DNA from: Paragordius varius
Lineage: Eukaryota > Animalia > Nematomorpha
Reading direction: 5' to 3'
DNA: 64,000 nucleotides
Assembly (NCBI GenBank): GCA_964247055.1
Contig: OZ176051.1
Coordinates: 7,006,001 to 7,070,000, forward strand
Part shown: one piece after another, positions 1 through 64,000 of the stretch
Numbering within the stretch: the stretch's first letter is position 1
Layout: each line of letters starts with the position of its first letter
Notes under the pieces: generated by a model
Databases searched by the model: none
The model's input: the letters and a program-made list of their open reading frames with translations, nothing else
Told to the model about the DNA's origin: nothing
Translations under genes and position numbers: made by a program

Positions 1-3000
1 AGTAGCAGATAGCGTGTGAGATGAATTATCCGTTACTATAATGAATGAAGGAGATTGGGAACCGCTCACGCTAATATACTTGATGTTTGATAGGTCAGCC
101 ACATTCAAGACCATGTACTGAGATGTGGACGTGGAAGGGATTATTCTTTGGAGCTGTGATATTTGTTGTTGCGGTTGACCTGATTCGTTAGCACCTGATG
201 GTCGTTTGTTAGATGTGGCGGAAGGTATTCCTGCTGTATTATTTACTTTATGGCGTATAGAAGAAGAGGACGATAGATTATTGGCAGCATTAAGGTTGTG
301 TGCTGCAAAAAAGTAGGTTGAAGTATTAACATTGTAATTCACGGGTATGGCGGGAGAATCGGCATTAGCCAACAATTGAATGTGAGATTTTGTCGTGAGT
401 TGATGTGGGTGATATTGTTGTTGTTGCACAATAAGGGAATTATTTGATAGGTTTGAAGTACCGCTAGCCAGCGATTGTTTAATGAGTAAAAACTGTTGAG
501 GTAAAAATTGACTTTGTGAAACTGTGGAGGGTGTAGGCATATTTGTACTTTGTGATGAAAATATACCCCTTAAAGCAACGTTAGGCGTTGAATTTTGCGT
601 GTTATGTAATTGAGTAGCTGTAGTTAAATTCGTTGCGCCAAGTTGGTAGGAAGAGCCATATAAACCAGTGGCGTTAATATTTTGACTATTGATGGAGTAA
701 GTAGTCGTAAACGATAGATTTGAAAGGGTTGTGTTAAATGTGGAACGGTTATTAACAGAGAAATATCGATTACCATTGTTGTTGTGGATATTGGTGGGTG
801 TTATCGTATCTGAATTCACAGTAGCGTAAGTAGGCGTCGTTAAACCAATACTACTGATAGTTGAACCGTTTTGATTCAAATATATGGTTGTCGCGCTCAT
901 AGGTGCCGGAGATTCAAACATACTCTTGAGAACGGGATTATTGTTTGTCAAATTGTAACTGTAATATCCAGCACTAGAGTTTGTCATATTGCTCGGGTGC
1001 ATAATGTATTGTTGTTGCTGCTGTTTTGATAGCGATTCGCTATAATATACAAAGTTATTATTTGTGCCATTGTTATTGTTCAACGAAAACGTATTATTAT
1101 ATATCGTATGCAAATTTGATGGAGTTGTTGTGAGACTGAGACTTCGGGGCACCAATATATTTCCCAACTTATGGCTGGTGTTATGTAATCCGGAATTTGG
1201 TATGGATGCATTTATTACGTGTTTTGTTTGTGGATGACTAGTGGTTGTATAACTATTATACAATGTATGATAGTTGTGTGGTATGGCAAACGATATATTA
1301 TCATTACCGAGATAGGCATAATTATTGATATTGTTATCATTGGCGTGATTCATTTGAGGATTATTATGATATTGTAAGGGCGTCGATAAAGGTAAGCAAA
1401 CTTTGGTACCACCTGGTCCAATGTTCAAAAGCGCAGGAGAGTTTTGAAGGAGTTGTGAAGTAGTGGGTTGTTGTGACTGATATGTGGAAGTATTTGATAA
1501 CATTTTACTCAGGTGCAATTGTGTGTTTCGTTTAAAGTATGTCCGTAAACACGTGGGTGTATGTTTAAGTCTTTTAGGGATGCTAATAAAAGAAGATATA
1601 AATATAATAACATTAAAAGATGATGAAAATAGCTCTTTTTAGCAATGAAAATTTGTTAAAAGAGACGTACTTAGACTTAACCCTTCCCATCATACCAACT
1701 ATGGAATTGGGTGCAATTAAGCGTTTGGGTGATACATTAACATCGAACATTGAAGGAATATTGTGAAGATTAGAATAACTAAGGGAGGTATTGGTGACAA
1801 ATAATCCAAATTAATAACATAAAATGAAAACTATAAATTTAGTTTAAACGTGAATACCCAGTGGATTTGTAAAAAATTTATCTAGAAAGATATGTATGAT
1901 CCAATACTTGAAAAATAATTACCCTTTATTCTGATTATTTTGATGTTGGTCATTTTGTTTTGCGGTTGTGGTTTTCCGATTAATGGCAGGTGAGTATGTG
2001 AAAGGGGTGTGTATTATGGCAGTAGTTAAATGCGTGTCATGAAAAGTACCATAAAAATAATCAAGCTATATTTAGAATAAAATTTAGTAATAAATAAGTA
2101 AAAATCATGGAAAAATATTTTTGAAATCATTCAAATATAACAAATAAAAAAAGAACCAATGAATAGGTGTAATAAATGTGTGGGTACAAGCGATGTGCGA
2201 CTTTATAATGGTCATTTTTAAAAATATCATCATTTTTTGGTTCGACATTTTTCCCTGACGTCCCATCGTTGGTGGATGTGGACTGAGAATACATGTTTTG
2301 ATATAAAGCCCGTTCTAATGCTGCAAAAAACACACGAATCCTTCGATCGTAATCTAAGGAAACTAATGTAATGTCTTCTACCACCGAAATAGCCGTGGAA
2401 ATAGGATTTTCTAGCGTTGTTTTAACGATTGAATCATGGACTACTGGAGTCTCTGTAGGGCTGTTTTCCCTTGAGACGTGCGGAATGTCTAATGCCATAA
2501 ACAATTTGCGAATTCTCGATTTCGCCATTGTTGGGGAGTAATAGTTTTCGAAAAGGGTTGTGGTTTTATTGTCATCTTCTATTTTAGCCTTGGGCATATT
2601 ATTCAGATTATAAAAAGCATGCTTTACCCTTTTTAATCGCTCCAATTGGAGCAAAAGTATAAGTGGGTTAGTTGTTTCCCCGTTCATGGGATAGGGGTTT
2701 AGATACATGGCTTTTCTCAGAGCTCCCACTATACCATCTACCGTGTTGTAAGGTGGTGGTGGTATTTTATTCGTCGTTGGAGATGCATATGGTGATGATG
2801 ATACCTTAATTTTTGTGTTGTTATAATACTGTTGATCTGTTTCGCCTGAGCCCTTCCTCATTCTTTTGTTATGTGGCAACATTTGTGATGATTGGGTAGG
2901 CGTAATCATTGAGGATGTTATTTTACGTTTTTTGTTATGCGTCATCGTTATGGAGGATGGGTAAAAGTCATCTTCATTATTCTCTAAATGCTGATTTCCT

Positions 3001-6000
3001 GAATAACCACCTCCCGGATGATAATAGTAATAATAGTATGGATCTTGTTGTTGATTGTGTGAGGCGTTGGATGAACTTGTTTTCATTAAAGTTGTAAGTA
3101 TTTTCCTTTTATTATTAGCATTATGATTGTTGGTATTGTTATAATGGATTTCTGAATGGATGTTACTTGTAGATGAGGCAAGGGATGAAGAATCGTAATC
3201 TCGAGTGTATCTGTAGAATGTAATAAATAAAAATAATATATAGATAGTTAAATTTTTTGCTTTTTCTACTAAGCCATGAGTGTCCAGAATAAATGGCTTC
3301 GCGGGCCTCTTTTTTAATCAAAAAATCGGGAAACCGCATTTGGAATATAAACGTAAGATTGAAATAAATAATTAACTATAATACATTTTACCAAAATTTT
3401 GTGAGCATATAAATGTAAAATTTTCCGAAGATCGTGCACGGCCCGTGAGTTGTGTGTATACCACACCTGTACTATATGGCACTTGCAAAATACAAAATGG
3501 TATAATCGCCAAATTATCGTATACGCACATAATTTTCAAACATGGAATCATTATAAAAAAAAATAGAATGGTACGAAAATTCATATATATGTATACAGCA
3601 AGCTTTAAACATTATTTATCGCATAAAATTGTCTTGTTATATACCTTAAAGGTGGATGTGCTCCCTGACGTTTAGATCTTGGGTGTTGAGACGTAGAGGA
3701 GATGGAAAAACTTCTATTTTGGATGTTGTGTCTTTCGTCCTCTAAAACTCCCAGATAATCATGATTCTTATTTTGTTTGCGCAAAGAATTACTTTGCCTT
3801 TTGTTAGTCGTAGAAGATGACATGGCTTTTGTAGGTGAAAGGGTTCGTTTCTATTATCATAGTTATATATTTAAACTTTGTAAAAACAAAAAATGAATAG
3901 TTAGTAGAAATATGTTTATCTATATAAAACATGATAAAATATAATATAAGAGATGTGGGAAAATAGCAGACGATAAGGTATTTAAAAAAATTATTAATAA
4001 TTTAAATTGTTGAACAAAATTATTGTATTTCTTTAGCAGCGATTTTTCTTGCTTTCTGTTTCTTTTATTCTTAATTATCATTTTTTGTAAATAAAAAAAT
4101 CTCATGTTTGCCTTAAAGCTATTTTGTTAACAGACCATGAAGTCAATGATATGCAAAACAACGATAATATATATCAAACCTTGAAATCTAGGCCCCATTC
4201 AAACTGTTCTTTGAACGGAGAGGTATTTTGTATGGCACTGTAGGCGTTATTGGTGTAATAATACGAATCTAATCCATAGGGATATGAATAATTCTTAAGA
4301 GGAGAAATAGGGCTTTCTTCGTATAACATATTATTGTTAGTGGTTGTGTTATACAAACGTTTAGTTTCTCGATAAGTATCACCGGAATAATCTTGCAAAG
4401 CGAATCTGAAAATACGATATAAATATATGTATTGATATATTTTCCTAGAAATTGATTAAATATAAAACAATAAACTTTAATGAGATATTAATATACTCTA
4501 ATATTTCATTCCAATAATATATTTGAGAAAGAAATTCAAAAAATAAATAATATCGAATTGTGATATATATAGCAAATGAATGGTAAAAACTAATATTTAA
4601 TACATCTTACCTTGTTTTAAACGTATTTTGCGCAATGTTAACCAAATCAGTCTTGAAAGATTCTCGTTTTTCCACCAACTCAAAAATTTTTCTATTAATG
4701 AAAAAATAAGATTTCCAATTAAAACAAATTTTATAATCATTAATAAACAATGTCATACTGTGCTCTTATTAGATCCCGTTTAAGCTTTAACATTTTCTCG
4801 TATGAATATTCATCATTTTTCCGATTCTAATATAAAAAAAGAGTATTAAATAAAGCAAAAAATGGTATATACACTAAAGAGTAAACAGACAGTATTTCAG
4901 ATTTCAAATAGAAAAAGATCAAATTTAATAAGTTACCTTTCGTGTTTGCATTTTTTCAGCCCGCCTTCGAAACGCTATGTAAGGATTGGTAGCCGGATTA
5001 GAGTTATCATGTTGACTAATTGATGATGTGTTAGCTGTTATACTAAGTTTTTTCTCTGCGGCTGATAATACATGTGTTATCAATGGTTTTCCATTTTGCT
5101 TAGCTATTTTTGTTGATTTATAAAAAAAATATATATATATATTGATAAAAATTGTTTTTTCAATAAATATGAGACACATTACATACTATTAAGAATATAT
5201 CCAAGCCATCGCTACAAGTGCTAAACGCTATCATTTTTTTTTCAAAAAAATTTACTTCTCGTGTGATTATTCTTGATATGTCATCGACATAAAAAGGAAT
5301 ATAATATTGTTTCTTAACGATTGACCTTTAAACCGTAATCATCAAAAAAGTATCACATAGCTAAATGTTTTTTCTATAAATTTTTGTGTTAAAATATTCG
5401 CGATACTGTCACTAAATGAATCAAAAAATATAAAAATATATTTTAATAAATTTTTTATGCTCTATAAAATTTTGATAATTTTATAAATTTATGCTGTCAT
5501 ACTTTGACCCATGGTGGTTGAAGTAATAGAAGCAGTGATTGAGGAATTAATATTGGATAATTGTTGTGATAATGGTTGGGTCGGAGGTATGGCCATTATG
5601 CGCTTTTCAGTCAATATTTGCGGTGTCAAATTCATACCCTTAAATATTTTAAATAATTGAATTTAATTAAATTACATATAAAAATTTATAGAGTGGGTAT
5701 ATTTATTTTTCTCTCAAATAGAATATAAATGTACTTTTATAAATCGCTTTTTATGCCAATACACGTAAATGTTGCGTAGTATATCTTCATTCTCATTCTT
5801 TATCAAAACTTTGGCTTCGTCATAGGAGATCATCTAAAATATAAATAGATAATTTAAAACATAAAAATAAGAATTCTATTATATTTAAATAAAAAAGTAG
5901 TATCAGTTTAAATAAAATTTTTAATTATTCCCTAATACCTGATGACCACTAGCTTTTTCAAAGGTGTCCATTAAACGTTCAAAAATATCAGGTGTAATAA

Positions 6001-8050
6001 ACGCCGTTTCTGACAATCCATTTGTTTTTGCCACACTTTTAGCTGTTTTTGCATTTTCTGTGTTACCATTTCGATTATTTGAATTTACAATGTTTAACCA
6101 TTCTTCGTCCTCACTATCCATATCATATTCGGGTAAATTGTCCTCCAAATCAAATGCTATATTTTGTCATACACAAAAAATATATATATATCATGTGTTT
6201 AACCCAATTCTATTATAATAGAAAATTTTCATTAAAATAATTTTTAAACTATAAACACGTATCAATGATTTTTTATAAGGCCTGCAAAAGTTTTTTGAGG
6301 AAAGTTAAAAAAATGGATTTCAGATAAAATTTTACGCCAAAGAAAATACATAGTTTAAATTAAAAAATGACTAATATTATCGATGCGCTTGCAAAAATGA
6401 TTGTGTTGAACAGCTCTATTTAACAATTTATTTAAGATTTGCAATTAACAAAAAATGTATGTACGTTGGATGTGAATGAATTGTTTTGGAAGAGGAAAAT
6501 TGCCCTTGTAAAACAAATCATAATCAGTCCCACTTTCAACCGAAGGAGTTGGAATGACGACACCCTTAACCGTAACTTTTTGTGATTGAATAGCTTGTTG
6601 TAAATGATATTCCTATGTACAAAAAATGATTAATTATATGAATTTAAGTATCAAAAAATTATAAAATAGGTTTTCTAACATAATTTGTTTTCTAAAAAAA
6701 ACCGTAACACCTACGCACTAATTATGCTTTTGATAAAACGGTTCAACTATTTAGAAAATTCGGTGAAATATATTATAAAAATGCTAGGTGTAATAGCATT
6801 CTTAACACTGAGTTTTAATTCTCGATATTTTGATTTCGCTAAAAAATATATCCTAATTCAAATGTAATTTAAATTAAAAATGACAATTTGATAAATTTCT
6901 CGCTGAGATAAATGTTTATAACAAAGCCAATTCAATGAAATGGGAAATTCCAAAGTCAATCTATAAAGAGGCATGTAAGCTAACCATCTGTATACCTATT
7001 AAAATAAGTGAATCTGTTTAACTTGACAGTTTAGGCATTTTTAATCCATACTCATATAACGACAAATTATTAATTTTAACTTAGGCTAGTGTGGTTAGTG
7101 TGACCATATCGTTGATTGATAAAAAGGTTATCAGATATGAGTCTAGCCACCTACCGAGGCCAAAGTCATAAGCAAATCAAGAAATTACGCGGTTAAAAGG
7201 TATATGTCGAACGTAAAATCGAGATGAAAAGATTTAAAAAAACCGGATAAAACATATACGATTTCGGAAAGGTTATTATAAAATTTTAAAGTAAAGTTAA
7301 TACTCAAACTGCGGCCCCATATTTATGGCCCTGAATTATTTATTAAATTTTTTAATTATCTGCAAATGTATTAAACAACCATGAATTTCTGTATTACAGT
7401 AAGATTAACAAATGATTATCACGAAAAAACAAAAGAATATCCAAATGAAAAAAATGTTAGCTGGTCAAAAATATGAAACTATATACTACCCTTGATTAAT
7501 CCTTTCTGTACAAATTTAATGTATTTTTTAACCATGTACTAATCAATTTTTTCTTTTAAGTATTCATTTGTTTTTTCGTGATAATCATTTGTTAATCTTA
7601 CTTGGGCACGGCCCTTGGAAAATAAAAAATTTTTGCAGCCCTTTATAATCATTTGCTAAGTACCACTAAATCGAACAAAAAGGAACATACTAAGGTGTAT
7701 CTATATTTTCATATATGCTCAATTGCTAATATTTTATATATTATATGATATAAGCGCAAGAAAAAATTACACAGCAATCCAAATCATATGATAATATAAA
7801 GATGGCGCTTAATTAACTTGAGATGTTATAAAATTTAAATAAATATTTTAAAAAACTAATAAAAAAATAAAATTTAACATACAATACAATAACTTACGCT
7901 TTCTTCCTCTTTTTCCATACCAGATGGTATAGGTGCGACTGATCTCGAGCTTTTTGTAAAATCCGAAATCTTCCCAAACTCTTCATGACGATATATAAGA
8001 ATGTGCCTATTTACGTCTAATTGACGAGATCTGAACGATAATTTGCTCAT
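1..8050 (-). CDS. EPC1: Enhancer of polycomb homolog (NuA4/TIP60 subunit), multi-exon, 3' end outside window
   Basis: ATG at 8050 gives MSKLSFRSRQLDVNRHILIYRHEEF...PSGMEKEEES|EYHLQQAIQSQK...|FDLEDNLPEYDMDSEDEEWLN...TNPYIAFRRRAEKMQTRK|NRKNDEYSYEKMLKLKRDL, matching the EPcA domain. GT-AG exons at about 7898-8050, 6468-6612, 5935-6155, 4936-5100, 4760-4826, 4610-4693 and 4177-4405. A large low-complexity exon (1582 to <1) stays open to the window edge. Confidence 0.95.
7397..7603. repeat. MITE-like inverted repeat (41-bp arms, 1 mismatch) in EPC intron 1
   Basis: GTAAGATTAACAAATGATTATCACGAAAAAACAAA (7399-) versus TTTGTTTTTTCGTGATAATCATTTGTTAATCTTAC (-7601). Confidence 0.7.
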
Positions 8051-8906
8051 TCAGAGCCCCCAAATTTGGTTATTTCAAAAATAATCAGGGTTTGTTTCGG
8101 ACATATCTTGATGTGGGGATCAAATATCCAAAATAAGGTATTTTAAGCGTTTTAAGCTAATATAAATAAACTATATTATATTATATATAAAAATACCTTA
8201 ATTTTTGGGCAGACAATTAGTTTTTTTTGCAAATATAGTGGAAAATTATAATTTCTCCATTTTCAAAATGGCGGATCTCTAATTTGTTTGTCTACCATTT
8301 TATATCAATGAATCAATTTCCAATAATATTATTTGTTTTTATTTATTTCTTTTATTACTAAATGATTGACATTTATTTGTTGGCCGTAATTTTACGCAAA
8401 AGAATAATGAAAAATATTATAAAAGATATTAATTTTGGGATAAATATTAAAAAAAATTAAAAAATTGGTGGTTATGATTTATTCAGGAGATAGGCTCATC
8501 TTAGGGCATATTTCCATAGATAACGCGCAAATCAAGTGAGTTTTAGCCCATATGAATATAAGTATAGTAGTTTCAAATAATTTTCAATATCACATTTATA
8601 TTTTTTAAAGTACATGAATCAGGTTATAAAGAATTTTCAGGGCCCATATAAAATAGAAAATTAATTTAAGTGGCGCAACTATATACCCAACCCTTAAACT
8701 TTAAGTACTCAGTGCACAAATAAAAATTAGTATAAATATCAGATTCATAGGGATTTTGGCTTTGAGTACATGTTATTTGAGATTATGTTCTTTTTTGAAT
8801 TGCTACATTAAAAAAAAGCGCAAAATTTGCGAACAATGTTTCTATATAAGGATAACTACTTCATTTCATAAAATATCATTAAAAAAACCTATACACTATC
8901 TATATA

Positions 8907-9486
8907 TTAACACTTCGATTCAAATTAGGGTATCTGAATACCCCAGACTATGTACTACTAGATATTTTAAAAAAACTACTGAAAAAAACCGTCCCTATTT
9001 AAATTTATGCTTTAATTCAAATAATAATTATATTAATAAGCCGAAATATCTAAATAAAATTTAATTTAAAAAAAGTTCCATATCAAACTACTTCGACTCC
9101 ATTTTTATTTTACATTTTTGTAAAAAATATCGTTATTTAATTTTAGCTTAAAATGAAAGCCGATTTTTAATTTAAATCACATTTAACATTGATACAAACA
9201 GAAAAAGCGGTTTATTTATTATTATTTTTAAATTCAGCTAATGCATACCTGTCATATTGACTAAATTTTTACCTTATAATTTTACCTTAAAATAAGTAAT
9301 ATCAAGTATTTTCGATGACTTTTTTAGATATTTCGGTTGATTAAAGCTATAAATGTGCAAATTTTTGCCACGGTTTCAATTCCTCCCATATTTTTTCAAT
9401 TAGTTAATTTTAAACAGGCCTGGGGTATCCATCTACCCCAATTTAATTCAAAAAATTGAAATGAATATGTTGCATCCAAGTGTTAA
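8907..9486 (+). mobile_element. TTAA-flanked MITE, family A (piggyBac-like ends)
   Basis: TTAA-CACTT...AAGTG-TTAA ends; collinear with the copy at 21366-21949; subterminal GGGGTA..TACCCC hairpins. Confidence 0.75.
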
Positions 9487-9850
9487 CTCTTTGACGAATT
9501 GGGGTATCTTATATATGATATATTTTAAAAACTACTGAAAGAAACGGTTTCAATTTAAATTTATCGTTCTATTATCCTATTATAAAACCCCGGAATATCT
9601 AAACAAAATTTAGTTTTGAAAAAAAGTTCCATATCAAACTATTTCGCCGGCATATTTCACATTTTTTCAAAATATCGTTTTTATCTAAATTAGCTAAAGA
9701 CTATTTTTTTATATAAATCATATCTAAAATTGTTAGAAACAGAAAAAGTGGTTTTTGTCTTATTTTAATATTTTGCTAATGCACACATGTCAGGTTGGCT
9801 AAATTTTTTCTTTGGATTTTATCTAAAAATATGAATATCCCTTTGTATTT
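9483..9850 (+). mobile_element. Family A MITE, truncated tandem copy sharing the TTAA of the previous copy
   Basis: Degenerate left end TTAACTCTTTGACGAATTGGGGTATC, followed by the same internal sequence (AAAACTACTGAA, AAAAGTTCCATATCAAACTA, ACAGAAAAAG). Confidence 0.65.
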
Positions 9851-9853
9851 TTA

Positions 9854-10419
9854 CTAACACTGGGATACAACACATTCATTTTAGTCCTTCGATTCAAATT
9901 GGGGTAGTTAAATATCCCAGGCATGTTAAATTAAATTCCTTAAAAATTATGAAAGGAATCGAAACCATGGCAAAATTTTGCACTTATATTACATTAATAC
10001 ACCGAAATATATAAAAAATTTTATTCAAAAATACTTGATAAAACTTTTTTTAAGCTAAAACTCAAAGGTAAAAATTTAGTCAACGTGACATGGATCAAAT
10101 TGTAAAATTAAAAAAATAATACAAAATAAACCGCTTTTTCTATTTCCATCAATGTTAGATGTAATTTATACTAAAAATTAACTTTAGTTTTACCCTTAAA
10201 ATTAAATGAAGAAGATTTGCAAAAATTTTGTAAAATAAAAATGGCGGCGTTTTTTTCAAAACGAAATTTTATCAAGATATTTTGGCTTTTTAATATAACT
10301 TTTATTAGAATAGAAGCATAAATTTAAATTGGGACAGTTTACTTTAGTAGTTATTTAAAAATCCTAACTCAAATTTAGTCTGGGATAGTTAGATAGCCCA
10401 AATTGAATCGAAGTGTTAA
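9854..10419 (-). mobile_element. Family A MITE, inverted full-length copy
   Basis: Reverse complement is collinear with 21366-21949; ends CTAACACTGGGAT and GAAGTGTTAA. Confidence 0.75.
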
Positions 10420-11109
10420 TGTTATATAAGTGCACACTTATGCCATGGTTACAAATACTTATATATTTTTTGAAGTATTTTTTGTAACAGGGCTGGGGTA
10501 TCCAACTATACCATTTGAATTGAAGGACTGAAATGAATGTCTTGTATCCAAGTGTTAAAGCTAACAATATTTTGGTATAATTTCATTTATGGTATCCTAA
10601 AGTTTCAAAATCTCAATCTCTCTAAATAGGCTAGGTTTTTGAAAATAAGAGCAATGCCGGAATTGTGCAAAATATTAATTTTTTTATGCTGGATTATGAC
10701 ATCAAAAAAACTCGTTAAAAAAGCATACTTTGCGCCGTCGTACTTTATGGTATTTGTGGAACGATAAAACACTTAAAAATATGATGCACACCCTTTCTAT
10801 CCTAAAGAAATATAGTAATAAAATTTGCAAAAACACAATTAATATTATAATTGAAGTTGGAGACAAATATATTTATCAAAATACTTCTGGCGCATGTTTC
10901 ATTTTTATATAAAATTCTAAAAATTATGGCGTCGAACTAGTGTGATATGGAACTTAATTTTAAAAATTAAATTTTATTTAGATGTATCGGCTTATTTATA
11001 TAATTAATTAGGATAGTATAAATATAAATTTGGACCGTTTCTTTCAATAGTTTTTAAAAATATTAATTTGTATAGTCTGGAAAGATACCCCATTGAATCG
11101 AAGTGTTAA
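10420..11109. mobile_element. Family A MITE end fragments (right end to 10558; inverted left end about 10890-11109)
   Basis: ATCCAAGTGTTAA at 10546-10558; GAATCGAAGTGTTAA ending 11109, with matching subterminal sequence. Confidence 0.6.
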
Positions 11110-12622
11110 TTTACTTAAGTCAGCTTACAGATTGCATTACCAAAAATTTGATATTGTTTGATTTACACATAAGCTGTTTAGTTCAATCGTTTTTTACAGT
11201 TTTCCCAATTTTAAACTCTACAAAACTGTAAAAAAATAAGCCTTTCTATCTAATATAAAAGAGATTGATAATTAATTTTATAGAACTTTTAAAACAGTAG
11301 TTTATTTAATAGATTAAACTCTAATATTTCTCCCAATATGTTCGCGGACAAAAAAATAAAAAGGTCATGAAGTGTTACAAACCGGCCCATTTTGGAACTG
11401 ACAAGACTTTGAAAGCCCACATTTCAAAATTAATAATTTCATAAAATTGTTGCTTATTATATATTATAATATATTAAAAAGATAAATTTTGTAATGATTT
11501 AACTTTATCCAAAAAACATTGAACATGATAAGTACTAATTTTACCATATCAAATAATTTCCACAAAAGTGAAAATAACTTTCTAACAGCCCACTTAAGCT
11601 CCAAAACCAAACTATGAGAATCCTGATATATTTATACATGGAAGGATATTATTTCATTAGGATATTTTTTATATCCCTGATTTTGTGCGCCGTTTATATA
11701 TGCATATATATATATATATATTACACTCGTAGTGACTTTATAAACTCCTGCTGCGTATAAAAAATAAAACATTTACGAGTTAATATCTTTAAAATTAATT
11801 TGCCTGTAATACAAAATATAGACAAGCGATAATCAACCATGCAACATCCTTTGCCGTAATTATGCTCATTTTGAAATAATATACGCTATTAGATAATTGG
11901 ATGTATATTATATACAAAGCCACAATTTATAAAGAGAATATAATTTTGTCGGTAAAAGCAAGGTTAAACAAATTATTTGGGTTATTGATCAATTGATTTA
12001 ACAAATATATGCAGAATCAAGGTTCGGAACGGTTATAAATGTATTTAGGCCCGTAATACCGTTTAATAAATTAAGTAAAAAAAACGTTAAATAAGTTTAT
12101 AACGACATTAAAAATAATTAGATAATATTGTTATAACTTAATGAGAAAATTTTCATTGTTTGTTATAAAAGATTTGACATTATAAACATTAGGGTTACCG
12201 GTTCATTTGATTTAGTTGCAAATATTCTGCGTACCCAAAAAACACTTTATTTATTTTGACAGCTAACGATATTATTTAAATAATATAATTTTTAAACCTA
12301 TTATACTAAAATTCAAAGAACATGCCTAAATTATAATTCAAAGATATATTGTACATAGCATTGAAATTTAGTATAATTTATTTATTTAATTATTTTAGGC
12401 ATATCATTTGGTAACTTATTTTGTGATAAATAAAATGCATATTATCACAACAATATAAGTAACATTGTATACAAATATTAAACATTATAAAAAAAACATA
12501 CAGAGTTAGCAAATCCATGGTTATTATTAATGATTAGAATTACCCTTTGTTAATAGAATTTTTTTAATATTAATTGTATATCAATTATTCGAAATCCTTA
12601 TCAAGTAGAATTATACATTATT

Positions 12623-15600
12623 TTACGTTCCCTCTTCCCCACCCGATAAAAAAGCTTCATCATTTGAATTTTCAGTAAAATTATTAATATTGTTATTATT
12701 GATTAATGTTGACCCTGTGTTTATAAGATTATTCGTAATTGGCGCCCTTTGACTACCATTTATAAGGGTTTCTGATGCCGTATTTTTCGTAAAATTACTA
12801 CTAGTACCTTCAGTGTTAATGGGATTAGAATTTATATCATTTGTTTGTTGCATATCAGCTACGATAGATGATGCATTCGCATTAAGTGATGTAGTTAACA
12901 GAGTTAATTGAGCAAACCCTGTAAGAGTTTTGGCATCAGGTATAGGAGTTGTAGTATTATCTGTTGAATCTCTCCGAAAACTAGCCTGTATACAATACAT
13001 TTAATATTTTTTTTATCATACCAAAATGTTCAAAAAGTAACGTTTGTTTGCAACTTTTAATGTTGTTCTTATTTTGATAAACTTAAAAATATTGTATAAT
13101 TACTAGAAAACGTTTAAAACATTAACTTTGTAGACATTTTTTTCGTATGGAAAGCTTATACTCATATTATAAAGGGCACAAAAAAATTGTCTTGCCATTG
13201 GTTTTTGACAAAAAATGTTATAGCAGCTATAAGGATATCGTAAAAAATGTTGACGGGTAAATAATAAAAGTATATTAAAGGTCGATTATGTTTTTTATAA
13301 CGAAATCGGTTTATTATATAAAAAAGAGACAACTCATTTGTGTAAATAACAGTGTATAATTTAATTTTTTTGTCAAAAAATGGATAATTAGGATATAACT
13401 CTAAAATTAATATACATATATATATATATACATTCTCCCATAATAAATATTTTTTTCCAAAATTTATGCGTAAATAAACCAAATTTTACCAAAGGAAATA
13501 TTAGTGTTGCTCCATCTTTGTACGGAGGCTTAATGATTTCATGTAAATTTTGTGTAACTGATTGTAAATCGACAGCCTCAATAAGACCAGCTCCTAATAA
13601 TTCTTGGGCAACGCCTTCATCGGTATCTTGTGGTTTATATTGAATGATAATTAAATTAAAATTCACCCTTGATAGAATTCACATTTAAATCTGAGTTTAT
13701 CTAAATTTGCTTATCAATTATACCTACTTGACTAATAACCTCATAATTGATGATTCATATTTGTTTTTTTTATATCATTTTAGCCCCAAATCGCAGAAAT
13801 TATTTTTGGGAATAAATTTATAAGAGTGATTTCAAAATAAAGTTGTGAAATGTAAATGGCATATATTTTTTTAAAAATTATTTATCCTTTAGAAAATATA
13901 ATTTTTTCAAAAATATGGTTAATATACCTGTCCCAGGGGTAAAATCGAATTTTATATCGTTCAATTCTTTTTTCGAATTTCTACATTAAAAAACTTGGTA
14001 AATGATAAAAATGTGTTTAAGGTTTATTTATATGGTAAAAGTTAAAACCTTTTAAAGCAAAAACCGTAAAAGTTCACATTCCAAAAATAAATGTAAAATC
14101 CAATTATATACAAATTATTTATTTCGTTTTAAATGCATAAAAAAGACAAATTAAAACAAAATTAATAAAGATTTTTAAATACCTACCTTATACGTAGAGC
14201 TAAATATAGTATAATATTGTTGTTATTAGTATTCTTTTCTTGTGTCTGTTGGGTTGATTGACCAATCTGTGCACCATTTGGAACCTAAATTTATTTTATT
14301 TCAAAGAAAATCGGTTTTATACAGATCAATACTAAAATTACATTAAATTTTTTGACCATTTTTGCAATAAAATAATTTATAGCCCGGTTTTTTTATATAC
14401 AAAATAAAAGATCTTTCTATTTTAATTTTATTTTATTATTTTACCAAAATTTTATATAAACAACATCATTTAACACTCCATTTACTTTTAGGGTAGTTTT
14501 ATATAAAAAGTGTTTAAAGTATCAAGCCGAATTTAAAAATATGCTTTCTTTGGGCTTTTAGGCGCATTATAAATTTTTTTAAAAATGTAAAATAAAAAAA
14601 TGCTCATCTCAAACTTTTTTGCCGCCATTTTTTCTATAATTTTTTTATATCGCTAATGCAACAGGCAATATATGTCTATTATGGTTAGAAAACGTAAATA
14701 ATTAACTTTAAAAAGCTTTCAAACCACAACCAGTAAAATTTTGATATATTTTAATATTAGCTGTTGTTTCAATCTTTAAGCTGTTCCAATTTTAAACTGT
14801 GAAAGTCATAAAACGGTTAAAAATATAAGCTTTTTAAAATCTAATATATGAGAACAATGATCGATAATAAAATGTTAACTAAAATAACCTTAAGAACCTT
14901 AGTTTATTTACAAAATTGAGCTCTCGGATATAAAACTACCCCAATATTTTAACTAGGACACATAAGTTAAAAACTAATGAAGTGTTAAAGAAAATATTTG
15001 AACTAATATTAAAATAACGGTTAAGGTATATTATTATATTATAAACACAACAATACTTACTTGATGGCTAACTGGATTTTCTTCATTAGAATCATGGGTT
15101 GGCATTTCTATCGTTAATCAAAAAATTTTTTGTTATAACAATATAACGATTTGTGTGCATTTATCAAAGTTTGTGAAATATATGTAGTAAGAAAATATTT
15201 TTAATTACTTTGATTTGCGGTTGAATTCATATTAGCATTTGATTTTAAATGCGATTGATCAAATGGTTGACCACCAATTTTTGTGATATTTGAATTCTAC
15301 ATATTTTAAAGATGGTTATTTTATAAATTGACATATTAGTGAATGAAAGTCATTATTGAGGCTTTTCCTAATACTATTTTTATAAACTCAGAAATAAAAT
15401 CCATTTTTTACCACAAAATTCGTAAAAATTATATTTAAACCTAAAATGTATTTCAAGCAATTTTGATTTTTGACAGCGATATACTTCGTTATGATATATT
15501 TAATACTTTGCCACTTTAAAAAAATTGTATTTTAATGATTGATTACATTAAATTTTTAATCGTAATATAAGGATACAAATTACGTTAAGTTAGGTGTAAC

Positions 15601-18600
15601 TTTCTGTAAATTTTATAGTTTGTGGATATTTTGGAACTGAGCCAAAAACAATTTTATTGGTAATTAGTAAAATAATAATAAATTAATTTTTCTGATATAA
15701 AGTCATGGTTGGAGTATTGAGTCATGTATTTTCCCCATGACCGGGATTATACAGGGGATTTATGAAATAGTATCGCAAGGAAAAGATATAAAACTTTACC
15801 ATTAAGATAAGTCAAAAGTTTAGAAAATACTCGTACCAAAACAAGATTTTATTTTACATTTATGCTTAAAACCACCAATAAAGTTTTGTTATAAAGCAGT
15901 AAAACAATACAATACAAAGTATAAATTACTGTAGTGCCAAACGATGATGTATGTGATGATAAATAAGATGTAGATAAATGAAGGTTATTATTATAACTAT
16001 TGTTAACATTACTATTGGAGTTTGGCGTTAAATGTGTTGAAACAAAATTTCTATGATCCCCCGATCCGGCAGATGAAATGGTTGCCTGATTAATATCCAG
16101 CGCTTCGACCCCAATTTCATGACCTGGTTCACGAATCTATGTTATTTGAAAATAAAAAAATTTTTTTTTCACAAATTTTTACCCAAAATTTACTATTATG
16201 AATTAAGCTGAATCAGTATGTTTTTAGAATAATATGATGTATATCAGCAAAATTAATAATAAATTTATTAACGAATTTTCGTTAGATTCCTCTAACTTCT
16301 TCGAATTAACACAAAAATAAATTTAAAATAAAGATACAAATTAAAATTATGATATATTTTATAAAAAGAAAGATGTATATCTATTTATAATTCCGTGATT
16401 GGGTTGATATGATTGATTTCTTTTTGTCGGTTTATTGGTTTATCTTCATTATTTACATAGTAGCTTTCTGAAGAAAATGACACCAAAAGATTATTAAAAG
16501 AAATAATGAAGATCAATTAATAAACCGACAAAAAGAAATCAATCATATCAACCCTATCACAGATTTTTTTATAAATAGATATACATCTTTATTTTAAAAA
16601 AATATTTCATAATTTTAATTTGTATCTTTATTTTAATTTTATTTTTATGTTGATCCGAAGAAGTTAGAGGAATCTAACGAAAATTCATTAATAAATTTAT
16701 TATTAATTTTGCTGATATTACATCATATTATTCTAAAAAATTTACTATTTTTTGCATAAATAAAAATTACAAATAAATGTGTGGCATAAATGTTTAAATT
16801 AAAAGAAAATGCAGTAGTGGTAGGTAGGTATTGAATTGGATTAATATTTTATAAATGTTTTGTTACTTACATCTAATTCATGTTGGTGGATAAAAAATAT
16901 CTTTGTAACCAATAAATTAAAATTTATGATTACCATTATTATATTAATATATATGTATACTCATTCGAAATACAATTTTTGTTTAAAAACAATAGCATCT
17001 TTAGGGAAAAAGTACTCAATATTTTAAATATATAATTAATATAAATAAAGTCAATCCCTTCATAACATTTTTAAACATAAATTTTTCACATATTTAATTG
17101 GTAAACTTGCAATAATAAAAACAATACAAATTATTTCATATTATCCATGGCACAAAATTCTAGATACATATCCCAAAACTAACCAAATTGAAGTTTATAC
17201 CTCAACCATTTTCTTTGGGGTGCTACCAGTGGATTTATCAATCTCCTGTTTTGGGAAGTTAAAACTAACAAGACCTGAATTATCTTTTTTCGTTTTTTGG
17301 CTTTCATTTAAAGCAACGTTTTTATTATCGGATCCACCATCAATGGGATTGTTTTCATCGCCTTCTGACCATTCCCATTCACCGGTTTCGGTGCGATGTA
17401 GTCGACCCACTGAAAGTGACGGTGTAGATTTCTTTAAATCAAAACCATGGAAAAAATTTAATATATAAAGTTTTAGAAATGTTAACAAAAGTTACAAAGT
17501 TGTGTTTTTAAAAAATAATATAAATTATAAATAATGAGAACCATGGTGATGTAGGCGACTCCTTCAAATCAACTATGAAAAAATTTTCGAAAAATAGTAA
17601 AAAAATGTTTTCACAATAGTTGTGTTTTTGATAATTCTATATTAGAATTATTAAAAACCAGAGCGATGTGATCGACCCATTGAAAGTAAATGACTGTATT
17701 ATTTTAGACACACAACAAAAAAATAATATAAAGTTATTAATATAAAAAAAGTTTTTAGGGATTAGGTTTAAGTAGATTATTACAGAAGATTAATGGAGAC
17801 AAAGTCGAAACACTGAAAGTGGTTAGATTCTTTAAACAGACAATACATCAAAATAATCAATTAAAAGCTAAAATATTGCATAAAACGGATTTTTTGTTGG
17901 TTGGAAATAGTAGAAATTATTTAAAATTTAAACACGATCTAGTCAACGCAGTCAATATGACAGTTTTTTTCAATGACAAACATAAAATAAATATTTTTGA
18001 AAAAATAACCTTTAAAACATGTGGTACTATTTTGGAGCTTTGACGTTGACATATAAGATTTTGATAAGTATATTTCTTATCTTTGGCTTTTTTGAAAAAC
18101 GGATGTTTAAGCAATTCGGTTGCTGATGGCCTAATTATATTGCACATAAATGGTGTTTTAAAAAAATGAGAAAGATTTACAAAAAATAAAAACATAAGAA
18201 CATAATATTTTTAATTAGCTTATTTAAATTGAACATGTTATGATTAAAAGGACCTAGTTTTAAATTATTATGGTATTGAAATCGTTTCCCCAAACTTTGT
18301 TTTCAGATAGAGCACTCATAATGTGTATGTGTGTAAAACAATTAAAAAGATAAAATAAATAAAGAAACTCAAAAACTTATTTAACAATATGATTAATTTA
18401 CATTTCGCCCCGACTGTATATATTAAAAATATAACCTTTTTTCCGGGTCCTTTTGTAGGCAATCGGAAATCATTTTACGAAAAACTTTGGTATAATTTTT
18501 GTATTGATCTTTATCCTCGGCGGCCGTATCAAGCGTGGGTGGATCATTAGATAATGTTAGCATTAACACCTACAAATATATATTCAAATAAATTTAATCA

Positions 18601-21176
18601 TCGCTCTAAATTTCCCTAATTCCAATTTGAATACAATAATAGTGTTTCAGTGTAAACCAGTGGTGGTCAACATGCGGCCTGACATCAAGTGTTGCCCACG
18701 AAAATCCATAATTTGCATTAATATGCTCAAAAGTCTTAACAAAATTGATAGTTATTACACATATTTTCCAATTAATCTATTTGATCGACATCGAACAAGA
18801 AAAAAAATGTTACATTGTGTTTCCATTTTACAGTCTTATACTTGAAATTTAATGAGATACTTATTAAAGCCCCTTTGTGTGCGGCCCGCCATTTTTTATT
18901 CGAAAAAGCGGTCAAAGAAGCCATTTGTGTTGGACACCTCTGGTGTCAACAATATCTAGTTAGCAATGTTTGATAAAAAATATATAATGCTTGAAATCAA
19001 TCAAAAAAGCAAAAAAAATCATCATGAGTGCTATAAGTTTGGACCCGACCGGTTAATGGATTAAGGACAGTGATTGTGATAAGGCTTGCTAAAACAACCG
19101 TGTGATCACATATACATGGGATCATTTTTAAATGGAAGTAGGAACAGGTCACATTGTAAAGTTTAATTAATTTTTTATTGATTTTTCAGCTATCGATATT
19201 ACTAAAAATATTAGAAGCAATGGCATTGAATTGGTACAACATATATTTTCCAGTATTAATATTTTAATTATGACCGATCATACCCGCATATTATAAGTAG
19301 CATACCGGTATTATTTAGTAAGAAACATTTTAAAACCGAAACCTAATTATATATATATTTATGAAAAAAGCGCGGAAGGCTTTTGGCAAAAAAGAATAGT
19401 TGGTTATCTATTTTTATTATTAAACAAGAATTCACATGACATGAGTACATTTTACATAATAATTATAGATAATCAAACATTATATAAATAAATACTCATA
19501 AGCAAATTATATCCACAATATAATGATTAAGGCAAAAAAATTTAAAATTGAATATTTTAGTTTATTTTTCAATAAATCTTAAATAATTTTAACCTTCATA
19601 GGGGGATATTTGTAGTAAGGTGCCGTCCCAGTGGCTAATTCAATAGCAGTTATTCCAAAACTCCAGATATCTGCTTTGGCGTTATAACCGCTAACCTAAT
19701 ATATATTAATACCGTTTTTAATAAAATATTTTTCCAATATATTAATATTCCGCATGAAGGTTTATGGTTGAAAAATTGATGATATTATCATTATATATTT
19801 TTTTTGCCATAATGAAAGAGTTATAACAAAGAATACTAATGTGAATGGTATAATGGTTATATGTTGAAAATTTTGTTTTATATATGTCATTATAACTTAT
19901 AACAAGCCATAATATTTGAAAAAAAAGAAACTTTCGAGATCATTAATTACAGCAATAATGAATATGGTTACGACATGCACTTAAAAAGGAAAAAACTATA
20001 AAAATACCATTTTAAAAAAACTTTTTGAGAAATGATGTTTCAAAAAAACTTTTCCAAAATTAAAAATATTTTTATTAAATTTAAAATAACACCTGTTCCA
20101 TAACTTCCGGTGCCATCCAACAAGGCGTACCCACAAAAGTGTGACGAATATTTCTCCGATCTAAGTTACCACCCGTGTTAATCCAGGAACTAACGCCAAA
20201 ATCTGTCAAAATTATCAAATATATAATTTGATAAATAATATAAAATCTAAATTTTATTGTTTAAAATTTATAAAATTTTAAAAATAGCAAATTTTAATCA
20301 TTAATAAAAAACATCCAAAAAGCTTATAATGTATTTGCAATATTTAATATACCAGCTATTTGAACACTCCCATCTTCTCCCAACAAAATATTCCCTGCTT
20401 TTATATCCCTATATGAATATATACAAAAAATATACATTATTTTTTCAAAACGTCATATTAAGATAAAAAATTCCGAAAATTTGTTAAATATTAGGTATTA
20501 TTTTATAAAACACTTTTAATGAACGAAAAAATTGATATAAAACCTTATGGCAAATATTTTTACCTATGAATTTGATTATTGTTGTGAAAATATTCAATGC
20601 CCTTAAGGACCTCTTTCATTATGGTGGCAATAAGCGTCTCCTCTAAAACACCATTTTTGCAATCTTGTGTACGCATTATGCGTTTAATTTCATCCAATAA
20701 AGAACCTTGATAACGATAATAATTGGTTTGAAATAAATGTGTTTTTTGACCATAAAAATAGTATAATAAAAAATTGCGATAAAATCTGTCATAAAATTTG
20801 TTTTTTAGATGACATACATAAAAACCTAATAAAATCTTAAAAAGCACCTCCTCTTAGCAATTCAATGACTAGCCATAATTCATCTTTTACGACAAACGAT
20901 GTGTAATAGCTAACAACATTTTCATGGTGACATTGGCTCATTACAGTAATTTCTTTCTGGACAGAAAAACAACAGTTAATAAACAAAATGTTTTTGGTAA
21001 AAGCCCCTAATTTAAATTTACCAATAATTCATCCATAGTTACATTGCACTTGTCGAGATTGATTCGCTTGACCGCACATCTTTCGTTTCGGGTTTTGCAT
21101 AAAGCTGATTGTACAGTTGCTGTAGCACCATAACCTATTTATAAAGAAAGAGATTTAATTATCAATATATATATTT

Positions 21177-21214
<38 letters not shown>

Positions 21215-21289
21215 ACCAATAATTTCCTGAAGCTCATAAGCATCTGGCTCATTCGGCCAAGGGATTTTTTTTGGTTCATGAAGTGCCAT
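12623..21289 (-). CDS. OXSR1: OSR1/SPAK-family STE20 kinase (GCK-3/Fray-like), multi-exon
   Basis: [25 protein letters not shown]|[29 protein letters not shown]; activation loop DFGVSSW...[18 protein letters not shown]; S-motif [15 protein letters not shown]; CCT domain LALRIR|[17 protein letters not shown]|[16 protein letters not shown]...[16 protein letters not shown]1 versus STK39 cannot be distinguished (invertebrates usually have one gene). Confidence 0.93.
14470..14988. mobile_element. TTAA-flanked MITE, second subfamily, in a kinase intron (related fragment at about 11165-11376)
   Basis: TTAACACT...AGTGTTAA ends with GGGTAGTTTTAT/ATAAAACTACCCC subterminal inverted repeat; 14760-14988 resembles 11170-11376. 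Confidence 0.6.
16221..16739. repeat. Long inverted repeat: about 235-bp arms, about 46-nt loop, in a kinase intron
   Basis: 16221-16454 is about 90% identical (by eye) to the reverse complement of 16501-16739. Confidence 0.92.
17385..17840 (-). repeat. Degenerate tandem copies of a kinase acceptor site plus exon start
   Basis: The authentic TTTAAAG|AAATCTACACCGTCACTTTCAGTGGGTCGACTACATCGC (acceptor 17432) recurs, decayed, at about 17538-17588, 17655-17710 and 17800-17838. Confidence 0.65.
18658..18942. mobile_element. hAT (Charlie-like) MITE with 8-bp TSD
   Basis: Ends CAGTGGTGGTCAAC / GTTGGACACCTCTG; flanks GTGTAAAC and GTGTCAAC (7/8 match); GCGGCC subterminal motifs. Confidence 0.75.
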
Positions 21290-21365
21290 CCCGAATCATA
21301 TGCTTTAAAAAGAGAATGAAACACAGCGGCTTTCATAAATATCAAATATTTCCACACAGAGGAAT

Positions 21366-21949
21366 TTAACACTTGGATTCAAATTGGGGTATCTAAATAC
21401 CCCAGACTAAATTTAAATTAATATTTTTAAAAAACTACTGAAGGAAATGATCCCAATTTAAATTTATGCTTCTATCCTGATAAAATTTATACAAATATGG
21501 CAAAATATCTTGATAAATTTTTGTTTTGAAAAAATTTCCATCTCAAACTACTTCGACGCCATTAAATTTTACAAATTTTTGCAAAATATCGTCTTAATTT
21601 AATTTTAGGGGTGAAACTAAAGCTCATTTTTAATATAAATTACATCTAACATTGATAGAAATAGAAAAAGCGGTTTATTTGTATTTTTTTTTAATTTTAC
21701 CATTTGACACATGTCACGTTGACGAAATTTTTACCTTTCGGTTTTAGCTTAAAATAAATAATATCAAGTATTTTTGAATAAAATCTTTTATATATTTCGG
21801 TTTACTATTGTTATGTAGGTGCAAGATTTTGCCATGGTTTTGATTCCTTCCATATTTTTTAAAGAATTTGATTTTAAACTGGCCTGGGGTATTTAACTAC
21901 CCCAATTTGAATCGAAGGACTAAAATAATGTGTTGTATCCAAGTGTTAA
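21366..21949 (+). mobile_element. Family A MITE, intact solo copy just upstream of the kinase start exon
   Basis: Perfect TTAACACTTGGAT / ATCCAAGTGTTAA inverted termini. Confidence 0.82.
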
Positions 21950-24474
21950 AGGTAAATATTGGTTTATAAAATCGTATTGTACATGATAAATACTGTTAGC
22001 ATAATAAATATGCATTGGTTAAATTAAGCTAGAATATTCATATGTTATATTTTAAAGAATATTATATCTATTAAACATTAGTATAAATGTATAGGATATA
22101 GTCGATAGGATTTATTTTACCTGTAAATGCCAAATATATCTTCATTTTAATTAATATATTTCTTACTTATCATTATATCCCTAGAAATCAACCCGACCCC
22201 CGACGCAACTAGACGGCTGTCACAGACTGGTGTATGAAATGGCAGCAAGAAGCGTCTTTTGTGGACAGTGGCGACGTGGGTCTGCTACACCCTTTTCTTA
22301 ATATACTGTCAAAATGGGTCTCAGAGAATACAAAAAAGCCTATATTGTATTTTAATTCACTAGGTGGAACCTTGCAAAGATATAAATTTTGGCTATTGGA
22401 ATTAAAACAGTCTAACACAGTATCATACTGTAAAAAAATATGCTAGATATACCTAAAAAATTTTAATAAATTATTTTACCTTCGAGTTTAAGTACATTCA
22501 AAAATAATTTGTTATGATTTGAAAATATATTTTAAATAACATTGCGTCACAGATATGAAGGAATAACCATTCTAATTAAATATATAATCTAATGGGAAAA
22601 TGTATCAAAATTATCATGGTGCTTGAGTCCTTATGAGTGATATAAAATTAAATTTATACTTTTGTGGCAAATGCCTTACATCCGAAAAAGCAATTGCCAT
22701 TTTGTATTTTATTATTTTGGTGACGGCTAAATGCAGAATTCCAAAAAATTTAGTAAAATACAATATAATTATATATAAAAAGCAAAATATTTTTAAAAAT
22801 TTAATTAGAAGTGAGCTCAATTTTTTGCCCTCACAAAATGGAGAAACCTAAAATAACCAAGATTTTGCGATAAGAAATTATAATATGTGGATTTATTAAA
22901 TAAAAGAATGAAACATTTGTTCTAAAATTAATATATAGGAATTTATTAAAGTGTGCCTCATGCTATTTCGAAACATCGTAACGGTAGAAAAACTCTTTAA
23001 GATATAAAAACACCTTGAAAATATAAGTCAATATACTCATTTCTATCACCTCCCCATTTATATTCATATTTGTTAGTCTTAAAATCATTGTTAAATATAT
23101 ATTTTTATAAAATTAAATTTAATTTGAGAAATAGATCTTTTAAATAAACTTCTCATATAAGGTGGGGTAAAAAAAATTTTTTGACTTGACTTGCAAGTTT
23201 TTCTCATCACTTGCTTTCATGTGATTAAAAAAATTAACATTAGAGGACTTAAGTCCAGCAAAAATACTTGATTCGGAGGTGATAAAATATCATATGATCA
23301 AGTTAACACTATTTAGCAAGTGTGGTGTAGTGCACACTTGCAGATTTGAAAATATGGATAAACTTATTTTAGAAACTATTTATGTAAATAATTTAGGTTT
23401 TATAAGTAATTAAAATTTATTTTAATGCTATAAACTGTTTTTTTAATATTTTTTAACTAATTGATCTGTTCAAATCGGGTGGATACAAGAGGTAATTTTT
23501 TAGAAAAACACTGCTAATATTTAAAAACAATGCATATAATATATGCTTAATTTATCAATTCAGTGAACCCATAAAAAAATTTGCTTCTCACAAATATCTA
23601 AAATAAATAATTAAATATTATATCTTCATATTACATAAAATGATAAATGAAGGTTACTTCACTACTATAACATGTAAAAAGTTAATTTCATCATAAATTT
23701 ATTTCGTAATGTAGATAAATAATCATAAAATTAATAATATGGTATATTGCGTAAACATCTTCCCATTAAAATTGCAAATTGGCGCCTAAAAAAATAAGTT
23801 TATGGTAAAATAATGTAGAGTGTTTTAAGGATGGTTTCCTCAATTAGTTGTCCTCAATATTTAGAAAAATCTTAATATTAAATAAAATACGTGCTACTGA
23901 GTTTATAAACTTCAATAAATGCTTATTGTATTGATTGTTTATCTTTTTCTGCTTATTTCATAAATTTTGGCTGAAATGATCAAAATAATTTTCGTAAAAT
24001 TGAATTGGACCCTTGCTGGCTTAAGTAACCTTGTTCAATTTGGTTTGCGACTTTTTAACCCCTCACCCATAGTGTTTACATGTCCCACCGTGCTTCAAAA
24101 TACCATGAAACTCGCATGAAAATTTTGCTAAAAAAATAATTTTTAGGCAAAAAATTTTTTTTGATGTCAAAATTTAGCATATTTATTTGCCTATTTTAGA
24201 CGGCTCCAAAAATGTATTTTGGAGCCTACTTCTAAAATTGAAATTTTATCAAATTGTTTTGCTTTTTATTGTACTTTATGATACTTTTTAGTGATATTTT
24301 TTTAAAAATAAGGCCACGTCACTTTAAAAATATAATTTAATAAAATGCGCATGTTTTGCCATTTTTTATATGAAGCAGTTGCCACAAAAATGTAAATAAC
24401 TTTCTTAAATCACTATTAAGGGCCAAAATCAGCACTATATTCCTGTATTATCCCTCCACCTTTCGAACTGTGCC

Positions 24475-24905
24475 AGATTATGACATTAAAAAATAAAATT
24501 ATTAAAACATTTTCTTAAAAAATTTATTTGGCGAAATTTTTTGGAAGCCCTCTTCATCGTATTTTGAACAATAACGGTGTGATAGTTTTTTTAGCTATGA
24601 TTCCGTATTCTATCCACAAGATTTGATTGGGGTTATTTGCTTTCAGTTTTTAGTTATAAAATTGTGATTTTATACTGTTTTTTCCTAATTTGAAAGCATA
24701 TCACACCAAGTTATAGAAATGTTCATCCTCGAATTATGTAGAAAAGTGTCGTCATATCTTGAAACATTATACCTTTTGACTATTCTTCAAAATAGCAAGG
24801 TGTACTTATCAACAAAATTTTGCCAAAATAATTTAAAATCATGTATTTCTTCAATTACTTTTTTTGTCATAATCTAACATGAATAGCGCAATACCGGCAT
24901 TTCTG
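24475..24905. repeat. Degenerate inverted-repeat element (old MITE); related fragment at about 10650-10710
   Basis: AGATTATGACA / TGTCATAATCT and TTTGGCGAAATTTT / AAAATTTTGCCAAA mirrored pairs. Confidence 0.35.
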
Positions 24906-26689
24906 TCTTTATTTTTTAAAAATTACCCAATTTCGATGACTCTAAAAATTTTCGACCATACCGTACGTTTAAATAAATTTAATACAAACTTGCTTTATAT
25001 ATCTTGTTTATGATATAACTTAATGATATTTTTGAAATAAAGCATTTAGCTTCCATTAAAGAAGATTTATAGTTTTTTGTTAAGAAGCAATTGCCTCAGA
25101 AGCTGAAATAATTTTCTCAAATCATTTGTAAGAAACACAATGACAATCCTGATACATTTTTATATTTGAATATATGTTTCGGCTTTTCATACCCATCGAT
25201 TTTTGCACTGTTTTTCCATAAATTGAGTTAAATAAAAACGAAGACCATTTTTTGAGGGACACATTGGGGCAAAAATTTACATTGGTTTTTCAGAGAACTT
25301 TATCCGCCAATTTTATATTATTGCTATTCATTTGTGTTTATTTTAAACTTGATATTTTATAGATCCTATTTTTGTTTATTTTTATATTGACCAAATTTTT
25401 ATACATAACTAAATTCCTTGCCAAACCCTGTTTTTGTCTAAAATAAATTTAGTTATTGTTGTATTATCAAATGTATATCAATACCGGAAATTGAAATATT
25501 ACTATGTTGACACATACATTATTATAGATGAAATCAAATAGAATTTGAGTGATGATTAGTGGTAACCACAAATCTATCTTTGGCAAAAAACTTTCAATTT
25601 TGACGTTAAATCGATATTATTTAAAACTATGTTTTTTTTCTTCATTTTTTCATTATTTTTTAATATTATGACCACAACTAAACTACACTCTCTACTTTAA
25701 AATTATAATTTATAATTTAATTATTAACTAACCAAATAGTTTTATATATAACCTTGTATGATTTTGTTCGACAAAAATATTTCTTATTATTGTTACATAT
25801 TCTTATTTTTGATAAGCTATGTATCCACTTATGTTAATAATTTCGATTTCAACACCCACTTAAATCAGATTCGTGATGAAGGTATATTATTAGATTATAT
25901 AAAGTTAAATTAAGATATACATTGTGCGATTTGTATTCAGAAATTTAAGATTTATATTATAGGTTCTCATTTAATCTATGCTCAATTTATACCAAATATT
26001 TTTTACTTGGTAAATGAGGGAAATTATTTACATATAACATTTACAAAAAAACTCTTTAGGCTAATGATGTGATAATCTTAATATATTAGATATCTGTGCA
26101 GTCATGCAATAAAAATATACAATGTGTTGTAAAGATATTTCGCATAATATTAAATATATATAGCTAAAATTTAATAATTCATTGATAAAAATAATTATTT
26201 TTGGGTAAATGTCCCAAAGTCTTAAATTTATGATAAAATAATAATATTTGATAACATTGGACTTAAATATTAGTAAAAAAGTTTTTAAAATTACAGTTTT
26301 TAAGTTCTAGCGTAAATTAGAAAGCACTTAATCCACATAAAAAACAACTGATGTTTATTAAAATATCCGATGTCGAAATATAATTAAAAGCATTCAAAGA
26401 TTAATCATTTTTTGACATTTTAAAAAATAGCGGTTAAGTTGGAGGGTTTTAAAAACTTATTTTTCAAAGCGTGTAAAATTATTCCGAGTTAACTAAGAGA
26501 GGACGTTAGCGAATATTACGCAGATGATTAATAATACAGACCCCATTTTGTTCACCTAACATTAAACAACCATAAGACACTAGTTGATTTCGCCAAAAAC
26601 TTTTATTAAATCTGCCGAGATTTATAATAGGACCATTTGCAGAACGCATTGCCAATAGCAAAAAAGGCGAAGTGCTGGCAGAAACATAA

Positions 26690-27450
26690 TGATGAACCTG
26701 ACTTGTAAAACAAGGTTCAAAAATATTAAATGTGAAAGGGTGTGGGCGTGACCAATAACTGCTGCAAAAGTTATTGGATGATAAACTAACCCAAACTTAG
26801 CAACGATTGTCAGAAGCATCGCAAGTATCAAAAAACAATATGACGAGAAAGACCAATAAACTCTGTAAATGTGTCCCATACAATTTAAACGTAAATCAAA
26901 AATCGCAATGTAAGTTAAATCCTGTTTCAATGACACGGAAAGAAATCCTTTTTGCTTTAATTGGATAGCTTTGCTTTGTAAATTTAAAGCGGGAAAATCG
27001 GGGCGTTTGCCAATTCGTTTGATCACACCAAGGCCAAATCGCTTCGACGGGAAAACCATATGGGTCTGGTGGTACCAGATTGATATTCTGCATTATGATC
27101 TTTTAAAGTTCCGCAAGGCCTCACTAATAAATACCTAATTTAAACCATACATTAATTGAAGAACAACCGGAATAAGCCAAAAAACAGGGCAAAGTGATTT
27201 TGGACGACAAAGCGCCCTCACACATAGCGAAATCAAGGGAACATGAATATTTTTCATGAAAATCATATGGCATCCTTTGAACGCACCTGACCTGAGATCA
27301 TCTGACTAATACATATTCGAATCAATGGGGCACATTTTTGCAGAGCAGCACTCACATAGATGTTGGAAAATGGCTTCACGAATGGTTGCCCAAGTTTTTC
27401 TGGCATGGTATTCATTGTGACATGAGCGGTATGTGCAGAAGCCTATGTAC
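26690..27450 (+). mobile_element. Decayed mariner transposase (stops and frameshifts)
   Basis: Fragments LQKLLDDKLTQT*QRLSE, VPYNLN, RPNRFDGKTI.VWWYQ.DILHYDLLK, KVILDDKAPSHIAK, APDLRSSD*YIFESMGHIFAEQH and VGKWLHEW...FFWHGIH are collinear with Mos1-type transposase. Confidence 0.8.
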
Positions 27451-29357
27451 AGCATTCTAAAAATAAATAATGAATGATGCAAAATTACATGCTTTTTTTA
27501 CTAAAATTGATACTCACAAGGTATAAAGATAAATTAAGGGGATAATTCATTTGTTTATTGTTGTGTTCTATGATGGAGCGTTGCAAATTCCGAATTTAAA
27601 CTAAATATAAATTAAGAATGTTGACCGTGATATAATCTGAAAAAAAGGTATTCGCCCACTTACGTTCCAAAGTGGAGTTTTTTAAAAATGAACCAACTAA
27701 AGCAAAGCCATTTAATTAACATCTCGATTAAGCCACATACACTCTGTTAAAATAGCAGTTTTTAGAAACATAAAAATCCTCAAAAATGGTGAATTCAAAA
27801 CTTATGTACCAATCCAAATTCAATACTAAATACCCTATTTTTACAATGCACTGTATACCGCTTATCATTTACAAATATATTAAATCCCCAAAATTATGGA
27901 GCAATTTTTCGCATTTATGAGACTTTATAAAATAATGTTTTCATTTAAAGATAGGTTGGGACTCGACCTTATGTTAAATAAGCCGCCATTAAAATACCGT
28001 AACTTTTAAGACGTGGAAATACGACTTATAAAATATTTGCTTTTTTCTCTTTATACGTTAATTAAATCTTATTCACTAAGTAAATAGCATGCCTCAAATA
28101 TTTTTTAAGGTGGCAAAGTCACCGGGGAAATTAAATTTTTTTATATACCATTTAACATTAATTTAATTATTGATAAAAAAAATAACTACCAAGCCAACCA
28201 AATTTTTTTATTTTTGTTAAAATATTTTCTAATGCTTAATATTAGAGAGATTTATTAAAAAGAAATAGTGATATTGTAAAATATATTTTTCAGTTTAATA
28301 TGTTTTGACACCATAAATGACTTAGATGACCTTTAGTAATAATAATCATATTATAATTCAACAACCAATATTTAGCAATTATTGATTTTTGCACGTGGTC
28401 GTTTCTAATATATTAGATATATATTAATTTAAAAATTATAAATTATTATTAATGACTTTTCAGTTTTTCGATTGTGCCTATAAAATTTTTTGATATTATT
28501 TAAAATGAATATGAAATCACACTAACCGCTAAAACAAATGCTTAAAAGGTAATTCCGTATAAAACACTCTGGTTAATTAATATGGTGATATCAAACAAAA
28601 TGATATACGGCCTTTATTGTATGCTTTGATCTAAACAATGGACGATAAAAGTTGGTTGTCTTTGACTAAATTAATGAATAGCTGAGGCGAAAGCATCAAA
28701 GTAAAATTAAATCGAAATAATCTATTTTAATCAAATTACTAAATTACATTTTTGAAAGTTTTTTCTACAATAATCTATCTATGAAAAATGCTTCAAAACA
28801 AACTGTTACAAAAACTATATCGAAAATTGGTAAATTTAAAAACAATTAAAGTATATTTTTTATTTTAAAATAAAACGCTTCGTATGCTATTTCGATTAAC
28901 TATGGAATTATTTTTTTAATTCAAAATGTTAAAATATCATCTCCGTATAATTCCGAATTCGAAAAAAATCATAATTTAATATTAATATCCCATAATATGT
29001 TTCGTATACATTTGTAAAATTTTTTGCATGAGCATGTAAAATTTTATGGCATTATAATTATTTTTCAATTTCCATACCCCTGCTTATTGATCTAAAATCT
29101 CTTGAGACAGGTCTTGTGTTAAATAAGATCTTATCAAATTAATACCAAGATTTGCTTCGAATTACATTACCACACCAATGTAAATTAACACAAAAATATT
29201 TTGACCTGATCAATTTTAAAGATTTATCTAATAATCTGTTTTTTGTTTTAATATACGGTGGCTGTATTGATAATTAAATATGCAGACTAACTACCCAAAT
29301 ATTAATTTTATAACCCTACAAAAACTACAATTTATGCTTTTTTATGTATGTTGGCAG

Positions 29358-30048
29358 AAAAGAATGAGTTAAAATGTTTGCAATGTACATCAATAAAAGA
29401 TTCGGGTTGTGCCGCTGGTCTAATGGAAGCAACTCAATGTATTATGAATGCATCAAACGCTAGCCATTGTTTTACGTATGCGATTAAAATGGCATCTATA
29501 GGTAATATTATTTATTCCTTCCATCTTAACCAAAAATGTTTTAAACACACACACCCCGTATCATTGTTCGAAAATATAAAAAAAAGTTAAAATTTAGTTT
29601 TAAAAATAAATGTAAAATCGATTATGGTTTAAACTTTTTGCCAAAGAGTTTTACCGATAACTCTGATGGAAAAAAATTATAGATGATTCAAATTTACAGA
29701 TATAACAAAATATATTAAGCACAAAAGCTTACTACTGCAAATTTTAATCACTTATAAAATACAAACCCAAAAAACAATTGTCTATAATTTTTGTCTTATT
29801 AAGGTATAATTATATTTCGGGATTGTGCAACACACAAAATTTCAAATTCCTGTTTACCGACGCGCATAGACGATCAACCTGCAGAATTATGCTTTTGGAC
29901 TTGCCCGATTTCAGGTTGCAACAATGTTGCCGTGGAAAAGCTGTTAAAACTTTACATTGGAAATGATGCCACACTATCTGGTGAATATATGTCCATGCTT
30001 ATAATTTTAATCATTGTAACATTTATTAACCTAGCTACTTTATTATAA
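29358..30048 (+). CDS. Ly6/uPAR (three-finger, quiver/sleepless-like) protein with C-terminal hydrophobic GPI-type signal; signal-peptide exon not located
   Basis: Phase-1 exon 29358-29501 (LKCLQCTSIKDSGC...TQC...SHCFTY) splices to 29804-30048 (GIIIFRDC...NSC...ELCFWTCPISGCNN...MSMLIILIIVTFINLATLL*). This gives 10 Cys, an LxCxxC start, a CN end and a hydrophobic tail. Confidence 0.8.
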
Positions 30049-30261
30049 TATAATAATAATATGATAAAAATATGAATCTTTCATAAATAATATATATATA
30101 ATTTTACAAAACTAATATATAAAAATGGTGATGACAATGACCATATAAAATACAGTGTTACATTGAATCTAGAAACTAAGAATGGTTGATTTACATATAA
30201 ATACCAATTAATAAAATTAAGGGTTTACTTTATACATAACAATACCAATACAAGTTAAAAA

Positions 30262-33200
30262 TCATTGCAAAGATGTATGTGGTGTACGAGACATAACAGA
30301 ACTGTGTAGGGGTGAAAAACCAACCCCAGCAGCAAAACAATTCAACATATTATTGAAATTGTTGGTGGGTGTACCTAATCCCATCATATTAACAACGGGC
30401 GCTTGATTTACATTGTTGGCTACAACAGCTTTATTCATATTAGTTATTGGGGTCGTAGAGGTGTTGTACATGAAATTGTTGGGTGTACCCATACTACTAC
30501 CCAAATTCGTCAAGAAATTTGGAAACATTTGATTCGCATTGTTTTTGTTGTTTAAAAACATAAAAGAATTACCCAATGAAGCTAAAAAATTAATAGGGGT
30601 ATTTTGTCCTACTCCTCCCGCGCCTGTCGTAACTGGTAAAGACGATGCATGTAAGGGTGAAATGTTTGTAAAAGCATTACAAGACACTAGAATTTGTTTA
30701 AGTTTTTCGATCAACGTTGCATTCTCTAACGCAAGTTGGGATGCTCTTTGCCTTAAATTTGCCAATTTGGCTTCATTAAGTTTATTTTCTTCGACCTGGG
30801 CCGATAGGCTTTGCAGGAAGGTTGTTACTATCATAACAAATTATATTATTATAATTTGAGTAAATGATTAAATAATTAAAATAGTTTCAATACTTTTAAT
30901 AATAATGTTTATCAATGATTTAATTCTGATCAATATAAAACAAAAGACGGTATAAAACCATAACATATACGGTCGAATTACATTTAACAATAACTAAAAT
31001 AGTAACTATATATTTTTGGATAACATTGCAAATATGACCGAAAATAGATGAGTTTACTTTACATACAACTTAAATAATAATATATAAAAGAGTCGATATC
31101 TAAATGCGTTAACAAAAATCTTCAGCGTAAGTTATTTGTCCCGCCGAATTTTAAGACATCATTACAATTAGTTTATAATATATATGGATTTCTAAACTAT
31201 TACACCGTATCATATTATATCTCTACTATTTTGAAAAAATAAAAAAAGATTATTTACATTTTTAATAGTTTACATATTATTATTTTAAAAGCTATCCACA
31301 TACAAATTGACTTTCATGTAATTTTATGCTTTAAAATGGCAAACGAAAAAAGGCGTAGCAATGCTTTATTAAATAAAACAGGTCGCAAAAATTCTAAAAT
31401 TCATCTATGTATAAAATTTTTCTAACTCAATAATTACAATAACAATATAATATTTAAAATAAAACAGCGAAAAAGACATATACAATCAAAAGACGCCTTT
31501 TCTCCCGGCGGTGTTTTCAAAAAAGCTTCAACGTGAGCCTGTATAACATTTTCCCAAGTTTCAGTTCCATTATTCGTGGAAAATGAATTTGTAGCATTAA
31601 CCAGCTTTTTGTTCCAACTAGATACGAAAAAAAATAAAAAGTTATTAATGAGATGGTTATATTGTATAAATTTTAATTAAAAGATAATTAGAGTTTTTTG
31701 TTGTCATATTAATTTTGTTTTTTATACTAGATTTTAATTAAAATGAGTACAAACTATATTTTGGTATCTTTGATGTTAGCGCGCTTGAAAATAGCGGTAT
31801 CATATATAGTAATATTAATGAAAACATATATTTTTATAAATTTTAAATTCATATTGAACATAAATTGGCAATATATATGCAAAGCGCTTTAACAATGAAT
31901 AGATAAATATCTGCTTAAAATCCATTCAATACATTAAATTATTAAACATCAAAAAATTATTGTTAATATAAATTGATATTAATACTAAATGACTTGTTAG
32001 TTATTTTATTCTCAATGTTTTATCTAAAAATATTACTTGAAAGAATTATTAGTTCCCAATCCAGCCATGAGTAAAGCATTACTAACAATACTACCCACAT
32101 TCGAAGACATGATATCAGATGTTGTAGAGAAGATATCTATAATTTTTTTGTAAAAAAAGTATAGGATTTAAACAAAAAATATGCTCTTTCATTGAGGAAA
32201 AAAATAAATATTCAAAACTTTGAAAACCATAAAGTAACTACTTTTGTATCCAAATAAATCTAGTGCATTTAATTGTTCATTTCCATTTATTGATATTGGA
32301 GCAGGTTCCCTAAATACAAAGTATAAAAAAATGAAAAAAATACTTAAATAATGGGCGATTTTTGCGTAAAAGGTTTATTCGATATAACATAAACTTAAGG
32401 AAGGAAAAATTGTAATTAATTAAATAAGAGCGGCCATGAATATATTTAAAATTTAGTTATTGGTTTCATAATATCAATATTAAAATTTTTGAACAATAAA
32501 ATGGTACAACATTTCAAATTGTTTAAACTTATTCCTAAATTATTTTAGAATAGCCTATAATTTTAGCCCTTTTAGATGAGCCTTTCAAAAAAATCTACAA
32601 ATTTTGTTTTGCAAACTATGGACTTTATGATGATAGTCTTAAATTCGAATAAATATTTTAGTATAACTACTATCCATAAATATTTAGGCGTTATCCTAAA
32701 AAAATATATAACCAATTTTATGTTCAAAATACCCCTTAAACGATGCTAATATTTGTTGAGATATATTATGTAAATTCCACTCATGAGATGCCGAATTTCC
32801 ATCATTGTTTGTTACCTAAATTATAAAACTACATTTTTTTGAAAAGGATAAATGGTAAGTAAAAAAATTACAGTATGAGTAAGTATATATATTGCTAGAA
32901 AGTTATTAATTATTGCCAAATAGCATGTGCAGCAAAGAGAATTGACTAATAATAATAAAAAGTGAAAAAATAACTATAAGCCAATTGCCCTTTGTTATAT
33001 ATGCTATTTGGCAATGATTAATAACTTCCTAGCAATGTATACTAATTCATACTGAAAAATGCTTATATAACAATAGAGGAATGTTATACGGTCATCCAAA
33101 TTTTAGGGTTTATTAATGTTAAGTTAATTGATATCAAATTATAAGATATTTTTATCAAAAAATTAGACAAGAGCCGAGTAGGAGATTCTTTTAAAAATGA

Positions 33201-35686
33201 TTTTTATAGCAATTATTTATAAAAGATAATAAAAAAAATGTATTAATATGCTAGTTATTTTATAATAATAAAATGATAAAAAGTGTAAAAATTATAAAAT
33301 GCGCCCACAATAATAATTAATCTAACTTTCACACGTTTTAACAATTCCAAAATATATAATTTACCATATTAGTTTACTAATTTACACTTAATAGCCAAAA
33401 AGTTCCCCCAAAGATAAACAATAGTGCCAATTTTTGCAATTTTTGAGCTCAAAACAAAAAAAGATCCTACCTTAGACGTGTTTCCAACACTCATACTAGT
33501 AGTGTTTGCGCCATTGATGCTAAGTACAGGGGATATTATAGTTTTAGGGGAACAACATTTAACAACTCGTGCAGCGGTTTTTGTTGTTGAAATTACCAAT
33601 TTCTCCGTAGAATTAGTAGAATTTGCCGAAATAGATATTGTAGCAGGGGGATGGTCATCTAAACTTACGGTGCTTGTATCACTTTCAACCATGGCCATTC
33701 CATTCCCAGTATGGGGCTCTTCATTCAGATCAGATGATAAATCTCGTCTTTGTTCGGTATTGCTTAGGCTAGCGTAAAAATTGGTATTATACAAAAGATA
33801 AAAGTGATTACAAAAGATTTTTTTCAAAATATAACTTTACCCATTATTTATTTATGCAACCAACATACGCTAGGTTCGCAAAAAAATAAAGTGTAAATTG
33901 CTAAAAACCACACTCATATATATAACAATTGTATTCATTTAGATTATATAGAAAAAATCAAGGTTTAAAGCAGTAAGGCTGTCTGTTTTTGCCTTTTAGC
34001 TTTTACGTTTTGTTCTTAAAAATTCATACTATATTTTTATATATAAAGTATAAGTAACTTTCTTTTGATTAAAACGTAAGTAAGGACTTAAACTTTACTA
34101 AGACGCTTCAGGGCTGGTGATGGTGATGAACATTTACAAATGAAAAAAAACGCATAGAGTATAATCCCATGTTTGAAAGTTCTGATTGGTTATTTTTATA
34201 AACGATCATAATCAGTCAGACACAATCCTTATATCAACATAGTTTATTAATAGTAATAAGGGAAAAACGGTTAAAATAAGTTGGAATCAACTTGGTTTCA
34301 GTTTAAATATTAAAAGAACCACTCTCATTCCATTTCTAAATTTTATAAACAATCCGGTTTCGGTTTAAACTACCGATAAACCTTATATACATATCTGCTT
34401 TACTTAAATCATTTATTGTATCCCTTTAATATTAGATATTTTGATAACATTTTGTACTATTATCCAATTTTTACAGGGGAAGTAGTTATGTTAAATAACC
34501 ATAGCAAAAAATCACATATTACTTTAAGGATAAATTTGAATGTTTAGCGATAGAGGCATTCAAAGATGTATGTCGTTTTTTTTCTTTGCTACCAGCATTT
34601 TGTTTAACCGCCGGCGGGGGAGTTTCATCATTATTGTCAAAGGAATAAGCCTTCAAACTATATTAATAGATATAAAAATTATAGAATTTATATATTCTGT
34701 AGTAATAATAAAATGTTATTAAATATTAACTAAGTAAAATTTACGACGATAAAATAAGTAAAAAGTTTTGCAAAAATTACATTTTACAAATTTGAATAAA
34801 ATTACCCCAAAAAAATATTATTTTATAAGATATATGCAAGCAAGTTATTCACAAATATAGTTTGACATACCAAACCAAAATCGAAAATAATTTAAAATGT
34901 AAAAAAGGCCAACATAAATTACAAAACATTCATACTTAAAAAATAAAATATTTCCTAATACTAATATAAATACCTATGGTGACTCAATTTTCCAATTATA
35001 TTTTGCTGACAGCCTTTTAATGCATAATTATTATTGGTGAGTTCTGGTATTTCAAATTGATTTTTATTTCCTGTGATGCCCAAAATCGTTTTCTTAATCG
35101 GGGATTGGATTGGAGTTTCAGTGCTGGTTGTATCTACCATTGAAGGTAAAGCAGGTATTGAGACCTTAAGGAAAAAAGAAACATCAGTGTATTTACAGTA
35201 AAAATTGGTATTATAAAGACAAAACTTTTGTATAAAAAGACAACATCTTATACAAAACTTATTGTTTTGCGTTGTAAAATGAGGAATAGGTGGTGTAAAT
35301 TGGTAACATATTCCTTACGTATGTCACGAAATCATTTAATTATAAATATAAAAAAATAAGGCTGTATTTTAGGTTTTACGTTGTTTTATAAATTCAATTT
35401 TTACCATCTAAAGTTAGCATACAGATTTTTCTAAGATAAATTAGGTGTTTATAAAAAAAATATTTGAAAGGTACAATTTTATAAAAATAAGTTTGTTATC
35501 AATCAATACTTTAAGGATTGATGAATTTGCTTCAATAGTTGATAGTATATTTCCCGAAGTTGGTTCTGTCACAACCAAAATGGTTGCATCGGTTGTTTTA
35601 GCATGAGAATGAGTAACCATTGTATTGCTCGTTTTTAATTCATGTAAAGATAGTTTTTCTTTTTCGCTAGAATCTATAAAATAATT

Positions 35687-35722
<36 letters not shown>

Positions 35723-36625
35723 ACATAACCGTAAAAAATAAAATCAAAATGTATAAAGTGGGTGTCCGTCCTACCCTTACCTACGCCAGCTAAACCTGGG
35801 CAATCACAAAAACATTGGAATCGAGATTGAAAAGAACGGAAGACAAAATGCTAAAATATATGATGATAAATCCTACCATTGAAAATGAAACCAATAATAG
35901 CTTTTATCAGAACAAATAGACTTCGGTATTTTAGACACATAGACAGATCCAGTATAGACCCATCTGTAAAGGAAATTCTTGATTTACAGATTTCTGCCCC
36001 CAACCGTAAAGGGAGGCCTAAAACAACTTGGAATCAAATCATAGAGCAAGACTTTAAATTCCTGAACATACCTCGAAACGCAACAAATGATAGAGACATA
36101 TATCGTAAATTAATCCATGGAATCCCAATAACTGGGCCAAACCAATAATACCTATATATAATTCGAAAAAATAAAAAATTATATGGACAAAACATACAAA
36201 GTAAAAGAAAATTTATTTTTTAAAGAAAACCATATTCCTTAATTTCCTAATCTAGATATCCGATATGTTTGCAAATTTAAAATATTGGCTGTGTATTATC
36301 AATATACGCCTCCAACCCAAAACGATAGAGTTATATATAGAAACTAATGGTATAATAAACCACACATGTGTCTTTACCTTTTTCGTATATTTTTAAATTT
36401 TTATAATAAATCATAAATATGTTTACTCGTTCCCCCATACAATAAACATGCGGCATCAATAGAATCCTCTATATGGGCATCAATAATTTCTTTGGATGTT
36501 TGGTGTGATTTCATATTTTGCGTGTTATGTGGACTTGTTCCATAAAATTGATCAGTCAATTTTTGATTAGATGCATTTTTTAACGTATTTGAACGTCGCC
36601 CACTCTTGCCTTTTTTTTGAAAGAG

Positions 36626-36693
<68 letters not shown>

Positions 36694-39600
36694 TTTATTT
36701 ATATCAAAATCATAAAAGTTTACACAAGTCAGTCTTGATAAAATTAAAGTCCTTACTTAATTTAAGAAAGAAAAAGAGAATCTAAAGTTGTTATGATTAA
36801 TTACATACATTGATTGATATCAAAGCTATAAAATAAATATATGTTACACAACTGTATGATTACTTTGACTCCCAGTAGTATTGTGGGGTGAATTTACAGA
36901 TTTCGCAAAATCATTACCATTCCCTTTTTCCACATGATTAATATTATGATTAGCTTTATACAAATGGCTGGTTGTCGCCCCAAAATTATGTGCCATATTA
37001 GTTAAGTCAAAGTCTGGAATCAGATTGGATCCTAATCAACAATGCAACAAATTTAATTTTATAGAACATATGTAAGGAGAAAGTTTATATTTTGATAAAA
37101 CGATAAAAATCCCAAACATCGCACTATAAAATTATATGATAGATATATGTGTTCGTTAAAATTTTATCATATACAGTCAAATCTCTTTTTATGCGATGCG
37201 CACGCATAAAAAGTCATGATATAAAGTAATGTGTTTATGTATTTTTGTTAACTTTTTTGGTTCAAAGAAATCAAAAAACTTTCGTCTGCGAAAATAATTT
37301 ACTTATACAGTAAAAAATGCACGAATTCGATGCTTTTGTAATTTTACCAGTCAACAAATAATACATATAATTTAAAGATGCTATAAACATACATAAAAAT
37401 ATGATCAAAAAATGATAAATTGAAATTAAAATACAATTTTTTGGTACTTAATTCGTTTTTTTATTATTTGGAATGTTTGTATGTTTCTTACAATGATATT
37501 CAAATTAATTACGCTTTGTAAATTAAATATCAAATATGATTTAATATAAAATATATGACTTTATTGAAAATACTGGTTCGTGACTAAAAAAACTTTGATT
37601 ATATTGTGAAAAACAAATAATTTATGGATAATAAATGGCTAAATGTCAGATGAATAAACCAACAAGTACAAAATTAAAAATCCACCAATCAAAATCGCGA
37701 AAACGATGTGGTGCTTTCATAGTTTAAACTAAGAGTTAAAAATCATTATCAAAAAAAAAGTCAACGCAAAAAAGGTTTGACTGCATACATAACCCATTGA
37801 AATTCATCTCTTTATAAATTATATTGATATTAAAAGTAGAGAGTAAGGCAACTATTATTGATATAATATTTACCCATTTCTCTAAGGTATATAATAATAA
37901 CTCAAATTAAATAAAGAGGAAAAAATGGAATACTATATCAGCATTAACCTGCCCTTTCAAAGCTTGTTAAAACAATAATTTAAAAAGCCTACCAATTATA
38001 CAAGTTAGGAACTGAGACATAAACCTAAATATGAATAATCTGATCTCAATTCAACTACCCTCAATCTTATAACGAAATGCTGTGACCAAAATTTGAGAAT
38101 AAAAACTGATGAACCAAAATAAAATATTATTTGATCATTACAATTTAGTTTTATAAAAGCATAAAAATAAAAGCTTACCTTGTTGGAACTGTAAAGATTG
38201 ATTTTGTTGTTGTTGTAACATCAAAGCCGCAAAATGCGCCGCCGCGGCAGCCATTGCCGGATGTGTTTGTTGCATGTGAACAGGATTTGGATCCATTAGG
38301 TTATTAATAAAATTATTGGAGTTTAGATTTACATTAAAGTTCTCATTTTTAACAAACGATGATGGTTTACTCACAAGGGTTGTCGTACTCAACGATGAAT
38401 TATCTAATGAAGAGGGAAAATTGGAAGGACTTGTAATATTAACATTGATGTTATTATTTATATTATTGTTCATGTGATAAGGATGTTGCAATGGAGGAGG
38501 TAGGTCAATTAGACCGGCCGTAGAATCTAAAATGTTTATGGATGATAAAAGAGAATAATTTATTTAAATAAAATCAATTTAATGGTAAAACGTGGCTATC
38601 AAAGATATTAAGATTTATATGTTAGCAGTGTTTTAACAGACAGCGATAATAAAAAAAAGTTTTATTGAATCTTTAAACGACACAAAAGAAATCTCCTTAA
38701 ATTATTACAAACATTGATGGTAAAACAAAACTAACAAACTTATATCCCACATAGTAAAAAATGATAACACAACGAATAAAGAGTTTCTTCGAATACATTT
38801 TGATTTTACTGAATTGCACGAAAATACCTTCTGAAGGCAGACCCATGAAAGCCGATGTATTAGCCATATTTGCCATAATCATAGAGTTATACAATGCTGT
38901 GGCTGTCCAATAAGGTACCGACCCACCTGCTCCTCCAACATAAGCGTTAAACAGTGTTGAGGGGTCCATCAATGCATTCGCATTAACATTCATATTTTGG
39001 TTCAAACAGTGCATACCTCCTCCTAACCCTTGATTATTATTCAACATATCAGCCATAGCTGCCATATTAGAGTAAAAAGCATTAATTGCAACAGGATTCA
39101 TCCCATAACCCCCACCGCTAAAATCGGTAATTGTCTTTTTTTCTGTCGTCCCGTATTGATTGTTATCATTTATGTCATTGTTTGAACTATTCGTAATACG
39201 ATTACCATCAAAACTCTTAAATGTATCAGTATTATAACTTTGGTCTGATGTATTGACAACTGAAGAATTAACAACATCTGATTCATTAGCTTTTCTAAGC
39301 GAAGGTGTTGTCGTCGTACCTGTATCTGAAACCCCTGTGGATTTTTGTGCGGTATTTGAAATCAACACATCTAAACTAATTGGAGTGGATAAAGAGGGAT
39401 GTTTATCACTCACAATCTTATTTGTTGAAGCGCCGTCTTCTTTATTTGTAACAAGCTTATTTTCATTTCCTCCTATGGTATTTGGTGTGATATTCAAAGA
39501 TTTTTCATTACTTATGGAACTTAAAATTGCCGTGGAAATTGATGGTTTATGAATCAGAGTTTTATCTAAATCACTAAAGTTATGTCTAATATCGTTGAGA

Positions 39601-42600
39601 AACGGTCCTTTAGTAACCTCAAGAAATTTTGTAGCCTGAATATTTATGCTTTCATCTGAATTTGCTACTGTAGTTTCAACTGCTGTTGTCATCGTAGTCT
39701 TTTCAATGTTACCAGTTTTAGAAATTGTTTCCATTATAGGACTTTTAATTGATTCTTTTGTGTTAGCTCTTTTATGGTTGACTGCATCAAACAAACTTGA
39801 TAGGGAGTCATCTTCTTTGCTTAAATATCGGATGGTCATGCGTTTTTGATGTTTTGCTGGGAAATGTTCTGTATTGGATGAATCATCTGCGTTACTTTCT
39901 ACCGTAATCGTTGTGGATTTAACTGTGATGGTAGTGGATGAAGTGTAATTATCACTTGGTGTACTACTATCTAACCTATTTGAATCAAAAGAAACTGTTT
40001 CTTTGAAATTGCTATTGGATATTTCCGGTATGCCACTTGTTTCATTATCTAATGCAATAACATTATTTGTTTGTTTATTATCTATCGAATTCAAATCAAG
40101 AGATGTTATGTTGAGATCATTATTGGATGTTTCCGGGATACCACTTGTTTCAATAGTATTATCCAATGCTGTGGAAACAAGAGTGGTAAAAGAATCAATC
40201 GTTTTATTATCCATCATATTTGAATCAAGAGATGATTCTTTAAAATTATTTGTGGAATCTGGGATACCTGTTTCAATTTTATTATGTAATGGCATTGGAA
40301 CAATTGGTGTTAAAAAGTTATCGTTTGGTTTATTCTCATCTACCAAATCCGGATGAAGAGATGTTTTATCAAAATTGAATTTTGTAAAGTTACTTGTTTC
40401 TCTTGTATCTGCAGTTGAAACTGGAGTAATTATAGAATTATCATTGCTGCTACTATCTATCTTTGAATCAATGGTTACTTTTTGACTTTCCTTTCCCTGG
40501 GTTTTGCTTATTTCACTTGTCTCTAGTAGAGATGATATATATAGAGTATTACTCTTTTCCACCAAATTAAGCGGTGGAGAATCTTTGCTAAGATTAACAC
40601 ACACACTAACGGATTCAGACTTAATTTCATTATCAGATTTCGACTCCGTCTCAACATTACCAAATTTATCTGCAACTTTAACATTTTGATCAGTTTCATC
40701 TGATTTTGGTACAATAACATCGGATTTTGAGTTACTCTCGGTTGTTTTTGTAGATTTTTCTTGTGAATCAGGTTTGATATCATTCGATGATTTGGAAGAT
40801 AAGGTACTATCTGCAATTGGACCATTTGTAAATTTTATGTATTTGGCAAAGTAGGAGCTTATCACTTGTTCGGGACCGGTGTAACCTTTAAGCGAAGTTG
40901 GTTCCATTACTTTTTCATTTGCCTTGGTTTTGTCATCATTGCTAATAGTATCAGTCTTAGTGTCAAACGGTGAATCAATGATTGCTTCTTTTTTTACGGC
41001 ATGTGTAATTGTTTCATTGTTTTTATCTTGTTTCAATGTTGATTTCTCATCAGATTTAAGGATATCATGATCAATGGGTTGTTTAGCACAAGTATCCAAA
41101 AATGTGGTAGTGTTTTTATCTTTTTTAATCACCGTATTATCGCTTTTTTGATGATGTATATCTTTCATTTTTGGTTTGTTATCAATTATTTTCTCGACTT
41201 CAAGTTTATCCTTTTGACAAGAAATATCATTTTTACTAGCTGTAATCTCTTTGTTAAGGATTTTCAAAAAGTTTGTTGTAGAATTTATACGCTTCGTTTC
41301 TGACGAAGTTTTTGCAATCTTTATCTCATCAAGAGAGCGATCAACGGATATGGCATGTTCTCTTTTATGCTGACTTTTGTCTGTCGATTCATTAGCATTA
41401 GAGTTATTATTATTAATATTTAGGGATAATTGAGTTTTTAACGGATTTTTAACTGAATGGGGCTTAATTTCATTATCTAAAAATGAAAGTTTATTATAAT
41501 TGAGTATGGATGTTAAAATAATAATTTTTAATCTTATAAATGATTAAAAAAGTTGTTCAAACATATAGTTTTTTACCTTACAAAAAAGGTAAAACAATTG
41601 ATATAAATGAAAAAATAATTAAACTGTTAAAATAGCCATTTTATTAATCCTTATATTAAATAAAAACTAACCGGATTTATGTCTCTTCTTGTCAGCATCA
41701 CCACTTGAAATCTAATATTGTAAAAAAGGGTATAACAATTCAGCAAATCCAACAGATCCATTTTCAAAAAAATTATTATATTAATGACCTTTTTCAAAAC
41801 ACCACTGACATTCTCTACAGTCGCGTTAGTAGGCGAAGGACTACGCGCTTTCCGTTTCGGTATTTTATAGCTACCCGATGTTATATTGGAGGTGGATGGT
41901 AACTTAACATTTGCCAATGATAAATTATTGGTTGATGATAAATCCTTGCATTTATCCTTCGTGGAGTTATTTATTGTTTTAAGCATTACAGAAGCAAAAA
42001 TACGTTGAATTTCTTTTTGTCGTTTACGTAACTTCTCAAATTGATGTATGGTGTGGGAGTTGGTCGAGTTTGTTTCCAATTTCGATTGTGGTATTTTCGT
42101 CAACAAACTATTGTAGTTTGGCGGAGATTTAAACAAGTAGTTAAGGGTACTATCCTTGGCATCCTTCTACAGAAGTAAAACGAATAAAATTTTTAATCTT
42201 AAGAAAATTTGTTATCCCTTAACCAAGATGATTATTAGACTAACAAAGAACATAAATTTTTACTATTATAGATAATTCCATCTAGAAACCTTATAACCAA
42301 AATTTAAAAAATAATTTAATGTACACTTTCAAACCTGAGAAATATGAATCTCGCAAAAACAAATGTAAGCCGTATAAACATATTTTTTATCTTTATGATT
42401 GCTGGAACTGCCGACATCTTCTAAAGCAGTAACATTGGGTGAAAGTGAATTATCCCGATTGTTATTTACATATTTCACAAAATCCTCACTGTAAAGTAAT
42501 TTAGATTTCAAGGCACTATAGAAACGATTAATAAAATAAATTATTGAAACTTTAAAAGTTATATATACAATGGGCACCTCATAATGACCCCGATGGTGGT

Positions 42601-43562
42601 AAAAATACATGGGTCATTATCCGAATCATGACTCTTATTTTTTTAAAAAAATAAAAATTTGAGTTCTTTTGCTTAACTTATTAATTTTATTATTGTCAAT
42701 AATATTACACAGCTATAATCTATAAAAAATGGTCAAATTTAATTTGTATCCAGTAAGTTTGCAGAAAGGTGTGCTTTCGAACAATATTTTTATGAGCGGT
42801 GCTTATTTCAAAAAACACTCCAGGTAAAAAAAATATTTTACCATGTAACATGGAAAAAGGATTTACAATCTGAATATTTGCATTTAAGGGTGGCACCCTT
42901 TATACTTTCGTGTTTCCTACCCTTCATGATACAAATTGAACACGGTTCACATTTTTGTTTGGTCAGGTCTGGAAAATTAATTTTTTCCAAATAATCAATT
43001 TGGAGGAAGTATGCTTCAGGCAAATAAAGAGCACAGAGTACATGGGCCCAACCTAATATGTTGTAATAAATAATGTGTGGAGTAAATAAAAAATTTAAGA
43101 ATTTTTAAAAATGATCTTTTGATTTAAACAAAAGATTCTCTTTATTACATGAAAATTAAAGTTTTTTTAATCATGCATATTTATTTAACCAATGAGAAAT
43201 CCAGTAAAAGTTAGGATTAAAAAAAACGCCTATTTTTATATATTCCACCCAATATATTAAAATGTGTACCCTGTTTTTGGGTAGGTTTCATAGGTCCTTC
43301 CAAACTGCAACATAATTGACAGGATTGACTTTTGCATTTTTCGTTACACTTTTGACACACCCAGAGTCCCGAATTATTGTTTATGTATATGCCATAACAT
43401 TCTATGATAAATTAATTACATGTCAATATATGATAAAAAAACAACTTAAGACAAAAAATATATACTTTTGTGAACTTTTATGCCACACTCTTTGCAAGAA
43501 AATATGGGATTATCCGTATAATCATGCTTTGAACCGCAAATATTGCAAGACGATGCGCTCAT
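30262..43562 (-). CDS. MLLT10: AF10/AF17/ZFP-1-like protein (PHD-Zn knuckle-PHD plus C-terminal leucine zipper), multi-exon
   Basis: ATG 43562: MSASSCNICGSKHDYTDNPIFSCKECGIKVHK|KCYGI...GLWVCQKC...CQLCCSLEGPMKPTQKQG|WAHVLCALYLPEAYF...CSICIMKG...GATLKCKYSDCKSFFHVT|CALKSKLL...AYICFCEIH (complete PZP). Near the C-terminus, ASFD|..FLQSLSAQVEENKLNEAKLANLRQRASQLALEN resembles the OM-LZ. Long S/T/N-rich middle exons (ORF 38697-41267). Confidence 0.85.
32871..33054. mobile_element. Short Tc1/mariner-type MITE with about 55-bp TIRs
   Basis: CAGTATGAGTAAGTA...ATTGCTAGAAAGTTATTAATTATTGCCAAATAGCAT mirrored by ATGCTATTTGGCAATGATTAATAACTTCCTAGCAAT...TTCATACTG. Confidence 0.7.
35755..36150 (+). mobile_element. 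5'-truncated RTE-like non-LTR retrotransposon fragment, antisense in an AF10 intron
   Basis: VRPTLTYAS*TWAITKTLESRLKRTEDKMLKY then RTNRLRYFRHIDR...RKGRPKTTW...DRDIYR, the typical C-terminal end of RTE-clade ORFs; adjacent (TA)n. Confidence 0.7.
36629..36688. repeat. (TA)n microsatellite; shorter ones at about 21180-21210, 35690-35720 and 51228-51250
   Basis: Direct reading. Confidence 0.95.
37174..37783. mobile_element. pogo/Tigger-like MITE
   Basis: TA-CAGTCAAATCTCTTTTT at left, AAAAAAGGTTTGACTG at right; internal 11-bp hairpin CTTTTTATGCG/CGCATAAAAAG. Confidence 0.55.
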
Positions 43563-43627
43563 ATCAACATTGGTTGACCAGTTACATTCGTATAATCAGT
43601 CTGGTTCACCTCACATTGCTTTGAAAT
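43563..43627. promoter_or_regulatory. 65-bp head-to-head interval between the AF10-like and SYF1 start codons (putative bidirectional promoter / overlapping 5' UTRs)
   Basis: AF10 ATG at 43562 (in-frame stop upstream) and SYF1 ATG at 43628; both N-termini align to family N-termini. Confidence 0.75.
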
Positions 43628-46600
43628 ATGGATGAAGACGAATTGGATTTGGACATATATTTAGTATGTCTCAATATATTTTATCTTAAACTTTAAAGGA
43701 TCAAGATAATATAGCGTATGAAGAAGAAATTATAAAAAATCCATGTAATATAAAATCTTGGCTAAGGTACATTAACTTTCAAAGCGACGATGAAACCGCT
43801 ATGAATAGTATTTATGAAAGGGCCGTTAAAGAGATTCCAGGAAGGTATGGTAAAATTTAGTATTTAGTTATAAACTTTGGAGAAATTATCTTAAAGCACT
43901 TCAAAAGCAGTGTAAACAACGCAAAGTGACTGATGAATTTTACAAAACTGCTATATCTGTCCACGAAAGATCCCTTATATTCATGAATAAAGTTTATAAT
44001 TTTTAAATATTTTGTATCCAACTAAAAAAACGACACCATTTATTAAAACTTTACAACTTTGTTTAACTTTTATAAAATGTTTAAATATTAGATTTCTAGC
44101 GGATAATAGTATAAAACATAGTTTTTACTCATAACTGATTATTTTTTAGATGCCACGTATTTGGATTGAATATTGTACGTTCCTTACGCAAATTGGTTTG
44201 ATTAGTTTTACCCGGCGTACGTTTGATCGGGCACTACGAAGCCTACCCATAACTCAACACCACAGAATTTGGCCACTCTACATTAAATTTATTCAAATGC
44301 ATCAAATACCTGAGACGGGAAAACGAGCTTTTAGACGATATTTGAAAGTTTGCATTTTTTGTAATATTTTACAAATTGTTGAAAATTTTGTGATATTTTA
44401 ATAATATTTTGACTAATTTGGACGAAATAAATAAGTCATTGAAACCATTAAATCGTGGCGATATTTTTAAGTCAATTTTTATTTTTTTTATTATATGTTA
44501 TACATAGTTTTGGTAAATCATGGTAAGTTTAGTTGTTTATGCCATAGTTTATGTGTAATTAGTATTTCGATATTATTATTATTTATATTTTACCGCTACC
44601 AAAATTATCTTTTATTTTTTAAGTGTATTTTATTGTTGTTGTCCTAATTAAAATAGTTGTTCTACATATTTGTAAAAGTTTTTTTATAGAAAATAATAGT
44701 CAACTGTGTTGTTTATGCCCAGTTTATGTTAAACATAATCATTTTTTATTTCTTGATACATGTATAATTTTGGGTGATAATAAAATCTTCTATTATTTTA
44801 TGGTAAGTTTAATTATTACAAATTTATGGAAATCGCTAATACTACTATTTATACAACTTGTCTATTAAGTAATTATCCTTATTTTTATTGTATATTGTTT
44901 ATATATTTATTATCTAGAATAGGGGTGTTCAACACGCGGTTATAATATTTTTGCGGTCTGCAAGAAATTTCAATCACAAAATTTTTGCGAAATCAACGTA
45001 AAATTGATTTTCTTAAACAAACTTTATGAGTTAATTTTTCCAAATTTTGGCAATGAACTTGTAAAAAGTGTTGAAATAAATAATAGTTTTTACAATCTTG
45101 TATTTAAAATCCAACAAATTTGTTAATGTCCATCATATTTTTCGAATGCCTGTCGGATTTTTTGTCCCGAAAATGGGGCCCGTAAAGGCAACTGTGTAGG
45201 AGACACCCCTGATCTAGATTAACATTGAAGATTAACATTTATTTATCATTCTTAATATATAATTATTATTAAATTGCCCAAAGTTTTAATATTTATTCAT
45301 TTATATTTTTTTACATTCTATAATTTTTTTCCCATAGTTTAACCCATACGATAGCGAAGATTACATAGACTACCTCATTAACAAAAATTCGGTGGATGAG
45401 GCCGCCTCAGTTTTCATCAAAATTTTGAATGATGAAACGTTTGTATCAAAGCACGATAAAACAAATTATCAAGTAAAAATTATTTGTATATTTTTGTTAT
45501 TAAACCTCTAAACATTTTTATATAGATATCGAGTAAATTTATAATATATATATATATACCATTTACAATTCAAATTCCCTTGAAATTTAAATTCACCCTC
45601 GAACAATTCAAATCAGCGAACAATTATATTTAACCTATAATCTTTGTGTTTTCGGGTTAATATAACTCATTAATATATATGGCTTAGTTATTTTCATTAT
45701 CATTTTAACCAAAATTTTATTTTTTAAAAATATTAAAAAATATAGGAATTTTTAATCTTAAATTTATTTTAGGGTGAATTTGAATTGTTCGAGGGTTGAG
45801 TTTGAATTGTTCGTGGGTGAATTTGAAGTGTACCTTAAAATTACATTAAAATTTTTACCATATTTAGCTTTGGTACGAATTGTGTGAATTGGTGTGTAAA
45901 CATCCACTTCAAATCACCTCCGTTAACATTGATCCCATCATTCGGTGTGGCATTAAACGTTTTAGCAATGAAAAGGGTAAACTTTGGAACTCCCTGGCCG
46001 ATTATTATATACGCTCAGGTCTGTTTGAAAAGGCTAGGGATGTCTATGAGGAAGCTATTTTAGACGTTACTACTGTCCGTGATTTTACACAGGTGAGTGG
46101 TAAAAATTGTTTAATAAAGTGAGAGTATTTTTGCAAAAAAAACTTAACCGGGTAACTATATAATATCAATTATTTTTTATTTTATTATCCCTAAGTTTTC
46201 CATGATATTTTTTTTTATTTTAATTCATTGCAGCAATAAAGTTGCTATCATCTTTTAAAAATTGCATAAACAATAAAATAAACAAGTTTCGAAATGAAGC
46301 CCATTATTAATAAAATATAGGCTGTAAAAATAGATCTATGATAATATTGATGTAAATTATCAAATTTTTAACACAATATATCTGATTTCGATTTTATTTG
46401 ATTAGTTATTTGATTGAATCATGTGAAATTTTGTAAATTAACGGCTGATCACGAATTTATGTATAAACTTTCTTTATTTTCTATTATAAGTATTTAGGCT
46501 CATTATCAATTGGTATAAAATAACAGTTAAAGTTGATTTGACAACACAAAAAACGGCAACTAATAAGTAAACATGGAGAATTCAAACTATTAAAATGTTT

Positions 46601-49600
46601 TTTAAAAAATATTTTATTTATTATTAATGATAAATTTTTATGTCAAATTTATATAAATATATTTTCGGGTTTTGCAAAATAAACCTTAGATATTTGACGC
46701 ATACTCACAGTTTGAAGAAAGTGTTATTACAAAGTTAATGGACGAATGTTCCACCCGACAATTAACCGAAGATGGTATACTAGAAATATACTGAAATCTA
46801 TATATAAAACATAAAAAAGACATTTTTTATTTTACAATATGAAAAAACGAATGATTATTTTTGTTTTTGGATGTTTAGAGGATCTCGAATTAGAAATTCG
46901 ATTAGCACGTTTGGAAAATTTGATGGAACGACGTTTGTTACTTCTGAATTCTGTCCTTTTAAGACAAAATCCTCACAATATTCACGAATGGCTTAAACGG
47001 GTTAAATTGTATGAAGGCAATCACGAAAAGGTTGGTACTTTTTGATTTTGATGTTTTAATTTTAGTAAAAATTAAATTTTTATGAAATAAAGGAAAAAGT
47101 AGTTAATTCTTGATTATTATATATGATTACATTTGTAAAATATAAAAGGATTATTTTACCAATAAACTCATTGTGGCTACCCAAAACATGTTTTTTTTGT
47201 AAAATTAAGGTTTAGTGGTGCTAGATTTCAATTAAATATGTTTTTTAATTTATTATAACGATCGTTTTTGAAACTCAAATGCAATATTTCAAATTATGTA
47301 ATTTAAATAAATCTTTTAATTTGCAGATAGTTGAAACGTTTGAAAGTGCCCTTAAAACTGTTAATCAACCTAAATTGTTGGTGGGACGCTTATCTGATCT
47401 TTGGATAGCATATGCCAATTATTACGAACAACAAGTATAATATTTATATAAAATTTATTTTCATATTTCAATCGCACTATTACTATATTTACTTTGAAAA
47501 ATAAATGTTGTTTCAAAAGCTTAATGAATGTGATAAATTTGGAAATTAATTATGTGTTTACATAAAACTGAGTTACTTTGTATATGTATATGAGTTCGAT
47601 ATCCATAATTAATTTTAACTTTTGTATGATAATTTAGGAAAATACTTCAGATACAGAAATTGACCAAAGCGCTACTATTCGAGATAAGGACGATATTGAG
47701 ATGAAAACCGATCAGTTTGATGAACAAAAATCTGAACAAAACATAGAAAATGTGGACAACGAAGAAACTGATTCATCTGAAGAAGGTATGTAATCCTTAT
47801 TTGTTTGCTTGAATTTTTTTAGACTTTTGATCTAATGTATAATCGGTTCACAATATGTTTTTTTGTAAAAACTATGAAACTATTTGACATAACTTTAACG
47901 TGTAAATGAACGTAATAACTAAAAATAATATAAAGTGATGTGTAAATCTTAAATTTTTCAACATTAATCACAGGCATGTTTTATGCCCCTTTTTAGAATT
48001 CATTGGCACTCTCATTCTGCCAAGAAATTTTTCTTAAATAAAATTATGCTTTATGTAATAGATGAAATTCCCGATGAAAATATTAAAAGGGGTATAACAG
48101 ACGCTAATCCTGGTGCGCAAAACCTCTTAAATGCCCGAAAGATTTGGGAAAGATCGGTCGAAGATCCAAATTACGCCAAAATTGATCATTTAGCACAAGT
48201 TTGGTGTGCATGGATAGAAATGGAAATAAAGTTTTTTATATTAATTTAATCTATTGATTTTGATTATCTATTGACAATTAAAATTTTAATATAAAATTAT
48301 ATAAATTTTGGTGATATTTTTGACGACTATTTTACTTCTCAATGCATAAGTTTTTTTTTAAAATTGCCTGATAAACCTTAATTTACCACATTTAATTAAA
48401 TCTTGCTTTCTTTTGAATCATTGTTATCCAAGTTATATTAATAAAAACTTCAAATGAAAGTTTTTTTATATACATAATAATATATTCCAATAAAAAAATA
48501 CTTGACATACTATTCCTATCTTAGATATGAAAATTATGCCCAAGCCTTAAAATTATTACAAAGAGCCACCACACCCAATCAAAACATCAATACAAATTAC
48601 TTTGATGAAACTGACATTGTCCAAAATCGGCTCTTTAAATCACTCAAGATTTGGTCACTTTACGCTGATTTGGAGGAAAGTTTTGGGACTTTTGCTGTAA
48701 TTTATAACTTTTCTAAAATAAAAATTATATTTTTAATAAATAAATATTAAAAAATGTATAAACCAATTTCTTTTGCATACCTTATAAAATTCTTATTTAG
48801 TCCACTAAAGCCGTGTATGATCGAATCATCGAGTTGCGTATAGCTACACCACAAATCATCTTGAATTATGGATTATTTTTGGAGGAGAATCGATATTTCG
48901 AAGAAGCTTTTAAGGCATATGAAAAAGGTTACTAGCATTTATTTATATACTTGACACCTTATATTTAAGTCATTAATTATTGTAAACTACTTTTTGACTT
49001 TTTTTGTTTGTATAAAAAAAACATAGGTGTTTCCCTCTTTAAATGGCCCAATGTTTATGACATTTGGAATACGTATTTAGCCAAATTCGTTGATAGATAT
49101 GGTGGTACGAAATTGGAAAGAGCACGTGATCTTTTTGAACAATGCCTGGAACATTGTCCACCCAAGTTTGCGAAATGTAATGATTAGTTTATAAAACATG
49201 ATGATATATTATATGTGGCCAAATATTTTAAAATGATTATGAGATGATTTTTCAGAATTATATTATTTTATGGATAAAATTATAATTGTTTAATGAATAA
49301 AAGTTTTACGTTATAAACCATTTTTTATATTAATATCGCAGTGGTCTAGATAACTATTTAGACTATTTTAGCACCTATTTAATTACCGATTATTATTGTT
49401 TTTTTGATTTGATAACGGTATGCTTGATAATCAAAATGCTAAAGTAATTTACTATAACATTGCGAATTATACATTATATTTAACCATTCGTTTACAACTT
49501 ACTGTAACTGTCTGCACTTTTTCGCTTAGAATCAATAATAATTCGTTATCTTGTATTTTTAGAAAATACCTTATTAATATTTCTTTAATCTTTAATTTTG

Positions 49601-51218
49601 TCCTTTTAAAAATAAATATAATGTCTCACATTTTTTTAGCCATTTATTTGTTGTACGCCAAATTGGAGGAAGATCATGGACTAGCACGTCATGCTATGGC
49701 TGTTTATGATAGAGCTACTAATCATTTACCTGCCCTTGAACGGTATGAAATGTACCTTATTTACGTACAAAAGTGTGCCGCTATTTTCGGATTACCTAAA
49801 ACACGGGCCATTTACCAAAAAGCCATTGAAAGTTTACCCAATCACCAATCAAGGTTAATATTTTTATTGAAATTTTAATGAATATCAATGATGATAATAT
49901 TTTTGATGATGAAACATAAAAATTTGGAATAATGAAAATGGGATAAAACATTGAATTTTTTTGAAACTGTATTTTGTATATCATACATCTTACAACCATT
50001 AAATTATTTAATCATCAATCAAGGTTTATATTTTATTGAAATTTTAATGAATATCAATGATGATAATTTTGATGATGAAATATAAAAATTTGGATTAATG
50101 AAAATGGGATAAAACTTAAAAAACTTTTTTAAAAACTGTATATATCAAACACCTTACAACACCATTGAAAAATTACCTAATCACCAATCAAGGTTAATAT
50201 TTTATTGAAATTTTAATGAATATCAATCGATAATATTTTTGATGATGAAAGATATAAAAATTTGGATTAGATAATACAGTAAGAAAATGAAAATGTAAGG
50301 GATAAAACATTAAAAACTTTTTTTGGAAATTGTATTTTGTATATCAAACACCTTACAACCATTGAAAAATTATCTAATCATTGATCTAGGTTAATATTTT
50401 AAATTTTTAATGAATAATTATTGTAAGTTTGATAAAATATAGAAATTTTGGTTAAAATAATACAATAATAAAATTGTAAGGGATAAAAGATTGAAAAATA
50501 AGAAATTGTCTGTTGAAACTGTATATTCTATAACCTTACAACCATTGAAAGCTTACCGAATCACCAACCTTAATTTTATTATTTGCAAATGCTCATTTTA
50601 ATATTTAATTTAAAATTTGATGAATTGTAAATAGAATTATTTTGCATTTATTATAATGCTGTATTGAATATGTAAGGGTTTGGCATAATAAATGCTCACC
50701 CTTTTCAATCATGATTCCCATGATTTAATTTAGTATTCTGTATACTGATTGCGTTGAATTATGAAATTAATGTAATACATCTCTATACTTTATTTTTCAG
50801 CCCAACCTAGGCTACATAAAAAATTAACAATCAAAAAATTGGTTAAGTTTATTAATAAATGACACTTTTTATTTTCGTTTACTCCGTATTTATAAATTTT
50901 GCGCAAGCAACATAAAATTTGTTAGTTGTTAATTTTTAATCCTAATTATTATTCGCTAAAAATAAATTCCTATTTTTTATGAATATATTATAGAGAAATA
51001 TGCCTACAATTTGCCGAATTAGAATGCAAATTGGGAGAAATTGACCGGGCACGTGCCATATATGCCCATGGTTCTCAAATGGCTGATCCTAGAGTAATTA
51101 TTAATTCCACAAAATTTTATTATTATTACAAGGAGTATATTTTTTGTGCAATGCCATATTTTAAAACTATGAATAGGTATTAATCCAATTTCACAACTTT
51201 TTTTTCTGCGTAAGCTAA

Positions 51219-51255
<37 letters not shown>

Positions 51256-52047
51256 TAAACCATTTTTAAAACCGCTGAAATAAATTATTATAAATAATTG
51301 TGTCACCGCCATATTTAAATGTTATAAAAAATTTGAAATCTTTAAAACAACATTGAAAATAAAATTTTAAAATTTACACGTTATACAGCGTAAAGATACC
51401 ATTTTTCGTTAATTTTATTTTGCTATTAAATTTGTGTGTTTTTTAGTGTTTTAACAATTTTATACCAACCACAATTATGATAAAGTTATGAATTTGTGGG
51501 AAGGGGGGCTTTCAAAAAACTGTTTCTATTTGTTTTGTTGTTATAATTTATAGACGGCAGCAGAATATTGGCAAACTTGGAAAGATTTTGAAATTAAACA
51601 TGGGAATGAAGACACTGTACGTGAAATGTTAAGAATTCGCAGGAGTGTTCAAGCGGTTTATAGCACTCATCTTAATTTCGTGGCAGCTCAAAATCAAATG
51701 GTTACAAAAGGTTTGTTTTATTTTTTCTACGATATTTCATATGTTTAGATAATACAGTAAAACTTAATTTATAAGGGAAAAACTTAGAAAGTAAAAAAAT
51801 TAATACTTTTTTATAAAAACCACGTTTTAATTGTTTACCATTCGGAAATTACACTCTCGATTCTATGTTACACAATCGTAATTACCACATAGGTTATATT
51901 ATGTGTCAAAAAATATGGTTTAAATATTAAAATTGATTATTATTATAATTTTAATTACCCTAACAGTTAAATATGTTTTTTTAATAATTTTTTACAACAG
52001 ACCCAACAACTAATGCAATGGCCGCAATGGAACAAGAAATTGAATAA
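43628..52047 (+). CDS. XAB2: Pre-mRNA splicing factor SYF1/XAB2 (HAT repeats), about 18 exons
   Basis: [12 protein letters not shown]|[21 protein letters not shown]...IPG|SYKLW...|MPRIWIEY...[19 protein letters not shown]...[27 protein letters not shown]...[21 protein letters not shown]...[19 protein letters not shown]...[10 protein letters not shown]...[19 protein letters not shown]; stop at 52045-52047. Confidence 0.97.
44920..45211. mobile_element. hAT (Charlie-like) MITE with 8-bp TSD in a SYF1 intron
   Basis: Ends TAGGGGTGTTC / GAGACACCCCTG; flanks ATCTAGAA and ATCTAGAT (the NTCTAGAN target typical of Charlie elements). Confidence 0.8.
45557..45833. mobile_element. Second copy of the foldback-like element, right TIR eroded
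   Basis: TACCATTTACAATTCAAATT start, same 21-bp units at both ends; internal segment matches the reverse complement of the collagen-intron copy. Confidence 0.65.
49823..50570 (+). repeat. Tandem array of ~170-200 bp units, each beginning with a copy of a SYF1 exon 3' end plus donor site
   Basis: CCATTGAAAGTTTACCCAATCACCAATCAAG|GTTAATAT recurs at about 49823, 49996, 50162, 50359 and 50542. Confidence 0.9.
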
Positions 52048-52179
52048 TCTAAATAAGTCCGCTTCTATTCTCTGTATATAACGATTTACTAATGCTCTAA
52101 TTGATGTTTGAAATAAATAAATTTTATTATCATTTATTTTATGTTTTCTTTCAATACATTCTTTTTGATTTAACCAATT

Positions 52180-52630
52180 TCAATTTTTGGGTTCAGTTTT
52201 AGGTTTCGTTGCACAATACTGAAATTATTAGCATTTAATCAAACCTTTAAATAGGCCACTATATGATGTAATCGTTGATCTGTGTAATCCATGTTTTCAA
52301 TTTCTGTCATATAGTCACTGATAATATCTACGCATTCGGAATAACCTCTCGTATACTGCTTATTCATCATACTTGCGATTTGATCGGCATTTATAACATT
52401 ACCTGGTATATTGATGATTTTGAAAAAATAGTTATACCTGATTGTAATACCGCAGGTCCTTTCTCCAAATACTTTAAGTAATTCATAATTGCTCTCAATA
52501 TATTTTGTGGTTCGCACTCATTTTTCTACATAATATAAATTATGAGAGATTTTAAAACGTCATGTTCAGGTAAAAATTTTTTGATTTCTTGTATCATTTG
52601 AATTAATGTTGCATCCGTGTCGGCACTCAT
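52180..52630 (-). CDS. Small HLH-Orange (Hey/HES-like) protein lacking a basic region
   Basis: Exons 52559-52630, 52438-52525 and 52245-52402 (optionally 52180-52218) join in frame through GT-AG introns of 33, 35 and 26 nt. Product: MSADTDATLIQMIQEIKKFLPEHD|KNECEPQNILRAIMNYLKYLEKG...|...KQYTRGYSECVDIISDYMTEIENMDYTDQRLHHIVAYLK. The last part matches the Orange pattern GyxEC...yL...D..r..lv.hL. Confidence 0.62.
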
Positions 52631-53757
52631 GATCAAAATCTTTATTAGTCAAATAAATTAAGATATTAACGAGTAAGCTTTTTAGAACATAAGGAATTAA
52701 TATGTTCTAAAACCATTTTTGCCAACATTTAACATAGAGTGACTGCTAAATCTAGAAACTTTTCTCTTATATATGTGTATGATTGTTAAGTTTCAAACTT
52801 TGATGATATTTTTCTTCATTACGGTCCCCCTGGAAATATTTTGAATTGGTAAAACAAAGGCTTTACACGTTCATACCAAAACTGATGTTTTATCAAGTTT
52901 GGCGTTTTGTTATGTTTTTTAGTAAAAATTTAAATTGTATGATCATTTAAAAATAAAACAATCTAAATTGTTCCATAATATACGATTACCAATAGATTAT
53001 TTTATACCTTTCCTATATTTTATCTCTCTTGAGTGTTTCAAAGATATTAGGAAGAACGGTAATATCTATGAACTTATTCAAGTATAAAATAATGGAATAT
53101 TTGTGTATAAAACTGTCTATTGATAATTGTTTTTAATCTTATTTTATTGTATTTTTTAAATTCTATCCTAAATTTAAAAGTTAATGAATCAATCTGGTAG
53201 TATATCAATCTGTAATTCAAACAACACGGGAAATTCATTCGTTTATTAAATTTTAGATTTTAGATGCCAAAAAAAAATAAGCAAATAATCACTCGCGGTT
53301 AAATTAATTTTAGTTCCAATACTTTATACATAGATTTTTACTATATACATATTTATATAGTTTACCTGTTCGAATTTTAATTTTCTTATTCACACATTTA
53401 TTTTTAAATTTATTAAAACTCAAACATAATGGGAAATAGTATCATTTTTAGGGAAGTTTAATGGATTATAATAAAATTATCAATAGGTTATAAGATAACA
53501 AAATTGCCATTGATTGATTATATTATATAATGCACCGCTCATAATTAAATCAGTATAATATGTATATAACTACATAAATGCAAAATATCGAAAAAAATCC
53601 AAATAAAATAAATTATGAATAAAAATGATTAGTTAGATTGAAAAATAGGTCAATTTACACGAATCTAAACTCAAAAAATTTTCTATTGCTTCATTGTAAT
53701 TTATATAGTATATACGTGTAAACTGCAACATAAAAAGTGATCAATCAATCAATCAAA

Positions 53758-53763
53758 TTTATT
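53758..53763 (-). terminator. AATAAA polyadenylation signal of the collagen IV gene
   Basis: AATAAA on the minus strand 15 nt after the stop of the extended reading frame. Confidence 0.5.
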
Positions 53764-53777
53764 CGATTGAAACAAAA

Positions 53778-56700
53778 TTAATAAACTTTGGATTTGTGAA
53801 CGTATGCTTGTTGTGGGTTTACATTTTTGGGTTGAATTTGTTGTTGTTGATGGAGTTGCTGTTGTTGTTGTTGATTATATTGCTGTTGTTGTTGACTATA
53901 TTGCATACGGGGGTCATGTGATCGGTTTCGAGGATCTTGACCCGCACCATAGGAAGAAGAGTAATACGATGTTCCGCCACTAGACTGCCCTTGGCCTCCG
54001 GGCTGGCCAGCAGCTACATATCCGTAAGGATAACTGGATCCTTGTTGACTCCCACCACTACTAGCTGCATATTGACCAGCAACACCGCTTTGACTATGTT
54101 GTCCGGCCCCTTGTTGAGAGGCATATTGTTGGGCTGAACCTGGCGGGTAATATGCACCTTGCTGTCCTAGTCCCTGTTGTTGTTGTTGTTGCTGAGAGGG
54201 ATAAGAGGGTCTTCTTGCAGCTGCCGCAGCATTATTGGGTAGTCCACCTTGAGCTGCTGTTGGAATCTGATAAGGGTACATATCTCCCCGACCTGTTGCA
54301 CCCGGATAACCAGGAGGAGGAGGAGGAGGAGCTCCACTGCCATCACGAATACAAACTTGACAGCGTGATACACGACTTCGGAGTTGTCCAGCTTTTAGGG
54401 TTTGAGCCTCGGGTTTCCTAAATTCGGCATCTCTATCAATGGTTGCTAACCAAAAACTGAGGGACGATGAGAAGTAATTGCACGTTCCCTTACCATGACA
54501 TTCTATAAAAGGTGAAGCTCGGAAATCTTCTAAGCAAGAGCCAGGAGATACTAACGATTGTCCAGTACCGTCAGCCCCGGCACCCGTATGCTAAATATGG
54601 GAAACATTAGATTTTTGAGTTGTTAAGAGCTTTTACGATAAATAATAATTTAAAATATATTATTATACCATAACAAAGCTATATCCATTCCATAGACCTC
54701 TCCATCCAGCTGGACAATTAGGTATTGTCATAGATTGGCTGTGTACTGCAATAACCTACATAGATACACACATATTATTAAACAAATACAAAAAACAGTG
54801 TGTGACCAAAATTAAAACGAATCCTGAAATTTATATATTGTAATATTAAGCGAATATACTTGAGCAGGCGTTTCACACACCACACATCGACTAATATATG
54901 GTTTAATTTCTTCAGCCGGGATCAATGACATGCTAGATTTCATTGGTTCTTCCGTAGATAACCAATAACTGTAATCATTCCTTGAGGCCACGTTACACAA
55001 ATTGTCTAGACTGCAGAAGAGGAAGGGCATAGTACTAAATTTGGTTAAACAACTTCCGGGTGAACCTAAATCTTGTCCGTGAGCTCGTTCATTGCCTTGA
55101 ACATGTAAAAGAGAATATCCTTCCCATAATGGATTCGTTCCTGATGGACATCTGGGAATCTCTGAAGATTGACTATGCCGTGTAAGGTAAAATCCACGAT
55201 TAGCGGCCGATGTTCCGGGTGGTCCTGCACTTCCAGGAAACCCGGGAGGTCCTGGGGGTCCAATTGATCCGGGAACACCTGAAAATAATTAAATGTATTG
55301 TACTTAATATTGAAAAAAAAAAGAACTGAAAAATATATAAATTGGTAAAGTTTTGATTTGCTGAGCTAGTACACCCAAAATATTATTTGAAGTGCATATA
55401 GTAAGGAAAATAAATATATCCAATTATATCCCATTATAAATTCCATCGATACGATTTAAGTTTTATACTGTGTAGATATTTTACCTTCGTATCCAGGTAA
55501 TCCAGGTTCACCTTTACCGCCAGGCATACCTGGTACCCCAGGTAATCCCGAAGGCCCAGGTTCGCCTTTGGGTCCAATGAAACCAGGAAGTCCAGGAGGT
55601 CCGGGTTTTCCAGGTTGACCGGGTGGACCTTGTAGTCCAGGCATCCCGGGTTCTCCTTTAGGTCCTTGAATCAACATGTTGGAAGCTATGGTTGGGCTTA
55701 AACCAGGTTCTCCTCTTGCCCCTTAATATCATAAATTCAAATAATTAATTTTATCAATATGTAAAATGGTGGAATCCCTAAGTAGGTAAATATTGTAGAA
55801 ATTTTATATATTAAGGGTATAGCGTGTGTTACCTGGCATACCATCCAAACCAGGTGCTCCATCCTTTCCAGGTAGACCAGGGAAGCCTGGTTCACCTTTA
55901 GCGCCGGGGAAACCAGGAGCGCCATCTTTTCCAGGGAACCCTGGAGCTCCGGCTTCACCTTTAGCACCTGGGAAACCCTAAAAATAGTAAATAAATTTAT
56001 GTGGCAGTAGATTTTTTGTGTCATTATCTTTTCAAATTCTTTTAAATTATTTAAAAGGAATCGAAAAGATATATTAGAATAAGCAGATGCTTTCTTTCGG
56101 AGACTATTTAAATAATTTTGGATATTATAAAATTTCAAGAGTGTAAAATTCTCATATTTCATTGCAACATTGCAAATGAATATTATTATAGCCACAATAA
56201 AAATATAATCAAAAAATCAAATTATCATTATGATTGTTTATGCTAATTTCATTATAATATTTATGATATCTCATTAATATGTACAGGTGATCCGGGTGGA
56301 CCTTGAGGACCCGCACTACTCATACCAGGAAGACCTGCTTCACCTTTAGCTCCTGGTAATCCAGACAAACCGGGGAAACCGGGATTACCTTTAGGTCCAA
56401 CAGGACCGGGTAAACCTAGAAAAGTAATAGCGTTACTAAATTTACTACGACAAAGGATGAGGGAGATATTTATTCGATATTCTGTTTACATACCTGGGGC
56501 TCCCGGAAAACCAGCATCTCCTTTTTGACCAGGGAATCCAGGGGCTCCCTGTAAACCAGCCCCTGGTAATCCGGGCAAACCATCCTTACCAGGATAACCG
56601 GCATCTCCCTTTTCACCTTTCTGGCCAGGCATACCTGCCAGTCCTGGGAAACCAGGTTCGCCTTGTAAACCGGGTGCACCTAAAAATATTAGATAATATA

Positions 56701-59700
56701 TATGATGCATGATTATGAAAATCATCATCGTAATTTTATACCATACTGAAAAAAATAAATACATTAAATAATCGTGTGTTTTACCTGGAGTCCCAGGTGC
56801 GCCAGATAATCCATCTAATCCTGGTGCTCCCATGGGCCCAGCTGGACCTGGCAAACCATCTAATCCGGGTAAACCGTTAAGACCAGGGTTTCCCTTTTGA
56901 CCGGGAAGTCCGGGTAATCCGGCCAGCCCTGGTTCGCCTTTGGCTCCAGGCGCACCAGGGAATCCTGGGGCCCCATCTTTTCCAGGAGCTCCCATTGGTC
57001 CAGGCGGAGCCGGCATACCTATTACAAAAGTAATGAATTTTCACAAACTGTTTCCCCCATTTTTATGTAGTTTGCAGCTTAATGTTTTCATAACCCGGAA
57101 GCGTTATAACAAAAAACGCGTAATATAATTAGATTTAAGAATCACTGCAAGTACTAATTTTTAATATATTGTAATTACCAGGTGCACCAACTTCTCCCTT
57201 TTTGCCAGGGAGTCCAGGTTGTCCCGATAAACCATCCAAGCCTCTGTCACCTTTTTGCCCAGGATAGCCATTCAAGCCGGGTAATCCAGCATCACCCTGA
57301 TGTAATTAAAAGTATTACTATCAAATTTTGGGAATATTAATTTTAGGATTATTTTATTAAAATTAAAAAAAACCTTCAGTCCAGAAAGACCTGGTAGGCC
57401 TGGGTATCCAGCATCTCCTTTAGGTCCCTGTGGACCAGGTTTTCCAGGCATGCCAGGTGCACCGGCCAAACCAGGGAATCCTTGATCACCCTTTTGACCA
57501 GGATAACCTATACAAAAAAATTTTGTTTTTTATATTATAAATATAAAACTATTTAATCATAATTTAATAAGCCATTTATTTTAGATTGTGAGTGACAATG
57601 ACCAAAAAATATTTGTCGAAAGCATCATTTTATACCTGGAGCACCATCCAATCCCCGATCTCCCTTGGCACCAGGGGCCCCAGGGAACCCTGATAGTCCA
57701 TCTTTCCCGGGTTGTCCTTGTGCCCCGGGCAAACCAGGAGCTCCATATCCAGCATCTCCTTTTGGACCTTGAGCGCCTGGAAGACCTGGTAGGCCAGCGT
57801 CACCAGGAGCCCCAGCAAGACCTATCAAAAACATGTATTATGGGGAATTTTATGGAAAAATTACATAATGGTTTGAAAAACAATAGGAATATGTATAAAT
57901 TTTAACGTATCCAAGAATATCCAAATAATTGTTACCTGGGAATCCGGCCTCGCCTTTAGCACCAGGGTATCCTGGCATACCTGCTTCCCCAGGAAGACCA
58001 GGTGATCCAGGCAATCCATCCATTCCTCGTTCACCTAGTATACAAATCAAAATTTGTTACATAAATATTTTTAAATCGTGCTTCTTTATCATCTAATATG
58101 TATACTTTTTAGCTTATTCAAGGAATGCAATCGAAAATTTACCTTTAGCTCCTGGAAGGCCAGATGTACCAGGGAAACCTTCTTTTCCAGGGTAACCAGC
58201 TTCACCTTTCATACCAGGTAAACCGGGAAGACCATCTTGTCCAGCTGCTCCGGGATAACCACTAGCACCAGGATTGCCTTTTTGACCAGCCAATCCTATT
58301 TTTTTCATTTTTTAAATAGTGTTTTTTAGTTATAGATAATATAAGCAAAATATGAATTAAAATGCATTCTTTAACATCCAATCATCCAAAAAGGTATATT
58401 ATAAAAAGAAAGAATTGAAAATCATATCCATTTAAAATTTATTATGCTAATTTTCGAAAAATGGGGTTTTAATTATACTTACCAGGTAATCCAGGTAATC
58501 CTTCTTTACCAGGAGCACCGGGAGCTCCAGGAAAACCGTCTTTTCCAGGGGCTCCTGGGTATCCATCTAATCCGCGATCCCCCTTCAGTCCAGCTAAACC
58601 AGGGAAACCAGGTTCGCCTTTGGCTCCGGGGAAACCAGGCGCTCCAGGAGCTCCTATCAATACAAATAATAATATAAAGGTTAGTATTTAATTGGTATAT
58701 TCGTTTGGTGTTAAAAACGGAAAATGCAGAGCAATCCATAATCAAAAAATACCAAACCGTCTAATCCTGGTGGCCCTTGTAAACCAGGTGTTCCAGGATA
58801 TCCGATACCATTATCACCTCTATCTCCCTTTTGTCCAGGGAATCCTGGCAATCCATCGGCTCCGGGAAATCCTATTGCGGGATTTTAAACAAATATGATT
58901 TCAAGTTTTAAGCAATAAAAAAGGTTAATATTTCTTCAAAAAAGTCATACCGGGTTCCCCTTGTTTACCAGGCAAACCGGGAGCTCCGGGTAGACCATCT
59001 TTTCCAGGGTAACCTGAATCACCCTTTTGACCCGGAAGACCGGGAAGTCCTGGTGTGCCTTGCACTTGATTAACTGCACCTGGAGGTCCAGGATTACCCT
59101 AAATATTATAAAAATTCAATTAGAAAACGTATAAAATAATATTTGTTATGTTTTTATATGCTTATTTAATAAGAAGATTTAGACAAGAATAGATATGACC
59201 GACTTGATCCACATAACCATTCAATTTACCTTTTGTCCAGGCATTCCCATTAAACCTGGTTCACCAGGTGCACCCATGAGTCCAGGCGTACCAGGATTTC
59301 CAGGAAGACCAGCTAAGCCGGGGAAACCTTTATCCCCAGGGGGACCTCTTAAACCTGCACTTGCTTGTCCAGGTAAACCAGGGGGTCCTTGAAGACCAGG
59401 TAATCCATCTATACCAGGTTTTCCGGGTTGACCAGGAGAACCTATACGACATAACATAAACAAGCATTAGATTTGAGATAATTAAAGACAAATTGTTTTA
59501 ATATAATGTGACTTTTATATAATAATCCAACCAAAATATACCGGAAAGTCCAGGGAAACCAGCGTCTCCTTTAGGTCCAGGTAAGCCAGGCGCTCCTGCT
59601 AAACCCGGGTATTGATCCAATCTAGCGGGTTCACCCTTAGCACCTGGGAATCCAGGTGCCCCAGGTAAGCCAGGCAATCCAGGTTCTCCCTTAGGACCAG

Positions 59701-62700
59701 ACAAACCCGGGGTCCCTGGGTAAGATGCTCCTGTTTCACCTTTGGCTCCGGGAGCGCCCGGTAATCCTGGAAGTCCATCTTTACCGGGTAAGCCATCAAA
59801 ACCACGATCACCCTGTATAGATTTATTTGTGTGTATGGAGAAAATATATGTGATATACTATCGCTGTTTAATTAATATTTTTCTCCTGCTACATTGCAAC
59901 CAATTTTATTGAAACTGGTTTTTTAGATTAGTTTGTTAGTATATTGCACAAAGGATCGATCTTTTGCAAATACATGATTAAAGTACAATTAATATCTCTC
60001 ATGAATTATATTTTCTTACTTTAGGCCCAGGGGCACCAGGGGCGGCAGGCAAACCGGGGGCTCCGGGGAACCCATCTTTTCCTGGCGCTCCAGGCAATCC
60101 GGGGAAGCCGCCATCCCCTTTATCGCCTTTGATTCCAGCTGAAGCTGGGGGATATACAACTTGACCCGCTTCTCCTTTGGCTCCGGGGATACCAGGTTGA
60201 CCATCACGTCCGGGAGGACCCTACAATAAGCAAATATATGTTGCAATAATATTTTTCTATTGTTTTCACATTTAAAAGTTAATAAAAGGCTTATTGTGAT
60301 AAAAATGATTAAAGATTTGTGTAACATTATGATCGAAAACATTAACTAAAATGTTTAAACAAACACTTCATGGATAAAGTATAAACTTACCGGAATACCA
60401 TCAAAACCAGGGGGTCCAGCCTCTCCTTTGTCCCCCTTTTGTCCAGGATTTCCACGGAAACCTTGAGGACCGGGTTCTCCGGGTATACCTTAAGACGAAT
60501 AAAAAAGAAACATATCATAAATTTTTGATTTACAATCCATAATTTTATAATGCTAAATTATGAAAATAGGCTAAAACACGATGAAAAATCGCTATAAAAA
60601 ATAATAGGAATATTGATTTTGAGAAAAAAATATTTTTTATTAATTTTATTTTTATTTCAAACATGAAGGTTCCCCTAATATACCTAGCTAATATCCAGGT
60701 TGTTTTATAACACAAAAAACTTTAGAATAGAATATGTGGTTTAATTATCAAAATTATATGCAGTTAGCAGCTTTTGTAAAAACACTGTAAAATTATATGC
60801 CTACTCAAAAATTTATTATAGGTAATGAATGTTAAATCATATAAACTTATAGATTAAATCTCTACCGGGTATTCCCATATCTCCACGATCACCAGGTAAG
60901 CCCGGGAGCCCATCCAAGCATTGGCGACATTCAGTTCCGCGTTCACCCTTGCCTCCCATCGGACCAGGAAGGCCATCTAAACCAGGGATTCCTGGATTTC
61001 CAGGCGGTCCTGGAGGACCGGAGGGACCGGGTGGCCCAACCAAACCAGTTCCTTGACCGGGTAAACCCGACGAACCTATTTAAAATATATATATATTCAA
61101 GAGTATAAATGACACGAGGGACTAATTATTAGTTTTTCCTAAATTATTGCGTAAATAATATGATTAGCCGATTGGAGCATTTTAAAATATGCATTTATTT
61201 CGTTTTTTTACCTTTTATTAAGCTATCGGCATTAGGACGAACTAGCTATCTAAAGTTACTCACACTGTATTTTATTAAATACTTTTAGCTAATAAAATAA
61301 GTTATTGGAGAGACAGATATAATTGAGTATATTTGACTAAAAATCAATCGAATTTCGATAAAATACATAGAAATCATACCAGGAAGACCGGGATCTCCAC
61401 GATAACCAGGTAGCCCTGGTAAACCATCTTTTCCAGGCCGTCCTTCAGGACCAGGGGGTCCAGACAAAGAATATCCCGGTGGACCTTGATCTCCTTTGGG
61501 TCCAGGGAACCCAGGTGTTCCGGGCAAGCCAGCTGGTCCGGGAAAACCGGGTGCACCTTAAAACATTATGCCATGAATTAGGTTTTATCCAATTTGCAAA
61601 CAAAATATTTACTAAATTTTAAACGAAAAGAATTTAATATAAACCATCGATTCCGGGATTCCCTTTAATTGAAAGACCGGGTAACCCAGGGGAACCTGGG
61701 AGTCCATCTCGGCCAGGGGCACCTGGTAGTCCTTGTAAACCAGGAAGGCCAGGCAATCCATCAATACCTATTTAAAGGGAAAAAAATATCAATAGTTAGT
61801 TGCCATATTTATTAAATATATTTATTTTTCTTTTATTGTAATTTGAGAGATTGGTTTTTGCGATATTATAATAATATATTTTTATTTATGATTGTATGAC
61901 AATTTTTTAGTTAAAGTGTAAATTTTTATCGTCTTCACGTATATTTTTTGCATTTATATGAGTGGTTTCATCAAATATTTGTTTAATTTTCTCTTCAAAA
62001 TGTGTTACATTAAACCTTACAACTAACCTATGCAATTAATGATGATATACTTAATCTTTGAATAAATATAAATCTGATGAGACTGTTATAACTAATGCTC
62101 ATAAAATCGTTAACTGATTGTTAACAGTAAATAAATTTGAAATCAAGTTTACTAAGGAATTGTCCAATATTTTAAAATATACAATAAAACTTTGCTATGA
62201 TTTTACAATTCTATGTCTTAAAAAGCCGTTAAATAAAATTGTACAATAAATTATTATATATGTTTTAAGTTGTAAAGATAGAGCTAAAATTTATCATTTT
62301 AACATTTTAACCTGGCAATCCCGGAGGTCCGGGTAATCCTTCGGGCCCTTGGGGACCCATTGGTCCTTGGACTAATTCCCCTTGGCTTGGAGGACCAGGT
62401 GGACCCTTTATTTAAAGAGAGAGATTAAAAATAATTGTTTGCAGAATTTCGCATAAACATAAACGACTGAACTTATGTGCATTTTAATTTTTGAAACAAT
62501 ATTTTACCCATTAGTGTGTTGTTTGTTTGTATTATATTGTACATATTATGTATGAATAAACTTACTGGGGCTCCTTGTGGACCAGGTCGACCTTCGAATC
62601 CTTGTTCACCTTTAGCTCCCTAAAATTATTTGTAATATAAAAAAATTCTATTAAATTACTAATTTTGTAGCAAAATATACCATTTACAATTCAATTTCAC

Positions 62701-63676
62701 CCTTAAACAATTCAATTTCACCCTTGAACAATTCAAATTCACCCTTAAACAATTCAAATTCACCCTCGAACAATTCAAATACACCCTCAAATAAAATATA
62801 AGTTTTTTAAGATTAAAAAAACATATATTTCGTATTAATAATTAGTTATATGAGTTCGAAAACACGTAATTTATTTTTAGGGTGAATTTGAATCGTTTAA
62901 AGGTGAATTTGAATTGTTCAAGGGTAAATTTGAATTGTTCGAGGGTGAATTGTTCGTGAATTTCAAGGGTGAATTTGAACTGTAAATGGTAAATATATTT
63001 AATCTTCCAAAGTTTTAATCTTCTAAACTTTTAAAAAGCAATCAAGAAGTATTTATAAAATGATTACCGGTCTCCCAGGCATACCAGGTGCACCAGGATA
63101 TCCAGATTCTCCTTTGGGACCTTTTTCACCCAATGGCCCGATCGGACCATCTCTTCCTCGTTTACCCTAAATAGGATAAATACTTGCAAACCATACAAAT
63201 ATTAATTACAATAGATTTAAATCGTCTCCGACTTTCGAAAAGTATTACTTTTTTTTCATGCAGAGTTAAAACTAAGAAACGTAAACCTAATAAAGACAAA
63301 TATTAATATTATAGGGATGACAATAACAAATGTAATATAAAGATGATCACATTTTTTTAAACATACTTATAACTTAAATGATAATAATTTAACGTGTAAT
63401 TCAAAGTTCCAAATTTCAATATATCGCAACCCCAAACGATAGGTTACATTAGCAAATAACTAAGTTTTCAAATGTGTGGCTGTCTTTATAAGTTAAAATA
63501 ATATTTGTCTTTATAATTTTAATTTTTACTTTAAAAAAATAGGCTGTAAAAAAACTTACCCGTTTACCAGCTGGTCCAGGTAATCCCTTTTCCCCAGGAA
63601 GACCGGGGAGGCCAGGAATTCCATCTTTTCCTGGTCCGCCGGGGTAACCAGGTGCGCCGGCATCTCCTTTTTCGCC
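53778..63676 (-). CDS. COL4A1: Collagen type IV alpha chain (alpha1-like NC1), about 27 exons in window, 5' end beyond 64000
   Basis: Many Gly-X-Y exons with interruptions ([21 protein letters not shown]). NC1: GFYLTRHSQ...[10 protein letters not shown]...[31 protein letters not shown]...ISRCVVCE|VIAVHSQ...|[39 protein letters not shown]...[24 protein letters not shown] and ECHG-xGTC spacing are alpha1-type. Confidence 0.95.
62678..62991. mobile_element. Foldback-like element: TIR plus inverted arrays of a ~21-bp unit
   Basis: TACCATTTACA / TGTAAATGGTA ends; (AATTCAAATTCACCCTYRAAC)n at left, mirrored at right. Confidence 0.75.
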
Positions 63677-64000
63677 CTAAGTTTAATTATTTTAAAAAAA
63701 ATTTATCATAGATTGTACATATCAATTTACATGTGAAATACATACATGATGTACATTTATACTGGCTTATTCACATTATTGTTAGTCAATTTGTAATGCA
63801 GTAGCGTGTGTTGGAAAAGAAATTGGGTCCATAATTATAAACAAAGTTATGTAAAGAGAGAGAGCGAAAAATTGTTTAATTTCAACATTTAGTTGTTTTT
63901 TTCCATACAATACTGTATGTATGTATTGTCAATCGACTAACTATAATGTGAATAAACCAGAATAAATGTACATACATGCTAAATAATGTAATTCGTCAAA

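Follow-up and report, generated by a model that had tools for sequence, protein, structure and literature searches.

We found that the minus strand of the window, i.e., the whole 64,000-nt stretch of Paragordius varius DNA analyzed here, carries at positions 52630-52180 a miniature gene (below, the mini-gene) whose predicted product resembles the dimerizing part of Hes/Hey-type bHLH-Orange (bHLH-O) factors. Judged by its structure and conservation, the mini-gene is a genuine protein-coding gene under selection, common to this hairworm and to the horsehair worm Gordionus sp. m RMFG-2023. The reading that we favor, with moderate confidence, is that the product is a cut-down descendant of a Hes/Hey-type bHLH-O gene, partnering bHLH-O factors as a decoy or modulator. 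The evidence comes from the conservation of the gene in Gordionus, from profile matches of its Orange-like block, from the layout of its N-terminal half and introns, and from the parts that both orthologs are missing.

Structure of the mini-gene

The mini-gene consists of four exons that join in frame across three GT-AG introns of 33, 35 and 26 nt (Table 1), with a predicted product of 118 aa. When intron 3 is retained, the protein has 107 aa and ends after one extra Val. An earlier note on this DNA had proposed three or four exons joining in frame into 107–118 aa; its coordinates and both lengths were reproduced, and every peptide block that it cited is present in the translated exons. Retention of intron 1 brings a stop codon into frame. 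Upstream of the ATG, an in-frame TGA is located at 52651-52649, at a distance of seven codons, and an AG dinucleotide at 52641-52640. No ORF resembling a basic region was detected in the 1.1 kb between the mini-gene and the upstream collagen gene. GC content is 29% in the window and 26.9% in the Gordionus assembly.

Table 1. Features of the mini-gene and its immediate surroundings (positions in the window)
Feature	Position	Strand	Length, phase and content
Exon 1 (CDS)	52559..52630	-	24 codons, ATG start, phase-0 end; acidic N-terminus without K/R, putative helix 1 ending in Pro
Intron 1	52526..52558	-	33 nt, GT..AG, phase 0, within the putative HLH loop
Exon 2 (CDS)	52438..52525	-	29 codons + 1 base; remaining loop, putative helix 2 (..ILRAIMNYLKYL..), linker; phase-1 end in a Gly codon
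Intron 2	52403..52437	-	35 nt, GT..AG, phase 1, separates the HLH and the Orange block
Exon 3 (CDS)	52245..52402	-	2 bases + 52 codons; linker, then Orange-like two-helix block
Candidate intron 3	52219..52244	-	26 nt, GT..AG, phase 0, immediately past ..YLK; unspliced gives V-stop
Candidate exon 4	52180..52218	-	12 codons + TGA; Lys/Pro-rich tail, without WRPW/YRPW
AATAAA polyadenylation-type hexamer	52133..52138	-	Putative; 42 nt past the stop; such strings are common in AT-rich DNA
TATA-like string TATATAAG	52766..52773	-	Putative; 136 nt upstream of the ATG; weak in AT-rich DNA

No RNA run was found to contain the mini-gene stretch; four sequencing runs matching it are DNA contigs in which introns and spacers are covered and no joints occur, and we infer the splicing of the mini-gene in the source organism from the gene structure. 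The C-terminal tail of the product, including the 26-nt intron 3, is uncertain and is treated as a candidate only. In a divergent strain carrying the same species label, the segment 52372-52652 differs at 3 of 281 sites, and its flanks at 8 of 179 and 14 of 211. The lower divergence of this segment, although the numbers are small, agrees with a coding gene and points the same way.

Conservation in Gordionus

An exhaustive HMMER search with exon 3 (52 aa) against 1.84 billion representative proteins returned four matches, one of which is a true relative: XP_065319376.1, a 113-aa "uncharacterized protein LOC135927338" of Gordionus sp. m RMFG-2023. It aligns with exon 3 over residues 59-109 with 49% identity (E = 8.1e-10). 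The other three matches are tandem-repeat proteins, the scores of which were summed over many weak stretches, and were set aside as unrelated. In the word-index protein search exon 3 gave no match, and word-index searches with XP_065319376.1 and with the alignment as queries returned two Gordionus models and nothing else. The mini-gene family is known from these two species of a single phylum.

Exons 1, 2 and 3 are collinear on XP_065319376.1, with 29, 38 and 48% identity, respectively. The alignment score of exon 1 with residues 1-22 is 37 (shuffles 19.1 +/- 3.4), that of exon 2 with residues 28-56 is 54 (21.5 +/- 4.0), and that of exon 3 is 150 (24.7 +/- 4.5); for each of the three exons, 0 of 5000 shuffles reached the observed value. 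The positions and phases of all three introns are identical in the two genes. In Gordionus, intron 1 is 41 nt long (10079-10119 of the fetched locus; 33 nt in the window) and lies in phase 0 in the loop that follows helix 1. Intron 2, of about 7 kb vs. 35 nt in the window, is in phase 1 and splits the same Gly codon between the two halves of the protein. The donor of intron 3 (AAG|GTTT) is found in phase 0 at the same codon as in the window, directly past the common ..Y-L-K. Both proteins start with M-S, and in both genes the ATG closely follows an in-frame stop, from which it is separated in Gordionus by a sequence free of AG.

The Gordionus gene is represented by two separate annotations, which are identical in the first three exons and the start Met and differ in the tail. 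We observed that the last exon (locus 17379-54268) is a 5-codon micro-exon located 37 kb away in one model vs. a 59-codon exon located 1.2 kb away in the other; at least one of these two last-exon models is likely wrong. The published Gordionus annotation made use of RNA-seq (bioRxiv 10.1101/2023.06.26.546503). No further ORF of the window matches the 64-kb Gordionus locus and, as no flanking ORFs are shared, there is therefore no synteny between the two regions.

The Orange-like block

Profile scans were carried out on the single exons and on XP_065319376.1, the latter standing in for the spliced product of the window. Hairy_orange (PF07527) is the top Pfam match of exon 3 (E = 0.011, 16.4 bits), in which residues 15-51 align to positions 1-35 of the 40-position model, and the sole Pfam match of XP_065319376.1 (E = 0.032, 15.0 bits), which aligns to the same model positions. 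The scores of both orthologs are 9–10 bits under the Pfam gathering score of 25.3 bits. Since the E-values are computed over 24,736 families and this family had been named beforehand, the nominal chance for the single family is of the order of 1e-6.

A profile built from the two species was run against 177,635 PDB sequences and gave five matches at E up to 10, which include the Orange entries of HEY1 (2db7) and HES1 (7c4o). These Orange matches have E-values of about 1, and single-sequence queries behave likewise. The alignment with HEY1 2db7 spans the pattern G-[YF]-x-E-C-[VL]..[IV]..Y-[LM]..I-E..D ... L-[VI]..L. In the PDB search, the block also weakly matches ankyrin-type designed repeats and other helical proteins. 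For the Orange-like block of the earlier note, Hairy_orange is the best Pfam family in both orthologs and HEY1 and HES1 are among the PDB profile matches, but all of the scores are sub-threshold; the identity of the exon 3 block as an Orange domain is supported below the curated thresholds.

The N-terminal half

Pfam HLH (PF00010) gave no match at E up to 10 for XP_065319376.1 or for any exon, and the Atlas feature search with just the N-terminal half returned no usable match. Exon 1 shows a weak match to Pfam bHLH_PER (E = 0.024). In the ESM/Atlas neighbor search with the whole protein, the nearest cluster is HES-5 (HLH 100%, Hairy_orange 54%), with a score of 0.75, which is a lead only and falls short of a level that shuffled proteins attain too. 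AlphaFold2, run on XP_065319376.1 with the exon rows, predicted four helices at residues 2-25, 33-47, 62-92 and 99-112, with low confidence (pLDDT 51). Fold searches with this pLDDT-51 model (Foldseek against PDB and the Atlas shape search) yielded weak helical matches only and are uninformative either way.

Read by eye, helix 1 and helix 2 have the spacing and hydrophobic register of a Hey-type HLH, and the Pro that closes helix 1 is as expected there; the pattern of helix 2, ..I-L-x-x-[AS]-[IL]-x-x-Y-L-K-x-L, also suits an HLH in our reading. The lengths of the two predicted helices are likewise appropriate for an HLH. A study of Platynereis Hes genes described conserved introns within the bHLH and between that region and the Orange domain in Hes genes and Helt (PMC4172395). 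The location of intron 1 in the loop and of intron 2 in the HLH-Orange linker corresponds to this Hes/Helt pattern, the comparison being made with the verbal description in that study and not with base-level alignments. The assignment of an HLH by the earlier note therefore holds in part: position, predicted helices, register, loop intron and the weak bHLH_PER match speak for it, whereas no match was obtained with Pfam HLH or, in the Atlas, with the N-terminal half by itself. By homology the N-terminal half would be an HLH, an assignment weaker than that of the Orange block. Three methods, i.e., Pfam, the PDB sequence profile and the language-model neighbors, point to one family, which would be Hes/Hey.

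Missing basic region and co-repressor motif

In both orthologs, helix 1 is preceded by 7–8 residues only, D/E are present there, and K/R are absent from residues 1-16 of the window protein and 1-24 of the Gordionus protein. The basic region with its DNA-contacting Glu/Arg N-terminal to helix 1 is absent in both. Because the basic region abuts helix 1 and acidic residues 2-8 occupy its place, an extra upstream exon cannot restore the DNA contacts. The acidic residues before helix 1, together with the in-frame stop upstream in both species, bear out the claim that the DNA-binding residues are replaced and that an upstream exon would be no rescue.

We determined that Trp is absent from every exon and from XP_065319376.1; therefore neither protein has WRPW/YRPW. 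The C-termini, i.e., V-stop or ..TEPKN in the window and ..KVKKT in XP_065319376.1, contain no WRPW/YRPW (YxxW) motif, in line with the statement of the earlier note that the Groucho-binding tetrapeptide is missing from either possible end. The tail past ..Y-L-K is short, Lys-rich and not conserved between the two species.

Proposed origin and mechanism

In Hes-family proteins, the basic domain binds DNA, the HLH dimerizes, the Orange domain reinforces this pairing and makes it selective, and WRPW recruits Groucho/TLE; HES6 antagonizes HES1 by heterodimerizing, and Id proteins sequester their partners (PMC1950541). The mini-gene product would have kept helix 1, the loop, helix 2 and the two Orange helices, i.e., the dimerization and partner-selection surfaces, and would have lost the DNA-contacting basic region, in place of which there is a short acidic N-terminus, as well as everything past Orange, including WRPW/YRPW. 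Through its HLH and Orange surfaces, it may pair with full-length bHLH-O proteins and possibly with E-protein or proneural bHLH factors. As the product would consist of HLH and Orange only, with neither basic region nor WRPW, the expected heterodimers would have a single basic arm, only poor DNA binding and a smaller number of co-repressor motifs, and the outcome would be titration or modulation of Notch-effector output. Speculatively, the acidic residues might pair with the basic arm of the partner, in the manner of engineered dominant negatives with acidic extensions.

We infer dimerization, the partners and the direction of the effect by analogy, and the product is probably a natural decoy partner of Hes/Hey-type factors. 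Somewhat more tentatively, we propose that it may be a dedicated, genome-encoded HLH-plus-Orange decoy, representing the stand-alone dimerization surfaces of a Hey/Hes effector and poisoning or retuning bHLH-O dimers, which would make it the equivalent of an Id protein with an Orange domain. No Su(H)/CSL, N-box or E-box sites were found in the 1.1 kb upstream of the window gene or in the 3 kb upstream of its Gordionus ortholog; in the absence of upstream Su(H)/CSL sites in either species, nothing marks the mini-gene as a Notch target.

Alternative explanations

The profile evidence is confined to the Orange block, Pfam HLH gives no signal, the N-terminal half on its own matches nothing, and the N-terminal exons are the least conserved (29 and 38% identity), all of which would suit an Orange-domain adaptor without a true HLH. 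In such a protein, the C-terminal half would derive from bHLH-O, the N-terminal helices would no longer be, or would never have been, an HLH, and only Orange-type contacts would be made; Orange-mediated pairing is documented (PMC1950541), and the binding of the Helt Orange domain to Hes5 would be the model. We regard this explanation as unlikely, however, since the spacing of helix 1 and helix 2, their hydrophobic register and the Pro at the end of helix 1 are, in our reading, as in a Hey-type HLH, and both the loop intron and the HLH-Orange intron match the Hes pattern (PMC4172395). Exon 1 moreover weakly matches a bHLH-like family. To our knowledge, the Orange domain of known proteins follows a bHLH. 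Less likely still is a small helical protein that is specific to the lineage and has no relation to bHLH-O, in which the likeness to Orange would be a chance or convergent pattern of amphipathic helices and the function would lie elsewhere. Although all family matches are under curated thresholds, the block weakly matches ankyrin-type designed repeats and other helical proteins, and the fold searches are uninformative, it would remain to be explained why Pfam, the PDB sequence profile and the language-model neighbors agree on one family, which had been named before the search, and why both PDB Orange entries are within 5 matches from 177,635 sequences. Domain order, spacing and intron placement likewise fit bHLH-O.

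An artefact seems very improbable, whether in the form of ORFs arising by chance, of a pseudogene in decay, or of a normal but larger bHLH-O gene of which only the 3' part was recognized and the upstream exons, with the basic region, were missed. Across a protein divergence of about 60%, the two genes have retained their frame, the order of their exons and three intron phases, which rules out chance ORFs and a decaying pseudogene; the latter had been named in the earlier note as one of the findings that would overturn its proposal, and the Gordionus ortholog keeps all three properties. As regards missed exons, the AG at 52641-52640 might conceivably serve as the acceptor for one, but the ATG comes after an in-frame stop in both species, with no AG between stop and ATG in Gordionus, both Gordionus models begin at the same Met, no basic-region-like ORF occurs in the 1.1 kb before the collagen gene, and acidic residues 2-8 stand where the basic region would be, so that an extra exon would be no restoration. 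The absence of RNA support for the source organism and the uncertainty of the 26-nt intron 3 and of the C-terminal tail are the points that would favor an artefact. Descent of the mini-gene from a Hes/Hey-type bHLH-O gene is hence the reading that we retain.

Genomic neighborhood

Downstream, the mini-gene is neighbored by a convergent gene on the plus strand encoding an SYF1/XAB2-type splicing factor (last exon 52001-52047; Pfam HAT_Syf1 on 49420-49878). The stop codons of the two genes are 132 nt apart (window 52047-52180), so the 3' UTRs and polyadenylation signals of the convergent pair must abut or overlap. A perfect Su(H)/CSL-type site, TGTGGGAA, is located at 51495-51502 in an SYF1 intron, about 680 nt past the mini-gene stop; the whole 64 kb contains three sites of this type, which is the background rate and is compatible with chance. 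Upstream of the mini-gene, at 52680-52712, we observed an inverted repeat with perfect 12-nt arms (TTTTAGAACATA / TATGTTCTAAAA) separated by 9 nt, positioned 50–80 nt upstream of the ATG and downstream of the TATA-like string. It could be a leader hairpin or a palindromic factor site, and it was not seen in the upstream region of the Gordionus gene.

The upstream neighbor on the same strand, at 53778-57016, is a collagen gene (Pfam Collagen on 56486-57016). Its last ORF, at 53778-54281, encodes a tail rich in Gln, Gly, Ser and Tyr, in which the divergent strain has several 3-nt indels, which suggests an in-frame, length-variable low-complexity region. Four long ORFs of the window match no Pfam family at E 0.001, i.e., 38697-41267 (856 aa), 2127-3086 (319 aa), 30262-30834 (190 aa) and 26622-27059 (145 aa); the first of these is a large single exon. 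Scanning the window for Rfam families and tRNAs gave no match.

Significance

Natural HLH inhibitors which do not bind DNA (Id/Emc) play a central part in the regulation of class A bHLH factors. The antagonists of Hes/Hey-class Notch effectors that we know of are either full-length relatives (HES6) or an isoform (Hes3a). If our reading is true, a separate gene for HLH plus Orange would be a minimal natural tool, revealing what these two surfaces do alone, and would offer a ready-made dominant-negative design for studies of Hes/Hey. Small genes with introns of 26–35 nt escape gene finders, and the mini-protein is not among the proteins of this genome in the collection that was searched.

Comparison with known systems

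The mini-protein shares with Hes/Hey proteins (group E) the predicted order helix 1, loop, helix 2, linker and two-helix Orange-like block, the last of which aligns to HEY1 and HES1 with sub-threshold scores, and the placement of introns in the HLH and between HLH and Orange. It differs from them in being without a basic region and without WRPW/YRPW, in being unrecognized by Pfam HLH, and in ending after Orange but for a few Lys-rich residues, with a length of 107–118 aa vs. about 200–350. The end of helix 1, ..(L/I)(V/I)P, and the K-Q-G loop motif of Gordionus presumably resemble Hey more than Hes, which suggests that the parent family is Hey-like. Because there is no basic region, no match to the HLH profile and no WRPW, and the Orange match is sub-threshold, we do not file the mini-gene as a member of Hes/Hey and describe it as a probable derived descendant. 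Literature searches returned no description of a basic-less HLH-Orange architecture. Drosophila Her (CG5927) was considered as a basic-less precedent and rejected, as it is listed as a normal protein of the bHLH-Orange-WRPW type (PMC1310631).

With the Id/Extramacrochaetae proteins (group D), the mini-protein has in common that it is a small, putative HLH protein without a basic region, and its proposed action, i.e., sequestering partners in heterodimers that would not bind DNA, is theirs as well. In contrast to Id/Emc, which are without Orange, it has an Orange-like block, and its likely partners are bHLH-O factors rather than E proteins. Its sequence shows no detectable kinship with theirs. 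Id/Emc act on class A bHLH factors by sequestration. No Id or HLH profile was matched in the Pfam scan of the exons and XP_065319376.1 or in the PDB profile search.

Mouse Hes3a, in work ascribed to Hirata et al. in 2000, is reported to be without part of the basic region and to be unable to bind DNA. Hes3a thus resembles the mini-protein as a Hes-family protein which heterodimerizes without binding DNA; it is, however, an isoform of a normal gene arising from an alternative first exon, whereas the mini-gene would be a separate HLH-Orange gene in which the basic region is fully replaced. In turn, HES6 is comparable as a Hes-family antagonist which acts via heterodimers and counteracts HES1 (PMC1950541). 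Both HES6 and Hes3a keep the C-terminal region and WRPW, while the mini-protein is without both and would present the HLH and Orange surfaces alone.

Follow-up and report, generated by a model that had tools for sequence, protein, structure and literature searches.

The NC1 hexamer is a key joint of every basement membrane, and eight extra C-terminal residues cause human kidney disease. The only natural tail beyond NC1 that we found described in the literature is that of the Drosophila collagen IV chain Viking, which has been called unique and "not found in Cg25c or any vertebrate chain" (PMC10694668). The tail was not detected by mass spectrometry in the purified NC1 hexamer and was proposed to be a removable blocker of assembly, and in AlphaFold-multimer models of low confidence it can reach the hexamer interface; within Drosophila itself the conservation of Viking tails is poor (PMC10694668). 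In human, C-terminal appendages of 8 residues on COL4A3 ('Zurich') and of 74 residues on COL4A5 lead to disease (PMC8093946, PMC8100070). The C-terminus of NC1 is at the apex of the monomer, beside the loop-crevice-loop (LCL) site (PMC8093946).

The window that we analysed is a stretch of 64,000 nucleotides from the horsehair worm Paragordius varius (assembly GCA_964247055.1, contig OZ176051.1, positions 7,006,001 to 7,070,000), and it holds the end of a collagen IV gene on the minus strand, the features of which are given in Table 1. The last exon reads from NC1, in the same frame, into a tail of 190 codons, as claimed in the first-pass annotation of this DNA and as we confirmed by reading the exon again. 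The gene leaves the window at position 64000, and the 7S region and the start of the gene are beyond it. On the plus strand there are only two Gly-X-Y runs between 55208 and 63676, both short and attributable to chance. RGD triplets are also present inside the triple-helix part of the same gene; RGD sites within a collagen triple helix are generally hidden in the native helix.

Table 1. Features of the collagen IV gene end, with positions in the window
Feature	Positions	Strand	Evidence
Collagenous Gly-X-Y exons of the same gene	55208..63676	-	about 40 minus-strand Gly-X-Y runs
Exon with end of triple helix and NC1 residues ~1-116, including Arg76-Asn77-Asp78 and Met93	54860..55278	-	AG acceptor at 55280-55279, GTATAT donor at 54859
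29-codon NC1 exon (VIAVHSQ...GYSFVM), NC1 residues 117-145	54669..54755	-	AG at 54757-54756, GT at 54668-67
Last exon	53778..54590	-	AG at 54592-54591
NC1 part of last exon, residues 146-225, with Lys211 in TLKAG and the last Cys	54351..54590	-	Pfam C4, E-value 9e-26
Codon of last NC1 Cys	54351..54353	-	
Post-NC1 tail, 190 codons, rich in Gln, Gly, Ser, Ala, Pro and Tyr	53781..54350	-	open frame, codon GC, variants
Run of six prolines, tail residues 8-13	54312..54329	-	translation; (AGG)n repeat on plus strand
RGD, tail residues 21-23, within GATGRGDMY	54282..54290	-	translation
TAA stop	53778..53780	-	frame reading
AATAAA, likely polyadenylation signal	53758..53763	-	sequence scan

The exon structure of NC1 agrees well with the chains in the PDB. 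The exon that carries the end of the triple helix matches the alpha1 NC1 with 259 bits and without gaps, residues 4-116 of the query corresponding to residues 3-115 of the chain, and the NC1 part of the last exon aligns, also ungapped, with NC1 residues 146-225 of alpha1, alpha5 and alpha3. The number of residues in the 29-codon exon fits the gap between these two halves. The start of the last exon is supported both by the AG before it and by the gapless match of the spliced NC1 with human alpha1 NC1. This spliced domain has 221 residues, keeps all 12 cysteines and is collinear with residues 3-225 of the human domain. Pfam PF01413 (C4) matches both halves, and in the last-exon product the domain covers residues 2-81. 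When positions are mapped onto chain A of PDB 1LI1, the Met93 and Lys211 of the sulfilimine bond are kept, as is Arg76-Asn77-Asp78, which includes the chloride-switch residues Arg76 and Asp78; the first-pass annotation had recognised the Met, the Lys and the RND motif. The last Cys is NC1 residue 225, and the human chain stops four residues further on.

With regard to chain type, the first NC1 half scores 233-259 bits against alpha1, alpha3 and alpha5 and 188-209 bits against alpha2 and alpha4, and the second half scores 117-126 bits, ungapped, against the first set and 92-103 bits, with an inserted residue, against the second. The P. varius NC1 is without the extra residue that alpha2, alpha4 and alpha6 have in the ECxGxGTC loop. 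In a tree of 85 NC1 domains there is an alpha2-like clade, with SH-aLRT support of 97, that excludes the chain in the window, which falls, without support, among invertebrate alpha1-like chains. Judged by NC1 scores, loop and tree, the host is an alpha1-like collagen IV chain, and the earlier assignment to this type is upheld by both the bit scores and the phylogeny.

The residue counts of the tail are Q 43, G 28, S 21, A 20, P 20 and Y 18, with no C, E, F or W, so that the description of a Gln/Gly/Tyr/Ser-rich tail with about 18 Tyr and a GRGD was accurate. Q, N, G, S and Y together make up 61% of the residues, hydrophobic residues are lacking, and there are 10 basic residues (3 of them Lys) to 4 acidic. 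Nine of the 18 Tyr are in small-residue contexts, and one N-X-S sequon is present. Parts of the tail are encoded by simple CAA and CCT repeats and there are polyQ tracts, while a Pfam scan of the last-exon product gave no domain in the tail. An AlphaFold2 single-sequence model of the last exon has a pLDDT of 42, low even over NC1, and is hence silent on disorder of the tail.

The DNA of the tail looks like coding DNA, as had been proposed. Its GC content is 0.44-0.52, against 0.21, as in the introns and intergenic DNA, directly past the stop, and the GC content at codon positions 1, 2 and 3 is 0.70, 0.52 and 0.24, similar in pattern to the 0.50-0.53, 0.56 and 0.29-0.31 of the NC1 exons. G, A, R and P have a joint share of 0.39 in the tail and of 0.13-0.21 in the other ORFs of the window, and since this is reached while the third position stays at the genomic 0.24, the amino-acid make-up is held against the AT pressure of the genome. 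Only 0.00015 (0.015%) of mononucleotide shuffles of the tail stay open in this frame, and the other five frames have 1-23 stops over the same stretch. The likely polyadenylation signal had been placed 15 nt after the stop; it is indeed there, but begins 14 nt past the TAA, and is the sole AATAAA from the start of the last exon down to 53463. Neither AATAAA nor ATTAAA occurs inside the last exon, for which reason an early poly(A) signal was rejected, and no exon-like stretch was found in the DNA downstream, which is 21% GC, before the next gene. A separate small gene starting from the ATG at 54281 was likewise rejected, given the GC content and the frame that is unbroken from NC1 onward. The NC1 exon truly continues, in frame, into this coding-like tail, which from these features is very probably translated.

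Contigs over the exon were available from four DNA runs, which represent three samples, two studies and two labelled organisms. All of the runs that hold the locus are of genomic DNA, with contigs that cross introns, and five runs under the same species label and marked "RNA?" hold next to none of it. Ten differences in the tail, the best supported, were listed, of which seven are synonymous third-position changes and three non-synonymous, two of these being Leu to Gln. Length differences keep the frame, one contig having six gaps with a net change of 0 and another a net change of -3 bases. The contigs of run X4 keep the RGD as it is, and in run X2 variants flank the motif without altering it. 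At the junction of NC1 and tail the contigs of the four runs have no listed difference, and the assembly indel that the first-pass annotation had allowed for as a way of hiding a stop is thus rejected.

The tail itself has no detectable relatives in the searches that were made. The 270-residue exon product was compared with 5.8 billion proteins and with a representative library of 1.84 billion, and in both cases NC1 was matched and the tail was not. The tail alone gave no match at E <= 0.01, the best score in the ESM Atlas was a meaningless 0.76, BLASTP against the Gly/Ser/Tyr/Gln tail of the database fragment P0168 gave nothing, and an exact look-up of the 167-residue ORF found no record. With another fragment, P0242, BLASTP extends the NC1 match 17 residues into the tail, through an IR and the proline run to the next Tyr. 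As there is no detectable homologue, conservation of the tail beyond close relatives cannot be shown.

Tails as such are a different matter. In the protein matches of the database searches we located the last NC1 Cys and measured what follows it, taking non-redundant tails of at least 15 residues and regarding a spacing of five residues from Cys to Cys in the ECHGxGTC loop as the mark of an alpha1-like chain; 39 hydrophobic, junk-like tails were left out, several of which start MKNLW and appear to arise from TGA read as Trp. The tails that remained range from 15 to 283 residues, and 53 of 57 are on alpha1-like chains and 4 on alpha2-type chains, in a sample that the query biases to alpha1-like chains and that is silent on the rarity of alpha2-like tails. 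Examples with a taxon name, all alpha1-like, are Armadillidium nasatum (KAB7504339 and KAB7504342, 255-283 residues of Gly/Tyr/Ser-rich repeats with several RGD), Idotea baltica (at least 84 residues, GYGG-type repeats), Diaphorina citri (KAI5702207, 126 residues, Tyr/Asn-rich), Gonioctena (107 residues), Portunus trituberculatus (about 52), Pollicipes (39, with eight prolines), Gryllus (37) and Nesidiocoris (31). In this sample the chains of cnidarians, hemichordates, sea cucumbers, bivalves and vertebrates stop 2-5 residues past the Cys. We found no description of the alpha1-like tails, named or unlabelled, in the literature. On this survey the alpha1-like chains of arthropods, both crustaceans and insects, commonly bear post-NC1 tails, to which P. 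varius adds a worm example, and long natural tails appear to be frequent on the alpha1-like chain of many invertebrates, the Viking tail being one case of a wider phenomenon. The P. varius tail is a new example of a barely studied feature and not a one-off. The suggestion in the first-pass annotation that a tail on an alpha1-like host was novel does not survive. The ground for refutation that the annotation itself had named, tails common on alpha1 chains of many taxa, applies in the sense of analogy, these tails not being homologous to that of P. varius in sequence. Its caveat that Viking chains extend past NC1 is borne out (PMC10694668).

The database tails differ widely in make-up (acidic-Tyr, Arg/Pro, Asn/Tyr), and there are nevertheless elements that recur. 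RGD is present in 8 of the 57 tails against 1.9 expected when each tail is shuffled (P about 0.0003), and proline runs in 15 of 59 database tails where shuffling gives 5.6, counts that are exploratory as they come from a convenience sample of mostly unlabelled taxa with tails that may not be independent. Five permuted tripeptides occur 0-3 times in the surveyed tails, and RGD is in none of the 39 junk-like tails. Six RGD-bearing database tails have an RGD 2-30 residues past the last Cys, and that of P. varius, which has both an RGD and a proline run, is at residue 21. These counts suggest an NC1-proximal segment that is not just random filler.

We think it probable that the locus is the end of an alpha1-like gene in which an intact NC1 is followed by a translated, unstructured tail of a recurrent class, which would project flexibly from the apex of the domain with an exposed RGD. 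The NC1, with its residues kept as described, would be competent for hexamer formation and cross-linking. The tail would be intrinsically unstructured and exposed, and since the C-terminus is at the monomer apex in solved structures, tails would hang free from the exterior of the NC1 trimer or hexamer, off the interface between trimers. A chain ratio of 2:1, as other animals have, would give each protomer two of them. The NC1-proximal segment, with a basic residue, the proline run, a Tyr and the RGD, resembles the same part of other tails, and its proline run probably acts as a stiff spacer by which a non-helical RGD, outside any Gly-X-Y run, would be presented to integrins or other cell-surface receptors. 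Docking by the RGD could then hold or position protomers at the cell surface where hexamers and network form. The idea of an exposed RGD, already put forward in the first-pass annotation, gains indirect support from the over-representation of RGD in tails across taxa. The distal part of about 160 residues, rich in Gln, Gly, Ser and Tyr, would be a lineage-specific filler that may self-associate, be cross-linked through Tyr or be trimmed after secretion; the tail may not persist in the matrix, as that of Viking is absent from the purified hexamer (PMC10694668). Also against the reading that we prefer are the disease that appendages at this position cause in humans (PMC8093946), the simple repeats in parts of the tail and its lack of a detectable homologue.

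A further-reaching proposal is that the alpha1-like chains of moulting animals (arthropods and the nematode/horsehair-worm line) have of old carried functional tails that combine a proline spacer with an exposed RGD and that dock secreted protomers to integrins for hexamer formation at the cell surface, the long Gln/Tyr segment having been added in this worm, where it would cross-link or self-associate in the matrix. We regard this as quite unlikely.

The main rival to an apex appendage with an exposed RGD is a latency propeptide, as proposed for Viking, in which the tail covers the hexamer interface or keeps protomers soluble and is cleaved at the site of assembly, so that the mature network lacks it. 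This is possible, if on the unlikely side. The loss of the Viking tail from the purified hexamer, and the low-confidence models in which it reaches the interface, point in this direction (PMC10694668), and the P. varius tail is suitably long, is without hydrophobic residues and has an RR pair at tail residues 46-47. However it has no furin-type R-X-[KR]-R site, it is on a chain type expected in two copies and not on a Viking-type chain, a pure blocker does not predict the enrichment of RGD across tails, and the Viking proposal is itself unproven. A propeptide is also compatible with the reading that we prefer, including a docking role before cleavage.

It is unlikely, in our view, that the tail is a tolerated extension without function, arisen by a shift of the stop codon and repeat slippage and persisting since the NC1 apex tolerates appendages in these animals. 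The lack of sequence conservation of tails between taxa, the microsatellite-like CAA and CCT tracts, the spread in length from 15 to 283 residues among database chains and the poor conservation of Viking tails within Drosophila are all as such a history would have it. Against this, appendages at the same site are harmful in humans (PMC8093946), the GC-rich first and second codon positions are kept although non-coding DNA is 21% GC, the listed variants have a 7:3 synonymous excess, and RGD and proline runs are enriched across tails.

That the tail is a persistent, prion-like and elastomeric module, acting by phase separation or by dityrosine or transglutaminase cross-links, as the first-pass annotation suggested, we hold to be very unlikely. 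Peroxidasin, which forms the sulfilimine bond of NC1, can also make dityrosine. The case for such a module is one of composition, namely the 61% of Q, N, G, S and Y, the 18 Tyr and the 43 Gln with 3 Lys, and the isopod tails are likewise rich in Gly, Tyr and Ser. However no regular repeat unit like those of real elastomers was found in the tail, and since the other tails differ in make-up no single material property is conserved. It is most improbable that the tail is outside the protein, whether a stop is masked by an error in the assembly or transcripts are spliced or polyadenylated right after CQVC. A weak donor-like GTATTC does overlap the codon of the last Cys. Against such readings, contigs of four independent DNA runs span the junction with no listed difference, the exon lacks a polyadenylation signal and the 21% GC DNA downstream an exon-like stretch, and a UTR or intron would hardly show such codon periodicity and synonymous bias.

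As a single locus the P. varius gene end is no major surprise, and it matters chiefly as a sign of a wider phenomenon of tails with recurring RGD and proline-run elements. With the locus and the survey together, the purpose of post-NC1 tails becomes a testable comparative question.

Low-complexity domains that are rich in Gln, Gly, Ser and Tyr with spaced Tyr are familiar from the FUS N-terminus, resilin and the repeats of HMW glutenin. The P. varius tail is like these in composition and spaced Tyr only, without homology or a regular repeat unit, and its context is extracellular. In Viking and in P. varius alike there is a poorly conserved and probably unstructured extension in the same reading frame right after the last NC1 Cys of an invertebrate chain; however the Viking tail is on the alpha2-like partner chain and that of P. 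varius on the alpha1-like chain, with no sequence similarity detected between them.

The alpha1-like chains in the databases (Armadillidium, Idotea, Diaphorina, Gonioctena, Portunus and unlabelled Logan, JGI and Tara fragments such as P0168 and P0242) are of the same chain type as that of P. varius, and their tails are low-complexity, Tyr-rich and tens to hundreds of residues long, often with a proline run and sometimes with an RGD near the start. Past about the first 17 residues they have no alignable similarity to the P. varius tail, which is Gln-rich with polyQ where the isopod tails consist of Gly/Tyr/Ser/Glu/Arg repeats. The human appendages have the same C-terminal position but are mutations that cause Alport and Goodpasture disease, whereas the P. 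varius tail is the native end of the gene and appears to be maintained by selection.

The polyQ-rich end of the tail lies on an imperfect (CAA)n tract, which differs in X4, a DNA sequencing run that covers the locus and carries a second organism label; the difference is seen in the loose ends of that run. Elsewhere in the window there are long open reading frames with much low-complexity sequence of Asn, Ser and Thr, unlike the collagen tail with its GC-rich make-up, and one of these frames opens with a run of six Tyr residues (YYYYYY) followed by Gly. RGD also occurs several times within the triple helix of the host gene.

Repeat, low-complexity and RGD features of the window
Feature	Position	Strand	Basis
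Imperfect (CAA)n tract, polyQ-rich tail end	53838-53904	-	periodicity 21-24 nt
Long Asn/Ser/Thr-rich low-complexity ORFs	2127-3086 and 38138-41267	-	residue make-up
RGD motifs inside Gly-X-Y runs, host collagen IV gene	58801-58872, 60858-60911, 61372-61461	-	GDRGDNG, GDRGDMG, GYRGDPG

Among the database collagen IV proteins surveyed for tails after NC1, the fragments P0210, P0193, P0203, P0213 and P0194 run ...CQVCMKNL, then W, then hydrophobic nonsense. These look like cases in which the gene caller read a TGA stop as Trp, and we thus treat their tails as artefactual. The gene model of P0326 (Diploscapter pachys) departs from NC1 one residue ahead of the last cysteine (...SRCQV|SDL...) and continues through about 170 residues that are unrelated to it. 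This model probably reflects a splicing error in the annotation.

The alpha1-like chains P0018, P0119, P0151, P0143 and P0032 have a second flavour of tail, strongly acidic and Tyr-rich with runs of Y, D and E, and P0153 has another, of acidic Ser-Gly-Asp repeats. The acidic tails of all six are possible sites of tyrosine sulfation or glycosaminoglycan attachment.
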